NCBI GenBank assembly: GCA_965199715.1
Contig: OZ241322.1
Coordinates: 160,001-224,000, forward strand
DNA from: Vicinamibacteria bacterium
Lineage (GTDB): Bacteria > Acidobacteriota > Vicinamibacteria > Marinacidobacterales > Marinacidobacteraceae
Length of the DNA: 64,000 nucleotides
Reading direction: 5' to 3'
How positions within the stretch are numbered: the first letter of the stretch is position 1; each line of letters starts with the position of its first letter. The position numbers were made by a program, and so were the translations under genes. Under the pieces are notes generated by a model. That model ran no database searches. It had not been told where the DNA came from and saw nothing but the letters and a program-made list of their open reading frames with translations. This document shows positions 1 to 64,000 of the stretch, piece by piece.

Positions 1-1
1 A

Positions 2-34
2 CTGGAGAGCTACCCGCACTACCTGCCGCGGTGA
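2..34 (+). CDS. cas1: 3' end of probable Cas1 (or Cas4-Cas1 fusion), partial
   Basis: Frame from position 2 reads LESYPHYLPR-TGA, 9 bp before cas2. It resembles the 'E..YP...R*' C-terminus of type I-G Cas4-Cas1. Only 10 codons are visible, so the call rests mainly on position. Confidence 0.5.
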   Translation: MESYPHYLPR

Positions 35-43
35 AGGCGGAAC

Positions 44-337
44 ATGACCGGGGAACGGACCTACATCGTCACCTACGACATCGCCGACAGCCGGAGGTGG
101 GGCAAGGTGTTCAAGACGATGCACGGGTTCGGGAAGTGGCTCCAACTGTCGGTGTTCCAGTGTCGGCTCTCCTACCGCAGGCGCGCCGAACTCGAGACGA
201 AGCTCCGGGAGATCATCAAGACCGGCGAGGATCACGTCCTCCTCATCGACGTCGGCCCGGCGGACAAGAGCGCGGTCGCCGTCACGAGCATCGGGAAGAC
301 CTTCACGGCCATCAAGCGCGAGTCGCTGGTGCTGTGA
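44..337 (+). CDS. cas2: CRISPR-associated endonuclease Cas2
   Basis: 97 aa with YIVTYDIADSRRW and G.WLQLSVFQC Cas2 motifs; lies directly upstream of the leader and array. Confidence 0.95.
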   Translation: MTGERTYIVTYDIADSRRWGKVFKTMHGFGKWLQLSVFQCRLSYRRRAELETKLREIIKTGEDHVLLIDVGPADKSAVAVTSIGKTFTAIKRESLVL

Positions 338-594
338 GACGTCCAGGCCGCCGAATCGCGCCGGACGGCCCTGGAAGCCGGGAGCAACGACCCCGCCGAC
401 CCGTTTCGAGCGGCGCGGCGGTGAGCGAATCGACGGGACCGCTCGAAGAGCCGCACTGCGCAGGTTTTCAAGGACTTGCGTCCATTTTTGGGCGCGGACG
501 CGCGGTCCGGGAAGCCGGATCCGTGGCAGAATCGGCGGGGCGCTCGAAACCGTGCGGCGTTCGCCTTCTGTCCCATGCGGGGCAGGGGGTACGG
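338..594 (+). promoter_or_regulatory. CRISPR leader
   Basis: Non-coding gap between cas2 and the first repeat. Contains CGCTCGAA at 440-447 and 541-548, its inverted copy at 405-412, and an IHF-like TTTCAAGGACTTG at 466-478. The degenerate repeat is at the opposite end of the array. Confidence 0.75.
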
Positions 595-3500
595 CCACTC
601 CGGGGCATGATTGCCCCGGCCTCATTGAAGCGTGGGGCATGATTGCCCCGGCCTCCACTCCGCCGCCAAGGCCGCACTCGCGGCGCCACCACTCCGGGGC
701 ATGATTGCCCCGGCCTCATTGAAGCGGCCTCGTCCTAAGGCGCCTTCCCGCGCCTTCTAGGCCCACTCCGGGGCATGATTGCCCCGGCCTCATTGAAGCG
801 ATATCGTCTCCCGACGGGACAATGGATGGGCAACCACTCCGGGGCATGATTGCCCCGGCCTCATTGAAGCCCGGCGCCATGCGCGATTGCGCGGAGCACG
901 TGGAAATCGAGTCGCCCACTCCGGGGCATGATTGCCCCGGCCTCATTGAAGCCCGGCTTGCGGATAGGAAGCCCGAGCGGGGGATCGCGCCCACTCCGGG
1001 GCATGATTGCCCCGGCCTCATTGAAGCAGAGCCCCTTCATTCCCGCGGCGGTTTTCGCCCCACTCCGGGGCATGATTGCCCCGGCCTCATTGAAGCGGTA
1101 CCGCATCCCTCACGCGAGCCCCTCAAGCTCGCCCCCGGCTCGCCGTGGAGGCGCCCCACTCCGGGGCATGATTGCCCCGGCCTCATTGAAGCGCGTTCTC
1201 TCCGGGGCATGATTGCCCCGGCGCGCGTCCATTCCACTCGCACTCGCCCACTCCGGGGCATGATTGCCCCGGCCTCATTGAAGCGCCTGCGCGTCGAAGG
1301 TGAAGCGCACCGCTACGGTAGACCACTCCGGGGCATGATTGCCCCGGCCTCATTGAAGCATCCGCTCCATTCGCATGATGCCGCGCACGCACTCGGCCAC
1401 TCCGGGGCATGATTGCCCCGGCCTCATTGAAGCATCTCCGCGGATACGGAAACCACGATCGGCTCTGATGACCACTCCGGGGCATGATTGCCCCGGCCTC
1501 ATTGAAGCGAGGCCACGAGGTACTGGCCGGCGCGGGAGGTCCCGGCCACTCCGGGGCATGATTGCCCCGGCCTCATTGAAGCTCGGGTTCCCGCCGGCCG
1601 CCCGGATTTCCTCCGGGAGCCCCACTCCGGGGCATGATTGCCCCGGCCTCATTGAAGCGATTCATCTTGGATTGCGCCTTCAGTACAAGGATCGCCACTC
1701 CGGGGCATGATTGCCCCGGCCTCATTGAAGCCGAGTCACGGCCCCAGCGAGCCCATCGACGGTCCTGCTCCACTCCGGGGCATGATTGCCCCGGCCTCAT
1801 TGAAGCATGTGGTCGGCCCTGACGGGGCCGGTCGGCTGGATTGTGGCCACTCCGGGGCATGATTGCCCCGGCCTCATTGAAGCGGCGAGAGTCGATCCGA
1901 CAGCACGCACGACCGCAACAACCACTCCGGGGCATGATTGCCCCGGCCTCATTGAAGCCGGGGAGTACGTCCCGGCCCTCGCGCCCGACGAGCCCTGCCA
2001 CTCCGGGGCATGATTGCCCCGGCCTCATTGAAGCCGGTAGCCCCGACGACGGCATGGTCGAGGTGAAGGCCCCACTCCGGGGCATGATTGCCCCGGCCTC
2101 ATTGAAGCGACCTCTCGGGCACCACGCTTTGGGCCTGTTCAAATTCCCACTCCGGGGCATGATTGCCCCGGCCTCATTGAAGCGGAGACCGGCTACTTTC
2201 TCGCGACCGGGGACGAGCACGACCACTCCGGGGCATGATTGCCCCGGCCTCATTGAAGCGATGGCGTCAGGCGCGTCCGGCGCGGCGCGTTGAACCAACC
2301 ACTCCGGGGCATGATTGCCCCGGCCTCATTGAAGCAATCCGGCGGGATCGCACCATTGGGCGCGAAGGACGCTCCACTCCGGGGCATGATTGCCCCGGCC
2401 TCATTGAAGCTCGGGCTAGGGGGGCCGGCTGACGGGGTCGTCGGACCGCCACTCCGGGGCATGATTGCCCCGGCCTCATTGAAGCGGTCGACGTACTCGC
2501 GGTCTCCCGCCTCCCGCGCCTACCACTCCGGGGCATGATTGCCCCGGCCTCATTGAAGCCGCTGCAGGTTCAACCAGATGGTCGTGCCGTCCGAAACCAC
2601 TCCGGGGCATGATTGCCCCGGCCTCATTGAAGCATCAGGATGCTCGTGGCGCCCCGTGGCGATCCGGGGGTACCACTCCGGGGCATGATTGCCCCGGCCT
2701 CATTGAAGCTCGCGGGCGGCAGGATTCTTCATCGCTGCTTCAGTCACCACTCCGGGGCATGATTGCCCCGGCCTCATTGAAGCCGCTTGACCGAGATCGT
2801 TTCGCCGACCGCTTTCCCGCCACTCCGGGGCATGATTGCCCCGGCCTCATTGAAGCAGGGGGGGTGGGCATTCGGGCACACCTTTAGGTGCCCCTTGCCA
2901 CTCCGGGGCATGATTGCCCCGGCCTCATTGAAGCCTCCCGACCGAATCCGTGATCCTCGCCCCGGTCCGCCCACTCCGGGGCATGATTGCCCCGGCCTCA
3001 TTGAAGCAATCAGCAGCGTACGGTCGCGGGCCTGAGCCTCATTCGCCACTCCGGGGCATGATTGCCCCGGCCTCATTGAAGCATCGGATATAGCCTCGCG
3101 CTCGTCTTCCAGTCGACCGCCCCACTCCGGGGCATGATTGCCCCGGCCTCATTGAAGCAATGAGGCGGCGCGCCTCCCGGAGCGCTTTCGCTACGGCCCA
3201 CTCCGGGGCATGATTGCCCCGGCCTCATTGAAGCTCGGCTACTGGAGCGCTGCCAGTGTAAGGAGCGGAGCTCCACTCCGGGGCATGATTGCCCCGGCCT
3301 CATTGAAGCACGGACCGAGTGAAAGGCTACGGGCACTCTACGGCAACCACTCCGGGGCATGATTGCCCCGGCCTCATTGAAGCGGGCGGCCCGCCATGAT
3401 GGTGGGCCGATCCAGCACCCACCCCACTCCGGGGCATGATTGCCCCGGCCTCATTGAAGCGACGTTTTGTTCGGCGTGAAGCTCATTAGGCCTGAGCCCA

Positions 3501-6500
3501 CTCCGGGGCATGATTGCCCCGGCCTCATTGAAGCATCGCTATTGGGAGCCATTCATGGGCGGCGGAAGCGCCACTCCGGGGCATGATTGCCCCGGCCTCA
3601 TTGAAGCCACAGCGATGCGACTGTCTTCGTTTCTCGGACGAATGCCCACTCCGGGGCATGATTGCCCCGGCCTCATTGAAGCCTCGAGCGCTCCCGATGT
3701 GCGGTCTTCGGACGCGGGCGACCACTCCGGGGCATGATTGCCCCGGCCTCATTGAAGCTCGTCGGCCACCCGCCTCCACGTGCTGGCGGCGGGCGCGACC
3801 ACTCCGGGGCATGATTGCCCCGGCCTCATTGAAGCCCTGTTCTGGCGCGCGTAAGGATGCGCACGCCTGAGTCCACTCCGGGGCATGATTGCCCCGGCCT
3901 CATTGAAGCCGAAGGAAGACTAGTCGCTAACAAACCACGCTAGCGATCCACTCCGGGGCATGATTGCCCCGGCCTCATTGAAGCCGCGCATGGAACGACG
4001 CGCGACAGGCTCTTCCAAGACCCACTCCGGGGCATGATTGCCCCGGCCTCATTGAAGCAAGTCGCGAGCCGTGGCATAAAACGACGGCATGTCAGCCACT
4101 CCGGGGCATGATTGCCCCGGCCTCATTGAAGCCACTCGTGCGCGAGCACCTCGCGCCGCGCGGAGTCGCGCCACTCCGGGGCATGATTGCCCCGGCCTCA
4201 TTGAAGCTGGGCGCATCTCACGCGGATTCCGCTCGCGTACGCGTACCCACTCCGGGGCATGATTGCCCCGGCCTCATTGAAGCAGTTGGGCCGTCCATGG
4301 GCTACTGGAACCGTGGACGTCCACTCCGGGGCATGATTGCCCCGGCCTCATTGAAGCAATAGAGCACTAGACGGGGGCGCGTATGAGGCGCGCCCCCACT
4401 CCGGGGCATGATTGCCCCGGCCTCATTGAAGCGAGTTGATCGCCGCCGAGAGGTCCGATGCGAAAGGACCACTCCGGGGCATGATTGCCCCGGCCTCATT
4501 GAAGCGCGGCGCCGTAGTTTTTGGTTCCGGCGCATGGGGCGGGCCACTCCGGGGCATGATTGCCCCGGCCTCATTGAAGCCTGATGAATTGGACGGCGCT
4601 AGCGCCCTCTCCCAGCCTCCCACTCCGGGGCATGATTGCCCCGGCCTCATTGAAGCGGGGAACCCGCCCGGCACCCCCAAGGAGCAAACCATGACCACTC
4701 CGGGGCATGATTGCCCCGGCCTCATTGAAGCCACCGGCGCGATTGGGCCGGGCGGCCGGAGGTGCCCCCCCACTCCGGGGCATGATTGCCCCGGCCTCAT
4801 TGAAGCACCCTATGATTAAGAAACTCCGGCTGCTGCTCGTTCCCCACTCCGGGGCATGATTGCCCCGGCCTCATTGAAGCCGGAGGGGCAACCGGCTATC
4901 GCGCGTCGGCCGGAGCCCACTCCGGGGCATGATTGCCCCGGCCTCATTGAAGCGCCGTCAGAGAGCCTGAACGCTAGCCCTTCACCCGGCCCACTCCGGG
5001 GCATGATTGCCCCGGCCTCATTGAAGCACTATCGCCGGCGGAGCTCGAATCGCGGCGAGTTCTTCCCACTCCGGGGCATGATTGCCCCGGCCTCATTGAA
5101 GCCGGAAGCGCCCGGACACTGCAGTCGACACACGGTGCGCCACTCCGGGGCATGATTGCCCCGGCCTCATTGAAGCGAATTCCACGTATGAATCCATCAT
5201 CGTGGTAGCCACCCACTCCGGGGCATGATTGCCCCGGCCTCATTGAAGCCTCTCCCGCCCGCGGCGGCGGGAGGAGGTACCCCTACCCACTCCGGGGCAT
5301 GATTGCCCCGGCCTCATTGAAGCAGCCCTCCGGTAGGCGCGCCTGCCGGCCGGGCAGGCTCCCCACTCCGGGGCATGATTGCCCCGGCCTCATTGAAGCA
5401 AGCGGCCGGGAGCACGCTCGCCTCGATCAGCGGCAAGGCCACTCCGGGGCATGATTGCCCCGGCCTCATTGAAGCAGGAAAGCCGCCGCGGAGCTCGTCG
5501 GACCGGACGTCGAGCCACTCCGGGGCATGATTGCCCCGGCCTCATTGAAGCACTGGTGCTCACGCGCGCCACGCGCGCGTCGCACGCTACCACTCCGGGG
5601 CATGATTGCCCCGGCCTCATTGAAGCCGCCGTCTCCGGGGTGCCGCGCTCCTCGATCTACCAACCCCACTCCGGGGCATGATTGCCCCGGCCTCATTGAA
5701 GCTTCGCCTCGGCGGCGGCTCCTCTCGCTGCGGCGAGCCACTCCGGGGCATGATTGCCCCGGCCTCATTGAAGCGACCGCTGCCGCGTAGTCGACCTCCC
5801 GTCCGTGCTTCGGCCACTCCGGGGCATGATTGCCCCGGCCTCATTGAAGCCCGGCCTGGAGCCCTACGGCGGCCACAGCGGCGCTAGCCCACTCCGGGGC
5901 ATGATTGCCCCGGCCTCATTGAAGCCCGCCGCGGCGGCGGCTTCACGTCAGCCGCCGTCAGCCACTCCGGGGCATGATTGCCCCGGCCTCATTGAAGCAA
6001 CGTCTCGCCAGATGATGTCTTCGGTGCCGGAGTTGACCACTCCGGGGCATGATTGCCCCGGCCTCATTGAAGCATGCGGCATTTCATGGCGCCTGTAAGA
6101 CCTAAGGACTCCACTCCGGGGCATGATTGCCCCGGCCTCATTGAAGCCTTGGATCTTCATCATCAAAACCACCCGCGCGAAGTAACCCACTCCGGGGCAT
6201 GATTGCCCCGGCCTCATTGAAGCCTGAGTTTGCCTACGTCACGCGCGATCCCGTCGATCCACTCCGGGGCATGATTGCCCCGGCCTCATTGAAGCCGCCT
6301 CCGCGGTAGAGGCCGAGCACCCGATCAAGGCCGGCCACTCCGGGGCATGATTGCCCCGGCCTCATTGAAGCTAGGACGGCGAGCTGCTTCTCCTTGATCC
6401 GGATTTGCGCCACTCCGGGGCATGATTGCCCCGGCCTCATTGAAGCGAGGCGCGCCTCCAGTTCCCGCTCCTCTTCATCGGACCACTCCGGGGCATGATT

Positions 6501-9500
6501 GCCCCGGCCTCATTGAAGCTTCCTCGGGGTCGATGGGCTCGATGGGCTCGGGCTCCGGCCACTCCGGGGCATGATTGCCCCGGCCTCATTGAAGCGGAGA
6601 AGCCGGCACCGCCGGCGAAGAAGCCGCCCGCCCCACTCCGGGGCATGATTGCCCCGGCCTCATTGAAGCAGCTGCCCGCACTCCGGGCAGCGGCGGGAGC
6701 GCTCCCGCCACTCCGGGGCATGATTGCCCCGGCCTCATTGAAGCCATCGAGCGCGATCTTTGCCTGGATCGCGTCATTCAGCCACTCCGGGGCATGATTG
6801 CCCCGGCCTCATTGAAGCGGAGCGCCAGAGGGCGCGATGGACAGTGGCCTCCCGCCACTCCGGGGCATGATTGCCCCGGCCTCATTGAAGCACGCGGGCT
6901 CGCCGTAGCCGCGCTGTGCGAGGATCCCCACTCCGGGGCATGATTGCCCCGGCCTCATTGAAGCCCGCATTGGAGGCGCGCCGAGCGTCCTTCAAGGACG
7001 CCCACTCCGGGGCATGATTGCCCCGGCCTCATTGAAGCCGCCGTGGCATGTTGAAGTTCCACCGGAATGGCTTCATCCACTCCGGGGCATGATTGCCCCG
7101 GCCTCATTGAAGCCGGAGCTTCCCGACGTCGCGGGCGATGGAGTCAATGCCACTCCGGGGCATGATTGCCCCGGCCTCATTGAAGCAGAGGAAATTCCGA
7201 ACACTGGTTCATTGCGCTCGGCAGCCCACTCCGGGGCATGATTGCCCCGGCCTCATTGAAGCTCGTGCCGAAACCTCGGCTCCGTATCCAGGTCAAGACC
7301 ACTCCGGGGCATGATTGCCCCGGCCTCATTGAAGCGCGGCGATCGCTCCGTACGGAAATCTCGCCGGCGCGCCACTCCGGGGCATGATTGCCCCGGCCTC
7401 ATTGAAGCCGGAATGGCTTCCAACCTTCCCAATAGTCAACATACCCCACTCCGGGGCATGATTGCCCCGGCCTCATTGAAGCAGACCTTCCCGCCGGGGT
7501 GGGAGTGGCCGGAGGCCCACCACTCCGGGGCATGATTGCCCCGGCCTCATTGAAGCCGGGGCACCGCGGAGCATTGGTTCATCGCGGTCGGCCACTCCGG
7601 GGCATGATTGCCCCGGCCTCATTGAAGCCTAGGCGGCGTTTGGAACCGGATGGTAGATGCCCTCGACCACTCCGGGGCATGATTGCCCCGGCCTCATTGA
7701 AGCCCGTGGGATCGCGATGAGGATGGCTACTCGGCTCGGGGCCCACTCCGGGGCATGATTGCCCCGGCCTCATTGAAGCCCCGATCGTCTTTCGCGCCGC
7801 GAGAGGCGGCGAAATCCCCCACTCCGGGGCATGATTGCCCCGGCCTCATTGAAGCCGGGCTGGCGACGCCGGGAATCGTACCGGCGAGGTCACCCACTCC
7901 GGGGCATGATTGCCCCGGCCTCATTGAAGCTCGTGGCGGCGGCAACCGCGGCAGCGGTCGGCACCGTCGCCACTCCGGGGCATGATTGCCCCGGCCTCAT
8001 TGAAGCACGCGCACGTCATGGCTGCCGTGGAAGGACCGAACGACCACTCCGGGGCATGATTGCCCCGGCCTCATTGAAGCCGAGTCAAACGTCGTGGCGG
8101 CGACCACCTGCCCGTGCCACTCCGGGGCATGATTGCCCCGGCCTCATTGAAGCCAAGGAGAGCTGGGACCTCGACGCCGAGCCGCTTGACCACTCCGGGG
8201 CATGATTGCCCCGGCCTCATTGAAGCCGGGGTACCCCCAGCCTCCTCGGGGCTAGGTACCCCCACCACTCCGGGGCATGATTGCCCCGGCCTCATTGAAG
8301 CGACTTCCTGCGTGATCTCAGTCAGAGCCGATCTCATGCCCACTCCGGGGCATGATTGCCCCGGCCTCATTGAAGCCGGGCTCCGGCACGGAGCTCGTCC
8401 CGGCGCCACTTCGGCCACTCCGGGGCATGATTGCCCCGGCCTCATTGAAGCGCGTCCTTGGGGACCCTCTGCCAGAACCGGAATACCACCCACTCCGGGG
8501 CATGATTGCCCCGGCCTCATTGAAGCCTCCATCAGCCGGGCGACTGCCGACGCCCGGGTCTTTTCCACTCCGGGGCATGATTGCCCCGGCCTCATTGAAG
8601 CCGAGCAGCCGCTGGCGTGGCCACGCTCCGGGGTTCAGACCACTCCGGGGCATGATTGCCCCGGCCTCATTGAAGCGTGGGCGCGGGCCTCGATCAGCCG
8701 CGCCATGGCGTCTCCACTCCGGGGCATGATTGCCCCGGCCTCATTGAAGCAGGGTGCCACCGGCGAGGCGGCGCGCCGGTGGGCGGCCCACTCCGGGGCA
8801 TGATTGCCCCGGCCTCATTGAAGCCTCGGGATATCCGAGTGACAGCTGACCGCTCTCTCAACCACTCCGGGGCATGATTGCCCCGGCCTCATTGAAGCCG
8901 GCGGCGCGAGCCCTTCCAGCTCGCCCGCCGGCAACCACTCCGGGGCATGATTGCCCCGGCCTCATTGAAGCTGCGACTCGTCGCACCGCAGCGGTACCAA
9001 TATGTGCCGACCACTCCGGGGCATGATTGCCCCGGCCTCATTGAAGCCGTGGTACCGGAAGCTGTTCCCTGCGATCTTCAGCTTCCGACCACTCCGGGGC
9101 ATGATTGCCCCGGCCTCATTGAAGCCGCTTGAGGCCGCGCGCGAGCGTTTGGCGCGCACGGAACCACTCCGGGGCATGATTGCCCCGGCCTCATTGAAGC
9201 AGCCACCGAGCCCCGCTGAATCGTCACCGTCCAGACCCCACTCCGGGGCATGATTGCCCCGGCCTCATTGAAGCCTGGTAGGACGCGGTTGTCGCCGTCA
9301 ACCCATCTGTACACTCCGGGGCATGATTGCCCCGGCCTCATTGAAGCTAGCCTTCCGGCGAGTACGGGATTTGGTCGATCAAGACCCACTCCGGGGCATG
9401 ATTGCCCCGGCCTCATTGAAGCGCTTCTGGCGGCGTCCATGAATACAGCGTGAGCGGCCCACTCCGGGGCATGATTGCCCCGGCCTCATTGAAGCCTCCT

Positions 9501-12500
9501 TCGCGCGCCGGCGGGAGCGCTCGGCGCGCTCCCGCCACTCCGGGGCATGATTGCCCCGGCCTCATTGAAGCCACGTCACGAGCAGGTCCTCCACGTCCGT
9601 CATGCCCCCACTCCGGGGCATGATTGCCCCGGCCTCATTGAAGCGCCGCGTACACCGCAATGATCGAGCAGCCCGGCGCGCCACTCCGGGGCATGATTGC
9701 CCCGGCCTCATTGAAGCTCGACCGCCGCCGACGTTGCCGCGCCCTCCGGTTCCGCCCCACTCCGGGGCATGATTGCCCCGGCCTCATTGAAGCCCACGGC
9801 CCGGCGGTTGTGGTCTATCCCCAGCACTACCCCACTCCGGGGCATGATTGCCCCGGCCTCATTGAAGCCGCTATCCGCTCGGCTGCCAGTCTATGCCGAT
9901 GCGTCCCACTCCGGGGCATGATTGCCCCGGCCTCATTGAAGCAGATTGCTGGTGAATTCGTGGGAAGCGGTCATAAGCGCCCCACTCCGGGGCATGATTG
10001 CCCCGGCCTCATTGAAGCACGCTCGGCTGACGCAGTCGGCTGACGCCCCGCTGGACCACTCCGGGGCATGATTGCCCCGGCCTCATTGAAGCAACGCCGA
10101 AAGCTGGGCGGTTAGCGGTATCGCCGCCTCATACCACTCCGGGGCATGATTGCCCCGGCCTCATTGAAGCAGGACGGCGCGCCCGCCGAGAAGCGCTCGC
10201 TCCGGGACCACTCCGGGGCATGATTGCCCCGGCCTCATTGAAGCTGGCCCGTCGGCATGTGGCCGCCCGGCCACTGGCCCTGCCCACTCCGGGGCATGAT
10301 TGCCCCGGCCTCATTGAAGCCGGAGGAGTGGTCTCGGGGGCGGGAGAGTCATTGCTCACCACTCCGGGGCATGATTGCCCCGGCCTCATTGAAGCTCCGC
10401 CGCCCGGAGCGAATACATGGCGGTCCCGGATTCCACTCCGGGGCATGATTGCCCCGGCCTCATTGAAGCGCCAGCCGGGACTCAGTCCGGTCCCGGAAGC
10501 GCAGCCCACTCCGGGGCATGATTGCCCCGGCCTCATTGAAGCTTCGTCGCGGCCACGGCCGCCCTGTGGTACCTCGCAGGCCCACTCCGGGGCATGATTG
10601 CCCCGGCCTCATTGAAGCAAGGCGAGCCCGTGGACGCCGATGCAGTGGGAAGCGTACCACTCCGGGGCATGATTGCCCCGGCCTCATTGAAGCCCGGCAA
10701 GGATGAAATACCACGCCTCGGCCATCATGCCACTCCGGGGCATGATTGCCCCGGCCTCATTGAAGCATGGTTTCACCATCGGGATGCGAAACCACTCCAT
10801 CGCTAACCACTCCGGGGCATGATTGCCCCGGCCTCATTGAAGCTGTCTACTGCGAAATGGCCATTTCGGGGGCTGATCGTCCACTCCGGGGCATGATTGC
10901 CCCGGCCTCATTGAAGCCCGCGGCGAAACCGGGAGGAAGGTCGAGGCCGTGCTTCCCCACTCCGGGGCATGATTGCCCCGGCCTCATTGAAGCTCGGGCG
11001 GCGGCCGCCGCCACCGGGCGAGGGCATTCGCCACTCCGGGGCATGATTGCCCCGGCCTCATTGAAGCAAGCCGGCCATCGACGTCGGGATCGCGTCGATC
11101 AGGGCCCACTCCGGGGCATGATTGCCCCGGCCTCATTGAAGCGACTCAGCCGCGAGGGGCGGCAGCCTCGGGCCGTCGACACTCCGGGGCATGATTGCCC
11201 CGGCCTCATTGAAGCCCGGCCGCTTCGAGCGCGCGTCGTTTCGCTTCCGGCATCGCCCACTCCGGGGCATGATTGCCCCGGCCTCATTGAAGCGCCTCCG
11301 GGGTGGCCGGCTGGTTCTCCGGGCTGCTGGCCACTCCGGGGCATGATTGCCCCGGCCTCATTGAAGCTCGGCGGCTCGCAACGAGTACGAGGCCTCGCCT
11401 CGCTGACCACTCCGGGGCATGATTGCCCCGGCCTCATTGAAGCGGCGACGCGAACGTGACGCTCGCCGCCTCGGGCGATACCCACTCCGGGGCATGATTG
11501 CCCCGGCCTCATTGAAGCTCACCGCCGGTAGCGACGAGGTGCCCTACCGAGTGACCACTCCGGGGCATGATTGCCCCGGCCTCATTGAAGCAGCCAGAGG
11601 CCGCCCAGTAGTCGGCCTCAAGGGCTAGCCACTCCGGGGCATGATTGCCCCGGCCTCATTGAAGCTCGGCGTTCGGCGCCGCCCCGGTATATGGGGCGCT
11701 GCCCACTCCGGGGCATGATTGCCCCGGCCTCATTGAAGCCGTCGTCCCGGCAGCGTTCAGGCCGAGCAGCGCCGCCCACTCCGGGGCATGATTGCCCCGG
11801 CCTCATTGAAGCCGCTTCTGGCGCGCGCGGCGCGAGGGGCAGGACGTGGAGCCACTCCGGGGCATGATTGCCCCGGCCTCATTGAAGCGCGGATACATTC
11901 ATCCGCGCCAATCTCCATGGCGTGGCACCCACTCCGGGGCATGATTGCCCCGGCCTCATTGAAGCGCTCGCTACATGAAAGGACGCATCGTCTCGCGAAG
12001 GTCCCACTCCGGGGCATGATTGCCCCGGCCTCATTGAAGCACCACGCCTCCCACGGCGAGTGCGATTGCGAGTGCTACCCACTCCGGGGCATGATTGCCC
12101 CGGCCTCATTGAAGCACGACGTGTGGGAGCTCCGCGTGCTCTTTTTCCCGGCCACTCCGGGGCATGATTGCCCCGGCCTCATTGAAGCGCGCGGGCGAGC
12201 CGCCGCCGCTACGCGTACTCGATCGCGCCACTCCGGGGCATGATTGCCCCGGCCTCATTGAAGCCCAGACCGCCCCCGAGTCGGCCTCTCATCCCAGACC
12301 GCCACTCCGGGGCATGATTGCCCCGGCCTCATTGAAGCCGGGGTACCCCCAGCCCCCTCGGGGCTAGGTACCCCCACCACTCCGGGGCATGATTGCCCCG
12401 GCCTCATTGAAGCCGGAGCTGGAAGAGGCTCGCTCCGGTCGGGGCGCTGGTCCACTCCGGGGCATGATTGCCCCGGCCTCATTGAAGCAGGCTCGCGTGC

Positions 12501-15500
12501 CTGTTGGTCAGCCTGTCCACCGCGAGCCCACTCCGGGGCATGATTGCCCCGGCCTCATTGAAGCCGGAACGAGGACGGCGGAGCGTGCACGGCGGACGAG
12601 GCCACTCCGGGGCATGATTGCCCCGGCCTCATTGAAGCCCGGCCGGCTACTTTCCTCCGGGGTACTTCCCGCCGGCCACTCCGGGGCATGATTGCCCCGG
12701 CCTCATTGAAGCAGGCGGTTATCCCCAGCTGGATTTCGCGCGTCGGCAACGCCACTCCGGGGCATGATTGCCCCGGCCTCATTGAAGCCATCCGATCCAA
12801 TGGTTGTTTCAGTGTCGGATGAAACCACTCCGGGGCATGATTGCCCCGGCCTCATTGAAGCGGATAACGCGCCTAATAGGCGATAGCGCAACGCCTTCAG
12901 CCCACTCCGGGGCATGATTGCCCCGGCCTCATTGAAGCGAGGAGCATGACTCCATCGGGCGGCTCGCGGACGCCCGCCCACTCCGGGGCATGATTGCCCC
13001 GGCCTCATTGAAGCAGATCGGGGCGGACGCGACCACTGATACGAGCACCGGGCCACTCCGGGGCATGATTGCCCCGGCCTCATTGAAGCCCAATTTGAAA
13101 TCCTCTTGCCGTAGAGCGCGCGCAACCCCACTCCGGGGCATGATTGCCCCGGCCTCATTGAAGCACTACACGTTTTCATAGCGTGTTAGGCTTCCATCAA
13201 TGACCACTCCGGGGCATGATTGCCCCGGCCTCATTGAAGCATGGCGCGGACCGCCGCGAAGATGCGCGCCGACGAGCCACTCCGGGGCATGATTGCCCCG
13301 GCCTCATTGAAGCCCGAAATTCGACAGGTCGCACGTGGCCCGGAGCCTCACCACTCCGGGGCATGATTGCCCCGGCCTCATTGAAGCCGGGAAGGAGCGC
13401 CTGAAGGCGCGGTAGCGATCCGCCCACTCCGGGGCATGATTGCCCCGGCCTCATTGAAGCGGCAGCTGCTCCCGCTGAACGGTACGCGGGTGACCCATCC
13501 ACTCCGGGGCATGATTGCCCCGGCCTCATTGAAGCCGCGATGTAAAGAAACATCGCCAAGGACGCGCCTATCCACTCCGGGGCATGATTGCCCCGGCCTC
13601 ATTGAAGCCCAATAACGATTGATACGCGAAGGGAAATGCATGGATAGGCCACTCCGTCCCACTCCGGGGCATGATTGCCCCGGCCTCATTGAAGCGTCAG
13701 CCGGACGAATGCGATGTTTGATGGTCTCGGCGCCACTCCGGGGCATGATTGCCCCGGCCTCATTGAAGCAATCCGAGCCGCGTAGTGCCGTCCCATATGA
13801 CTCCAGCCACTCCGGGGCATGATTGCCCCGGCCTCATTGAAGCCATTTACACGGGCGAAACAGGTGTCGAGAAGTTGTACGCCACTCCGGGGCATGATTG
13901 CCCCGGCCTCATTGAAGCATTCGCCACGTCGGCGCGCGGGAAAGCTGGCGGCGGGACCACTCCGGGGCATGATTGCCCCGGCCTCATTGAAGCTGTAGTT
14001 CATGGTTTGCTCCTTGTGGTGGGGTGCCGGGCCCACTCCGGGGCATGATTGCCCCGGCCTCATTGAAGCCGGGGTACCCCCAGCCCCCTCGGGGCAGGCT
14101 ACCCCCAGCCACTCCGGGGCATGATTGCCCCGGCCTCATTGAAGCACCTTTGGGGACCGAGATTTCCGTGCGGGTGGGCATGAGCCACTCCGGGGCATGA
14201 TTGCCCCGGCCTCATTGAAGCGTCGAAGGCGCAGTCGTAGTCGATCCGGTATCGCGAGCCCACTCCGGGGCATGATTGCCCCGGCCTCATTGAAGCGACA
14301 CCGCGATCGGCGCGCAGGGCACGACGCCTTTCACCACTCCGGGGCATGATTGCCCCGGCCTCATTGAAGCGCGGGCCGGATCAAGCGCTTCATCCTCCCG
14401 CCCGGCCGGCCACTCCGGGGCATGATTGCCCCGGCCTCATTGAAGCTGCATGAGCTTCCGGCCGACCACCGGCAGGGGCCCGGCCCACTCCGGGGCATGA
14501 TTGCCCCGGCCTCATTGAAGCGACGTACCGGTGCTCGTGGGGGCGGAAATCGGGGCTGACCACTCCGGGGCATGATTGCCCCGGCCTCATTGAAGCGGGT
14601 TGATGACGCCGCCTCCTCCCGCCGCCACCCGTGCCCACTCCGGGGCATGATTGCCCCGGCCTCATTGAAGCCCCAATCACGCGCGCGAGAAGGACGTTCC
14701 GCGCGTCGCCCACTCCGGGGCATGATTGCCCCGGCCTCATTGAAGCGAGAGCCTTGTACAGCCTCAAAAAAAAATGATCGTCGGGCCACTCCGGGGCATG
14801 ATTGCCCCGGCCTCATTGAAGCCCGTTCCGAGCTCGGCGCGCCGGAGCGTAGCCATCGGGACCACTCCGGGGCATGATTGCCCCGGCCTCATTGAAGCGA
14901 TGGAATGAAAATCTCGACGGAGAAAGCGGCGGAATCACCACTCCGGGGCATGATTGCCCCGGCCTCATTGAAGCCGGCACGTCACAGGTCCGCGTCACAG
15001 TACGTCGCTGAATCCACTCCGGGGCATGATTGCCCCGGCCTCATTGAAGCAGGTCGCGGCGATCGAAAGGACGCCTCGGCGGCGGATCCACTCCGGGGCA
15101 TGATTGCCCCGGCCTCATTGAAGCACCTGGATGGGGCCGGGGGCGCCCGTCCCGCCGCCCCCCACTCCGGGGCATGATTGCCCCGGCCTCATTGAAGCCT
15201 CGAGGGATGGCCATGCATCGCGTAGGGCACACGCACCACTCCGGGGCATGATTGCCCCGGCCTCATTGAAGCATCACGGTCAAGTCGTCGCCGCCACAAC
15301 GTTCAATGCCCACTCCGGGGCATGATTGCCCCGGCCTCATTGAAGCGACGGGCAGGCGAATAGGCCGACCGTCGCCATCGATCCCACTCCGGGGCATGAT
15401 TGCCCCGGCCTCATTGAAGCTTTCGCGCCCCCCGCCGCCGTATCCAGTACGCCCGAGACCACTCCGGGGCATGATTGCCCCGGCCTCATTGAAGCCCGTC

Positions 15501-18500
15501 TTTTTTCAGCCGGACGACGACCGGATCATCGACCACTCCGGGGCATGATTGCCCCGGCCTCATTGAAGCAAGAATCCTGAAGCCGCCGCCGGACTCATGC
15601 TCATTTCCACTCCGGGGCATGATTGCCCCGGCCTCATTGAAGCATCTACGCGGGCGAGACAGGGCGCAAGACGGCGCATCCACTCCGGGGCATGATTGCC
15701 CCGGCCTCATTGAAGCCGACCTCGGTGCCCTCGGCTGAGGCTATCCGTACTCCACTCCGGGGCATGATTGCCCCGGCCTCATTGAAGCTAGGCACAAAAA
15801 AGCCCCCCGAAGAGCGACTCCGGGGGGGCCACTCCGGGGCATGATTGCCCCGGCCTCATTGAAGCACGTTGACTTTGGCTCCTATCGCCGGTTCGTCCGG
15901 CGGCCACTCCGGGGCATGATTGCCCCGGCCTCATTGAAGCGGAATTCGGGTGGCCGACAGCGTTCGCGTTTGTGGCCCACTCCGGGGCATGATTGCCCCG
16001 GCCTCATTGAAGCCGTGATTTCGGCCGCCCAGTGGCCGGATATGGCCCTGCCCACTCCGGGGCATGATTGCCCCGGCCTCATTGAAGCGCTACCGGCTCG
16101 ATCTGGCAGCTGCGCGCGGTCCTTCGCCACTCCGGGGCATGATTGCCCCGGCCTCATTGAAGCAAAGACCATCACGGAGATCATACGTCCTAGCGAGTCC
16201 TGCCACTCCGGGGCATGATTGCCCCGGCCTCATTGAAGCCTGCACACGGAATCCGAGGGCCCCCTCGGGGAGATCGGCCCACTCCGGGGCATGATTGCCC
16301 CGGCCTCATTGAAGCGCCACGTCCGCCAGCGTCAAGGTGCCGCCCGCCGGCCCCACTCCGGGGCATGATTGCCCCGGCCTCATTGAAGCCGGCAGCGGCG
16401 TACCGTGGCACGTGGGTGCACCAGTGCCACTCCGGGGCATGATTGCCCCGGCCTCATTGAAGCTCTTCATTGAATCAAACGATGATGGAAGTTCAATGCC
16501 AACCACTCCGGGGCATGATTGCCCCGGCCTCATTGAAGCGCTTCCGGCCCGCCCACTCAATCTGATCGCCTTCCCGGACCACTCCGGGGCATGATTGCCC
16601 CGGCCTCATTGAAGCCGGAAGGTTGGTTTCGGATGCGCTAATCAATGGAAACCACTCCGGGGCATGATTGCCCCGGCCTCATTGAAGCCCACATTCGGAA
16701 ATCGCGAAGGGAACGCGAGAGTCGCCACTCCGGGGCATGATTGCCCCGGCCTCATTGAAGCCGGCTACGCGCGAAGGCTCGCTGGCGAGGATCGACGCCC
16801 ACTCCGGGGCATGATTGCCCCGGCCTCATTGAAGCAGACCGCCCCCGAGTCGGCCTCAAGGGCTAGACCGCCGGCCACTCCGGGGCATGATTGCCCCGGC
16901 CTCATTGAAGCCGGTGTACGCCGCGAATCCGGCACGTTTCCCGGAGTCCACTCCGGGGCATGATTGCCCCGGCCTCATTGAAGCTTTGAATTCTCGCGCG
17001 ATTGGATTTCTAGTCGTTTGCCCACTCCGGGGCATGATTGCCCCGGCCTCATTGAAGCCCGCCGCACGTGGCGCGGCGGCGGAAGCGAAGAATCCACTCC
17101 GGGGCATGATTGCCCCGGCCTCATTGAAGCTTCCTTGGTGCGTCCATGCCAGTCATTCCATGACACCCACTCCGGGGCATGATTGCCCCGGCCTCATTGA
17201 AGCGCATCGGAGCGTGAAGGAGCATACAATGCGCCTATGCCCCCACTCCGGGGCATGATTGCCCCGGCCTCATTGAAGCTACCAAGCACCTCAAGCTCGC
17301 GACGACGCGCGCATTTCTCCCCACTCCGGGGCATGATTGCCCCGGCCTCATTGAAGCGTGGCGGCCCTGTGTGGCAAAGGTAACGCAGTGCGTCGCCACT
17401 CCGGGGCATGATTGCCCCGGCCTCATTGAAGCAAGGGCATCCACCATACGGTTCCACACGCCTGAAAGCCACTCCGGGGCATGATTGCCCCGGCCTCATT
17501 GAAGCACTGTTACATCCGACGTTGCGGCGGCAGCAGACACAACCCACTCCGGGGCATGATTGCCCCGGCCTCATTGAAGCTGTCCCCACATATCCACGCG
17601 CGATGATGGAATCTTTCCACTCCGGGGCATGATTGCCCCGGCCTCATTGAAGCCGCGCCCGTGGGCGCGTCTAAGGCGCCTAGGAGGCCCACTCCGGGGC
17701 ATGATTGCCCCGGCCTCATTGAAGCCGGATCTTGCTGACGTCCTTGGCGATCGCGTCTAGCCCACTCCGGGGCATGATTGCCCCGGCCTCATTGAAGCGA
17801 GGCATCGCGTCGGGTAGCCGAGCTGCCCGTCCCAGCCCACTCCGGGGCATGATTGCCCCGGCCTCATTGAAGCACTGGGCGACCGGCACGGTCGACGTGA
17901 TCGAGGCTATCCCACTCCGGGGCATGATTGCCCCGGCCTCATTGAAGCCACAGCATCGACGAATGCGGTCGGCTCGGCTGAGACCCACTCCGGGGCATGA
18001 TTGCCCCGGCCTCATTGAAGCCGTGGCACTCGCTAGGCGCAAGCCCGATGGAAACTCCCCACTCCGGGGCATGATTGCCCCGGCCTCATTGAAGCGGGAT
18101 AGCCGCGAATACCTTGCGCTACCACATGCGACCCACTCCGGGGCATGATTGCCCCGGCCTCATTGAAGCTAGACAACGTCGTCAAGCCGCTACTCGACGC
18201 GATATGCCCACTCCGGGGCATGATTGCCCCGGCCTCATTGAAGCGTGACCTTCCGCTTCTGGAAGGCGACTCCGCGGGATGCCCACTCCGGGGCATGATT
18301 GCCCCGGCCTCATTGAAGCAATAGGCGCGGGCGTGCCACTAGGGGCGCGTGTATCGCGCCACTCCGGGGCATGATTGCCCCGGCCTCATTGAAGCCGGCT
18401 CGCCGGGCGGCCGCCGGAGGCGCCGCATGTGACCACTCCGGGGCATGATTGCCCCGGCCTCATTGAAGCGTCCTGCTCACAAACACCAACGCATCCGAGT

Positions 18501-21500
18501 GAAACCCACTCCGGGGCATGATTGCCCCGGCCTCATTGAAGCATCCACTTCGCGAATGCATCCTCGGAGACTGGCTGCCCACTCCGGGGCATGATTGCCC
18601 CGGCCTCATTGAAGCTCGAGGCAGCTATCGCCTTAGACCGCGGCAAACGCGCCCCACTCCGGGGCATGATTGCCCCGGCCTCATTGAAGCAACAATCCTA
18701 CATTACGGTGCGGATCCGGGCGAGGATGTCCACTCCGGGGCATGATTGCCCCGGCCTCATTGAAGCCGGGATAATAACCCTATTGACACCGGGCATCAGT
18801 CTCGTGCCACTCCGGGGCATGATTGCCCCGGCCTCATTGAAGCGAGGCCTAGCCCGCGAGGTACCACAGGGCGGCCGTGGCCACTCCGGGGCATGATTGC
18901 CCCGGCCTCATTGAAGCTCCAGGGTGCCAGAGGTAGAGATAGACGGCGAGCCGGAGCCACTCCGGGGCATGATTGCCCCGGCCTCATTGAAGCTCAGGCC
19001 GAGGCAGTCGACGCGGCCGCCACCGCCGACCACTCCGGGGCATGATTGCCCCGGCCTCATTGAAGCCTAATCGCGTACCAACCGGAGCTCCGGTACCGGG
19101 AAAAACCACTCCGGGGCATGATTGCCCCGGCCTCATTGAAGCATCTTCATCAATCCTTTCATCCGATTCATTCATCAACCACTCCGGGGCATGATTGCCC
19201 CGGCCTCATTGAAGCTCTCTCCCTCCTAATTAGAGGTCTTAAGTAACGCGCCCCACTCCGGGGCATGATTGCCCCGGCCTCATTGAAGCGGATTCACGAT
19301 GCCGCCGCCACCCGCTACCACCTTCGCCCACTCCGGGGCATGATTGCCCCGGCCTCATTGAAGCTATGGCGCGTTCCACCGTGTGCGCAATGCCATGGAG
19401 CAGCCACTCCGGGGCATGATTGCCCCGGCCTCATTGAAGCGGGATTCTCGACAAGGTGCGTTGGGAACGCATCCACGGCCACTCCGGGGCATGATTGCCC
19501 CGGCCTCATTGAAGCGGGCGACTCGAGGCGCAAATGACGCCGGAGAAGCCGCCCCACTCCGGGGCATGATTGCCCCGGCCTCATTGAAGCCACAAGTGGC
19601 TCGTTTCGCTAGATAGATTTCTTTTGGTGCCACTCCGGGGCATGATTGCCCCGGCCTCATTGAAGCCCTGGTAGTCGGCCCCCGCGAGGATCGCGAGGGC
19701 GTCCCCACTCCGGGGCATGATTGCCCCGGCCTCATTGAAGCCAATCCTGCATGATGCCGACCGGATCGCCGTACGCGCCCCACTCCGGGGCATGATTGCC
19801 CCGGCCTCATTGAAGCCACCTCCCGGATGTCTCCGTGCTCGCGGCGCCGCCACCCACTCCGGGGCATGATTGCCCCGGCCTCATTGAAGCTTCGCGCCCA
19901 CCCGGAGCCGAGGCGAGGAGGCGACGCCACTCCGGGGCATGATTGCCCCGGCCTCATTGAAGCGTCGACGAGCATCGAGCCCCAGGTCGATCCGGCCATG
20001 CCCACTCCGGGGCATGATTGCCCCGGCCTCATTGAAGCGAATCGATTTGGCGCGCCTAGGCGACGCCTAGGCGACCCACTCCGGGGCATGATTGCCCCGG
20101 CCTCATTGAAGCCTCCGGCCCCAAGTACTCGACTCCGGGGCATGCGGCCTCATTGAAGCTGGGAGTTCGGCGCACTAGCTCGCCACTCCGGGGCATGATT
20201 GCCCCGGCCTCATTGAAGTTTGCTCAAAATAATGGCCGCCCACTCCGGGGCTGATTGCCCCGGCTCATTGAAGGGTTTCCGACGAGCCACTCCGGGGCAT
20301 GATTGCCCCGGCCTCATTGAAGCAAGCAATGCTACGGCCATCATTGCCCCGGCCTCATTGAAGCCGCATGATGGATACCACTCCGGGGCGCCGATTGCCC
20401 CGGCCTCAAGCCATAGCCACACCCACTCCGGGGCATGATTGCCCCGGCCTCATTGAAGCTCCTCCGTTCCCGCTCCGGCCCCGTCTCAGGCGAGCGCGCC
20501 ACTCCGGGGCATGATTGCCCCGGCCTCATTGAAGCCAACGCGCCCCCGCCTTCCAACCACTCCGGGGCATGATTGCCCCGGCCTCATTGAAGCCCGAAAG
20601 ACGAACGATGATCGTATCCGGATGGCGTTCTTACCCACTCCGGGGCATGATTGCCCCGGCCTCATTGAAGCCAGCCACTCCTTGGTTTCGCCCGCGAGGA
20701 TCGCGCCCACTCCGGGGCATGATTGCCCCGGCCTCATTGAAGCATGCGCCCTGATGCGCGCCAACAGGTCCTGTGGGACCCGGATTGCCACTCCGGGGCA
20801 TGATTGCCCCGGCCTCATTGAAAGCGCGCGAAGCAGACGGTGCGTCCGTGAAAGGTGCCATGCGGCGCCACTCCGGGGCATGATTGCCCCGGCCTCATTG
20901 AAGCACGCGCCGCGAGTTGGTGCGCCATTGGATTCGCGTGCCACTCCGGGGCATGATTGCCCCGGCCTCATTGAAGCGAAATCGCACCGGCCCGCGTGAG
21001 CTCAGCCCCATCCCCCACTCCGGGGCATGATTGCCCCGGCCTCATTGAAGCTGCTTCGGGCTGAGCCGCTCCGCCTCCGGGACCACTCCGGGGCATGATT
21101 GCCCCGGCCTCATTGAAGCCGGGAAAACGAAAAGGACCAGCGCGCGAATGAAGCCACCCACTCCGGGGCATGATTGCCCCGGCCTCATTGAAGCGGCCAC
21201 ACTTCCACGCTTGCCGCCTACCGCACTCCGCCCCACTCCGGGGCATGATTGCCCCGGCCTCATTGAAGCAGCCAGATGGCGACGCTCGTCCGGCCGGGTT
21301 TCCCCAGCCACTCCGGGGCATGATTGCCCCGGCCTCATTGAAGCAAGCGCTACGGCCACCATTGGGGCGCATGATGGATACCACTCCGGGGCATGATTGC
21401 CCCGGCCTCATTGAAGCCATTAGTTACGCCGGATCTCGCAACATACCGAAGGCCGACCACTCCGGGGCATGATTGCCCCGGCCTCATTGAAGCAGCGGCC

Positions 21501-24500
21501 GACCGTAGCGATTTCCCCGCCCAGCCGGAATCCACTCCGGGGCATGATTGCCCCGGCCTCATTGAAGCACCCAGCCGGGGAACGCGCCGGTGGGCCAGTA
21601 CCACCCACTCCGGGGCATGATTGCCCCGGCCTCATTGAAGCCTGATATGAAATCACTCAGAGCGATCATAGATGCCCAGTTCCACTCCGGGGCATGATTG
21701 CCCCGGCCTCATTGAAGCGGCTGGCGGACCGGCGGCATGAAGCTGGGCATGCTCTACCCCACTCCGGGGCATGATTGCCCCGGCCTCATTGAAGCGCCTC
21801 GACGCTGATGCCGGCGATGCTGGTGATCTGGGTCCACTCCGGGGCATGATTGCCCCGGCCTCATTGAAGCCCGGCGCGCCGCCGCGGCGAAAGGTCTCGG
21901 CGCAAGCGCACTCCGGGGCATGATTGCCCCGGCCTCATTGAAGCCTCATGCCTCGCGGTACTGCGTCTCGGCCGCATCGAGCCACTCCGGGGCATGATTG
22001 CCCCGGCCTCATTGAAGCATCGCAAGATCGCGGCGTGATTCAAGAGAATGATTCATCCACTCCGGGGCATGATTGCCCCGGCCTCATTGAAGCTCGTTCC
22101 AAGGCGCATCGTTTGCGACGACGCGCCAACCACTCCGGGGCATGATTGCCCCGGCCTCATTGAAGCATGGAGGACGACGCGGCGAATGCCGCAACTACTT
22201 CACCCACTCCGGGGCATGATTGCCCCGGCCTCATTGAAGCGACGTGCGCGTGCGCGCACCTACGCGATGCATGGCCACCCACTCCGGGGCATGATTGCCC
22301 CGGCCTCATTGAAGCGCCATAGCCGTCTGCCGTGGTTTCCGGCATCGCGACCCACTCCGGGGCATGATTGCCCCGACCTCATTGAAGCTATGTCCGTCCG
22401 ATTGGGCGGCAGGGGCAGGTCCGTCCCCACTCCGGGGCATGATTGCCCCGGCCTCATTGAAGCAAGAACCCAAGCGATGCGGAATGGCATAAGAACGCCG
22501 CCCACTCCGGGGCATGATTGCCCCGGCCTCATTGAAGCGCCATGATGGCCGAGGCGTGGGATTTCATCGCGCCCCGAGCCACTCCGGGGCATGATTGCCC
22601 CGGCCTCATTGAAGCCCGTATCGGTACGTCTCTTCCACTTCACGGATTTCGCCCCACTCCGGGGCATGATTGCCCCGGCCTCATTGAAGCCCCGCCGAAT
22701 ACGCGTCCCACGTGACTCCGCTCGCTCCGCCACTCCGGGGCATGATTGCCCCGGCCTCATTGAAGCCATGTTGTCGAGGTGGTTCCTTCCACCACGCCAA
22801 AGCGCCACTCCGGGGCATGATTGCCCCGGCCTCATTGAAGCGGAATCTGAATCGTGTCTCCACGTTCAGCGAATCCACCCACTCCGGGGCATGATTGCCC
22901 CGGCCTCATTGAAGCGCTCGCGTGGCACTAGACGTTCATGATGCGCCTGTCCCACTCCGGGGCATGATTGCCCCGGCCTCATTGAAGCTTCGCCGTAGTG
23001 GCGGCGTCGCCGCGCACGCGTTGGAGTCCACTCCGGGGCATGATTGCCCCGGCCTCATTGAAGCCCGACACTTCGCGTTGTGATGAAGACGTGTTGAACG
23101 CGCCACTCCGGGGCATGATTGCCCCGGCCTCATTGAAGCCACTCGCCATCATGATGGTAGGCGCGATGGTGGGATACCCACTCCGGGGCATGATTGCCCC
23201 GGCCTCATTGAAGCCGGTCCTTCCGCTGGGGATATCATCTCGTTCGGCGCCGCCCACTCCGGGGCATGATTGCCCCGGCCTCATTGAAGCCCACCTTGCG
23301 CGCGATCACTCATACCAACGCCCCACTGCCACTCCGGGGCATGATTGCCCCGGCCTCATTGAAGCTCGCAGAATGAAGTCAGGATAGTCGTCAATGGCGC
23401 CACCCACTCCGGGGCATGATTGCCCCGGCCTCATTGAAGCAATGTGGTTTCGCGTGGCCGCGAACAACGACTGCGTGCCACTCCGGGGCATGATTGCCCC
23501 GGCCTCATTGAAGCGCGAGCGTGATGAGCAGCGTCCTCGCGGGGTAGTCCGCCACTCCGGGGCATGATTGCCCCGGCCTCATTGAAGCCACGTCCCGGCG
23601 AGGCAAGTATGATCGCCCGCGCCTTCCACTCCGGGGCATGATTGCCCCGGCCTCATTGAAGCCGAGACAGGGTCGAGACAAAGATTCCATCATCGCGAGT
23701 CCACTCCGGGGCATGATTGCCCCGGCCTCATTGAAGCCACCGGGGCACCGGGCGAGTCCGGGGGCGCGTCCGGCCCACTCCGGGGCATGATTGCCCCGGC
23801 CTCATTGAAGCTCGGCTGCCCGGAGTGAATAGGAGGCCTCGCCGCGTTCCACTCCGGGGCATGATTGCCCCGGCCTCATTGAAGCCATCAGGGAAGTAAC
23901 CCACGCACTCCATATCTCACGTGGACCACTCCGGGGCATGATTGCCCCGGCCTCATTGAAGCCTCCGGCGCGCGCTCATGGCGGCTCGGGCCGCGCTGGC
24001 CACTCCGGGGCATGATTGCCCCGGCCTCATTGAAGCTAGGCGCGTGCGCGCGCCTTCCTACGGTTGAACCACGCCCACTCCGGGGCATGATTGCCCCGGC
24101 CTCATTGAAGCAAAGCCTAGAGGCGCAGCTTGGGGATACGACCGGCACCGTGCCACTCCGGGGCATGATTGCCCCGGCCTCATTGAAGCACTAGCACCTT
24201 GCGTCGCTATGTCTGGGCGCAAGTAACCACCACTCCGGGGCATGATTGCCCCGGCCTCATTGAAGCATCCTTCCACTCGCTAGGTAGCGATACCAGTCGC
24301 CTAGCCCACTCCGGGGCATGATTGCCCCGGCCTCATTGAAGCACTCCCGCTTGACGGTCGGCGCCGGCGCGCCGGTCGACCACTCCGGGGCATGATTGCC
24401 CCGGCCTCATTGAAGCGTGCAATACGCTCGCAACCACGGCATATCCAAGTTCGCCACTCCGGGGCATGATTGCCCCGGCCTCATTGAAGCCAACGCCATA

Positions 24501-25240
24501 CGTAACAGGACGCAATCCGCCGCCAGATGCCACTCCGGGGCATGATTGCCCCGGCCTCATTGAAGCTAGGAGCGCTCGCCGTCGGCGGTCTGGGCGCGAT
24601 CACGCCACTCCGGGGCATGATTGCCCCGGCCTCATTGAAGCAAGCACGTCATTAATGACGAGCGCGCCGACCGGAGCGAGCCACTCCGGGGCATGATTGC
24701 CCCGGCCTCATTGAAGCAATCGTGGCCACGGTGGAGCCTCCTTCCGTCGAGAGGCGCCACTCCGGGGCATGATTGCCCCGGCCTCATTGAAGCGGCCCTG
24801 CGCTCGCTGCCGGGCGACGCTGCTGAACCCCACTCCGGGGCATGATTGCCCCGGCCTCATTGAAGCCTTCGCACTTCCACTGTATCGCCGGATTCATAGC
24901 CTCCCCACTCCGGGGCATGATTGCCCCGGCCTCATTGAAGCACTCGCCTTATCCGTGGATATCTTCATGGAATCAAACCCACTCCGGGGCATGATTGCCC
25001 CGGCCTCATTGAAGCGCGACAATTTCCGCGAGCACTCCGGGGAAATCGCACTCCACTCCGGGGCATGATTGCCCCGGCCTCATTGAAGCCCAAAATCGAT
25101 CAGTTCCGCGCGAGTGTCTGTACGCTCCCCACTCCGGGGCATGATTGCCCCGGCCTCATTGAAGCATTCGGTTCGCCTTGGCTGAGGGCGAGCCGCTTCT
25201 TCCCCACTCCGGGGCATGATCGCCCCGGCCTGTTGGCAGG
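595..25240 (+). CRISPR. Large type I-G (I-U)-like CRISPR array, ~330 repeats of 37 bp, spacers mostly 35-41 bp
   Basis: Repeat CCACTCCGGGGCATGATTGCCCCGGCCTCATTGAAGC (hairpin CCGGGGCA/TGCCCCGG, 3' handle ATTGAAGC) recurs every ~74-75 bp. First copy at 595-631; degenerate terminal copy at 25204-25240. The count is estimated from the period, not counted exactly. Confidence 0.98.
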
Positions 25241-25253
25241 ATCACTGCATCCG

Positions 25254-25366
25254 GGAAGTCCCGCCACGGCGCCGTGGGCGGCGGGGTCATTCAAGAGTCG
25301 TTCTCGCTTCACTCATGCCGGAAAGTCGGAAGTCCCGCCACGGCGCCGTGGGCGGCGGGGTCATTC
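25254..25366. repeat. 39-bp perfect direct repeat pair flanking a 35-bp unique insert
   Basis: GGAAGTCCCGCCACGGCGCCGTGGGCGGCGGGGTCATTC at 25254-25292 and 25328-25366, with internal palindrome CCACGGCGCCGTGG. The second copy overlaps the stop codon of the S9 peptidase gene. Confidence 0.9.
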
Positions 25367-27328
25367 CGTCCGGTACTTGTCGAACCAGGCCACGATGTTC
25401 TGGATTTTCGCGATCAACTGGCTCGGCCTGCGGCTCATGTCATGGGACGCGCCGGGCAGGCGGACGACCGCCGTGTCGATTCCCTGGAACTTCAGGGCGT
25501 GGAACAACTGGTAGCTCTCCGAGAGCGGGGTTCGCAGATCGTCGGCGCCGGTGAGGATCATCGTGGGGGTGGTGACGTTGCCGGCGAGCGAGAGCGGCGA
25601 GAACTTCCAGTAGGGCTCGGGGTTCTCCCACGGCAGGCCCTCGTAGCGGCTGAAGTAGTAGCCGTACCAGTTGTCCGCCGTGAGCGTCTTGCTGATCCAG
25701 TTGACCACCGGCTTCTGCGAGACCGCCGCCCGGAAGCGGTCGGTCTTGCCGACGATCCACGCGGTCAGGATGCCGCCGGCGCTGCCGCCGGTCACGAACA
25801 GGTTGTCCTCGTCCACGTAGCCGCGCCCGATCGCGGCGTCCACCCCCGACATCACGTCGTCGTAGTCGTTGCCGGGGTAGTTGCGATAAAGCAGGTCGCC
25901 GAACTCCTCGCCGTAGCTCGTGCTGCCGCGCGGGTTCGTGTAGAGGACGACGTATCCCGCCGCCGCCATGAGCTGCATCTCCGCCGAGAAGCGGTCGCCG
26001 TAGTTGGAGATGGGGCCCCCGTGGATCTCGAGGATGAGCGGGTACTTGCGGCTCGGGTCGAAGTCGGGCGGCTTCACGATCCAGCCGTGGACCGGCCTGC
26101 CGTCGAACGAGCTGTCCCACCACAGTTCCTCGACCTCGCCGAGCGTCCGCTGCGAGAGCAGGTCCTCGTTGAGCGAGGTGAGTTGCCGGACGGACTGCCC
26201 GGGAGCGCCGACCGAGAGTTCGCCGGGCATGCCCGGAGTGCTCTGGTTGAACGCGAACGCGCCGGTGTCCGCCACCGAGAACGAGCCGCCGCCGTAGGGC
26301 CGCCCGTAGGAGGTGCCGCCGAGGCTCTCGCCGAGGATCGCGACCTCGCCGTCGAGCGTCGTGAACGCGACCTTGGAGTTGCCCTCGTCGTCGTACTGGA
26401 AATAGATGCGGTGTCCGTCCGCCGCCCAGACCGGGTTCGATACGCTGCGGTCGAGGTCCTCGGTGACCACCCGCGCGCCGCTGCCGTCGAGGTTCATCAC
26501 GTGCAGGCGGCTCACCTGGTACGTCCGCACTCGGTCGTCGTAGCCCACGAACGCGACCTGGCTGCCGTCGGGAGAGACGGCGGGGCTGTGGTCGGGGCCG
26601 TTTCTCGTCGTCAGCGCCCGGATTTCGCCGCCGTCGATGGGGGCGAAGTAGAGCTCCGAGTTCCGGTAGTCCATGACCCAGTCCTCGTTGCGGTTCGCCG
26701 AGAACACGAGCCCCGCACCGTCCGCCGTCCACGCCGGCGCGCTCGCGTGGTGGAAGTCGCCGGTCGTGACCTGCCTCGGGGTGCCGCCCGAGACCGGGAG
26801 CACGAAGACGTGGCTGTAGCCGAAGTCGAGGTAGCCCACGCCGTCCTGCCGGCTCTTGAAGCGGTCCTCCATGATCGGCGGGTCGGCCCAGTCGGCGCCC
26901 GGCGGCGGGCGGGGCGGGGCGGCGAGCTGCGGGGCCGGGTAGGGGACCAGCATGTTGAACGCGATCCGCTCCCCGTCGGGCGACCAGCGGATGTTCCGGG
27001 GCGCCTCCAGAAGCTGCGTCAGCGTCGCCGATTCGCCCGTGTCCATCCAGCGCAACTGGATCTGGCCGCCCGAGCTGTACGCGAGGCGGGTTCCGTCCGG
27101 GGACCAGCGCGGCGAGGAGCCCTCGGCGAGGCGGCGGTGGCCGGTTCCGTCGGCCCCGACGATCCACAGCTCGGAGCGCCGCCGGTCGCGCATGACGTCC
27201 ATCGACGTCCGCACGTACGCGATCTCGGTCCCGTCGGGCGAGATCTGCGGGTCCGCGGCGAACTCCAGTTGGAACACGTCCATGGGCTGGAACGGGATGA
27301 GGGCGGCGAAAAGAAGGGCGCCGGTCAT
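25361..27328 (-). CDS. S9 family (prolyl oligopeptidase/acylaminoacyl peptidase-like) peptidase, copy 2
   Basis: Starts MTGALLFAALIPFQPMDVF, with an ATGA overlap with the upstream paralog. Has WD40/TolB-like SPDG repeats, IHGGP, NPRGSTSYG, catalytic GGSAGG, D.RTP and C-terminal GASH. Confidence 0.9.
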   Translation of the reverse strand: MTGALLFAALIPFQPMDVFQLEFAADPQISPDGTEIAYVRTSMDVMRDRRRSELWIVGADGTGHRRLAEGSSPRWSPDGTRLAYSSGGQIQLRWMDTGESATLTQLLEAPRNIRWSPDGERIAFNMLVPYPAPQLAAPPRPPPGADWADPPIMEDRFKSRQDGVGYLDFGYSHVFVLPVSGGTPRQVTTGDFHHASAPAWTADGAGLVFSANRNEDWVMDYRNSELYFAPIDGGEIRALTTRNGPDHSPAVSPDGSQVAFVGYDDRVRTYQVSRLHVMNLDGSGARVVTEDLDRSVSNPVWAADGHRIYFQYDDEGNSKVAFTTLDGEVAILGESLGGTSYGRPYGGGSFSVADTGAFAFNQSTPGMPGELSVGAPGQSVRQLTSLNEDLLSQRTLGEVEELWWDSSFDGRPVHGWIVKPPDFDPSRKYPLILEIHGGPISNYGDRFSAEMQLMAAAGYVVLYTNPRGSTSYGEEFGDLLYRNYPGNDYDDVMSGVDAAIGRGYVDEDNLFVTGGSAGGILTAWIVGKTDRFRAAVSQKPVVNWISKTLTADNWYGYYFSRYEGLPWENPEPYWKFSPLSLAGNVTTPTMILTGADDLRTPLSESYQLFHALKFQGIDTAVVRLPGASHDMSRRPSQLIAKIQNIVAWFDKYRTE

Positions 27329-29295
27329 GGGTTGGTCTCCTGGTATGTCTTGAACCAGGCGAGCTGGTTCGCCACCTTGGCGATCAGTTGGCTCGGGCGG
27401 ACGCTCATGTCGTGCGACGCGCCGGGCACCCGCACGACCGCCGTGTCCACGCCCCGGAACTTCAGCGCGTGGAAGAGCTGGTACGACTCGGACAACGGCG
27501 TGCGCAGGTCCGCCGTGCCGGTGAGGATCATCGTCGGCGTGCTGACGTTCCCGGCGAGCGAGAGCGGCGAGAACTTCCAGTACGGCTCGGGGTCCTCCCA
27601 CGGGAGGCCCTCGTAGCGGTTGCCGAAGTAGCCGAACCAGTTGTCGGCGGTGAGGGTCTTGCTGATCCAGTTGATGACGGGCTTCTCGGAGACCGCCGCC
27701 CGGAAGCGGTCCGTCTTGCCGACGATCCACGCCGTCATGATCCCGCCGGCGCTGCCGCCGGTCACGAAGAGGTTGTCCTCGTCCACGTAGCCGCGCGCGA
27801 TCACCGCGTCCACGCCCGACATCAGGTCCTCGTAGTCGCCGCCCGGATAGGCGTGGTAGAGCAGGTCGCCGAACTCCTCGCCGTAGCTGGTGCTGCCCCT
27901 CGGGTTCGCGTACAGCACGACGTAGCCGGCCGCCGCGAACATCTGCATCTCGGCGGAGAAGCGGTCGCCGTAGTGGGCGATCGGTCCGCCGTGGATCTCG
28001 AGGATCAGCGGGTATTTCCGGGCCGGGTCGAAGCCGGGCGGCTTCACGATCCAGCCGTGGACGCTGCGTTTGTCGAAGGAGCTCTCCCAGCGGATCTCCT
28101 CGACCGCGCCGAGCTCGCGCCCGGCCAGCAGGTCCTCGTTCAGCGCGGTGAGCTTGCGCACGGCCTCGCCGGGGGCGCCGATCGCGACCTCGCCGGGTCG
28201 GTCGGGTCGGGTCCGGTTGAACGCGAACGAGCCGTCGTCCGCCACCGAGAACGAGCCGCTCGCGTAGGGAAGCCCCCACGAGCGCCCGCCGCCGCTCCCG
28301 CCGAGCGTCGCAACCTCGCCGTCGAGCGTCGTGAACGCGACCTTGGTGTTTCCCTCGTCGTCGTACTGGAAATAGATCCGGTGGCCGTCCGCCGCCCATA
28401 CCGGGTTCTTGACGCTGCGGTCGAGGCCGGCGGTCACCGTGCGCGCCTCGGACCCGTCCGCGTTCATCACCCGCAGCTCGCTGACCTGGTACGTCCGCAG
28501 CCGGTCCTCGTAGCCGACGTAGGCGATCCGCTGGCCGTCGGGCGAGACGGCGGGGCTGTGGTCGGGGCCGTTTCGGGTCGTCAGCGCGCGAATCCGGCCG
28601 CCGTCCACCGGCGCGACGTAGATCTCGGAGTTGCGGTAATCGCGCTCCCAGTCCGGCTTCCGGTTCGACGAGAAGACGAGCGCCGCGCCGTCGGGGGTCC
28701 ACGCCGCCGGGCCGGAGTGCTGGAAGTCGCCGTCGGTGACCTGGCGGGCCGAGCCGCCCTCCGCCGGGACGACGAAGACGTGATCGAACCCGAAGTCGAG
28801 GTAGCCCACCCCGTCCTGCCGGCTCTTGAAGCGGTCCTCCATGATCGCCGGCTCGGCCCACTCGGCCCCGGGCGGGGGACGCAGCGGGACGGCGAGCCTG
28901 GGCGGCGGATGCGGCACCAGCATCGTGAACGCGATCCACGCGCCGTCGGGCGACCAGCGCAGGTTCCGGGGCGGCTTTCCGAGCTGGGTCAGGACCGCCG
29001 ACGCGCCGTCGTCCATCCAGCGGAGGCGGATCTGGCCGTCGGCGACGTACGCGATGCGGGTTCCGTCGGGCGACCAGCGCGGCGACGTTCCCTCGTCGAG
29101 ACGGCGGTGCCCGTCGCCGCCCGCGTCCACGAGCCAGATCTCGGAGCGGCGGCGGTCGGTCATGAGGTCCATCGAGGCGCGGACGTAGGCGACCTGGCCG
29201 CCGCCGGGCGCGATCTGCGGGTCGGCCGCGAACTCGAGGCCGAAGACGTCCATGGGCTGGAACGGGATGAGTGCGGCGAGGAGGAGGCTGGTCAT
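27325..29295 (-). CDS. S9 family peptidase, copy 1
   Basis: Starts MTSLLLAALIPFQPMDVF; same motifs as the adjacent paralog (IHGGP, GGSAGG, GASH); ATGA overlaps at both ends. Confidence 0.9.
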   Translation of the reverse strand: MTSLLLAALIPFQPMDVFGLEFAADPQIAPGGGQVAYVRASMDLMTDRRRSEIWLVDAGGDGHRRLDEGTSPRWSPDGTRIAYVADGQIRLRWMDDGASAVLTQLGKPPRNLRWSPDGAWIAFTMLVPHPPPRLAVPLRPPPGAEWAEPAIMEDRFKSRQDGVGYLDFGFDHVFVVPAEGGSARQVTDGDFQHSGPAAWTPDGAALVFSSNRKPDWERDYRNSEIYVAPVDGGRIRALTTRNGPDHSPAVSPDGQRIAYVGYEDRLRTYQVSELRVMNADGSEARTVTAGLDRSVKNPVWAADGHRIYFQYDDEGNTKVAFTTLDGEVATLGGSGGGRSWGLPYASGSFSVADDGSFAFNRTRPDRPGEVAIGAPGEAVRKLTALNEDLLAGRELGAVEEIRWESSFDKRSVHGWIVKPPGFDPARKYPLILEIHGGPIAHYGDRFSAEMQMFAAAGYVVLYANPRGSTSYGEEFGDLLYHAYPGGDYEDLMSGVDAVIARGYVDEDNLFVTGGSAGGIMTAWIVGKTDRFRAAVSEKPVINWISKTLTADNWFGYFGNRYEGLPWEDPEPYWKFSPLSLAGNVSTPTMILTGTADLRTPLSESYQLFHALKFRGVDTAVVRVPGASHDMSVRPSQLIAKVANQLAWFKTYQETNP

Positions 29296-30173
29296 GCGAG
29301 TCGGTAGGCGAGTTCGAGTGCGTCCACGGGCCAGTAGATCTCTGGACGACCGGGGGCGCGGCAGTTGAGGACGGAGTCGCGCCACTGGGCGGGGATCGCG
29401 TCGAGGCCGTGCACGGCTCCCAGCAGCGCGCCGGCGATCGCGGCGTTCGTGTCCGTGTCGCCGCCGCGCATCACCGTATCGACCACGCCCTCCTCGAGGG
29501 ATTCGGCGCAATGAAGTTGGCGGATCGCGTTGGGGAAGGCGATGAGCACCCAGCCCATCTGGTGGACGTAGTCGTCCGGCGGGGGTTCGAAGAGCCTCGC
29601 ATCGGCGTCATCTCCGAGCCGGCGCATCTCGGCGACGACGTCCTCCGGGCCGGCGCCGGTGTGGATCGCGAAGGCGATTCCGGCGGCGAAGAGCGCGCTC
29701 GCCTGAAGGCAGACCTCGTTCGGGTGGGTGATGGCGGCGTCCTCGCGCGCCCACGCCATCACGTCCGCCGCCTCGCGCCGGGCGCCGAAGATCCCGAGCG
29801 GGCTGATCCGCATGAGCGCCCCGTTCGCCTCGCTTCTCGGCTTCGAATAGCCGTTCAGCCCGGCGCGGATCGTGTTGCCGCAGTCGAAGGGGTCGGAATG
29901 CAGCCAAGCGACGTAGCCCCGCTTCACCGCCTCCCGGTCGAAGCGCTCCAGCTCGACGAGCGACCGCGCCAGCGTCAGCGCCATCTCCGAGTCGTCGGTC
30001 GGCTGGCCCGCGAGCGTGTCGTGCGTCCCGCCGTCGGCGAGCTCCCGCACCCCGTCCGGGTACTTCGCCCGGATGCTCCGCGGGGTCTCGAACTCGACGA
30101 GGCTGCCGAGCGAGTCGCCCGCGAGCTGCCCGAGCAGGCACCCGGCGGCGCGATCCTCGAACGATCCGGCCAT
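29292..30173 (-). CDS. ADP-ribosylglycohydrolase family protein
   Basis: Motifs GCLLGQLAGDSLG, TDDSEM, NGALMRISP, THP and GGDTDTNAAIAGALLGA. Confidence 0.9.
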   Translation of the reverse strand: MAGSFEDRAAGCLLGQLAGDSLGSLVEFETPRSIRAKYPDGVRELADGGTHDTLAGQPTDDSEMALTLARSLVELERFDREAVKRGYVAWLHSDPFDCGNTIRAGLNGYSKPRSEANGALMRISPLGIFGARREAADVMAWAREDAAITHPNEVCLQASALFAAGIAFAIHTGAGPEDVVAEMRRLGDDADARLFEPPPDDYVHQMGWVLIAFPNAIRQLHCAESLEEGVVDTVMRGGDTDTNAAIAGALLGAVHGLDAIPAQWRDSVLNCRAPGRPEIYWPVDALELAYRLA

Positions 30174-30185
30174 GAACCGCTTGCG

Positions 30186-30205
30186 ACTCTAGCACCCGAT
30201 AGACT
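30186..30205. promoter_or_regulatory. Back-to-back putative -10 promoter boxes
   Basis: Minus strand TGcTAGAGT (extended -10-like) 12 nt before ATG 30173; plus strand TAGACT (30200-30205) 10 nt before GTG 30216. Confidence 0.45.
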
Positions 30206-30215
30206 TCCGGCCCCC

Positions 30216-31637
30216 GTGATCCGAGTTCCCGTCCTGCGCTGGGGCAAGCCCTACCGGAGCCTCGAAACGCAGACGGTCTCGCACTTCCTCACCGGCGAGC
30301 CGATCGCCGAGGTCGATCAGGCGAATCCGGGGATCGTGAAGCGCGACCTGCGCCGGGCCGCCCGGGCGCGGGCGGCGCTGCGGGAGTTCCCGATCCGGGA
30401 CTTGCTCGACCGCATGCGGGTCGCCGCCCGCCTCTACATGGAGGAGGAGCTTCCGTTCGGCGAAGGGACCCAGACGCCCGACGAGTTCGTCCACGCCCAG
30501 TCGGCGACCACGGGCCTCCCCGAGGCCATGTGCCGGGCGAACATGGAGAAGAACCGTTTCGTCCTCGAGCGGATGGAGCAGGTGCTCGACGCGCTCACCC
30601 GGGGCCTGGACCTCGAGGTGCTTTCGGCGGGGCACGGGGTCGAGGAGCGCGGGGTGCCGATCTCGTACCAGGCGCAGACCCCGGCGCTCGCCTGCGTCCT
30701 GCCCTCCAACTCGCCCGGCGTCCACACGCTGTGGCTGCCGGTGCTCCCGCTCCAGATCGGGCTGATCCTGAAGCCCGGGCCGGAGGAGCCGTGGACCCCC
30801 TTCCGCATGGCCGAGGCGTTCTTCCGGGCGGGGATCCCGCGCGAGGCCGTCGCCGTCTATCCCGGCGGCGCCGACGTGGGCGCGGCCGTGGTGGAGGCGT
30901 CGCCGCGCACGCTCATCTTCGGCAGCCGGGCGACCGTGGAGCGGTATCGGGGCGACCCGTCGGTGCAGGTGCATGGCCCGGGCTTCTCCAAGATCCTCCT
31001 CGGCGACGACATCGTGGACGACTGGCGGGACCACCTCCCCGTGCTGCTCGAGAGCGTTCTCCTGAACAGCGGGCGGAGCTGCATCTCCGCCTCGGGGATC
31101 TGGGCGTCGCGGCACACCGAGGAGATCGCGGGGGCGCTCGCCGAGTCCCTCGCCCCGGTCGCGCCCACGCCGCCCGACGAGTCGGACAGCCTGCTCGCCG
31201 CGTTCACCGTGCCCGGCATGGCCGAAGCCATCGACTGCGACATCGAGGAGCGGATCGCAGGCGGCGGGGCGACGGAGGCGACCGCGCCGCTGCGGGGCGG
31301 GCCGCGCCTCGTGACCGAGGGGCGCGCCTCGTGGCTGCGGCCCACGGTGGTCCACTGCGACGGCCCCGACGCGCCGGCGGCGAACGTGGAGTACATGTTC
31401 CCGTTCGTCTCGGTAGTGCGCTGCCCGCAGGAGGAGATGATCGGGCGCATCGGCGACACGCTGGTCGCGACCGCGATCACCGACGACCCGGACTTCCGCG
31501 CCGACCTCCTCGACACCACCTCGATCGACCGGCTCAACTTCGGCCCGGTCCCGACGACGAAGCTGAACTGGCTCCAGCCGCACGAGGGCAACATCCTCGA
31601 CGTGCTCTACCGGGCGCGCGCCTTCCAGTCCTTCTGA
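30216..31637 (+). CDS. Aldehyde dehydrogenase family protein
   Basis: GTG start (IRVPVLRWGKPY). Has LPSNSPG, LKPG, HGPGFSK, NSGRSC (catalytic Cys position) and EYMFP motifs, consistent with an ALDH fold. Confidence 0.75.
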   Translation: MIRVPVLRWGKPYRSLETQTVSHFLTGEPIAEVDQANPGIVKRDLRRAARARAALREFPIRDLLDRMRVAARLYMEEELPFGEGTQTPDEFVHAQSATTGLPEAMCRANMEKNRFVLERMEQVLDALTRGLDLEVLSAGHGVEERGVPISYQAQTPALACVLPSNSPGVHTLWLPVLPLQIGLILKPGPEEPWTPFRMAEAFFRAGIPREAVAVYPGGADVGAAVVEASPRTLIFGSRATVERYRGDPSVQVHGPGFSKILLGDDIVDDWRDHLPVLLESVLLNSGRSCISASGIWASRHTEEIAGALAESLAPVAPTPPDESDSLLAAFTVPGMAEAIDCDIEERIAGGGATEATAPLRGGPRLVTEGRASWLRPTVVHCDGPDAPAANVEYMFPFVSVVRCPQEEMIGRIGDTLVATAITDDPDFRADLLDTTSIDRLNFGPVPTTKLNWLQPHEGNILDVLYRARAFQSF

Positions 31638-31638
31638 C

Positions 31639-32298
31639 GTGAGCGGCCGGGGCCTCGAGGTCTCCGGGCTGGTCCGGGAGTACCCGGTTCCCGGCGGCCT
31701 GCTGCGGGTGCTCGACCGGGTGGACCTGCGGCTCGATCCCGGCGACGCGGTCGCGGTGACCGGAAGCTCGGGCTGCGGCAAGAGCACGCTGCTGTTCGTG
31801 CTGGGGGCGCTTGAGGATCCGTCGCTCGGCGAGGTCCGCCTCGACGGGATCGACCCCCACGACCTGGCTCCCGACGACCAGGCCCGCTTCCGGCGCGACC
31901 GGATCGGCTTCGTGTTCCAGGACCACTGCCTGCTGCCGCAGTGCACCGCGCTCGAGAACGTGCTGGTTCCGACGCTGCCCGATCCTCGGCCCGACGACTC
32001 CGAGCGGGCGCGGGAGCTGCTGGTCCGGGTCGGGCTCGGCGAGCGGCTCGACCACCGCCCGGCGGCGCTGTCGGGGGGGGAGCGCCAGCGCGTGGCCGTG
32101 GCGCGGGCGCTGATCCGCCGCCCGGCGCTGCTGCTGTGCGACGAGCCCACCGGCAATCTCGACGGCGAGGCCGCCGACGAGGTCGCGGACCTGATTCTCG
32201 GCCAGGAGTGCATCATCGTGCTCGTCACTCACGACGAGGCGCTGGCGGGTCGGTTTCCTCGACGGCTGCGGCTTGTCGGCGGACGGCTCGAGGGATGA
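31639..32298 (+). CDS. ABC transporter ATP-binding protein (LolD/MacB-like)
   Basis: Walker A GSSGCGKST, signature LSGGERQR, Walker B LLCDEPTGNLD, VTH switch. Confidence 0.93.
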   Translation: MSGRGLEVSGLVREYPVPGGLLRVLDRVDLRLDPGDAVAVTGSSGCGKSTLLFVLGALEDPSLGEVRLDGIDPHDLAPDDQARFRRDRIGFVFQDHCLLPQCTALENVLVPTLPDPRPDDSERARELLVRVGLGERLDHRPAALSGGERQRVAVARALIRRPALLLCDEPTGNLDGEAADEVADLILGQECIIVLVTHDEALAGRFPRRLRLVGGRLEG

Positions 32299-35200
32299 CC
32301 CCCCGGAGCCTGCGCTACTACTGGCGCGAGCACCTCGCGACGGCGTTCGCGACTTCGGTCGCGGTCATGGTGCTGACCGGGGCGTTCCTCGTCGGCGACT
32401 CGGTCCGGGGGAGCCTGCGCAGCGCGTTCACCGGGCGGCTCGGCGGGGTGGATCACTCGGTTCTGGCGCGGCATCCGTTCCGGCAGGACCTCTCCGATCG
32501 GCTCGGGCGCGGCGCGCCGGTCTGGCGGCTCCCGGGGGCGATTCTGGGCGGGCCGCCGGTGACCGTGTTCGGCGTGGACCAGCGGTTCTTCGGGCTGCAC
32601 GGGGTCGCCGACGCTGGAATCGGGCGGGGCATGGTCCGGGTCGGCCCCGGGATCGACCTGTCTCCGGGCGATCCGGTCGTGCTCCGGGTGGACGACCCCT
32701 CGGCGGTCGCCGCGGCCTCGCTGTTCGGAAACAAGGAAGGCGGGATCACGATCCGCCGTTCCGTCGAGCCGTGGCCCGACCCGGCGCCCGGACCCGCTTC
32801 GGGAGATTTTGCGCTGTTTCCGGCGCAGGGAGCGACCCGCGCCGTGTTCGTGGGGCTCGACGACCTCGCCCGGGTCGTCGGCGAGCCCGGACGCGCCAAC
32901 GCGCTGCTGATCCGGGGGAGCCCCGAAGGGCTGCCGGACGCGCTGACGCTCGACGACTACGGGCTGTCGCTCGAGCCGTCCGTGACCGGGGAGTTCGTGC
33001 TGGGCTCGCGGGCGGTCGTGCTGGACGATCCGACGGTCGCGGCGGCGCGCCGGGCCGGGGGGGAGCCGGTCCTGACGTACCTCGCGACGCGCATGAACCG
33101 GAACCCGTATTCGCTCGTCGCCGGACTTCCCACGCAATGGCTGCCCGAAGGCGAGTTCTTCCCCGGGCCGTGGCTCGCGGACGACCTCGATCTGGCGCCC
33201 GGCGACCCGGTGCGGATCGAGTTCCTCCGCTGGGAGGCGGGCGGCTACGTCGAGGAGTCGGTCGAGCTGACCGCAGGTCCGGCGGTCTCGGACGGGGTCT
33301 TCGCGGACGGGCTGCTCGCTCCCGAGGTTCCCGGCGTGTCCGACTCGGCGACCATCGGCGACTGGAACCCGCCGTTTCCGGTGGACCTCTCGGCGATCCG
33401 GGAGAAGGACGAGGAGTACTGGGACGAGCATCGGGCGCTTCCCAAGGCGTTCGTGCCGCTGCCCCTCGCCGAGCGTCTCTTCGCGATGCGCGAGGGCCGG
33501 GCGACCTCGGTCCGCTTCGAGGAAGAGCCGGATCTGCTCGCCGAACTGGATCCGGCGCGGTTCGGGCTGGAAGCGATCCCGGTGCGCGAGCAGGGCCTCG
33601 CCGCCTCGGTCGGGGCGACCGACTTCGGGGCCTACTTCCTGTACTTCTCGTGGTTCCTGCTGGTCTCGGCGTTCCTCCTGATCGGGCTGCTCTACCGGCT
33701 CGGGATCGAGCGGCGGCTCCCCGAGATCGGCCTCCTGCTCGCTTCGGGCTGGCCGCCGCGCCGGACGACGGCCCTGCTGCTGCGGGAAGCCGCCGTTCTG
33801 GCGCTCGCGGGAGCGGTCCTCGGCGCGGCGCTCGGCCTCGGCTACGGGCGGCTCATGGTCGCTCTGCTCGGCGGCGTGTTCGAGGGAGCGATCGCGGGGA
33901 CGCTTTCCGGCGGCGGCGTGGACGCGCTGCGGTTCGTGATGTCGTGGCCCAAGTTGGCGGGCTGGGCCTTCGGTGGCGCGCTTCTCGCGTGCGCGGTCGC
34001 GTGGCTCACGGTCCGCCGCGTCGTGCGGCGGGCTCCCCGGGCGCTTCTGGCCGGCGCTCCCGAGGACCGGTCGGATTCGCGGCCGTCGCTTCTGGGCGCG
34101 GTCGCGATCGCGGGAGCGGTCGGCCTGGTGGGCGCGGTGGCGCTGGGCCTCGTCCCCGCGGTCGTCGGTTTCTTCGGGGCGGGGGCGCTGTTCCTGACCG
34201 GCTCCTTGCTCCTCGTGCGCGCCGGAGTCAGCCGCGAACTTCCCGGATCGGGCCTGGCCGGGCTGGGGTTCCGGGGGCTCTCGTTCCGGCCTGGGCGGAG
34301 CCTGACCGCGATGGCGCTCGTCGGCTTCGCCTCGTTCACGCTGGTCGCGGTGGAGTCCTTCCGCAAGCGCGAGGATTCAGGACTTCCGCCGGGGGCGGGC
34401 GGGTTCGTCGCGGTCGCCGAGACCGTCTTCGGAATCCCGTGGGACCCGGCGACGGCCGAGGGCCGGGACGCGCTCGGGATCGAGGAGTCGGACGTTCCGA
34501 TCACGCCGCTGCGCATCGCCGGCGACGAGGACGCGAGCTGCCTGAACCTCTACCAGCCGGATCGCCCGAAGGTTCTCGGCGCGCCGCCGGGCCTCGTCGC
34601 GCGGTTCCCGGTCGCCGCCGGCGATCCGTCGGCGCTCGGGAGCGGCGCGCCGGGGGATCCGATCCCGGTGGTCGGCGACCAGAACTCGATGACGTACGTC
34701 CTGAAGTGGCGGATCGGCGAGGAGCGGAGCTTCCCGATCGGGCCGGGCGGCGCGGAGGTTCCGCTCGTGCTGGTCGGGACCCTGCGGGACTCGATCTTCC
34801 AGAGCGAACTGCTCATGGCCGAGGAGGACTTCCTGCGGGCGCTACCGTCGGGCGACGGCTTCCGGATGTTCCTCGCGACCGGGGGCGAGAGGGCGAAGGC
34901 GTTCCTCGACGACGCGCTCGCCGACCACGGAGCGCGGACGCAGACCTCCCGGGAGCGCCTCGCCGAGTTTCACCGGGTCGAGAACGCGTACCTCTCGACC
35001 TTCCAGGCGCTCGGCGGGCTGGGCCTGCTGCTGGGCGTTCTCGGGCTGATCGCGGTACTGCTGCGCAACGCCCACGAGCGTCGCCGCGAGTGGGCGCTTC
35101 TCGCCGCCGCCGGATTCCGCCGGCGCGACTTCATCGCGATCGGGTTCTGGGAGAACGCCTTCGTGCTCGTCTTCGGGGTCGTCGCGGGGGCTGCGTCCGC

Positions 35201-35366
35201 CGGGGTCGCGATCCTCCCGGTGCTCGAGCGCGAAGGGTTCGGGGGCAGCCTGCCGCTGCTGGCGGGGCTCTTCGCCGGGGTCCTCGGGTTCGGGCTGCTC
35301 GCCGGCTGGTTCGCCGCGCGGAGCGTCGCCTCGCGCCCCATCGTGAAATCGCTGCGGGCCGGTTGA
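32295..35366 (+). CDS. FtsX/MacB-like ABC permease, duplicated architecture (~1020 aa)
   Basis: ATG 32295 overlaps the ATPase stop. Two TM bundles with ERRLPEIGLLLASG and ERRREWALLAAAGF motifs and large extracytoplasmic loops. Confidence 0.85.
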   Translation: MTPRSLRYYWREHLATAFATSVAVMVLTGAFLVGDSVRGSLRSAFTGRLGGVDHSVLARHPFRQDLSDRLGRGAPVWRLPGAILGGPPVTVFGVDQRFFGLHGVADAGIGRGMVRVGPGIDLSPGDPVVLRVDDPSAVAAASLFGNKEGGITIRRSVEPWPDPAPGPASGDFALFPAQGATRAVFVGLDDLARVVGEPGRANALLIRGSPEGLPDALTLDDYGLSLEPSVTGEFVLGSRAVVLDDPTVAAARRAGGEPVLTYLATRMNRNPYSLVAGLPTQWLPEGEFFPGPWLADDLDLAPGDPVRIEFLRWEAGGYVEESVELTAGPAVSDGVFADGLLAPEVPGVSDSATIGDWNPPFPVDLSAIREKDEEYWDEHRALPKAFVPLPLAERLFAMREGRATSVRFEEEPDLLAELDPARFGLEAIPVREQGLAASVGATDFGAYFLYFSWFLLVSAFLLIGLLYRLGIERRLPEIGLLLASGWPPRRTTALLLREAAVLALAGAVLGAALGLGYGRLMVALLGGVFEGAIAGTLSGGGVDALRFVMSWPKLAGWAFGGALLACAVAWLTVRRVVRRAPRALLAGAPEDRSDSRPSLLGAVAIAGAVGLVGAVALGLVPAVVGFFGAGALFLTGSLLLVRAGVSRELPGSGLAGLGFRGLSFRPGRSLTAMALVGFASFTLVAVESFRKREDSGLPPGAGGFVAVAETVFGIPWDPATAEGRDALGIEESDVPITPLRIAGDEDASCLNLYQPDRPKVLGAPPGLVARFPVAAGDPSALGSGAPGDPIPVVGDQNSMTYVLKWRIGEERSFPIGPGGAEVPLVLVGTLRDSIFQSELLMAEEDFLRALPSGDGFRMFLATGGERAKAFLDDALADHGARTQTSRERLAEFHRVENAYLSTFQALGGLGLLLGVLGLIAVLLRNAHERRREWALLAAAGFRRRDFIAIGFWENAFVLVFGVVAGAASAGVAILPVLEREGFGGSLPLLAGLFAGVLGFGLLAGWFAARSVASRPIVKSLRAG

Positions 35367-35383
35367 GCGCTTAGGATTCGGGC

Positions 35384-37543
35384 ATGACCCGATTCCTTCT
35401 CGCGCTCTCGCTCCTGCCGTCCGCCGCGCTCGCCCAGCCGGCGCGGGGATTCCTCGCCGACCAGTGGGACGAGCAGCGGTCGATCGAGGAGCGCTTCCGG
35501 GCGATCCCCGATCCGGCGCGGCTGCGCGAGTACATGGAGTACATGGCGGGCGAGCCGCACATCGCCGGCTTCGGAAACGGCAGCCGCCGGGTCGCCGACT
35601 ACGCGCTCGAGAAGTTCCAGTCCTTCGGGCTGGACGCCCGGATCGAGGAGACCGAGGCGCTCATGCCGATCCCGACCGACCGGCACGTCGAGGTGCTCGG
35701 CCCCGAGCCGTGGACGCTCCTGCTCGACGAGCCTTCGGTCCCCGAGGATCCGGACACGTTCGACGAGGGGCGGTTGCCCACGTACAACCCGTACGCGGCG
35801 GACGGCGACGTGTCCGGCGAGATCGTGTACGTGAACTACGGCATCCCCGAGGACTATGAGACGCTGGCCGAGCTCGGGATCTCGGTGGAGGGCAAGATCG
35901 TGCTCGCCCGCTACGGGCGGAGCTGGCGCGGGATCAAGGCCAAGCTGGCGGAGACGCACGGGGCGATCGGAGCGCTCATGTACTCGGACCCCGAGGACGA
36001 CGGCTACTACCGGGGCCTCACCTATCCGGAAGGACCCTGGCGGCCCGAGGGGGGCGTGCAGCGCGGCTCGATCCTCGACATGCCGGTCCGCCCCGGCGAT
36101 CCGCTCACGCCCGGATGGGGCGCGACCGAGGATCGCGAGAAGCTGACCCGGGAGACCGCGGGCACGCTGGTCGGAATCCCGGTGCTGCCGATCTCGTGGG
36201 GCGACGCGCTTCCGATCCTGCGGCAGCTTCGGGGAACGCCGGCGCCGAACGACGACTGGAAGGGGGCGCTCCCGATCACGTACCACATCGGCCCCGGTCC
36301 CGCCGAGGTGCGGATGCGGACCGCCTACGACTGGCAAGTGCGCCCGGTGTACAACGTGATCGCGACGATCGAGGGATCGACGTATCCGGACGAATGGATC
36401 GTCCACGGCAACCACCACGACGCCTGGTGCAACGGCGCGACCGACCCGATCAGCGGCGCCGTCCAGCTCATGGAGACCGCCCGCGGGTTCGGGGAACTGC
36501 TGCAAGCGAGAATCCGGCCCCGGCGGACGGTCGTGTTCGCGCTGTGGGACGCGGAGGAGTGGGGGCTTCTCGGGTCCACCGAGTGGGCCGAGACCCATCG
36601 GGAGTCGCTCGGCGAGAAGGGAGTCGTGTATATCAACTCCGACTCGACCGGGAAGGGGTGGCTCGGGTTCGCCGGCAGCCACACGCTCGAGAAGTTCCTG
36701 AACGGCGTGGCGCGGGACGTCGAGGATCCCGAGCGCGGCGTGAGCCTGCACGAGGCCGCGCGGGCGCGGCGGCTCGAGACCGCGAACGATCCCGAGGCGC
36801 GCGACCGCATCGAGCAGAGCGACGACTTGCGGCTCGCGGCGCTCGGCTCCGGGTCCGACTACACCGTGTTCCTCGACCATCTGACGATGGCGTCGCTGAA
36901 CCTCGGGATCGGCGGCGACAGTCCGGGCGGGGTCTATCACTCGAACTACGACACCCTCCACTGGTACCTGAACCACTCCGACGGCGACTTCGTGTTCGGG
37001 CGGGCGCTCTCGCAGCTCATCGGAACCGCGATCTGGCGGCTCGCCAACGCCGCGATCCTTCCGTTCGGGTTCACCTCGCTGGCCGACGCGATGGAGGAGT
37101 ACGTGGACGAGATCCGCGAGACCCACGCGGCCATGGAGAACCCCGAGGATATCGACTTCGCGGCGCTCGAGTCCGCGCTCGCAACGCTGCGGAGCGCTGG
37201 CGAGGACTACGAGACCGCGCTGGCCGACCTCACCGCATCCGGGTCCGCCGACGCCGTGCTGGCGAGCGCGGAAGTGTCCCGGCTGAACCAGCTTCTCTAC
37301 ACCTCCGAGCGGCGGCTCGGCCACGAGGAGGGGCTGCCTGAGCGGGAGTGGTTCCGGCACCAGATCTACGCGCCCGGCCTCTACACCGGCTACGGAGTCA
37401 AGACGATTCCGGGTGTCCGCGAGGGCATCGAGGAGGGACAGTGGGACGCCGCCCGGCTCTACGTGCGGGTGGTGCAGGACGCGCTGTCCGCGCTCACCGC
37501 CCAAGTGCGCGAGGCGGAGGGTATTCTCGGCCAACTTCGCTGA
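35384..37543 (+). CDS. M28 family peptidase (glutamate carboxypeptidase II / transferrin-receptor-like, with PA domain)
   Basis: Signal peptide; YVNYG PA domain, GNHHDAW, GATDPISG, WDAEEWG, SGSDY, YHSNYD, and the WFRHQIYAPG dimerisation domain. Confidence 0.9.
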   Translation: MTRFLLALSLLPSAALAQPARGFLADQWDEQRSIEERFRAIPDPARLREYMEYMAGEPHIAGFGNGSRRVADYALEKFQSFGLDARIEETEALMPIPTDRHVEVLGPEPWTLLLDEPSVPEDPDTFDEGRLPTYNPYAADGDVSGEIVYVNYGIPEDYETLAELGISVEGKIVLARYGRSWRGIKAKLAETHGAIGALMYSDPEDDGYYRGLTYPEGPWRPEGGVQRGSILDMPVRPGDPLTPGWGATEDREKLTRETAGTLVGIPVLPISWGDALPILRQLRGTPAPNDDWKGALPITYHIGPGPAEVRMRTAYDWQVRPVYNVIATIEGSTYPDEWIVHGNHHDAWCNGATDPISGAVQLMETARGFGELLQARIRPRRTVVFALWDAEEWGLLGSTEWAETHRESLGEKGVVYINSDSTGKGWLGFAGSHTLEKFLNGVARDVEDPERGVSLHEAARARRLETANDPEARDRIEQSDDLRLAALGSGSDYTVFLDHLTMASLNLGIGGDSPGGVYHSNYDTLHWYLNHSDGDFVFGRALSQLIGTAIWRLANAAILPFGFTSLADAMEEYVDEIRETHAAMENPEDIDFAALESALATLRSAGEDYETALADLTASGSADAVLASAEVSRLNQLLYTSERRLGHEEGLPEREWFRHQIYAPGLYTGYGVKTIPGVREGIEEGQWDAARLYVRVVQDALSALTAQVREAEGILGQLR

Positions 37544-37556
37544 CCGGAGGCCCCCC

Positions 37557-38027
37557 ATGAAGATCCTGTTCCTCGCCGCCCTGCTCCTGCCCGCTCCGGC
37601 TCCTTCGGATGACGTGGCGGCGCTCCAGGAGACCTTCGAGACCGCGGTCGCCGCGCTCAACTCGGGGAACCTCGACGGGTTCCTCGACAGCGTTCATGAC
37701 GAGGCGCTCTCGTTCTACTCGTGCGGCCCGACCTCGGGCAAGCAGGGCAGGGAGGCGTGCGCCCTCGACTGGCGGCTGTTCTTCGACAACGCCGCCGGCG
37801 CCGAGTTCCGCACGAGCGGCGAGCAGTACCGCATCATCGGCGGAACCGGAATCGCCTACGGCTCCTACGCGCTGTCGGTGCTGTACGACGGCAAGGAGCG
37901 CATGACGGTCCACGAGGGCCGCTACACGATGACCTACATCCGCTCCGGCGACGAGTGGAAGATCATCATGCAGCACAACACTCCCGCCGGCGACGATCCC
38001 CAGCCGGTGACCGGCCTGCGCCGCTAA
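37557..38027 (+). CDS. Secreted NTF2/SnoaL-like (DUF4440-like) protein
   Basis: RBS GGAGG, signal peptide MKILFLAALLLPAPA, and C-terminal GRYTMTY..WKIIMQH pattern typical of NTF2-like folds. Confidence 0.7.
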   Translation: MKILFLAALLLPAPAPSDDVAALQETFETAVAALNSGNLDGFLDSVHDEALSFYSCGPTSGKQGREACALDWRLFFDNAAGAEFRTSGEQYRIIGGTGIAYGSYALSVLYDGKERMTVHEGRYTMTYIRSGDEWKIIMQHNTPAGDDPQPVTGLRR

Positions 38028-38034
38028 CGAGAAA

Positions 38035-38064
38035 CGGGGCCCCGCCCCGAAGGGCGGGACCCCG
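38035..38064. terminator. GC hairpin between convergent genes
   Basis: Stem CGGGGCCCCGCCC-CGAA-GGGCGGGACCCCG with a short T run on the minus strand. Confidence 0.55.
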
Positions 38065-38082
38065 CGACGGGCCGGCGGTCCG

Positions 38083-39258
38083 TCAGGCGGCCATCTTCTG
38101 GGCGTTGTCCAGCACGACCGCCATCTTCTCCGCGCCGCGCTGCATCTCGTCCATCGTGCCGATGGAGATGCGGCAGCGGGTCCACAGCGGCGGGAACGGA
38201 CGTCCGACCCGCACGCCTTCCACGGCGCACGCGGCCTGGAACTCCTCGATGGGCATTCCGGTGTCCGCGAAGATGAAGTTGGTCTGCGACTCGGTCACGT
38301 CCAGTCCGCGGTCGGTGAAGAACTTCGTGATGAAGTCCCGCGCCTCGGCGTTCCGCGCCTTCTCGTTCACGAGGTAGCTCGGGTCCGCCTTGTCTCGCTC
38401 GAGCGCGGCGTTGGCGGCGACCATCGAGATGGTGCTGACCGAGTTGCCCATGTGGAACTCGCCGAGCTCCGCGATGGCGTCCTCGTGCGCGATCGCGTAG
38501 CCGATGCGGAGACCGGCCATGCCGTACGCCTTGGAGAACGTCCGGGCGACGATGAGCCGCGGATCCTGGAGCGCGGCGGGAATCATCGTCTCGTGGCCGG
38601 GAGTGGTCACGTAGTCGATGTACGCCTCGTCCACGAGGATGCGCAGGTCCGGGTTCACCATGAACGCCCGGTCGATGAACTCCCGCCCCTCGGCCGGATC
38701 CACGAGCGTCGCGACCGGGTTGTTCGGGTTGCAGTAGAAGAGCATCCCGCTGCCCTTGACCGCGTGGAGCGTCTGGTCGAGGTCCATCCGGAAGTCGGAG
38801 GTGAGCGGCACCGCCTTGGTCCGGTAGCCCATGAGCGCCGCGTAGCCGAAGCACTCCTCGTAGGTGGGCAGGGAACCGACCAACGCCTTCTCGCGGCTCG
38901 CGTACTGGTGCGTCGCGTCCACGAGAATCTGCGTGGAGCCGGCGCCGACGAGCACGTTCTGCGGCTTGACGCCCCACTTCTCGGCGATGGCCTCCTGGAG
39001 CGGCCCGGAGTAGGCGAACGGGTAGCGGCCCATGAGCGTCCCCTCGGGGCCGATCAGCGAGTCCACCGCGTCCATGACCACGTCTCCGGGGCCGAGCGAG
39101 TTCTCGTTGTTGGCGAGGTTGATCGCCTCGTCGGCGGCCATCCCCTGCGCGGCGGCGAACGCGACCTGCTCGCGCAGCCGCGAGCGGACCAGCGTGGCCG
39201 CGTAGAAACCCGCGGCGCCGGACGCGGCGTGGTTCAGAAAATTGCGACGAGAGAGCAT
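38083..39258 (-). CDS. PLP-dependent class I/II aminotransferase (HisC-like) with Tat signal
   Basis: Twin-arginine MLSRRNFL; LANNEN, CNPNNP, VDEAY and RTFSKAYGMAGLRIGY (PLP lysine). Confidence 0.85.
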   Translation of the reverse strand: MLSRRNFLNHAASGAAGFYAATLVRSRLREQVAFAAAQGMAADEAINLANNENSLGPGDVVMDAVDSLIGPEGTLMGRYPFAYSGPLQEAIAEKWGVKPQNVLVGAGSTQILVDATHQYASREKALVGSLPTYEECFGYAALMGYRTKAVPLTSDFRMDLDQTLHAVKGSGMLFYCNPNNPVATLVDPAEGREFIDRAFMVNPDLRILVDEAYIDYVTTPGHETMIPAALQDPRLIVARTFSKAYGMAGLRIGYAIAHEDAIAELGEFHMGNSVSTISMVAANAALERDKADPSYLVNEKARNAEARDFITKFFTDRGLDVTESQTNFIFADTGMPIEEFQAACAVEGVRVGRPFPPLWTRCRISIGTMDEMQRGAEKMAVVLDNAQKMAA

Positions 39259-39299
39259 GTTCGGTTTCCTTCGGTTCGAGCGAGCGGTCTGGTACCGGC

Positions 39300-40484
39300 C
39301 TACTGCTGGTTGTCGGTGGTGTTGAGCCCGAGCACGTCCGCGAACACGGCGGTGGCGCGCTGCATCTCCTCCATCGTGCCGATGGAGATGCGGGCGTGGG
39401 TGTCCTCGTAGGGCGGGAAGTCCCGTCCCACCCGGATGCCCTGCTTGGCGCAGGCCTCGCGGAATTCGCGAGCGGACATGCCGAGGTTCACGAAGACGAA
39501 GTTGGTCTGGCTCGGCACCGGATCGAGGCCGTTGCTCGAGAAGAAGTCCAGCGTGTACTGCCGGGCCGCCTCGTTGCGCTGGACCTCGGTCATGATGTAG
39601 TCCGGGTCCTCGAGCGAGCCGTAGGCGGCCGCGATCGAGAGCACCGAAGTCCCGAAGGTCAACTGGAGCGGCGCGATCCGGGCGATCGTGTCCTTCTGGC
39701 CGAACGCGTAGCCGAGCCGGAGTCCGGCCATGCCGTACGCCTTCGAGAAGGTGCGCGCCACGAACACGTCGCGGTAGCGCATCGAGAGCTCGGCGCCGGT
39801 GTCGTAGGCCGGGTCGGTCACGTACTCGAAGTACGCCTCGTCCAGCAGGATCGCGGTGTACGGCGAGTTCTTCTTCACGTAGGTGACGAAGTCGGTGATG
39901 TCGGAGGCCGAGTGGATCGTGCCGGTCGGGTTGTTCGGGTTGCACACGAACACCATGCCCGCGCCCATCGAGGCGCCCGCCATCTTGTCGAGGTCGAGCG
40001 CGAGACCGCCGGTGAGCGGAACCTCGGCGACCGGGTGCCCGAGGTAGCGGGCGGTGCGGGTCGGGCTCTCGTAGGAGCACTCCGCGGTCACGAGCGGGCG
40101 ACCCTCGCCGGTGAAGACGCGCACGGCGCTCCGCAGGATCTCGCCCGAGCCCGCCGCCAGCACCACGTTGCGGCCGTCGCCGCCGTGTTTCTGGCCGAGC
40201 TTGTCGCGCAGGTCCTGGTCGCTGATCCCGGCGTTCATCGGGTAGCGCATGATCGAGCCGTACTCGCCGCGCAGCGCCGCGACCGCCGCCGGGCCGGGGC
40301 CGAGCGGGTTCTCGTTGCTGCTGATGCGAACCTCGTCCGCTTCCGGAGCGGGGACGAAGACCGGGGCGCCGCGGAAGCCGTTCTCGGCCTCCCAGGCCTC
40401 GCGGCCCCGGGCGCTGATCGCGTGGAGGGTCGCGGCGCTCGGAGCGCCGGCCAGATTCAGAAATCCGCGACGGGTCGCATTCAT
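39300..40484 (-). CDS. PLP-dependent class I/II aminotransferase (HisC-like) with Tat-like signal
   Basis: MNATRRGFL; SSNENPLGP, CNPNNPTG, LDEAY and RTFSKAYGMAGLRLGY. Confidence 0.85.
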   Translation of the reverse strand: MNATRRGFLNLAGAPSAATLHAISARGREAWEAENGFRGAPVFVPAPEADEVRISSNENPLGPGPAAVAALRGEYGSIMRYPMNAGISDQDLRDKLGQKHGGDGRNVVLAAGSGEILRSAVRVFTGEGRPLVTAECSYESPTRTARYLGHPVAEVPLTGGLALDLDKMAGASMGAGMVFVCNPNNPTGTIHSASDITDFVTYVKKNSPYTAILLDEAYFEYVTDPAYDTGAELSMRYRDVFVARTFSKAYGMAGLRLGYAFGQKDTIARIAPLQLTFGTSVLSIAAAYGSLEDPDYIMTEVQRNEAARQYTLDFFSSNGLDPVPSQTNFVFVNLGMSAREFREACAKQGIRVGRDFPPYEDTHARISIGTMEEMQRATAVFADVLGLNTTDNQQ

Positions 40485-40569
40485 GGGGAGTCTCCCTTTT
40501 CGCTGGAGTCGGGGTTCATCGCTCCCCGGAAAGTACCGAACCCGCAGGCCTGGGGCAAGATCAGTCCGG

Positions 40570-41316
40570 TCAGTGGACCATGAGGTCGGCGACGAGCGCG
40601 GTCGTCCCCCACTGCATGGTCATCTGGCCGTTCATGCCGTCGGCCATGAGGGAAATCGTGAACATCTCCTCGGAGCTGTCGCGGGTCTCGACCTTCATCG
40701 GCATGCTGAGGACGTCGTGGCCGGGGTCATGGGCGTTGCCCATCTGGCCGGTTTCCTTGTTGACCACGAGGTCCCAGCCGGCGTCCGTCTTCTTCGCGAA
40801 GAGCGTGTAGGCCCCGGCGGGCAGCATCTCCGAGCCGAACATGAGCGAACCCTCGCTCGTGATCGTGGTCGCGCCCTCCGAGCCGAGGCGCCAGATCATC
40901 CCCGGCGTCGCCATGCCGAGCATGTCGCGGCCGTTGAGGCTCGGGCGGCCGTAGTCCACCGACACGGCCTTGCCGCTGAAGCTGGCCTTCGCCTCGCCCC
41001 TCGGGTTGTGGGCGAGCGCGAGGCCCGCGCCGAGCGAAAGCGCGAGCGCGACGCCCATCACGACGTTCGCCGCCCGGGTGAGCCGCGACTTGGCGCGGGC
41101 CGCGGCGTTTCTATGCAGGACGCCGCGCCCGGCCATGCGGTCGAGCAGCGCGGCCGTGACCGGCAGCGCGGCGCGGGTCGCGTCCGCGTCGCCCGCCGCG
41201 ATGGCCTGGCGGAGGCCCTTCGCCTGGGTGCGCAGCCGGCTGCGGTGGCTGCGGTTGCGGAGGCGACGTTCATGATTCTGACGAACGCGTTTCTTCGCGG
41301 ATTTGGAATGAGCCAT
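40570..41316 (-). CDS. rpsT: 30S ribosomal protein S20 fused to a signal peptide plus DUF2911-like domain
   Basis: aa 1-84 are classic S20 (MAHSKSAKKRVRQN..R..N...RSRLRT...GVLHRNAAARAKSRL). No stop follows; next come hydrophobic VVMGVALALSLGAGLALA and DUF2911-like VDYGRPS, PG.IWRLG, LPAGAYTLF, QWG motifs. Confidence 0.85.
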   Translation of the reverse strand: MAHSKSAKKRVRQNHERRLRNRSHRSRLRTQAKGLRQAIAAGDADATRAALPVTAALLDRMAGRGVLHRNAAARAKSRLTRAANVVMGVALALSLGAGLALAHNPRGEAKASFSGKAVSVDYGRPSLNGRDMLGMATPGMIWRLGSEGATTITSEGSLMFGSEMLPAGAYTLFAKKTDAGWDLVVNKETGQMGNAHDPGHDVLSMPMKVETRDSSEEMFTISLMADGMNGQMTMQWGTTALVADLMVH

Positions 41317-41325
41317 GCGGCGAGT

Positions 41326-42249
41326 CTATCGCGCCGTGCGCTGCGAAGGACCGCCGCCGGCGAGCAGCCGGATCGGGCTGCTGAAGGTGGATACGGTGAC
41401 TTCGGGGCCGCTGTCGCCGTGACGGCCGGCGAGCGTCAGCGGAGTGCTCGGCGTGGGCTCCATGGGAAAGTCCGAGACGATCTCGCCGCGGAACGTGGAC
41501 GCGTCCAGCAGGAAGCCGGGGACCGCCCCGAATCCGAGATCCACCTCGCCCGAGTGGGTGCGGACCTCGTACCAGCCGTCCTCGCGCAAGGCGCCGGCGA
41601 GCCGGATGTTCGCGGTGAGGGTCTCGGCGGTGCAGCGCCGGGCGGCGACGTCCTCGAGGCGCATCTCGCCGCTCACCGTCTCGGCGACCACGTGGTCGGC
41701 GACGAGGCCGTTCACCTCGAGCGGCCCGCTGATGCTCCGCAGCAGGAAGCGCCCGCCCGGCGAGGCCACGTCCTCGAGCGAGATCGCCGCGGTGAACGAA
41801 CGGACCGTGAGCGAAAGCCCCTCGGGCAGCCAGAGCTCGAGATCGACGAGCACCGGCGGGATGCGCCGGGGCGCGCGCACCTCGGTGAGCGGGATCTCGC
41901 GGGTGCGCCCGTCCGCGCCCCGAGGCGGCTGCGGACCGATCCGCACGTGGCCCTCGGTCTGGTGGAGGTCGAGATTCACCCGGCGGAAATGCCGCTCGCT
42001 CTCCTCGGGCGGGACCCCCGGCTGCAGGCGCTTGACCGCGACGAACCGAAGCAGGCGATCCTCCGTCGCGGCGCTGCGCACCGCGACCTGCCCGGCGAAG
42101 TTCATGACCGAAACGGCCGTGCCCGCCTCGACTTCGATGGTCCGCTCGACGCGCATCGTCTCCTGCACGGCCGCTGCTGGGGCGGCGGCGCCCAGGCACA
42201 GGGCGGCGGCCCACAGCGGGGCGCGTCTCGGGTCGGGTTTCATCTGCAT
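41326..42249 (-). CDS. Secreted DUF4097-like beta-strand-repeat (adhesin-like) protein
   Basis: Signal peptide ending AAAPAAA; repeated (S/T)-x-S-G-x-(V/I/L/M) units (SISGPL, TVSGEM, THSGEV, TFRGEI). Confidence 0.7.
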   Translation of the reverse strand: MQMKPDPRRAPLWAAALCLGAAAPAAAVQETMRVERTIEVEAGTAVSVMNFAGQVAVRSAATEDRLLRFVAVKRLQPGVPPEESERHFRRVNLDLHQTEGHVRIGPQPPRGADGRTREIPLTEVRAPRRIPPVLVDLELWLPEGLSLTVRSFTAAISLEDVASPGGRFLLRSISGPLEVNGLVADHVVAETVSGEMRLEDVAARRCTAETLTANIRLAGALREDGWYEVRTHSGEVDLGFGAVPGFLLDASTFRGEIVSDFPMEPTPSTPLTLAGRHGDSGPEVTVSTFSSPIRLLAGGGPSQRTAR

Positions 42250-42263
42250 GTCGTTCGTTCTCC

Positions 42264-42683
42264 CTATCCGGTGGACGGGGGTTCCGGTCCGGAAAAATCC
42301 TCGATGCGGTCGCGGGCGGCTTCGCCGTCCCCGCGTTCCAGATCTCGCATCAGCATCAGGGTGTTGTGCAGCAGCTCCAGCTTCCGGGAGAGGCTCTCGA
42401 GGAGCGACTGCTGCGCCTGCTCGTCCTCGGGCGCGGCCTCGGCGGCGAGGCGCCCCTCGGCGATGGCCTCGTCGATCGCGGCGAGCTCCGGGGAAATGGC
42501 CCGGTGGGCCTCGCCCCGGTCGGCGAACGCGCTCTCCACGTCGCTGATCGCCCGCTCGTAGAGCACCGCCGCGTCGCCGACCGGATTCGGGTCGGGCGCG
42601 GGGGCCGGATCGCCGGGGACGAGGAAGCTGAGCAGCAGGCCGGCGGCGGCGAGGAGCGGCAGAAGCCACAGAACGCGGCGCAT
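42264..42683 (-). CDS. Membrane-anchored helical hypothetical protein (resembles the extracytoplasmic part of an anti-sigma factor)
   Basis: N-terminal TM, then the helical segment LAAIDEAI....AAPED..AQQSLLESLSRKLELL, a pattern I associate with anti-sigma proteins encoded next to DUF4097 genes. Confidence 0.5.
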   Translation of the reverse strand: MRRVLWLLPLLAAAGLLLSFLVPGDPAPAPDPNPVGDAAVLYERAISDVESAFADRGEAHRAISPELAAIDEAIAEGRLAAEAAPEDEQAQQSLLESLSRKLELLHNTLMLMRDLERGDGEAARDRIEDFSGPEPPSTG

Positions 42684-42695
42684 CCCGCCGAAACG

Positions 42696-44351
42696 CTAGC
42701 GCAGCGAGGCGAGTCCGAGGCCAGCGGCCGCCGCGGCGGCGAGGAGCAGCGTCCAGCCGATGGCGTGGCGGAACGGGCGGGGCTCGCCGGCGATCCGCCG
42801 GGCGCCCTCGTGGAGCCGCCCGACGAGCCGCTCCCGGAGGTGCACGACGACGGGGGAGACGTTGCCGAGAACCGCGACCGTCGCGGCGCCGGCGGATCGC
42901 AACGGCTTGCGGTAGAGCCAGTCGGCGTCGAGGGTGACCTTCGGGGTCGGGGCGAGTTGCGGGAGCTTCCGGAAGAACAGGATCGCCGTCCCGACGAGGA
43001 TTCCGAGTCCGCCGACGACGTGATCCACGGTCCACGGCGCGTAGGTCGCGGGGAAGGGGAGGAGGCGGTAGAGAAGGCCCGGGAAGACGCCGTAGAGGAG
43101 GCAGAGCCCGGCGAGGATTCCCATGGCGGCGAGCATGTTCGTCGGCAGCGGGCGGGTCTTCACGCCCCGGTCGGGGCCGAAGAACGCGAACCAGGGGAGC
43201 TTCAGCCCCACCGAGAGGAAGGTGCCCACCGCTGCGAGGGTGAGCAGCAGCTCGGGCCAGAAGAGGTGCTCCTCGGCCGCCGCGCTCACGATCATGGACT
43301 TGCTGATGAAGCCGTTGAAGAGCGGAGCGCCGGAAATGGACAGCGCGCCGACGAGGTAGAGCGCGACCCCCCAGCGCATCCGCGACGCGGTCCCGCCGAG
43401 ATCGGTCAGCTTGTGGAGGCCGGTGGCCTCGATCGCGGCGCCCGCGCCCATGAAGAGCAGGGCCTTGTAGAGGATGTGCGAGTAGGCGTGGGCGACCGTC
43501 CCGTTCAGCGCGAGCGCGGTTCCGATTCCGACGCCGGCCACCATGTAGCCCACCTGGCTGACGATGTGGTAGCTCAGCAACCGGCGGAGGTCGTTCTCCA
43601 TGAGCGCGAAGATCGCCCCCCACAGCGACATCGCCACCCCGAGCGGGACGAGGACGCCCGTCTCGGGGAAGAAGCGGACGAGCGCGTACACCGCGGTCTT
43701 CGTGGTGCACGCCGAGAGGAAGACCGCGCCGGAGGTCGAGGCCTCGGGATAGGCGTCGGTGAGCCAGGCGTGGAGCGGGGGGACCGCGGCGTTGACCGCG
43801 ACCGCGGCGAGGATGAGCCAGAAGGCGGGGCCGTCCTGCGGGGGGCCGAACCCGGCGCCGCGCTGGAGGACGATCCCGAAGAACAGCAGCGCCCCGCCCG
43901 CCGCATGCACGAGGAAGTAGCGCATGCCCGCGGCGCGGGCGCCCGGGCCGCCGCGCCAGATGAGCGTCATCGACGTGATCGCCATGGCCTCCCAGAACAC
44001 GAAGAAGGTGATCCAGTCGCCCGCGAGCACGGTCGCCAGGGTGGCCCCGGCGTAGGCCATCGCGGCCGCGGTCTCGTGGCGCTGGAGCCGGTGCGCCCCG
44101 TAGAGGAGCCCGGCGACCGCGACGATCCCGAAGACCAGCGCGAAGACGCGGGAGAGTTCGTCCGCGTGGAGCCAGACGAGGTCGAAGCCGGCGACGCGCG
44201 TCTCGAGCGACATGGGAGCCAGTCGGACGACGGCGAGAAGGCTGGCGGCTGCGAAGGCGAGCCCGATCCGGGCGGGACCGAACCGGTTCCCGAACAGCAG
44301 CGCGGCGGCCGCCCCGGCGAACAGCCAGACGGACGGGTGCGAGAGGATCAC
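42696..44351 (-). CDS. Mrp/Mnh antiporter subunit D-like (NuoL/M/N superfamily)
   Basis: GTG start; FWEAMA, PLHAWLTDAYPEA, TTK, LSYHIVSQVGYM, HILYKALLFM and GAPLFNGFISK. Confidence 0.85.
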   Translation of the reverse strand: MILSHPSVWLFAGAAAALLFGNRFGPARIGLAFAAASLLAVVRLAPMSLETRVAGFDLVWLHADELSRVFALVFGIVAVAGLLYGAHRLQRHETAAAMAYAGATLATVLAGDWITFFVFWEAMAITSMTLIWRGGPGARAAGMRYFLVHAAGGALLFFGIVLQRGAGFGPPQDGPAFWLILAAVAVNAAVPPLHAWLTDAYPEASTSGAVFLSACTTKTAVYALVRFFPETGVLVPLGVAMSLWGAIFALMENDLRRLLSYHIVSQVGYMVAGVGIGTALALNGTVAHAYSHILYKALLFMGAGAAIEATGLHKLTDLGGTASRMRWGVALYLVGALSISGAPLFNGFISKSMIVSAAAEEHLFWPELLLTLAAVGTFLSVGLKLPWFAFFGPDRGVKTRPLPTNMLAAMGILAGLCLLYGVFPGLLYRLLPFPATYAPWTVDHVVGGLGILVGTAILFFRKLPQLAPTPKVTLDADWLYRKPLRSAGAATVAVLGNVSPVVVHLRERLVGRLHEGARRIAGEPRPFRHAIGWTLLLAAAAAAGLGLASLR

Positions 44352-44557
44352 CGGTAGTAGTCCTCGGACCGCGCCAGAAGTCGCTTCAGGAAGCGGGGGC
44401 CGACGAGGACGAGAAGCGCCGCGCCGGCGACCCCGACGATCGCGTCCGAAAGCGGAATCGAGTTCCACCACGCGCCGTGCGGGTGGTAGCCGCCGAAGAG
44501 GTTCCATGCGTCGGCGGCGCCGAGCAGGAGGACCGCGACGACCGCGAGGCGCTTCAT
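44348..44557 (-). CDS. Small two-TM membrane protein within the Mrp cluster
   Basis: 69 aa, MKRLAVVAVLLLG...LLARSEDYYR; start and stop overlap both neighbours. Confidence 0.7.
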   Translation of the reverse strand: MKRLAVVAVLLLGAADAWNLFGGYHPHGAWWNSIPLSDAIVGVAGAALLVLVGPRFLKRLLARSEDYYR

Positions 44558-46050
44558 CGCGCGCCTCCCGCGAGCGTCGCCGGGACCGACTCGACGACGG
44601 ACGCCGCGGCTTCGGCGGCGAGGGACCAGAAGCCGACCCCGAAGTCGGGGAACAGCCCGAGCGCCACCGCGACGGCGGCGGTGGCCGCGGGCGGTCCCGC
44701 GAGCAGCCACGAGGCCTTGCGGAACTGCGTCCGCGATGGTTCGTCGAACCATGCGGCGCGCAGGATCGGGATGTAGTACGCGAAGTTCAGGAGGCCGCTG
44801 AGCAGCAGCACAGCCACGACCCACCACTGGCCTTCGGCGAGTCCGCCGAGCGCGAGGTTCCACTTGGAGAGGAATCCGGGCAGGAGCGGCGCTCCGCCCA
44901 TGCCGATCGCGCCGACGGAGAACGCGGCGAAGGTGACCGGCATGGCCGGGCCGAGGCCCCGGAGATCGCGGATCCGCTCGATGCCGTTCGCCGCGTAGAT
45001 GGAGCCGGCGCAGAAGAACAGGGTGATCTTCATGAAGCCGTGGGCGGCCACGTGAAAGATCGCGCCGGCGAGCGCGAGCGGCGAGCCGATGGCCGCGCCG
45101 AGCACGATGTAGCTGAGCTGGCTCACCGTGGACCACGCGAGCCGCCGCTTCAGGTGGTCCTCGCCGAGCGCCCGGAGCGACGCGAAGACGATGGTCAGCG
45201 CGGCGAGCAGCGCGAGCGGCAGCGCGACCCCGAGGTCGCGCATCAGCTCGGGGCCGAAGGTCCAGCCGGTCACGCGGAGCACGCCGAACGCGCCCGCCTT
45301 GACGACCGCGACCGCGTGCAGCAGCGCGCTCACCGGCGTCGGCGCGACCATGGCGCGGGGCAGCCAGGCGTGGAGCGGCAGGATCGCGGCCTTGGCGCCG
45401 ACGCCGACGAGGAAGAGGAGGAACAGGATGCGCAGCGCCGGGTCGCTCGCCGCGCCGGCGAGGAACCCGCCCGGCGTGAAGCTCGCGCCGGGAACGAGCG
45501 AGCCGGTCCAGACCACCGCGGCGAGGAGAAGCTGCCCGGCCAGCAGCGTGTAGAACAGGTAGGAGCGAGCCGAGGAGAGCACGCCCGGGGCGTCGCGCCG
45601 GTGGGTCACGAGCGGCCAGGTGGAGACGGTGAGGATCTCGTAGAAGATCAGGAAGGTCAGCGGGTTGGCGGCGAGCGCGATCCCCGCTGCCGAGGCCACG
45701 GCCACGGCGAACGCGGCGTAGTAGCCGGTCTGGTGGCGCTGCTTCGTGGCGCGGAGGTAGCCCATCGAGTACGGATGGGCGGCCAGCCAGAGCAGCGAGG
45801 CGAGCGTCAGGAAGACGAGCCCGAGCGGATCGGCGCGCAACTGGAGCGGCGCGCCCGGAAGGAGCGGGATCGCCGGGGTGACCAGCGTCCCTTCCTGGGC
45901 GAGCATCCACAGCGCCGTCGCGAGCTGGAGCCCGGCGGCGAGGAAGGACCAGGCCTCCCGGAGGTTCGGGCGGCGGCCGAAGAGCAGGATCGGGACGACC
46001 GCGAGGAGCCCGGGAAGCACCGCGAGGAACGGCGCGAGCGAAACGGTCAC
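44554..46050 (-). CDS. Mrp/Mnh antiporter subunit D-like
   Basis: FYEIL, PLHAWLPRAMVAPTPVSALLHAVAVVKAG, LKRRLAWSTVSQL and HGFMKITLF. Confidence 0.88.
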   Translation of the reverse strand: MTVSLAPFLAVLPGLLAVVPILLFGRRPNLREAWSFLAAGLQLATALWMLAQEGTLVTPAIPLLPGAPLQLRADPLGLVFLTLASLLWLAAHPYSMGYLRATKQRHQTGYYAAFAVAVASAAGIALAANPLTFLIFYEILTVSTWPLVTHRRDAPGVLSSARSYLFYTLLAGQLLLAAVVWTGSLVPGASFTPGGFLAGAASDPALRILFLLFLVGVGAKAAILPLHAWLPRAMVAPTPVSALLHAVAVVKAGAFGVLRVTGWTFGPELMRDLGVALPLALLAALTIVFASLRALGEDHLKRRLAWSTVSQLSYIVLGAAIGSPLALAGAIFHVAAHGFMKITLFFCAGSIYAANGIERIRDLRGLGPAMPVTFAAFSVGAIGMGGAPLLPGFLSKWNLALGGLAEGQWWVVAVLLLSGLLNFAYYIPILRAAWFDEPSRTQFRKASWLLAGPPAATAAVAVALGLFPDFGVGFWSLAAEAAASVVESVPATLAGGAR

Positions 46051-47462
46051 GGCGGCCAGCTTCCGGCGAAGAATCCGACGGTGAGGGTCAGGACGGCGAG
46101 AAACGTCAGGCCGAAACTTATGGAGAGGGGCAGCGTCGCCGGCGCGTCGGACGCCGGCTTGCGGAACCAGATCGCCTCGAGGAGCCGCAGGAAATAGACG
46201 GCGCTGAGGACGCTGGAGACGAGCAGCGCGGCGAAGGCGAAGGCGTTCGTCTCCCAGGCCGCCGCCAGCAGCAGGTACTTCGAAAAGAACCCGGCGGCGG
46301 GCGGCAGCCCGATCAGCGAGAGCGCGGCGACGCTCAGCGCGACCGCTTCGAGCGGCGCGCGGGCGCCGAACCCCGCCCAGTCGCGGATCGTTCCCAGCCC
46401 GTGCTCGAAGCGGGCGCTTCCGGCCCCGAAGAAGAGCGCCCCCTTGGCGAGGGCGTGGGCGATCATGTGCGCGGTCGCGCCGGCGATCGCGAGCTCGGAG
46501 CCGATCGCGATCCCCAGCAGGATCGTTCCCATCGCCCCGACGCTGGACCAGGCCAGCATCCGGACCACGTCGGTCTGGGCGACGGCGAGCGCCCCGCCGA
46601 CGAGCGCGCCGGCGATTCCGAGCCAGAGCGCCACGTCGAGCGCCAGCGCCGCGGCCTCGGTCTCCGCCGCGACTTCGCCGACGACCCGCAGGATCGCGAA
46701 GGCGCTCACCTTGGCCATGACCGCGGCGATGAATCCGGCGGCTGCGGGAGGCATGTGCGCGTAGGTGTCCGGGAGCCAGCCGTGAAGCGGGAAGAGCGCC
46801 GCCTTGAGCGCCAGTCCGGTCGCGATCAGCGCGACGCCGACGGCGACCGCGGGGCCGCTTTCGGCGGGGAGCGCGCCGAGCCGCCCGGTGAGGTCGTCCA
46901 TGTTCAGCGTGCCGGTGACCGCGTAGAGGAATCCGATACCGAGGAGGTAGAGCGAGCCCCCGGCGGTGCCGACGAGGAGATAGCGGAACGAGGCGATCGC
47001 CGCCCGCCGGCCGCCGCCGGCGATGAGCGCGTAGGCGGCGAGCGACGAGATCTCGAGAAAGACGAACAGGTTGAAGAGGTCCCGCGTCGCGACGATGCCG
47101 ACGAGTCCGGAAAGCAGGAGCATCACCGCGGCGTAGAGGAGGCCCTCGCGGGTGCGCGAGGTCTTGCCGACCTCGAGCGGGCTGGCGGCGGCGGCGCGGG
47201 TCGCCATGAACGAGATGAGCAGGATCAGCAGGACGCTCAGCGGGTCGAGTTGGATCTCGATCCCCCACGGGCCGGGCCAGCCGCCCATCGCGTAGCGGAT
47301 CGGCCCCTCGCGGAGGACGTGGAGCAACAACCGGAGCGCGATCAACGTGTGGGCCGCGACGAGGCCGAGCGTGACCGGGCGGGCGGCGCGGCCGAGGAGC
47401 GGAACGAGCGCCGCGGCGCCGAGCGGCAGCGCGATGAGGGCGCCGCTCAGGACTTCGGTCAC
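46047..47462 (-). CDS. mrpD: Mrp/Mnh antiporter subunit D
   Basis: GGWPGPWGIE, DLFNLFVFLEI, KAALFPLHGWLPD, HALAKGALF and GLPPAAGFFSK. Confidence 0.85.
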   Translation of the reverse strand: MTEVLSGALIALPLGAAALVPLLGRAARPVTLGLVAAHTLIALRLLLHVLREGPIRYAMGGWPGPWGIEIQLDPLSVLLILLISFMATRAAAASPLEVGKTSRTREGLLYAAVMLLLSGLVGIVATRDLFNLFVFLEISSLAAYALIAGGGRRAAIASFRYLLVGTAGGSLYLLGIGFLYAVTGTLNMDDLTGRLGALPAESGPAVAVGVALIATGLALKAALFPLHGWLPDTYAHMPPAAAGFIAAVMAKVSAFAILRVVGEVAAETEAAALALDVALWLGIAGALVGGALAVAQTDVVRMLAWSSVGAMGTILLGIAIGSELAIAGATAHMIAHALAKGALFFGAGSARFEHGLGTIRDWAGFGARAPLEAVALSVAALSLIGLPPAAGFFSKYLLLAAAWETNAFAFAALLVSSVLSAVYFLRLLEAIWFRKPASDAPATLPLSISFGLTFLAVLTLTVGFFAGSWPP

Positions 47463-47788
47463 AGGAGTTCTTCCTCGTCGAGCGAGCCCTCGGAGCCGCG
47501 GATGCGGATGAGCAGCGCGAGCGCGAGGCCGGTCGTGGCCACCGAGACCACGATCGCGGTGAGCATGAGCGTGTGCGGCAGCGGGTTCATGAAGGCCGCC
47601 GCCGCGACGGCGCCCTCCTCCGCCCCGACGATGGGAACCCGCGCGCTCTCCTTCCAGCCGAGCGCCACGTAGAACGCCATCACCGCCACTTGCATCACGT
47701 TCATCGCGAGGAGCTTGCGTAGCAGGTTCGGGACGAGCGCCATCCCGGCGAGGCCGACGACAAAGAGAGTCACCGCGAGCGCGTACAC
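47459..47788 (-). CDS. mrpC: Mrp/Mnh antiporter subunit C
   Basis: GTG after GGAG; NLLRKLLA and NPLPHTLMLTAIVVS motifs. Confidence 0.85.
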   Translation of the reverse strand: MYALAVTLFVVGLAGMALVPNLLRKLLAMNVMQVAVMAFYVALGWKESARVPIVGAEEGAVAAAAFMNPLPHTLMLTAIVVSVATTGLALALLIRIRGSEGSLDEEELL

Positions 47789-47793
47789 CGGCG

Positions 47794-48516
47794 CTACTCC
47801 CGGACTCCGGCGCTGATCGTGTGGAAGAGCGCGACGACCGTGCCGGCGACGGCGACGAAGACGGCCGTCTCGATCAGCAGCGTGGCCAGCTCGCGGATCG
47901 CCGCCGGCTCCGAGCCGAACGGCAGGACGCCGTAGTCGAGGAACGCCCCGCCGAACGCGATGCAGGCGACGCCGATCCCGACGTACCCGGCGAGCCCGAG
48001 GCACGCCATGGCGAAGGAGGTCTTGAGGCCCGGCCCGAAGCCGCCGCCTCGAACGAGCCGCATCGCGATCAGCCCCGACCCGAACAGCACGCCCCCCTGA
48101 AAGCCCCCGCCGGGGCTCACGTGGCCGTGGATGAGGACGTATGTTGCGAACAGCAGAATCCACGGAACGAGCGCGCGGGTCGCGGCGTCGAGCACGTCGC
48201 TGCCGAACGGGTGGGCGAGGGCCGGGCCGTCGCGCTCGCCGTTCCCGCCGAACGCGCCGAGGACGAGGAGGCAGCCGAGCCCCGCCGCGAAGATGACCGC
48301 GGTTTCGCCCAGCGTGTCGTAGCTGCGGTAGTCGGCGAGAACCGCGGTGACCATGTTCAGGGCGCCGGTCTCCGCCCGGGCGTCCTCGATGAAGCGCGGC
48401 GATACATGGGTCGCGGCCGGGGACTCCGGGTCGCCGAACTCGGGCAGGGCGCCGGCCCCGGCGAGCAGGCCGACGAGCAGGCCGCCCGACGCGAGCCCGA
48501 CGAGGAGCCGGCGCAT
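47794..48516 (-). CDS. mrpB: Mrp/Mnh antiporter subunit B
   Basis: NMVTAVLADYRSYDTLGE and HGHVSPGGGFQGG motifs. Confidence 0.88.
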   Translation of the reverse strand: MRRLLVGLASGGLLVGLLAGAGALPEFGDPESPAATHVSPRFIEDARAETGALNMVTAVLADYRSYDTLGETAVIFAAGLGCLLVLGAFGGNGERDGPALAHPFGSDVLDAATRALVPWILLFATYVLIHGHVSPGGGFQGGVLFGSGLIAMRLVRGGGFGPGLKTSFAMACLGLAGYVGIGVACIAFGGAFLDYGVLPFGSEPAAIRELATLLIETAVFVAVAGTVVALFHTISAGVRE

Positions 48517-48517
48517 C

Positions 48518-48760
48518 TCAGTCGAACCACCGCGACGTGCGGAACGCCACCGAGACCAGCAGGATGGCGCTGAGCGCGCCGCCGACCGACGCCTCGGTGA
48601 AGGCCACGTCCACGGCCCCCAGCAGCGCGAACCACGTCGCCGCGGCGAAGCTGAACACGCCGAAGAGCGCGGCGGCGGCGAGCACGTCCTTGACCAGCAG
48701 CGACGCGATCGCGACGAGGATCATCACCGCGAGCAGGCCCGTGGCGACCAGCGCGGTCAT
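48518..48760 (-). CDS. Stand-alone DUF4040/MrpA C-terminal-like subunit
   Basis: 80 aa, three TMs, AVDVAFTEASVG motif. Confidence 0.8.
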   Translation of the reverse strand: MTALVATGLLAVMILVAIASLLVKDVLAAAALFGVFSFAAATWFALLGAVDVAFTEASVGGALSAILLVSVAFRTSRWFD

Positions 48761-49062
48761 TCGGGCCGCTCGTCGCCGCTGCGCAGCCGGGCGCGCCCGA
48801 GCGCGTGGGTGGCGGTCGGGGTGGCGATGGCCACGAAGACCGCGATGAGCGCGTAGCGGGCGGCGATCGCCCAGTCCTCCGAGAGGATCGCGAGGCCGAT
48901 CAGCGTGAACCCGAGCCCGACCGTCTCGCACTTGGAGATCGCGTGCAGGCGGGTGAAGAAGTCGGGGAGGCGCAGCACGCCCACCACGGTGGCGAGGATG
49001 AAGACCAGTCCGGCCGCCATCATGGCGGCGGCGACGAGTTCGCGGGGACCGAGATCGCTCAT
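48757..49062 (-). CDS. mrpG: Mrp/Mnh antiporter subunit G
   Basis: GVLRLPDFFTRLHA.K..T.G and TPTATHALGRA motifs. Confidence 0.88.
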   Translation of the reverse strand: MSDLGPRELVAAAMMAAGLVFILATVVGVLRLPDFFTRLHAISKCETVGLGFTLIGLAILSEDWAIAARYALIAVFVAIATPTATHALGRARLRSGDERPE

Positions 49063-49319
49063 GCGGCGCGGTCGAAGTACTTCGCGAAGATCAGCGTCCC
49101 GAGGAACCCGATCAGGGCGTAGGCGAGCGCGATGTCCACGAACATCTCCGGGGTTCCGGAGAGCTCGCCGGCGACGAGCAGCAGGATGAGCGTCTTGGCG
49201 GCGATCGGGGCGAGGCCGGTGAGCCGGTCCCACAGCGTCGGCCCGCGCAGCACGCGTACGAGCGCTCCCAGGATCGCGAGGAACACGCACCCGGCGAAGA
49301 GCGCGAGGATGACGTCCAT
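49059..49319 (-). CDS. mrpF: Mrp/Mnh antiporter subunit F
   Basis: RVLRGPTLWDR and DIALAYALIGFLGT motifs. Confidence 0.88.
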   Translation of the reverse strand: MDVILALFAGCVFLAILGALVRVLRGPTLWDRLTGLAPIAAKTLILLLVAGELSGTPEMFVDIALAYALIGFLGTLIFAKYFDRAA

Positions 49320-49321
49320 CT

Positions 49322-49768
49322 TCAGCGGTAGAGGCGGGCCATTCGGGATCGCAGCGCCTGGCTGGGCTCGTCGCCCTCGAGCGCGTGGACGGCCAGCTCG
49401 CCGTCCTCCGAGTCGAGCGTGACGGTGCCCGGCGTGAGCGTGATCGAGTGGGCCAGCACCGCGCGGGCGGGCGCGTGGGGGAGCCCGTCCCGGAAGCGGC
49501 GGATCGCGGGGGAGATGCGCAGCGTCGGGGAGAGCACGATCCGCGCCACCCGCGCCGCCGAGAGGAGGATCGCGAAGACGAGCCACGCGAGGAAGGGAAT
49601 CCACCGGGGGCCGACGCCGAGCCCGGGCCGGTCGCGGAAGACCGCGCGGGTTCCGATGGCGATTCCGATCGCCGCCGCCGCCCCGGCGCCCAGATGGAAG
49701 CCGTCGGTCAGGCCCGACAGCAGGAACCAGAAACCGAAGAGGCCGGCTGCGAGGACGCCGCTCCGCAT
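49322..49768 (-). CDS. mrpE: Mrp/Mnh antiporter subunit E
   Basis: FWFLLSG, LAHSITLTPGT and VHAL motifs. Confidence 0.88.
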   Translation of the reverse strand: MRSGVLAAGLFGFWFLLSGLTDGFHLGAGAAAAIGIAIGTRAVFRDRPGLGVGPRWIPFLAWLVFAILLSAARVARIVLSPTLRISPAIRRFRDGLPHAPARAVLAHSITLTPGTVTLDSEDGELAVHALEGDEPSQALRSRMARLYR

Positions 49769-49776
49769 GCCCCGGG

Positions 49777-50457
49777 TCAGCGGTAGAAGTTGACGCCGAC
49801 CAGGAACTGCTGGGTCCGGAAGCCGAAGTCGCTGCCCGACCAGATCCGGTACTCGGCCCGCGCCGAAAGGTAGGAGAGCACGTACACCTCGAACCCGGCG
49901 CCCACATGCGCGGTGAGCTTGTGGGAGGTCTCGTCGAGCCCGATCTCCACCCCGATGGGAATCCGGACTCCGGTCGGGGCTTCCGGATCGGCGTCGGGAT
50001 CGGGCTCCTCGTACATGTAGTCCTCGCGGACCTCGTCGCGGCGCACCACGCCGGCGCCGGCGAGGACATACAACTGGAACGGCTGGCGGCGGCCCAAGTG
50101 GTACACGACCGACCCGTCGAGGTGGTACCGGTTCGTCCGGTACTGGTACGCGGGAACCGCCAACACGTCCTCCACCGGCTCGTCTTTCTCGGTGTAGCGG
50201 CGGTTCGACCGCCCGAAGTGCAGCCCGGCCTCGAGGCTGAAGTTGTCGTTGAAGCGGAACGCGGCGCCCCCGCCGAGCCCGAAGCCGCGGCTCAGGTTGA
50301 GATTCTCGTGCGCCATCAACTGCGCCCCGGCTCCGGCGGCGAGGCGGAAGAGGTGCCCCTGCGCGCCGGCCGGCGCGGCCGCGAGCGCGGCGAGGAACGC
50401 TCCCAGAATCCCGGCCCGGAGAAGGGCGCGGGCGCGGGGATCGGGTTCCGGCGGCAC
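49777..50457 (-). CDS. Outer-membrane beta-barrel (OmpA-like membrane domain) protein
   Basis: Signal peptide ending AGA; alternating amphipathic strands; C-terminal FLVGVNFYR. Confidence 0.7.
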   Translation of the reverse strand: MPPEPDPRARALLRAGILGAFLAALAAAPAGAQGHLFRLAAGAGAQLMAHENLNLSRGFGLGGGAAFRFNDNFSLEAGLHFGRSNRRYTEKDEPVEDVLAVPAYQYRTNRYHLDGSVVYHLGRRQPFQLYVLAGAGVVRRDEVREDYMYEEPDPDADPEAPTGVRIPIGVEIGLDETSHKLTAHVGAGFEVYVLSYLSARAEYRIWSGSDFGFRTQQFLVGVNFYR

Positions 50458-50493
50458 GTCGGGGGCATCCTACTTCACTACCATGCGGCCCCG

Positions 50494-52149
50494 ATGAGCG
50501 GGAACGGGTCTCCGGGGGAGATGGACCGGGCCCTCGTGCGCCGCGCCGGAGCGTCCACGCTGGGGGTCGTCGTCTCGCGGTTCACCGGCCTTTTCCGGGA
50601 GCAGGTTCTGGCCTCGCTCTTCCCGACGCGGGTCCTCGACGCCTTCGTCGCGGCGTTCCGGCTGCCGAACGCGCTGCGCGAGATGCTCGCCGAGGGCGCG
50701 CTCTCGAAGGCGTTCCTGACGGTCTTCGCGCAATTGGAGGAGCGCGGCGGGCGGAAGGAGGCCGACCGGCTCCTCGCGCTCACGCTGCGGACGCTCGTCC
50801 CGGTCGTGACGCTCGTCGTCGCCCTGGGAATCGTCTTCGCGCCGCAGCTCGTCGCGCTCGTCTTCCGGGGAGGCGCGATGTCGGCGCCGCCGCCGGGACC
50901 GTTCGCCGGGGGCTTCGCCACGATGGGCGATCTCGCCGTCTGGCTGACGCGGATGATGTTCCCGTTCCTGTTCTTCATCTCGCTCGCCGCGCTGTACACC
51001 GGCGGGCTGCAGGCGCGGCGCCGGTTCTTCCTTCCCGCCGTGGCGTCGGCGTTCTTCAACCTCGCGACGATCGCCGGGGCGCTTCTCGGCGCGTATCTCG
51101 GGCCGCATCTGGGCCTGCATCCCATGGCGGGGCTGGCGCTTGGGATTCCGCTCGGCGGACTCGTCCAGTTGGGGGCGCAGTGGCGGACGTACCGGCGTTC
51201 GGCGGTCCGCGTCCGGCTTTCGGGGATCCGGGAGTTCGACGATCCGGGCCTCAAGAAGGTGGGGAGGCTCTTCCTGCCGGTGGCGCTGTCTTCGGGCAGC
51301 CTCCAGATCCACGTGCTCATCTCCAGCTACTTCCAGTCGATGGGAACCTCGTGGCTCACCTGGACCTACCAGGGCTACCGGATCGCGCAGTTCCCGTCGG
51401 CGCTCGTCGGGGTGGCGCTCTCGCACGCCGGCCTGCCCGAGCTCAGCCGCGCGGCGGCGCGGGGCGACCGGGACCGGTTCCTCGCGATCCTGGTCCGCTC
51501 GGGACGGCTGCTCATGATCCTGGGTCTCGCGAGCGCCGCCGGGCTCGCCGCGATCGCCGAGCCGCTCGTCGCCGCGATCTACGAGCACGGCGTCTTCCGC
51601 ACGGAGGACACCCAGGCGGTGGCCACGGTCATCCGGGTCTATGCGCTGGGGCTGCCGGCGTTCGGCGCGGTCAAGATCCTCACCGACGGCTTCTTCGCGC
51701 TGGGGACGACCCGCCCGCCGCTCATGGTCACGCTGGGCGGGATCGGCGTCCTGTGGCTCGTGACCGACTTCGCGGTGGAGGGGCTGGGCTACGCCGGGAT
51801 TCCGCTGGGGACCGCGGCAGTCGCCTGGGCCTCGGCGGGGGCGCTCTTCGGGCTGCTCGCCGGGCGGCTCGGCCGGGACGGCGCGAACCGGCCCCGCTCC
51901 CGCGCGCTCGCGTCCGCCGTCGCCGACGCGGCGCTGCGGGGCCTCGTCACGGCCGGGCTCGCCGGGGTCCCGGCGTGGCTCGTCGCGTCGAACGTGGAGA
52001 CGGGCGGCGCGCTCCTCGCCGAGGTCGCAGTCACCGGAGTCGCGACGCTCGCCGGGTTGGCCGGGTTCGCGCTCGGGGCGCGGCGGCTCGTTCCGGTCGA
52101 GTACGCGCTGCTTCGGGACGCGCTCGGGCGCTTCGTCCGGCGGCGATGA
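50494..52149 (+). CDS. murJ: Lipid II flippase MurJ (MviN)
   Basis: SRFTGLFRE, DAFVAAFRLPN..R.MLAEGA and RIAQFP..LVGVAL...LP.LSR motifs. Alternative start at 50521. Confidence 0.9.
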   Translation: MSGNGSPGEMDRALVRRAGASTLGVVVSRFTGLFREQVLASLFPTRVLDAFVAAFRLPNALREMLAEGALSKAFLTVFAQLEERGGRKEADRLLALTLRTLVPVVTLVVALGIVFAPQLVALVFRGGAMSAPPPGPFAGGFATMGDLAVWLTRMMFPFLFFISLAALYTGGLQARRRFFLPAVASAFFNLATIAGALLGAYLGPHLGLHPMAGLALGIPLGGLVQLGAQWRTYRRSAVRVRLSGIREFDDPGLKKVGRLFLPVALSSGSLQIHVLISSYFQSMGTSWLTWTYQGYRIAQFPSALVGVALSHAGLPELSRAAARGDRDRFLAILVRSGRLLMILGLASAAGLAAIAEPLVAAIYEHGVFRTEDTQAVATVIRVYALGLPAFGAVKILTDGFFALGTTRPPLMVTLGGIGVLWLVTDFAVEGLGYAGIPLGTAAVAWASAGALFGLLAGRLGRDGANRPRSRALASAVADAALRGLVTAGLAGVPAWLVASNVETGGALLAEVAVTGVATLAGLAGFALGARRLVPVEYALLRDALGRFVRRR

Positions 52150-53051
52150 CGGCGGACGATCCGGTCGCTCGCTACCTCGCCTGGCTGGAGGCGGAGCGGG
52201 GGCTCGCCGCCAACACGATCGCGGCGTACCGGCGCGATCTCGCGGCGCTCGCCGAATACGCCGGGGGGCGGGACCTCGCCGGGCTCGACCCGCGCGACGT
52301 GGACGCCTTCGTCACCGGGCTGCGGCGGCGGAGCCTTTCGTTCCGCTCGATCCAGCGGGTCATGGCGGCGGTGCGCGGCTTCTACCGGTTTCTCGTCGCG
52401 GAAGGCGAGATCGCGAAGAACCCGGCGGAGAAGCTCGTGCGCATCCGGGCGGTGCGGCCGCTGCCCCGGCTGCTCGGGGCCGCCGAGGTCGAAAGCCTGC
52501 TCGCGGCGCCCGACGGCTCGCCCAGAGGCCTGCGCAACGGGGCGATGCTGGAGACGCTGTACGCGACCGGGATCCGCATCTCGGAGCTGCTGCGGATCCG
52601 CATCGCCGACGTGGTCGCCCGAAGCACCGACATGCCGGCCTACGTCACGGTCGTGGGGAAGGGGGACCGAGAGCGCATCGTCCCGGTGGGGGAGGTCGCC
52701 GAGGACCGGATCGCGACGTGGCTCGCCGACGGCCGTCCGGCGCTGATGGGCGACCGGCCCGAGACCGGATGGCTCTTCACGGGACGGGCCGGGCGCCCGC
52801 TCACCCGCCAGGCGTTCTGGCGCATCCTTCGGGAACTCGGCGCCGGGGCCGGGATCGCGCGTCCGCTCTCGCCGCACATGCTGCGGCACTCGTTCGCGAC
52901 GCACCTGCTCGAGCGCGGCGCCGACCTGCGCAGCTTGCAGCAGCTTCTCGGGCACGCCTCGATCAGCACCACCCAGATCTACACCCACGTGAGCGAGGAG
53001 CGCTTGCGCCTGGTGTACGACGAGCACCACCCCAGGGCCCGAAGAAAGTGA
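52146..53051 (+). CDS. xerD: Tyrosine recombinase XerD
   Basis: ERGLAANTIAAYRRDL, RNGAMLETLYATGIRISEL, GKGDRER, LTRQAFW and SPHMLRHSFATHLL...LLGH...TTQIYTHV. Confidence 0.88.
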   Translation: MTADDPVARYLAWLEAERGLAANTIAAYRRDLAALAEYAGGRDLAGLDPRDVDAFVTGLRRRSLSFRSIQRVMAAVRGFYRFLVAEGEIAKNPAEKLVRIRAVRPLPRLLGAAEVESLLAAPDGSPRGLRNGAMLETLYATGIRISELLRIRIADVVARSTDMPAYVTVVGKGDRERIVPVGEVAEDRIATWLADGRPALMGDRPETGWLFTGRAGRPLTRQAFWRILRELGAGAGIARPLSPHMLRHSFATHLLERGADLRSLQQLLGHASISTTQIYTHVSEERLRLVYDEHHPRARRK

Positions 53052-53578
53052 CTCCGGCCGAGATCGCGGCCCTGCTTCGCCGGGGCGGGATCGCGATCTA
53101 CCCCACCGAGACCTTCTACGCGCTCGGGGCCGACCCGCGCTCGCCCGAGGGCGTCGCCGCCGTCTTCCGGGCGAAGGGCCGCCCGCCCGACCGGGCGCTT
53201 CCGTGGATCGCGGCGGACCGGGAGCAGGTCGCTTCGGTCGCGGTGCTGACCCCCGTCGCCGAGAAGCTCGCGCGGCGGTGGCCCGGGCCGCTCACGTTGG
53301 TGCTCGACCGTCGCGACGGCGCGGGCACGGTCGCGATCCGGGTGAGCGCCCATCCCCTCGCCCGCGCCGTCGCGCGCGAGCTCGGCCATCCGGTGATCTC
53401 GACCAGCGCGAACCGCAGCGGCGCGCCCCCCGCCGTCACCGCCGCCGCCGCGGCGCTTCCCGGAGTGCCGGCGCTCGACGGAGGGACGACCCCCGGCGGC
53501 GCGCCGTCGGCGATCGTGGACGCGACCGGGCCGGTCCCGGTGGCGCTGCGCGGACGGATTCCCGACTCAGGCGGGTAG
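53048..53578 (+). CDS. tsaC: L-threonylcarbamoyladenylate synthase (TsaC/Sua5/YrdC family)
   Basis: YPTETFYALG, KGRP, WPGPLTL, STSANRSG and PSAIVD motifs. Confidence 0.85.
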   Translation: MTPAEIAALLRRGGIAIYPTETFYALGADPRSPEGVAAVFRAKGRPPDRALPWIAADREQVASVAVLTPVAEKLARRWPGPLTLVLDRRDGAGTVAIRVSAHPLARAVARELGHPVISTSANRSGAPPAVTAAAAALPGVPALDGGTTPGGAPSAIVDATGPVPVALRGRIPDSGG

Positions 53579-56032
53579 CTGGTCGGGCGGCGGCGCTTCG
53601 GGAACCGGCGGCGGCAGCCGCAGATCCGGGAAGATCACGTCGAGCGCCTCCTCCAGCGTCGAGACGAAGTGGATCCGCAGCGCTTCCCGGATCTCGTCGG
53701 GCATGTCCTCGATCACGCTCGGCTCGTTCAGCCGGGGGAGGATGACCTCCCGGATGCCGTAGCGGTGGGCGGCGAGGAGCTTCTCCTTGATCCCCCCGAC
53801 CGGGAGCACGTGGCCGGTGAGGGTGATCTCGCCGGTCATGGCGAGGTCGGAGGGGCACACGGTTGCGGTCAGCGTCGAGATGAGCGCCGCCGTCAGCGTG
53901 ATGCCCGCGGACGGGCCGTCCTTGCGGGTCGCCCCCTCGGGGACGTGGAAGTGGAAGTCGGTCCGCCGGTGGAAGTCGCTCGGGATGCCGTAGGACTCGG
54001 CGTTGCGCCGCACCCAACTGAACGCGGTCGTGGCCGACTCCTTCATCACGTCGCCGAGCTTCCCGGTCAGGGTGAGGCGGTTGTTGCCGCGCATCTGCGA
54101 GGCCTCGGCGAAGAGGATGTCCCCGCCGACGGGAGTCCAGGCGAGCCCGATCGCGACGCCCGGCACACTGACGCGCTCGGCGAGCTCGCGCGAGAGCGAG
54201 GACGGGGCCCCGAGGAGCTCGCGGACCGCCTCGGGCGTGAGCGCGAGCGGCTGCTCCTCGCCCTCGGCCAGCTTGCGGACCGCCTTGCGGCAGATCTTGG
54301 CGATGGCGCGTTCGAGGTTGCGGAGGCCGGCTTCCCGGGTGTAGTCGCGGATGATGAACGCGAGGGAGTCCCGGTCGAACACGGGGGCCACCTTCTCGTC
54401 CTCGACGCCGTGGTTCTCGAGCTGCTTCGGGAGGATGTGCCGGATCGCGATCTGGACCTTCTCCTCCTCGGTGTACCCCTCGAGCCGCAGGATCTCCATG
54501 CGGTCCTTGAGCGCCGCCGGGATCGGGTCGGACATGTTGGCGGTCCCGATGAACAGCACTTCCGACAGGTCGAACGGCAGGTCGAGGTAGTGGTCGCGGA
54601 AGGAGTCGTTCTGCTCGGGGTCGAGCACCTCCAGCAGCGCCGAGCTCGGGTCGCCCCGGAAGTCCATGCCGAGCTTGTCCACCTCGTCCAGCATGAAGAC
54701 CGGGTTCCTCGAACCCACCCGGGCGAGGCTCTGGAGGATCTGCCCGGGGAGCGCGCCGATGTAGGTGCGCCGGTGGCCCCGGATCTCGGCCTCGTCGCGG
54801 ATGCCGCCGAGGCTGAGCCGGACGAACTTGCGCCCGACCGCCTTGGCGATCGACTTGCCGAGACTGGTCTTGCCGACGCCGGGAGGCCCGACAAAGCACA
54901 GGATCGGGCCCTTCTGGTCGGGCTTGCGCTCGCGCACCGCGAGGAACTCGAGGATCCGGTCCTTGATCTTCTCGAGGTCGTAGTGATCCGCCTCGAGGAT
55001 TTCGCGGGCGCGGGGGACGTCGTACTTGTCCTCGGTGCGCTCCTTCCACGGCATCCGGACGAGCCAGTCGAGGTAGGTGCGCCCGACGGTGTACTCGGCG
55101 GAAGCGGGCGGGATGCGGCCCAGCCGGCGGAACTCCCGAAGCGCCTCCTTCTCGGCCTCTTCGGGCATCCCCGCCTTGGTGATCTTCTCGCGGAGCTCGT
55201 CCAGTTCCTTCGTGGAGTCGTCGCCCTCGCCGAGCTCCTTCTGGATCGCCTTCAACTGCTCGCGCAGGAAGAACTCGCGCTGGGTGCGCCCGACCTCGGT
55301 CTTGACCTTGGACTCGATGCTGCGGCCCAGCTCGCGCACCTGCTTCTCGCGCAGGATGGCGGCGTAGGCGAGGTCGAGCCGCTCCTTGATGGCGAGCGTC
55401 TCGAGGACTTCCTGGCGCTTTTCGGTCCCGAGGCTGGGAAGCTGCTCGGCCACGAAGTCGGCGAGCTGGCCCGCGGCCCCGATCCGGGCCAACTGGCGCT
55501 TCATCACGTCGCCGGGGCGGGTGAAGAGCTCGCTCTTGATCATCTCCTGCAGCTCGGAACGGATCTGGCGCGTGAGCGCCTCGAACTCGACCGTCTGCTC
55601 GGCGCCGGCGGCGCCGTCCAGCTCGCGGATGTCGGCGCGGACGTAGGGCTCGACCTGGACGATCCGCTCCACCCGGAAGCGGAAGCTGCCCCGGATGACG
55701 ATCCGGATGGTGCCGTCGCGCATCCGCATCTGCTTCTCGAGGCGGGCGGCGGTCCCGACGCCGTAGAGGTCGTCCTTGCCGGGGTCGTCGACGGCGGCGT
55801 CGCGCTGGGTGAGCACGGCCAGCATCACCTGCGAGCCGGCGCGGTTCGGGGCGTCGGCCTCCTGGGTGGCGTCGGCGAGAAGCTGCTTGGTGCTCTTGCG
55901 GCCTACCGACAGCGGCAGGAACGAATGGGGGAAGACGACGATGTCCCGCAGCGGGAGCACTGGGACGCCGCGGAAGAGCCGGCCCTCGACGTCGGGATCG
56001 ACGAGTCGGGGAGGTTGGGGAGAGTCAGTCAT
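53567..56032 (-). CDS. lon: ATP-dependent Lon protease
   Basis: LPLRDIVVFP N-domain, GPPGVGKTS, RGHRRTYIGA, LDEVDK, KDGPSAG (catalytic Ser) and GGIKEK (catalytic Lys). Confidence 0.96.
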   Translation of the reverse strand: MTDSPQPPRLVDPDVEGRLFRGVPVLPLRDIVVFPHSFLPLSVGRKSTKQLLADATQEADAPNRAGSQVMLAVLTQRDAAVDDPGKDDLYGVGTAARLEKQMRMRDGTIRIVIRGSFRFRVERIVQVEPYVRADIRELDGAAGAEQTVEFEALTRQIRSELQEMIKSELFTRPGDVMKRQLARIGAAGQLADFVAEQLPSLGTEKRQEVLETLAIKERLDLAYAAILREKQVRELGRSIESKVKTEVGRTQREFFLREQLKAIQKELGEGDDSTKELDELREKITKAGMPEEAEKEALREFRRLGRIPPASAEYTVGRTYLDWLVRMPWKERTEDKYDVPRAREILEADHYDLEKIKDRILEFLAVRERKPDQKGPILCFVGPPGVGKTSLGKSIAKAVGRKFVRLSLGGIRDEAEIRGHRRTYIGALPGQILQSLARVGSRNPVFMLDEVDKLGMDFRGDPSSALLEVLDPEQNDSFRDHYLDLPFDLSEVLFIGTANMSDPIPAALKDRMEILRLEGYTEEEKVQIAIRHILPKQLENHGVEDEKVAPVFDRDSLAFIIRDYTREAGLRNLERAIAKICRKAVRKLAEGEEQPLALTPEAVRELLGAPSSLSRELAERVSVPGVAIGLAWTPVGGDILFAEASQMRGNNRLTLTGKLGDVMKESATTAFSWVRRNAESYGIPSDFHRRTDFHFHVPEGATRKDGPSAGITLTAALISTLTATVCPSDLAMTGEITLTGHVLPVGGIKEKLLAAHRYGIREVILPRLNEPSVIEDMPDEIREALRIHFVSTLEEALDVIFPDLRLPPPVPEAPPPDQLPA

Positions 56033-56108
56033 GGGACAGGGGGAAGACCATCGATCAGCACTCTAGCACCGGAAAACGGGGCGCCGGGAGAACCTGAGCC
56101 GGGCCGAC

Positions 56109-56561
56109 TCAACCGAAGCTGACCTCGTCCGGGAGCTCGTTCACGTCGTCCGCCTGGATCGGGAAATGCTCGGCCAGGAATTCGCCAATCCGGCGCACGC
56201 CGTACTCGAGACCCTTGCCCACTCCCGACTCGTGGATCTCGTCGGTGATGCCCTTCGCGATCTCGTTCCACGCGCCGGCGCCGATCTTCTCGTCCACGAT
56301 CGGGTCGGCCACGATCTCGAACCGCCGGGAGCGCACCGCTAGGAACAGCAGCACGCCGGCGCCGTCCTCGGTGTGCTGCATGCCGAGAGCGTCGAAGTCG
56401 CGCAGCGCGCGCTTGCGGGCGTTCTCGAAGGGCAGGAGCCGGCGGATCACGTGGACCCGCAGCTCGCGCGACGTGGCCCTTTCGGCTTCGCCGATCGCGG
56501 CCGCGATCCGGTCCAGGTCGCCCTCGGAGAGATCGCGCCGTAGCGACCGGGGAACGCGCAT
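56109..56561 (-). CDS. TPM domain protein (short type)
   Basis: IAAAIGEAERATSRELRVH, GVLLFLA...RRFEIVAD and NELPDEV. Confidence 0.8.
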   Translation of the reverse strand: MRVPRSLRRDLSEGDLDRIAAAIGEAERATSRELRVHVIRRLLPFENARKRALRDFDALGMQHTEDGAGVLLFLAVRSRRFEIVADPIVDEKIGAGAWNEIAKGITDEIHESGVGKGLEYGVRRIGEFLAEHFPIQADDVNELPDEVSFG

Positions 56562-57415
56562 CACCAGCTCCCGCTCGCGCCGCCGCCGCCGAAGCCGCCG
56601 CCCCCGCCGCCGAATCCGCCGCCGAAGCCGCTCCCGAATCCGCTGCGGCCCATCATCACCGGCCCGCCGTAGCCCCACGAGGATCCGGTCCGGGACGCGG
56701 CCGCGCGGGTCATTCCGGTCGCGGCGAGCCCGGCGAGGAAGCCCACCGGCACGAAGAAGAGCAGCGCGAGCGGTCCGGCGAGGAGGAGGCCGAGGAGCAG
56801 CGCCGCCCCGCCGCCCGCGGCTCCGGCCACCCACGGGCGGGCCGCGTTGCCGATCCAGCCGAGCACCTGCGCCCCGACCAGCAGGAGGAGCATCCAAAGC
56901 CCGCCGACGCCGCGCCGGCGGCGCTCGGGGCGGGGCGCGGGAGCTTCGAACTCGCCGATGGCGGTCGCGGCGATCCGCAGCGCGGTCCGCTCGAAGCCGA
57001 GCGCGTACTCCCCGGCCTGGAACGCGGGGGAGAGCTCGTCGCGCAGGATCCGTCCAGCGACTCCGTCGGGGAGCATGGGCTCGAGGCCGTAGCCGACCTC
57101 GAGCCGACTCCGCCGATCCTCGATCGAGACCACGACGAGCGCGCCATTGTCGGTCTCGGCCCGGCCGATCCCCCACGCCTCGGCGACCCGGATCGAGAAG
57201 TCCTCGATCGGGGTCTCGAGCCGCGGGACGGTCAGCACCGCGATCTGGACCGAGGTCTCGGCCTCGATCCGCGCCAGCGCCGAGTCCAGCCGCGCCGTCT
57301 CCTCGGGAGTCAGGATTCCAGCCTGATCGACGACCCGCCCGGTGAGCGGCGGAACCTCCTGCGCGAACGCGCCGCCGACTACGAGCAGCGCGACGAGCGC
57401 CGCGCGGAGGCGCAT
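56561..57415 (-). CDS. TPM domain membrane protein (YgcG-like) with Gly-rich tail
   Basis: VVDQAGIL, WGIG...DNG, RLEVGYGLE..LPD and C-terminal GGGGFGGGGASGSW. Confidence 0.88.
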   Translation of the reverse strand: MRLRAALVALLVVGGAFAQEVPPLTGRVVDQAGILTPEETARLDSALARIEAETSVQIAVLTVPRLETPIEDFSIRVAEAWGIGRAETDNGALVVVSIEDRRSRLEVGYGLEPMLPDGVAGRILRDELSPAFQAGEYALGFERTALRIAATAIGEFEAPAPRPERRRRGVGGLWMLLLLVGAQVLGWIGNAARPWVAGAAGGGAALLLGLLLAGPLALLFFVPVGFLAGLAATGMTRAAASRTGSSWGYGGPVMMGRSGFGSGFGGGFGGGGGGFGGGGASGSW

Positions 57416-57416
57416 G

Positions 57417-58043
57417 TCAGGCGGACGGGTCGCTGAAGTCCACGGTCGGAGCGGTCTCCGCCCCTTCGTCCGCCTCGAAGTAGGCGGCCTCGCCGAAGTC
57501 GTAGAAGCCCGCCACGATGCGGGTGAAGAAGCCGCGTCGCAGCACGTTGTACGCCTGCGCCGCTTCGTTGAATCGGCGCCGCTCGACAGCGATCCGGTTC
57601 TCGGTGCCGGCGAGCTCGTCCTGGAGGCTCAGGAAGTTCTGGTTCGCCTGGATCGTGGGATACCGCTCCACGGTGACCATGAGCCGGGAGAGCGCCCCCG
57701 AGAGCGCGCCCTGCGCGGCCTGGAAGCGGGCGAGCGCCTGCGGGTCGCCGAGGTCGTCCGCCGAGACCTGGATTCCGGTGGCGCGGGAGCGGGCGTCGAT
57801 GACCGCCTCGAGGGTCTCCCGCTCGAAGTCGGCGGCCCCCTCGACGGTGGCGACGAGGTTGGGTACGAGGTCGGAGCGCCGCTGATAGACGTTTTCGACC
57901 TGCGACCACCCGGCCTTGACCCCCTCGTCGGCGACGACGAGGCCGTTGTAGGTCGAGGTGAAGGCGAAGAACAGGACGAGGCCGAAGACGGCGGCGGCCG
58001 CGAGCGCGGCGCCGCAGCCGACGAGGATGAGTTTGCGCTTCAT
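57417..58043 (-). CDS. lemA: LemA family protein
   Basis: WSQVENVYQRRSDLVPNLV, ERYP..ANQNF..LQDEL.GTENRIAVER. Confidence 0.93.
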   Translation of the reverse strand: MKRKLILVGCGAALAAAAVFGLVLFFAFTSTYNGLVVADEGVKAGWSQVENVYQRRSDLVPNLVATVEGAADFERETLEAVIDARSRATGIQVSADDLGDPQALARFQAAQGALSGALSRLMVTVERYPTIQANQNFLSLQDELAGTENRIAVERRRFNEAAQAYNVLRRGFFTRIVAGFYDFGEAAYFEADEGAETAPTVDFSDPSA

Positions 58044-58044
58044 G

Positions 58045-60303
58045 TCAGTGGTCGTTGTTTCCGGTGGGTTCGGTTCCGGGGAGGAACGCCTCCACGATCG
58101 TGTTCGGGCCGTCGGCGGCCGGGCGGCCGGTGTCGAAGTCCACCCGCACCAGGGGGAGTCCCGGCGGGGCGCGGAAAGCCTCCCACTGGACTGCGCCGGT
58201 TTCGGCCTCGGTCATGAATTGACGCCAGGCCGGAAGCGCCACCGAGGCGCCGCTCTGCGAGCGCCCGAGCGTCTCGTTCTGGTCGTTGCCCACCCAGACG
58301 CCGGCGGCGACACGGGTGTCGAAGCCGATGAACCAGGCGTCGGTGAAGTCGTTCGTGGTGCCGGTCTTGCCGGCGATGGGGCGGCCCACCGAGCGGGCGG
58401 AACGGGCGGTCCCCCGCGCCACCACGCCCTGGAGCAGGTGGGTGACCACGTAGGCCACGTCGGGGCTGACGACCGAAGCCGTCTCCGGGTGGAAGCGCTC
58501 CAGCTCGCGCCCGTCCCGGTCGGTGACCCGGGTGATGAAGTGCGGCTCCATGCGCACGCCCTGGTTCGGGAAGGTGCTGTAGGCGGAGACCATCTCCAGC
58601 AGCGTGACGTCGGCGGACCCGAGCGTGATCGACAGCACCGGGAGCATGTCGCTCTGGACGCCGAGCCGCCGGGCGAAGTTCACGACGTTCTCGGGGCCGA
58701 GGTCGTGCACCATGCGCACCGCGGGGATGTTGCGCGAGCCCTCGAACGCCTGGCGCAGCGTGATCCAGCCGCGGTGCTCCTCGTCGTAGTTGTTCGGCTC
58801 GTAGGGGATTCCGGTGATCGGGTCGGTCCACGAGAACGGCGCGTCCAGCAGCAGCGAGGTCGGCGCGAAGCGGCCCGACTCGAGCGCGGCCCCATAGGCG
58901 AAGGGCTTGAACGAGGAGCCGGCCTGCCGCCGGGCCTGGGTGACCCGGTTGAACTCGCTCTCGTCGAAGTCGAAGCCGCCGACCATGGCCCGCATCGCGC
59001 CGGTCTGGACGTCGAGCGCGACGAAGGCCCCTTCGGTGCGGGGCCGCTGCTCCAGCCCGACCACGAGTTCGTTCCCGTCGTCGGACAGGACGCGGAAGCG
59101 CCCCACGTCGCCGCGCCGGAAGAGCCGGTCGGCGGTCCGGCGCGTCCACGCGAGCGAATCGGGGTCCACGCGGGCGGTCCTCGGGCCGATCCGGATCCGG
59201 GGGTCGCCGCCGGCCTCGACCACGATTCCGCCAAGGATCTCGCCGATCTCGGGCTCGCCGCTCCACGAGGAGTCGCGGTACTCGTCGAAGTCGGTCCCGT
59301 CGTCGGCGAGGTTCCGCTCGAACCCGCGGAACCCGCGGCGCTTGTCGTGCGCCCGCAGCGCCGAGTCCACGCTGCGGTTCGCGACTTCCTGCATGGGGGA
59401 GTCGAGCGTGGTGTGCACCCGGAGCCCGCCCTCGTAGGTCTGCTGGCTACCGTACTGGCTCGCGAGGTGGCGGCGGACCATCTCGAGGAAGTGCGGCGCG
59501 AGCGGGTTCGTGTCGCGGGGGCGGAGCCGGACCGGCTCGACCCGGGCCGCCGCGGCCTCGTCGTCCGTGATGTGGCCCTCGGCGAGCATCCGGGTCACCA
59601 CGATGTCGCGGCGGGCGACCGCGGCCTCGATGCTTCGGTAGGGGGAGAAGCGCGAGGGGTTCGGGGCGAGGCCGACCAGCATCGCCGCCTCGCCGATGGT
59701 GAGATCGGGAGTCGTCTTGTCGAAGTAGTAGTCCGCCGCCGCCGCGACGCCGTGGTTGCCGTGCCCGAGGAAGACCTGGTTCGCGTAGAAGGTGAGGATC
59801 TCCTCCTTGCGGTAGGCGCGCTCGATCCGGATGGCGGTGAGCGCCTCCTTGATCTTGCGCTCGAGCGTCTCGTCCCGGTTCAGGAACAACTGGCGGGCGA
59901 CCTGCTGGGTGATCGTGCTGGCGCCGGACACGATGCGCCGGGCGCGGGCGTTGTCCCACGCGGCGCGGGCGATGCCGGCCACGTCGAACCCGAAGTGGGT
60001 CCAGAAGCGCTGGTCCTCCGCCGCGACGAAGGCGTCCCGCAGATGCTGGGGCAGGGTGTCGAACTCCACCTCGATCCGCCGCTCGACCGCGAACTGGCCG
60101 ATCTCGACCCCGTGGCGGTCGTAGATGATGCTGGTGGCGCTGGACTCGTGGGCCTCGAGCTGCTCGATGAGCGGGATGTCGCTCTGGTAGGCGAACAGCA
60201 GCCCGACGACGGCGCCGGCGATCCCCGCTCCGAGGAACAGGAAGGCGACGATGATGCGCCCGGCCGCCTGTCGGCGCCGGAGCGCGGCGGTCCTCCGTTT
60301 CAC
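58045..60303 (-). CDS. mrcA: Class A penicillin-binding protein 1A
   Basis: Glycosyltransferase motifs AEDQRF..H, GASTITQQ, RKIKE; transpeptidase motifs SSFK, SRN, KTGT. The GTG start overlaps the upstream stop. Confidence 0.88.
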   Translation of the reverse strand: MKRRTAALRRRQAAGRIIVAFLFLGAGIAGAVVGLLFAYQSDIPLIEQLEAHESSATSIIYDRHGVEIGQFAVERRIEVEFDTLPQHLRDAFVAAEDQRFWTHFGFDVAGIARAAWDNARARRIVSGASTITQQVARQLFLNRDETLERKIKEALTAIRIERAYRKEEILTFYANQVFLGHGNHGVAAAADYYFDKTTPDLTIGEAAMLVGLAPNPSRFSPYRSIEAAVARRDIVVTRMLAEGHITDDEAAAARVEPVRLRPRDTNPLAPHFLEMVRRHLASQYGSQQTYEGGLRVHTTLDSPMQEVANRSVDSALRAHDKRRGFRGFERNLADDGTDFDEYRDSSWSGEPEIGEILGGIVVEAGGDPRIRIGPRTARVDPDSLAWTRRTADRLFRRGDVGRFRVLSDDGNELVVGLEQRPRTEGAFVALDVQTGAMRAMVGGFDFDESEFNRVTQARRQAGSSFKPFAYGAALESGRFAPTSLLLDAPFSWTDPITGIPYEPNNYDEEHRGWITLRQAFEGSRNIPAVRMVHDLGPENVVNFARRLGVQSDMLPVLSITLGSADVTLLEMVSAYSTFPNQGVRMEPHFITRVTDRDGRELERFHPETASVVSPDVAYVVTHLLQGVVARGTARSARSVGRPIAGKTGTTNDFTDAWFIGFDTRVAAGVWVGNDQNETLGRSQSGASVALPAWRQFMTEAETGAVQWEAFRAPPGLPLVRVDFDTGRPAADGPNTIVEAFLPGTEPTGNNDH

Positions 60304-61211
60304 CGCAGCAGTTGCGTGAGCGCGGGTTCCAGATCCGGGTGGGCGAACCGGAAGCCGTGGCGGAGCAAATTGCGCGGGATCACCCGGGCGCCGTTCAGGA
60401 GCAGCGCCTCGGCCATCTCGCCGAACATGAGCTTCATCGCGAAGCCGGGAGCAGGGAGGAACGCGGGCCGCCCGAGCGCGCGGCCCAGCGCGCGGGTGAA
60501 GTCGGCGTTCGTCGCTGGATTCGGCGCGGTCAGGTTGTACGTCGGCTCCAGCGCGGCGGCGTCCATGCCGATGAAGTGGCGGATCGCGCCGATGATGTCG
60601 TCGAGGTGGATCCATGGCATCCACTGTCGGCCCGAGCCGAGCGGGCCGCCGAGGCCGAGGCGGAACGGCGGCAGCATCGAGGCGAGCGCGCCGCCGTCCG
60701 GCGAGAGCGCTATCCCGATGCGGATCGCCGTTCCCGGCACGCTCGAGGCGCGGATCTCGTCCTCCCACGCGGCGCAGACCTCGGGGAGGAAGCCCTCGCC
60801 GGGCGCCGAGTCCTCGTCGATCTCCTCGTCCCCGCGCGATCCGTAGAAGCCGATGGCCGAAGCGGCGATGAGGCGCTTCGGCGGCTTCCTGCAACGGGCG
60901 ATCGCCTGGACCAGGGCGCGCGTCCCTTCGATCCGGCTCGCGCGGATGGCCCGCTTGCGCGTGGCGGACCAGCGGCGGCCCACCGGCTCGCCGGCGAGGT
61001 GGACGACGGCGTCGAGGCCCTCGAGCGCCGCCGCGATCCGCGCCGGTTCGTCCGGGCGCCATGTCTTGGGGATGACCCGCGGCTGGTGCGCGGCGCTCCC
61101 CGAACGGCTGAACGCGACCACGTCGTGGCCGTAGTTCGTGAGCGTCCGGGTGAGCGCCCGCCCGATCAGGCCGGTCGCGCCCGTGACGCCGACCGTGAGC
61201 GTCGGGGGCAT
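60300..61211 (-). CDS. TIGR01777/YfcH-like NAD-dependent epimerase family protein
   Basis: VTGATGLIG, VVHLAGE, SAIGFYG, GGPLGSGRQWMPWIH and GFRFAHP. Confidence 0.88.
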   Translation of the reverse strand: MPPTLTVGVTGATGLIGRALTRTLTNYGHDVVAFSRSGSAAHQPRVIPKTWRPDEPARIAAALEGLDAVVHLAGEPVGRRWSATRKRAIRASRIEGTRALVQAIARCRKPPKRLIAASAIGFYGSRGDEEIDEDSAPGEGFLPEVCAAWEDEIRASSVPGTAIRIGIALSPDGGALASMLPPFRLGLGGPLGSGRQWMPWIHLDDIIGAIRHFIGMDAAALEPTYNLTAPNPATNADFTRALGRALGRPAFLPAPGFAMKLMFGEMAEALLLNGARVIPRNLLRHGFRFAHPDLEPALTQLLR

Positions 61212-61282
61212 CGGTCTAGCGTAGCAGCGCAGTTGCGGCGGATCGGGCCGTCCGTGAGAATTCAGGCACCGGGAGGTTCCCC

Positions 61283-63334
61283 ATGCTCCGCCGCGCTCTC
61301 ATCACCGTCCTCGCCGCGCTTCTGGCGCTGCCCGCTCTCGCCCAGGAGAAGCGGGCGATGACCATCGTGGACCTTATCGACATGCCGAGGCTCGGCAGTC
61401 CCCGGGTCTCGCCCGACGGGTCGCAGGTCCTGTTCACCCGCTCGGACACCGACTGGAAGGAGAACGGGCGGACGACCCACATCTACCGGATCGACGCCGA
61501 CGGAACCGGCGAGGTCCGGCTCACGAACGGCGAGAACGGCGAGTCGAGTCCGCGGTGGTCGCCCGACGGGAGCATGGTCGCGTTCCTGGCCCGCCGCGGC
61601 GAGGACGATTTCACCCAGATCTACCTGATGCGCAACCGGGGCGGCGAGGCCTCGCCGCTGACCAGTCATGACAGTTCGGTCCAGTCCTTCCAGTTCGCTC
61701 CCGACGGCGCGTCCATCGTCTTCGTCGCGCCCGAGGCCAAGTCCGAGGAGGAGAAGAAGAAGGACGACATGATGGACGACGTGTTCGCGTTCGACGAGGA
61801 CTACAAGCAGCGGCACCTCTGGCGGGTCATGGTCGGCGGGGACGACGAGGGGAGCGAGGAGCGCATCACCGAGGGCGACTTCTCGGTGATCGGGTTCAAC
61901 CTGTCGCACGACGGCGCGCGGATCGCGCATTCCCGCAGCGTCAGCCCGCTGGTGGACAACCGGGACGAGGGCGAGGTCTGGATCATGAAGGCCGACGGCT
62001 CCGGCGCGATGCAGCTCACCGACAACACGGTCAGCGAGTCCGGCGCCCAGCTCTCGCCCGACGGCTCGACCGTCATGTTCACGTCGGACTCCAGCGCCGA
62101 CTTCGAGACCTACTTCAACGACAACATCTTCCTTGTGCCGGCGGGCGGCGGGCCGCACCGGATGCTCTTCGAGGACATGCCGCACGAGGTCAACGGCGCC
62201 CGCTGGGCCGGGGACGGGTCGATCTACTTCACGGCGAACACCGGAGTCCGCACCGAGCTCTTCCACGCCCGGATCGATGACGCCGAGCCGACCCAGCTCA
62301 CGGCGGGCGACCACGCGCTCCAAGGCTGGAACTTCTCGGCGGCGGCCGACATGCACGTCTTCGGGATCAGCTCCCCGACGAACGCCGGCGACTTGCACCT
62401 GCTTCCGGCGGCGGGCGGCGACCCGACGAAGGTCACGTCGGTCTTCGACCATCTCGACCGGGAGTTCCGGCTGCCCCGGCAGGAGGCGGTCCGCTGGGAC
62501 GGCGCCGACGGAGTCGAGGTCGAGGGGCTGCTCTACTACCCGCTCGACTTCGAGGAGGGGACCCGCTACCCGCTCGTGGTCCAAACCCACGGCGGCCCCG
62601 CCGCATCCGACAAGTTCGGATTCGTGTCGTGGAGCAGCTACGTCCAGGTGCTCGCGGCGCGCGGCTACATGGTGTTCAAGCCCAACTACCGGGGCAGCAC
62701 CGGCTACGGCGACGACGTCCTGCGCGACATGGTCGGCCACTACTTCCGCCAGGCCCACCTCGACGTGATGACCGGCGTGGATTACCTGATCGAGCGCGGC
62801 CTCGTGGACGGCGACCGCATGGCCAAGATGGGCTGGAGCGGGGGCGGCCACATGACCAACAAGATCATCACCCACACCGACCGGTTCAAGGCGGCCTCCT
62901 CCGGCGCGGGGGCCGTCAACTGGATCTCCATGTACGGCAACAGCGACGTGCGCATCTACCGCACGCCGTGGTTCGGCGGCACCCCGTGGCAGGAGGACGC
63001 TCCCATCGACGCGTACTGGAACCACTCCCCGCTGAAGGACATCTACCGGGTCACGACCCCGACGATCGTGCTCGTCGGCGAGAACGACGTCAGAGTGCCG
63101 CCCGAGCAGTCCGTCGAGCTCTACCGGGCCCTACGCACGAACGGCGTGGACACGCACCTCTACATCGCGCCCAGGGAGCCGCACGGCTGGAGGGAGCTCC
63201 GGCACCAGTTGTTCAAGGTGAACGTGGAGATCGACTGGTTCGAGCGACACGTGCGCGGGATCGAGTACGAGTGGGAGACCGGTCCTGCGGACATGGGGGA
63301 AGGGGAGGAGGCCACCGACGGCATGGAGCAGTAG
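61283..63334 (+). CDS. Secreted S9 family peptidase
   Basis: RBS GGAGG, signal peptide ending PALA, SPDG repeats, HGGP, PNYRGSTGYG, catalytic GWSGGG, D.RVP and EPHG. Confidence 0.9.
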   Translation: MLRRALITVLAALLALPALAQEKRAMTIVDLIDMPRLGSPRVSPDGSQVLFTRSDTDWKENGRTTHIYRIDADGTGEVRLTNGENGESSPRWSPDGSMVAFLARRGEDDFTQIYLMRNRGGEASPLTSHDSSVQSFQFAPDGASIVFVAPEAKSEEEKKKDDMMDDVFAFDEDYKQRHLWRVMVGGDDEGSEERITEGDFSVIGFNLSHDGARIAHSRSVSPLVDNRDEGEVWIMKADGSGAMQLTDNTVSESGAQLSPDGSTVMFTSDSSADFETYFNDNIFLVPAGGGPHRMLFEDMPHEVNGARWAGDGSIYFTANTGVRTELFHARIDDAEPTQLTAGDHALQGWNFSAAADMHVFGISSPTNAGDLHLLPAAGGDPTKVTSVFDHLDREFRLPRQEAVRWDGADGVEVEGLLYYPLDFEEGTRYPLVVQTHGGPAASDKFGFVSWSSYVQVLAARGYMVFKPNYRGSTGYGDDVLRDMVGHYFRQAHLDVMTGVDYLIERGLVDGDRMAKMGWSGGGHMTNKIITHTDRFKAASSGAGAVNWISMYGNSDVRIYRTPWFGGTPWQEDAPIDAYWNHSPLKDIYRVTTPTIVLVGENDVRVPPEQSVELYRALRTNGVDTHLYIAPREPHGWRELRHQLFKVNVEIDWFERHVRGIEYEWETGPADMGEGEEATDGMEQ

Positions 63335-63562
63335 GCGGCGCGGGTGCCGAAGGCGCCCGGATTCGACGTATCGCATCCGTATCTCCGCGCGGGTGAGGCG
63401 AGACGGGACTTCCGGCGCGCGAAGGAACCTTGAAGGTCTGGCGCATCCAAATGGATGACCCGCCGGAAGACTTCTTCCTTCGCTGACGAACCCACCCGCG
63501 GATCGCAACCGAACCGTCCGGCTTCAAATGGCCAAACCAGTTCTCACTCTAGGAGCAAGACA

Positions 63563-63745
63563 GTGTCCGAAGAGACAACATCCGGCGGTGGACGCCAACC
63601 CGTGGTCTGGCGCATGCACATCAAGACCGCCCCTGAAGCAGGGAACACCCGGCAGGACGTGTTTGATCCTTGTGTGCGGCAGCGCATCCTGGGGGTCGGG
63701 TGGAGAGTGTTGGACAGAGGCGACCACGATGGTTTCGTTCGCTGA
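63563..63745 (+). pseudogene. Short ORF (60 aa), possibly a truncated N-terminal fragment of a foreign gene
   Basis: AGGAG 7 nt before GTG; protein-like WRMHIKT...CVRQRILGVGW followed by an early TGA, in a stretch that looks lower in GC than its neighbours. Confidence 0.3.
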
Positions 63746-63910
63746 CCAGACGGTCGTACAGGGGTCGCATGGTGCGATGCGCGCACGTTCACTGCGTATG
63801 CCGGTTCGTCAGTGCCCGATTCCACGCGCTTCAGGTGGGCGAGGGAGGTATCCCGTCGGAATGCGGGGTCTCCGCCGGCGTGGGCCGAGGCCAGGGACGG
63901 CGCGAAAGGG

Positions 63911-64000
63911 TCAGACGTCAAGGAACGCGGTCCACGAGTACTCGATATCCCCAGCCAGGCTGTGCATCACGCTGCAGTACTTCTCGAACGACAGGTCCAC
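63911..64000 (-). CDS. OsmC/YhfA family protein, 3' end (partial)
   Basis: Minus strand reads VDLSFEKYCSVMHSLAGDIEYSWTAFLDV*, containing the S.EKYCSV motif. Not present in the ORF track. Confidence 0.75.
   Translation of the reverse strand: MDLSFEKYCSVMHSLAGDIEYSWTAFLDV

What the first reader, a model, noticed from the sequence alone, without database searches (positions are those of the whole stretch)
25254..25366. Second repeat-spacer-repeat unit with an unrelated repeat, 13 bp after the array: candidate neo-CRISPR or regulatory mini-array
Seen: a perfect 39-bp duplication flanks a 35-bp unique insert, so the period is 74 bp, the same as the main array. The duplicated segment is palindromic (CCACGGCGCCGTGG). 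Copy 1 plus the next bases reads TCATTCAAG, versus TCATTGAAG in the true repeat handle. Copy 2 includes the stop codon and downstream hairpin of the neighbouring peptidase gene, so the duplicated DNA looks like ordinary host sequence. Known: Cas1-Cas2 can integrate spacers at off-target hairpin sites and duplicate the target, and degenerate mini-arrays can encode crRNA-like regulators (CreA/CreR type). Inference: this is a natural off-target integration, placed where read-through from the array could transcribe it.
Basis: partly seen in the sequence, partly recalled or inferred. Interest (0 to 1): 0.75.

Follow-up and report, generated by a model that had tools for sequence, protein, structure and literature searches.

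The report
Stray CRISPR spacer insertions outside array
Just past a giant CRISPR array, a 39-base stretch of host DNA was duplicated around a 35-base foreign-looking insert, and two more units of the same build sit inside the neighbouring cas genes, which looks like the spacer-inserting enzyme hitting the wrong DNA three times.

Summary
A perfect 39-nt direct repeat (25254-25292 and 25328-25366) flanks a unique 35-nt insert, 13 nt after the degenerate last repeat of a type I-G array of about 330 repeats. The 39-mer occurs only twice in the 2.66-Mb genome. It was not found in 54 related genomes or in three public collections. Unitigs from four runs of three studies carry both repeat-insert junctions.

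The new result comes from a genome-wide scan for short-range duplications. It found two more units of the same build, both in the same I-G locus: 36+38+36 nt over the cas3 start, and 38+39+38 nt over the csb2 stop. No other duplication in the genome has this geometry. The native repeat is 37 nt and native spacers are 35-41 nt. The duplicated segments resemble neither the CRISPR repeat nor each other. The inserts are unique and AT-richer than the host. Each duplication keeps the neighbouring gene end intact.

Best reading, about 0.7: three ectopic Cas4/Cas1-Cas2 spacer integrations with target duplication. A CreA/CreR-type regulatory mini-array is not supported. One point is unexplained: the 3' 19 nt of the finding's insert resemble its left junction. 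No empty site or protospacer was found. This is a new natural member of a known kind.

The parts
595..25240 (+). Type I-G CRISPR array, about 330 repeats of 37 nt. Spacers are 35-41 nt in 310 of 320 measured intervals. The leader and cas operon lie upstream of the window.
   Evidence: Repeats match Rfam CRISPR-DR16. The cas3g, cas8g2, csb1, csb2, cas4g/cas1g and cas2 genes are at L001 9274-18337.
25204..25240 (+). Terminal degenerate repeat. Positions 1-28 are 96% identical to the consensus and the last 9 nt have diverged. This is the trailer end of the array.
25241..25253 (+). 13-nt gap between the last repeat and copy 1. Its last 12 nt plus the first 7 nt of copy 1 resemble the 3' 19 nt of the insert.
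   Evidence: Alignment 17 of 20 columns, shuffle p = 0.0015 and 0.0007.
25254..25292 (+). T1 copy 1, the duplicated host segment (39 nt, 77% GC, contains a 14-nt palindrome).
25293..25327 (+). S1, a spacer-like insert (35 nt, 51% GC), unique in the genome.
   Evidence: No exact match in viral contigs or genome contigs.
25328..25366 (+). T1 copy 2, identical to copy 1. It carries the last codon and the stop codon of the peptidase gene.
25361..27294 (-). S9-family (prolyl-oligopeptidase/Dpp5-like) peptidase gene with its stop at 25361-25363. The 5' limit given is the end of nucleotide homology to relatives, not a mapped start. Homology to relatives begins at 25367/25368. The protein ends KYRTE*, whereas relatives carry about 2-6 further residues after KYR(T).

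Best explanation
The unit is the footprint of an ectopic (off-target) spacer integration by the locus's own Cas4/Cas1-Cas2 integrase, and it is one of three such footprints in this I-G locus. Inferred mechanism: the integrase, loaded with a prespacer of 35-39 bp, attacked two phosphodiester bonds on opposite strands about 37 bp apart in non-CRISPR DNA. Gap repair then duplicated the 36-39 bp between the cuts, giving target-insert-target. In the finding, the target was the last codon, the stop codon and the GC-rich palindrome behind the peptidase gene, 13 nt past the array. The other two targets were the ribosome-binding site and GTG start of cas3 (L001 9306-9415) and the last codons and stop of csb2 (L001 16216-16330). 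All three survived because the duplication leaves one intact copy of the gene end next to the gene. Shown here: the geometry, the uniqueness in the genome, the clustering in the cas locus, the lack of likeness to the CRISPR repeat, the non-host composition of the inserts, and a single Cas1 gene in the genome. Inferred: the enzyme responsible, the foreign origin of the inserts, and the order of events. The units probably make no working crRNA, because their repeats lack the cognate hairpin and 8-nt handle.
For: (1) Geometry matches the native system three times. T/S/T is 39/35/39 (period 74), 36/38/36 (period 74) and 38 with one mismatch/39/38 (period 77). The native repeat is 37 nt, and spacers are 35-41 nt in 310 of 320 intervals.
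(2) Uniqueness and clustering. A genome scan over periods 31-400 (30-nt windows, at least 28 matches) gave 46 hits outside the array. Only 6 had a period that is not a multiple of 3, and 3 of those 6 are these units. All three lie in the roughly 12.5 kb of non-array island DNA in a 2.66-Mb genome. The other three have periods 115, 269 and 316.
(3) The duplicated segments are unrelated to each other and to the CRISPR repeat, as expected for target duplications and not for degenerate repeats.
(4) The inserts are unique in the genome. Their GC is 0.51, 0.58 and 0.59, against 0.715 (sd 0.075) for random genomic 37-mers, of which only 0.9% reach 0.514 or lower and 4% reach 0.59 or lower. Native spacers average 0.659.
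(5) S2 and S3 show no likeness to their own flanks (p = 0.22-0.80), so these two are not tandem duplications.
(6) The genome has one Cas1, the intact I-G Cas4/Cas1 fusion with cas2 beside it. An array of about 330 spacers with aberrant units argues for a very active and not always precise integrase.
(7) T1 is not a REP element. It has 2 copies in the genome. There was no more than short chance-level matches (best E = 6.9e-4 over 26 nt) in 54 other genomes of the order, and 0 exact matches in metagenome contigs and genome contigs.
(8) The gap from the csb2 stop to the conserved cas4 start is 129 nt here, or 52 nt without the 77-nt unit. In 3 relatives with an upstream ORF close by it is 52, 63 and 73 nt; a fourth has 150.
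(9) Literature. Off-target integration that spawns new arrays is reported for E. coli (Nivala et al. 2018, seen only as cited in passages of 10.1101/148544 and PMC7054753). In vitro, P. furiosus Cas1-Cas2 makes full-site integrations at non-CRISPR sites spaced by one repeat length (passages of PMC6698737). Type I-U/I-G Cas4/1-Cas2 inserts mainly 36-bp spacers (passages of PMC6547450).
Against: No empty (unduplicated) site was seen for any unit. No genome of the order carries this I-G locus (0 of 54), and the nearest peptidase orthologues (90-91% amino-acid identity) have different downstream DNA. No protospacer was found for S1-S3. This is uninformative, because the native array of about 318 spacers also has no phage match and only one odd plasmid match. 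The 3' 19 nt of S1 resemble the left junction of its own unit (17 of 20 columns, p about 0.001 for that specific test), which simple integration of a foreign spacer does not predict. In a search of the whole island, such scores are at chance level. The three inserts are more alike than random native spacers: S1-S3 p = 0.006, S2-S3 p = 0.048, and 26 of 3000 random triples of native spacers score as well. This was noticed post hoc. Duplication lengths vary from 36 to 39 rather than being exactly 37. No shared target motif could be shown with three sites.
Confidence: 0.7

Rival explanations
1. U1 is not an integration. It is a local duplication or recombination junction. One route is a 74-nt tandem duplication (slippage) whose left copy later decayed. 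Another is an illegitimate join made when the CRISPR-cas island recombined in from a related strain.
For: The 3' 19 nt of S1 (TCACTCATGCCGGAAAGTC) align with the 12 nt left of copy 1 plus the first 7 nt of copy 1 (17 of 20 columns; p = 0.0015 and 0.0007). Both sub-motifs are rare in the genome (10 and 9 occurrences on both strands) and co-occur only at these two places. The same part of S1 also resembles DNA just behind the orthologous gene of G003 (19 of 25 columns, p about 0.005 uncorrected over about 72 comparisons). The unit sits exactly at the right edge of a 37-kb segment (cobQ, cas genes, array) that is missing between the same two genes in L031, G022 and G015.
Against: The first 16 nt of S1 match neither flank, and the sequence right of copy 2 is conserved peptidase coding DNA, not S-like. 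This reading needs 39 nt with no change next to 19 nt with two small indels or four substitutions plus a 7-nt indel. It does not explain why two further units with the same CRISPR-like geometry, and inserts unrelated to their flanks, lie in the same locus. In a search of the whole island the S1 score is at chance level. The G003 likeness does not survive correction for the number of comparisons.
Confidence: 0.12
2. The units are selected regulatory elements. They could be crRNA-like mini-arrays (CreA/CreR type) or transcription/translation control modules placed at the three module borders of the locus: before cas3, before cas4/cas1, and after the array.
For: The positions are suggestive: the 5' region of cas3, the csb2-cas4/1 junction and the array trailer. 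Copy 1 of U1 plus the insert reads TCATTCAAG against TCATTGAAG at the repeat's 3' end. U2 creates a decoy start with a 22-codon upstream frame that ends 7 nt before the cas3 GTG (read). The inserts share weak motifs. An RNA-library run holds contigs across U1.
Against: Known regulatory mini-arrays are defined by likeness to the cognate repeat, a BLASTN match of 16 bp or more (passages of 10.1101/2023.03.03.530964). Here T1-T3 show none. No partial spacer match to a promoter in the locus was found; the longest are 11-nt matches inside coding DNA. Three unrelated 'repeats' could not all be bound by one Csb2/Cascade. Perfect or near-perfect copies and the absence of any relative carrying them give no sign of conservation. 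The promoter and terminator scans found nothing at U1 or U2.
Confidence: 0.06
3. The units are footprints or target duplications of some other mobile element or site-specific recombinase (att scar, miniature transposon).
For: A direct repeat flanking a short insert is the general signature of transposition.
Against: Target duplications of 36-39 bp are not known to me for transposases; casposons make about 14-15 bp (recalled, no call). The inserts have no terminal inverted repeats (read). Neither T1 nor the inserts occur elsewhere in the genome. There is no T1-like copy at the island's left junction. The sizes match this genome's CRISPR repeat and spacer lengths.
Confidence: 0.05
4. The duplication is an assembly artefact.
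For: The array is long and repetitive. U2 and U3 were not checked against reads.
Against: For U1, short-read unitigs of 4 of 4 laid runs (3 studies) cover both T-S junctions with 0 differences. The insert's depth is similar to the flanks in X4 (242 against 217) and X5 (3.4 against 3.5). It is lower in X1 (64 against 90-117).
Confidence: 0.02

Closest known systems
Off-target ('neo-CRISPR') spacer integration by Cas1-Cas2 (Nivala, Shipman & Church 2018, Nat Microbiol). The paper is not held. It was seen only as cited in passages of 10.1101/148544 and PMC7054753. Its details are otherwise recalled.
   Same: A spacer-sized insert lies between two copies of a non-CRISPR target whose length equals the system's repeat. 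It occurs in a genome with an adaptation module.
   Different: This case is natural rather than produced by overexpression, and it is type I-G with a Cas4/Cas1 fusion rather than I-E. There are three events, all inside or at the edge of the cas locus itself. Each spans a gene start or stop. Duplication lengths vary from 36 to 39. No likeness to the leader-repeat junction could be shown.
Non-CRISPR full-site integration by Pyrococcus furiosus Cas1-Cas2 in vitro (PMC6698737; abstract and passages read)
   Same: Paired cuts on opposite strands lie one repeat length apart at non-CRISPR sites.
   Different: That work was done in vitro on plasmids, and the sites shared positionally conserved bases with the repeat. 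Here the only shared feature noted is a C at the 3' end of all three targets and of the repeat, and three sites are too few to test it.
Regulatory mini-arrays / crRNA-like RNAs (CreA, CreR). Sources: 10.1101/2023.03.03.530964 (passages read) and 10.1101/2023.03.10.532045 (search listing and start of abstract only).
   Same: Two 'repeats' flank one spacer-sized sequence, in or beside a cas operon.
   Different: Those repeats are degenerate copies of the cognate CRISPR repeat, and the spacer partly matches a promoter. Neither holds here.
REP / MITE-like palindromic elements. These are seen behind the orthologous peptidase genes of relatives, for example the element repeated in L030 and shared by L007-L011.
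   Same: A GC-rich palindrome behind a gene's stop codon.
   Different: T1 has only the two adjacent copies in this genome and none in relatives.

Membership tests
Ectopic Cas1-Cas2 spacer integration (neo-CRISPR unit) | A direct duplication of non-CRISPR target DNA whose length equals the system's repeat length | tested here: met
   T1 is 39 nt, T2 is 36 nt and T3 is 38 nt (1 mismatch; perfect core 33), against a 37-nt repeat.
Ectopic Cas1-Cas2 spacer integration (neo-CRISPR unit) | An insert of native spacer length | tested here: met
   The inserts are 35, 38 and 39 nt. Native spacers are 35-41 nt in 310 of 320 intervals.
Ectopic Cas1-Cas2 spacer integration (neo-CRISPR unit) | An adaptation module present in the same genome | tested here: met
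   An intact Cas4g/Cas1g fusion (757 bits, cut-off 560) and cas2 are present. It is the only Cas1 in the genome. Activity is inferred only from the size of the array.
Ectopic Cas1-Cas2 spacer integration (neo-CRISPR unit) | An insert of foreign origin, with a protospacer carrying the PAM (TTN for I-G/I-U per PMC6547450) | tested here: inconclusive
   The inserts are absent elsewhere in the genome and AT-richer than the host. No protospacer was found. Native spacers also lack matches.
Ectopic Cas1-Cas2 spacer integration (neo-CRISPR unit) | An empty site (single target copy, no insert) in a close relative | not testable with these tools
   No relative carries the island or T1. Unitigs at k=31 cannot resolve a 39-nt repeat.
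Ectopic Cas1-Cas2 spacer integration (neo-CRISPR unit) | A target that resembles the leader-repeat junction or the repeat | tested here: not met
   There is no significant likeness of T1-T3 to the repeat. Flank comparison by eye gave nothing consistent. I treat this as a tendency reported for other systems rather than a defining feature.
Regulatory mini-array (CreA/CreR, crRNA-like RNA) | Flanking repeats that are recognisable copies of the cognate CRISPR repeat (16 bp or more, per 10.1101/2023.03.03.530964) | tested here: not met
   The repeat BLAST gives no hit in T1-T3. Alignment p = 0.92, 0.49 and 0.96. Rfam CRISPR-DR16 matches only native repeats.
Regulatory mini-array (CreA/CreR, crRNA-like RNA) | A spacer partly complementary to a cas or toxin promoter next to a PAM | tested here: not met
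   The longest matches in the island are 11 nt and lie inside coding DNA.
REP-like dispersed palindromic element | Many dispersed copies in the genome or in relatives | tested here: not met
   There are 2 adjacent copies only at up to 6 mismatches. No more than short chance-level matches (best 26 nt at 92%, E = 6.9e-4) in 54 genomes of the order. There are 0 exact matches in two collections.
att sites of an integrated element | Core repeats that flank an element carrying an integrase | tested here: not met
   Only 35 nt lie between the copies. There is no T1 copy or significant likeness at the island's left junction.
Simple tandem duplication | The insert equals the adjacent flank | tested here: not met
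   U2 and U3 show no likeness (p = 0.22-0.80). In U1, only 19 of 35 nt are about 85% like the left junction.

The most novel reading that the evidence does not exclude
The Cas4/Cas1-Cas2 integrase of this symbiont acts preferentially in cis, on DNA of its own locus. It has seeded three one-spacer proto-arrays there, which would be snapshots of how new CRISPR arrays, or new regulatory 5' and 3' structures of cas genes, are born. The unit before cas3 already adds a decoy start and a short upstream frame, and the weak likeness among the three inserts would mean a special, non-random source of prespacers for ectopic events.
Probability: 0.2. Interest if true: 0.8.

Novelty: new member of a known kind. 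Interest (0 to 1): 0.6.

Why it matters
Off-target integration is the proposed route by which new CRISPR arrays arise, and it is also a cost of adaptation. As far as I could see in the held literature, natural footprints are known only from circumstantial cases. I ran four searches. None listed a paper that describes integrations inside a cas operon; I read only titles, starts of abstracts and the passages named in this report, and supplements were not seen. A genome with three clean footprints gives natural target sites for a type I-G Cas4/Cas1-Cas2 complex whose site choice is uncharacterised. All three lie in its own cas locus and each spares a gene end through the duplication. This allows a direct test of whether the integrase prefers nearby DNA. 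It is also a warning for annotation: such units can be called as mini-CRISPRs, and they create spurious extended reading frames. Examples here are the ATG-started cas3 frame at L001 9274 and the TTG-started cas4/1 frame at L001 16271, which begins inside an insert.

Tried and rejected
REP element. Rejected: 2 copies in the genome, nothing in 54 genomes of the order, and 0 exact matches in metagenome contigs and genome contigs.

att scar of the island. The left junction (genome 148281-149750) was compared with the right junction. The best scores (23 and 26) are below the top of the shuffle range of 28-31.

Ancestral state from relatives. G001-G003 (same genus, 82-86% nucleotide identity in the gene) and metagenome loci L030 and L031 (90-91% amino-acid identity) were aligned. 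Homology stops at 25367/25368, and their downstream DNA is different and rich in REP-like elements, so no empty site is available.

Island relatives. No match to the cas3 5' region in 54 genomes of the order. In a sample of 400 other genomes of the phylum, the best cas4/1 match is 70% nucleotide identity and starts after U3.

Protospacers. None found for S1-S3. Searching the native array against phages gave nothing, and against plasmids gave one odd hit, so these absences carry no weight.

Hairpin strength of T1. It is not exceptional for its composition (z = 0.26 on the + strand and -1.16 on the - strand). The native repeat gives z = -2.9.

Terminator and promoter scans. Nothing at U1 or U2, so I make no promoter claim.

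Older, decayed units. None found at lower thresholds.

Likeness of S1-S3 to the rest of the island. At chance level.

Depth of the insert unitig in X1. It is lower than the flanks, which could mean a mixed population, but short-unitig depths are too noisy to use.

RNA-library contigs over U1. They show neither strand nor transcription.

Nivala et al. 2018 is not held. Supplements of papers were not opened; those of 10.1101/2023.03.03.530964 might list I-G mini-arrays.

Unpublished genome. G033 was among the genomes searched. Only the negative counts ('no match in 54 genomes of the order') include it.
Full report
WHAT IS THERE. The window is G000:C1:160001-224000 of a 2.66-Mb, 71.5% GC genome in two contigs. 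Window 595-25240 is one CRISPR array of about 330 copies of a 37-nt repeat. Spacers are 35-41 nt in 310 of 320 measured intervals, with a mode of 38. Upstream of the window, in locus L001, lie cas3g, cas8g2, csb1/cas7g, csb2, a cas4g/cas1g fusion and cas2. All score above the NCBIfam cut-offs for type I-G. A leader follows them. The repeats end in ATTGAAGC on the + strand and match Rfam CRISPR-DR16. The array is therefore read left to right. The repeat at 25204-25240, whose last 9 nt have diverged, is the trailer end.

THE OBSERVATION. Thirteen nucleotides after that last repeat, a 39-mer (T1) occurs twice without a mismatch, at 25254-25292 and 25328-25366. It flanks a 35-nt insert (S1, 25293-25327), giving a period of 74. 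T1 contains the 14-nt palindrome CCACGGCGCCGTGG. Its fold is not more stable than shuffles of the same composition (z = 0.26 and -1.16). Copy 2 holds the last codon and the TGA of a minus-strand S9 peptidase. T1 has only these two copies in the genome at up to 6 mismatches, and S1 has one. Logan unitigs of all four laid runs, from three studies of sponge metagenomes, cover both T-S junctions with no differences. These are k=31 unitigs. They therefore show that the insert and both its junctions exist. They cannot show that no insert-free allele co-exists. One of the runs may be the source of the assembly.

CONTEXT OF THE LOCUS. In metagenome locus L031 and in genomes G022 and G015, the peptidase gene lies 0.7-1.2 kb from a convergent gene that in G000 sits at 146289-148316. 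In G000, 37 kb (small ORFs, cobQ, the cas operon, the array and the unit) lie between them. None of 54 other genomes of the order matches the cas3 region. The I-G locus is therefore an island in this lineage, and the unit lies at its right edge. Nucleotide homology to relatives begins at 25367/25368, right after copy 2. The peptidase here ends KYRTE*, whereas the relatives read carry about two to six more residues. Those tails vary among paralogues, so I do not read this coincidence as a breakpoint. No copy of T1 and no significant likeness was found at the island's left junction.

THE DECISIVE RESULT. I scanned the whole genome for short-range direct repeats. With exact seeds (at least 24 nt, spacing up to 400) there are 15 pairs outside the array. 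With 30-nt windows of at least 28 matches over periods 31-400 there are 46 hits outside the array. Forty of these have periods that are multiples of three and lie in a few coding-repeat loci. Of the six others, three are units of one design, all in the I-G locus:
- U1, the finding: 39/35/39, period 74.
- U2: L001 9306-9341 and 9380-9415 are identical over 36 nt, around a 38-nt insert (9342-9379), period 74.
- U3: L001 16216-16253 and 16293-16330 are 38 nt with one mismatch (perfect core 33 nt from 16221), around a 39-nt insert (16254-16292), period 77.

The remaining three non-triplet hits have periods 115, 269 and 316. By my arithmetic from these counts, six duplications placed at random would put three or more in the roughly 12.5 kb of non-array island DNA with probability about 2e-6. 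No further, decayed units appear at lower thresholds.

ANATOMY OF THE THREE UNITS. The duplicated segments are unrelated to one another and to the CRISPR repeat (alignment p = 0.59-0.94 and 0.49-0.96). Each spans a gene end:
- T2 holds the likely ribosome-binding site, a GTG at L001 9400 and five codons of cas3. The NCBIfam model begins at nt 9418. Copy 2 keeps the gene intact. Copy 1 forms a decoy start with a 22-codon frame that stops 7 nt before the GTG (read).
- T3 holds the last codons and the TGA (16244-16246) of csb2. Copy 1 keeps that gene intact, and the in-frame starts of cas4/1 nearest the conserved domain (TTG 16349, GTG 16361) lie after copy 2.
- T1 holds the peptidase stop.

The long frames that the ORF listing gives for cas3 (ATG 9274) and cas4/1 (TTG 16271, inside S3) are by-products of the insertions. 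The distance from the csb2 stop to the conserved cas4 LVPxRM codons is 129 nt here, or 52 without the unit. In three relatives with a close upstream ORF it is 52, 63 and 73 nt; a fourth has 150.

THE INSERTS. S1-S3 occur nowhere else in the genome. Their GC is 0.51, 0.58 and 0.59. Random genomic 37-mers average 0.715, and only 0.9% and 4% of them are as low. Native spacers average 0.659, with 8%, 23% and 25% as low. S2 and S3 are unlike their own flanks. No exact match was found in viral contigs (S1-S3) or in genome contigs (S1). The native array of about 318 spacers also finds no phage and only one odd plasmid hit, so the mobilome of this organism is simply not in these collections.

INTERPRETATION. 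A target duplication equal to the repeat length, enclosing an insert equal to the spacer length, is what a Cas1-Cas2 full-site integration leaves. Here this is seen three times, next to the genome's only Cas1, and nowhere else in the genome. The literature I could read agrees in kind:
- Off-target integration that can spawn new arrays is reported for E. coli, with circumstantial natural cases in two other species (passages of 10.1101/148544 and PMC7054753 citing Nivala et al. 2018; the paper itself is not held).
- P. furiosus Cas1-Cas2 makes paired cuts one repeat length apart at non-CRISPR sites in vitro (PMC6698737).
- The G. sulfurreducens I-U/I-G Cas4/1-Cas2 inserts mainly 36-bp spacers with a TTN PAM (PMC6547450).

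The spread of duplication lengths (36-39) fits sites that lack the repeat's internal anchors. One or two bases of the 39 may also be chance identity between the insert ends and the flanks; both points are inference. Only insertions whose duplication restores a gene end would be tolerated in a gene-dense genome, which explains why all three span a start or a stop. Why all three lie in the cas locus is open. Local action of the integrase near its own gene, features of this long transcription unit, or events in a former host of the island are all possible; this is inference.

WHAT DOES NOT FIT. The 3' 19 nt of S1 align with the 12 nt left of copy 1 plus the first 7 nt of copy 1 (17 of 20 columns; p = 0.0015 and 0.0007 against shuffles for that flank test). 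The two sub-motifs co-occur only at these two places in the genome. A weaker likeness to DNA behind the G003 orthologue does not survive correction. In a search of the whole island, scores of this size are at chance level. If the likeness is real, there are two readings. S1 may have come from a homologous trailer, for example of a related island or strain. Alternatively, U1 may have a more complex history, such as a duplication or a recombination junction. The three inserts are also more alike than random triples of native spacers (26 of 3000 triples reach the same scores), but this was noticed post hoc. Neither point applies to U2 and U3, whose design is the same as U1's.

REGULATORY MINI-ARRAY. 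Known crRNA-like regulators are recognised by likeness of their repeats to the cognate repeat and by a partial spacer match to a promoter (passages of 10.1101/2023.03.03.530964; listing of 10.1101/2023.03.10.532045). T1-T3 fail the first test, and S1-S3 fail the second. The TCATTCAAG motif is real, but three of its nine bases come from the insert. Transcription of U1 is not shown: an RNA-library run holds contigs over 25192-25612, with no strand information and possible DNA carry-over.

VERDICT. The best explanation is ectopic spacer integration by the I-G adaptation module (confidence about 0.7), as one of three such footprints. This is a new natural member of a known kind, of moderate to good interest. 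It offers natural off-target sites for an uncharacterised integrase and a testable hint of cis preference. The missing pieces are an empty site, a protospacer, and read support for U2 and U3. The negative counts over the order include the unpublished genome G033.

Noticed in passing
L001 9306-9415 (genome C1:151306-151415), upstream of the window: A second target-insert-target unit (36+38+36 nt, period 74) duplicates the ribosome-binding site, the GTG start and the first codons of cas3g. It creates a decoy start with a 22-codon upstream frame and a spurious ATG-extended cas3 ORF.
   Followed up: yes
L001 16216-16330 (genome C1:158216-158330), upstream of the window: A third unit (38+39+38 nt, one mismatch, period 77) duplicates the last codons and the stop of csb2, just before cas4/cas1. 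The TTG-started cas4/1 ORF begins inside its insert.
   Followed up: yes
window 20113-20560: A cluster of decayed repeats inside the array, with internal deletions, fragments of 12-22 nt and short or long 'spacers'. It may be an old array end or junction, so the giant array could be two arrays fused.
   Followed up: partly
window 632-688 and 1193-1247: Leader-proximal 'spacers' of 57 and 55 nt contain 22-23-nt fragments of the repeat. This suggests recent imprecise integrations or rearrangements at the active end of the array.
   Followed up: partly
window 8230-8276, 12342-12388, 14075-14125: Three spacers carry a similar internally repeated motif with a 25-nt period (consensus GGTACCCCCAGCCACCCCGGGGCTA). 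They look like repeated acquisitions from one kind of target. The single plasmid hit of the array (OZ026885.1, 84.7% identity, two pieces spanning array (window) positions about 8494-18103) may relate to them.
   Followed up: no
genome C1:148317-185367 (window up to 25367): A 37-kb segment (small ORFs, cobQ, the I-G cas operon, the array) lies between two convergent genes that are 0.7-1.2 kb apart in L031, G022 and G015. None of 54 other genomes of the order matches the cas3 region, so the locus is an acquired island.
   Followed up: partly
window 25361-29300, minus strand: Two tandem paralogues of the S9 peptidase lie here (relatives have two or three). The ORF listing gives one 1192-aa frame across both copies. 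The first copy ends KYRTE*, shorter than the relatives read.
   Followed up: partly
L030 4197-4500; L007-L011 downstream regions: Relatives carry REP-like palindromic elements behind the orthologous peptidase gene, for example a unit of about 70 nt repeated in L030. These elements are absent from G000 at this place.
   Followed up: no
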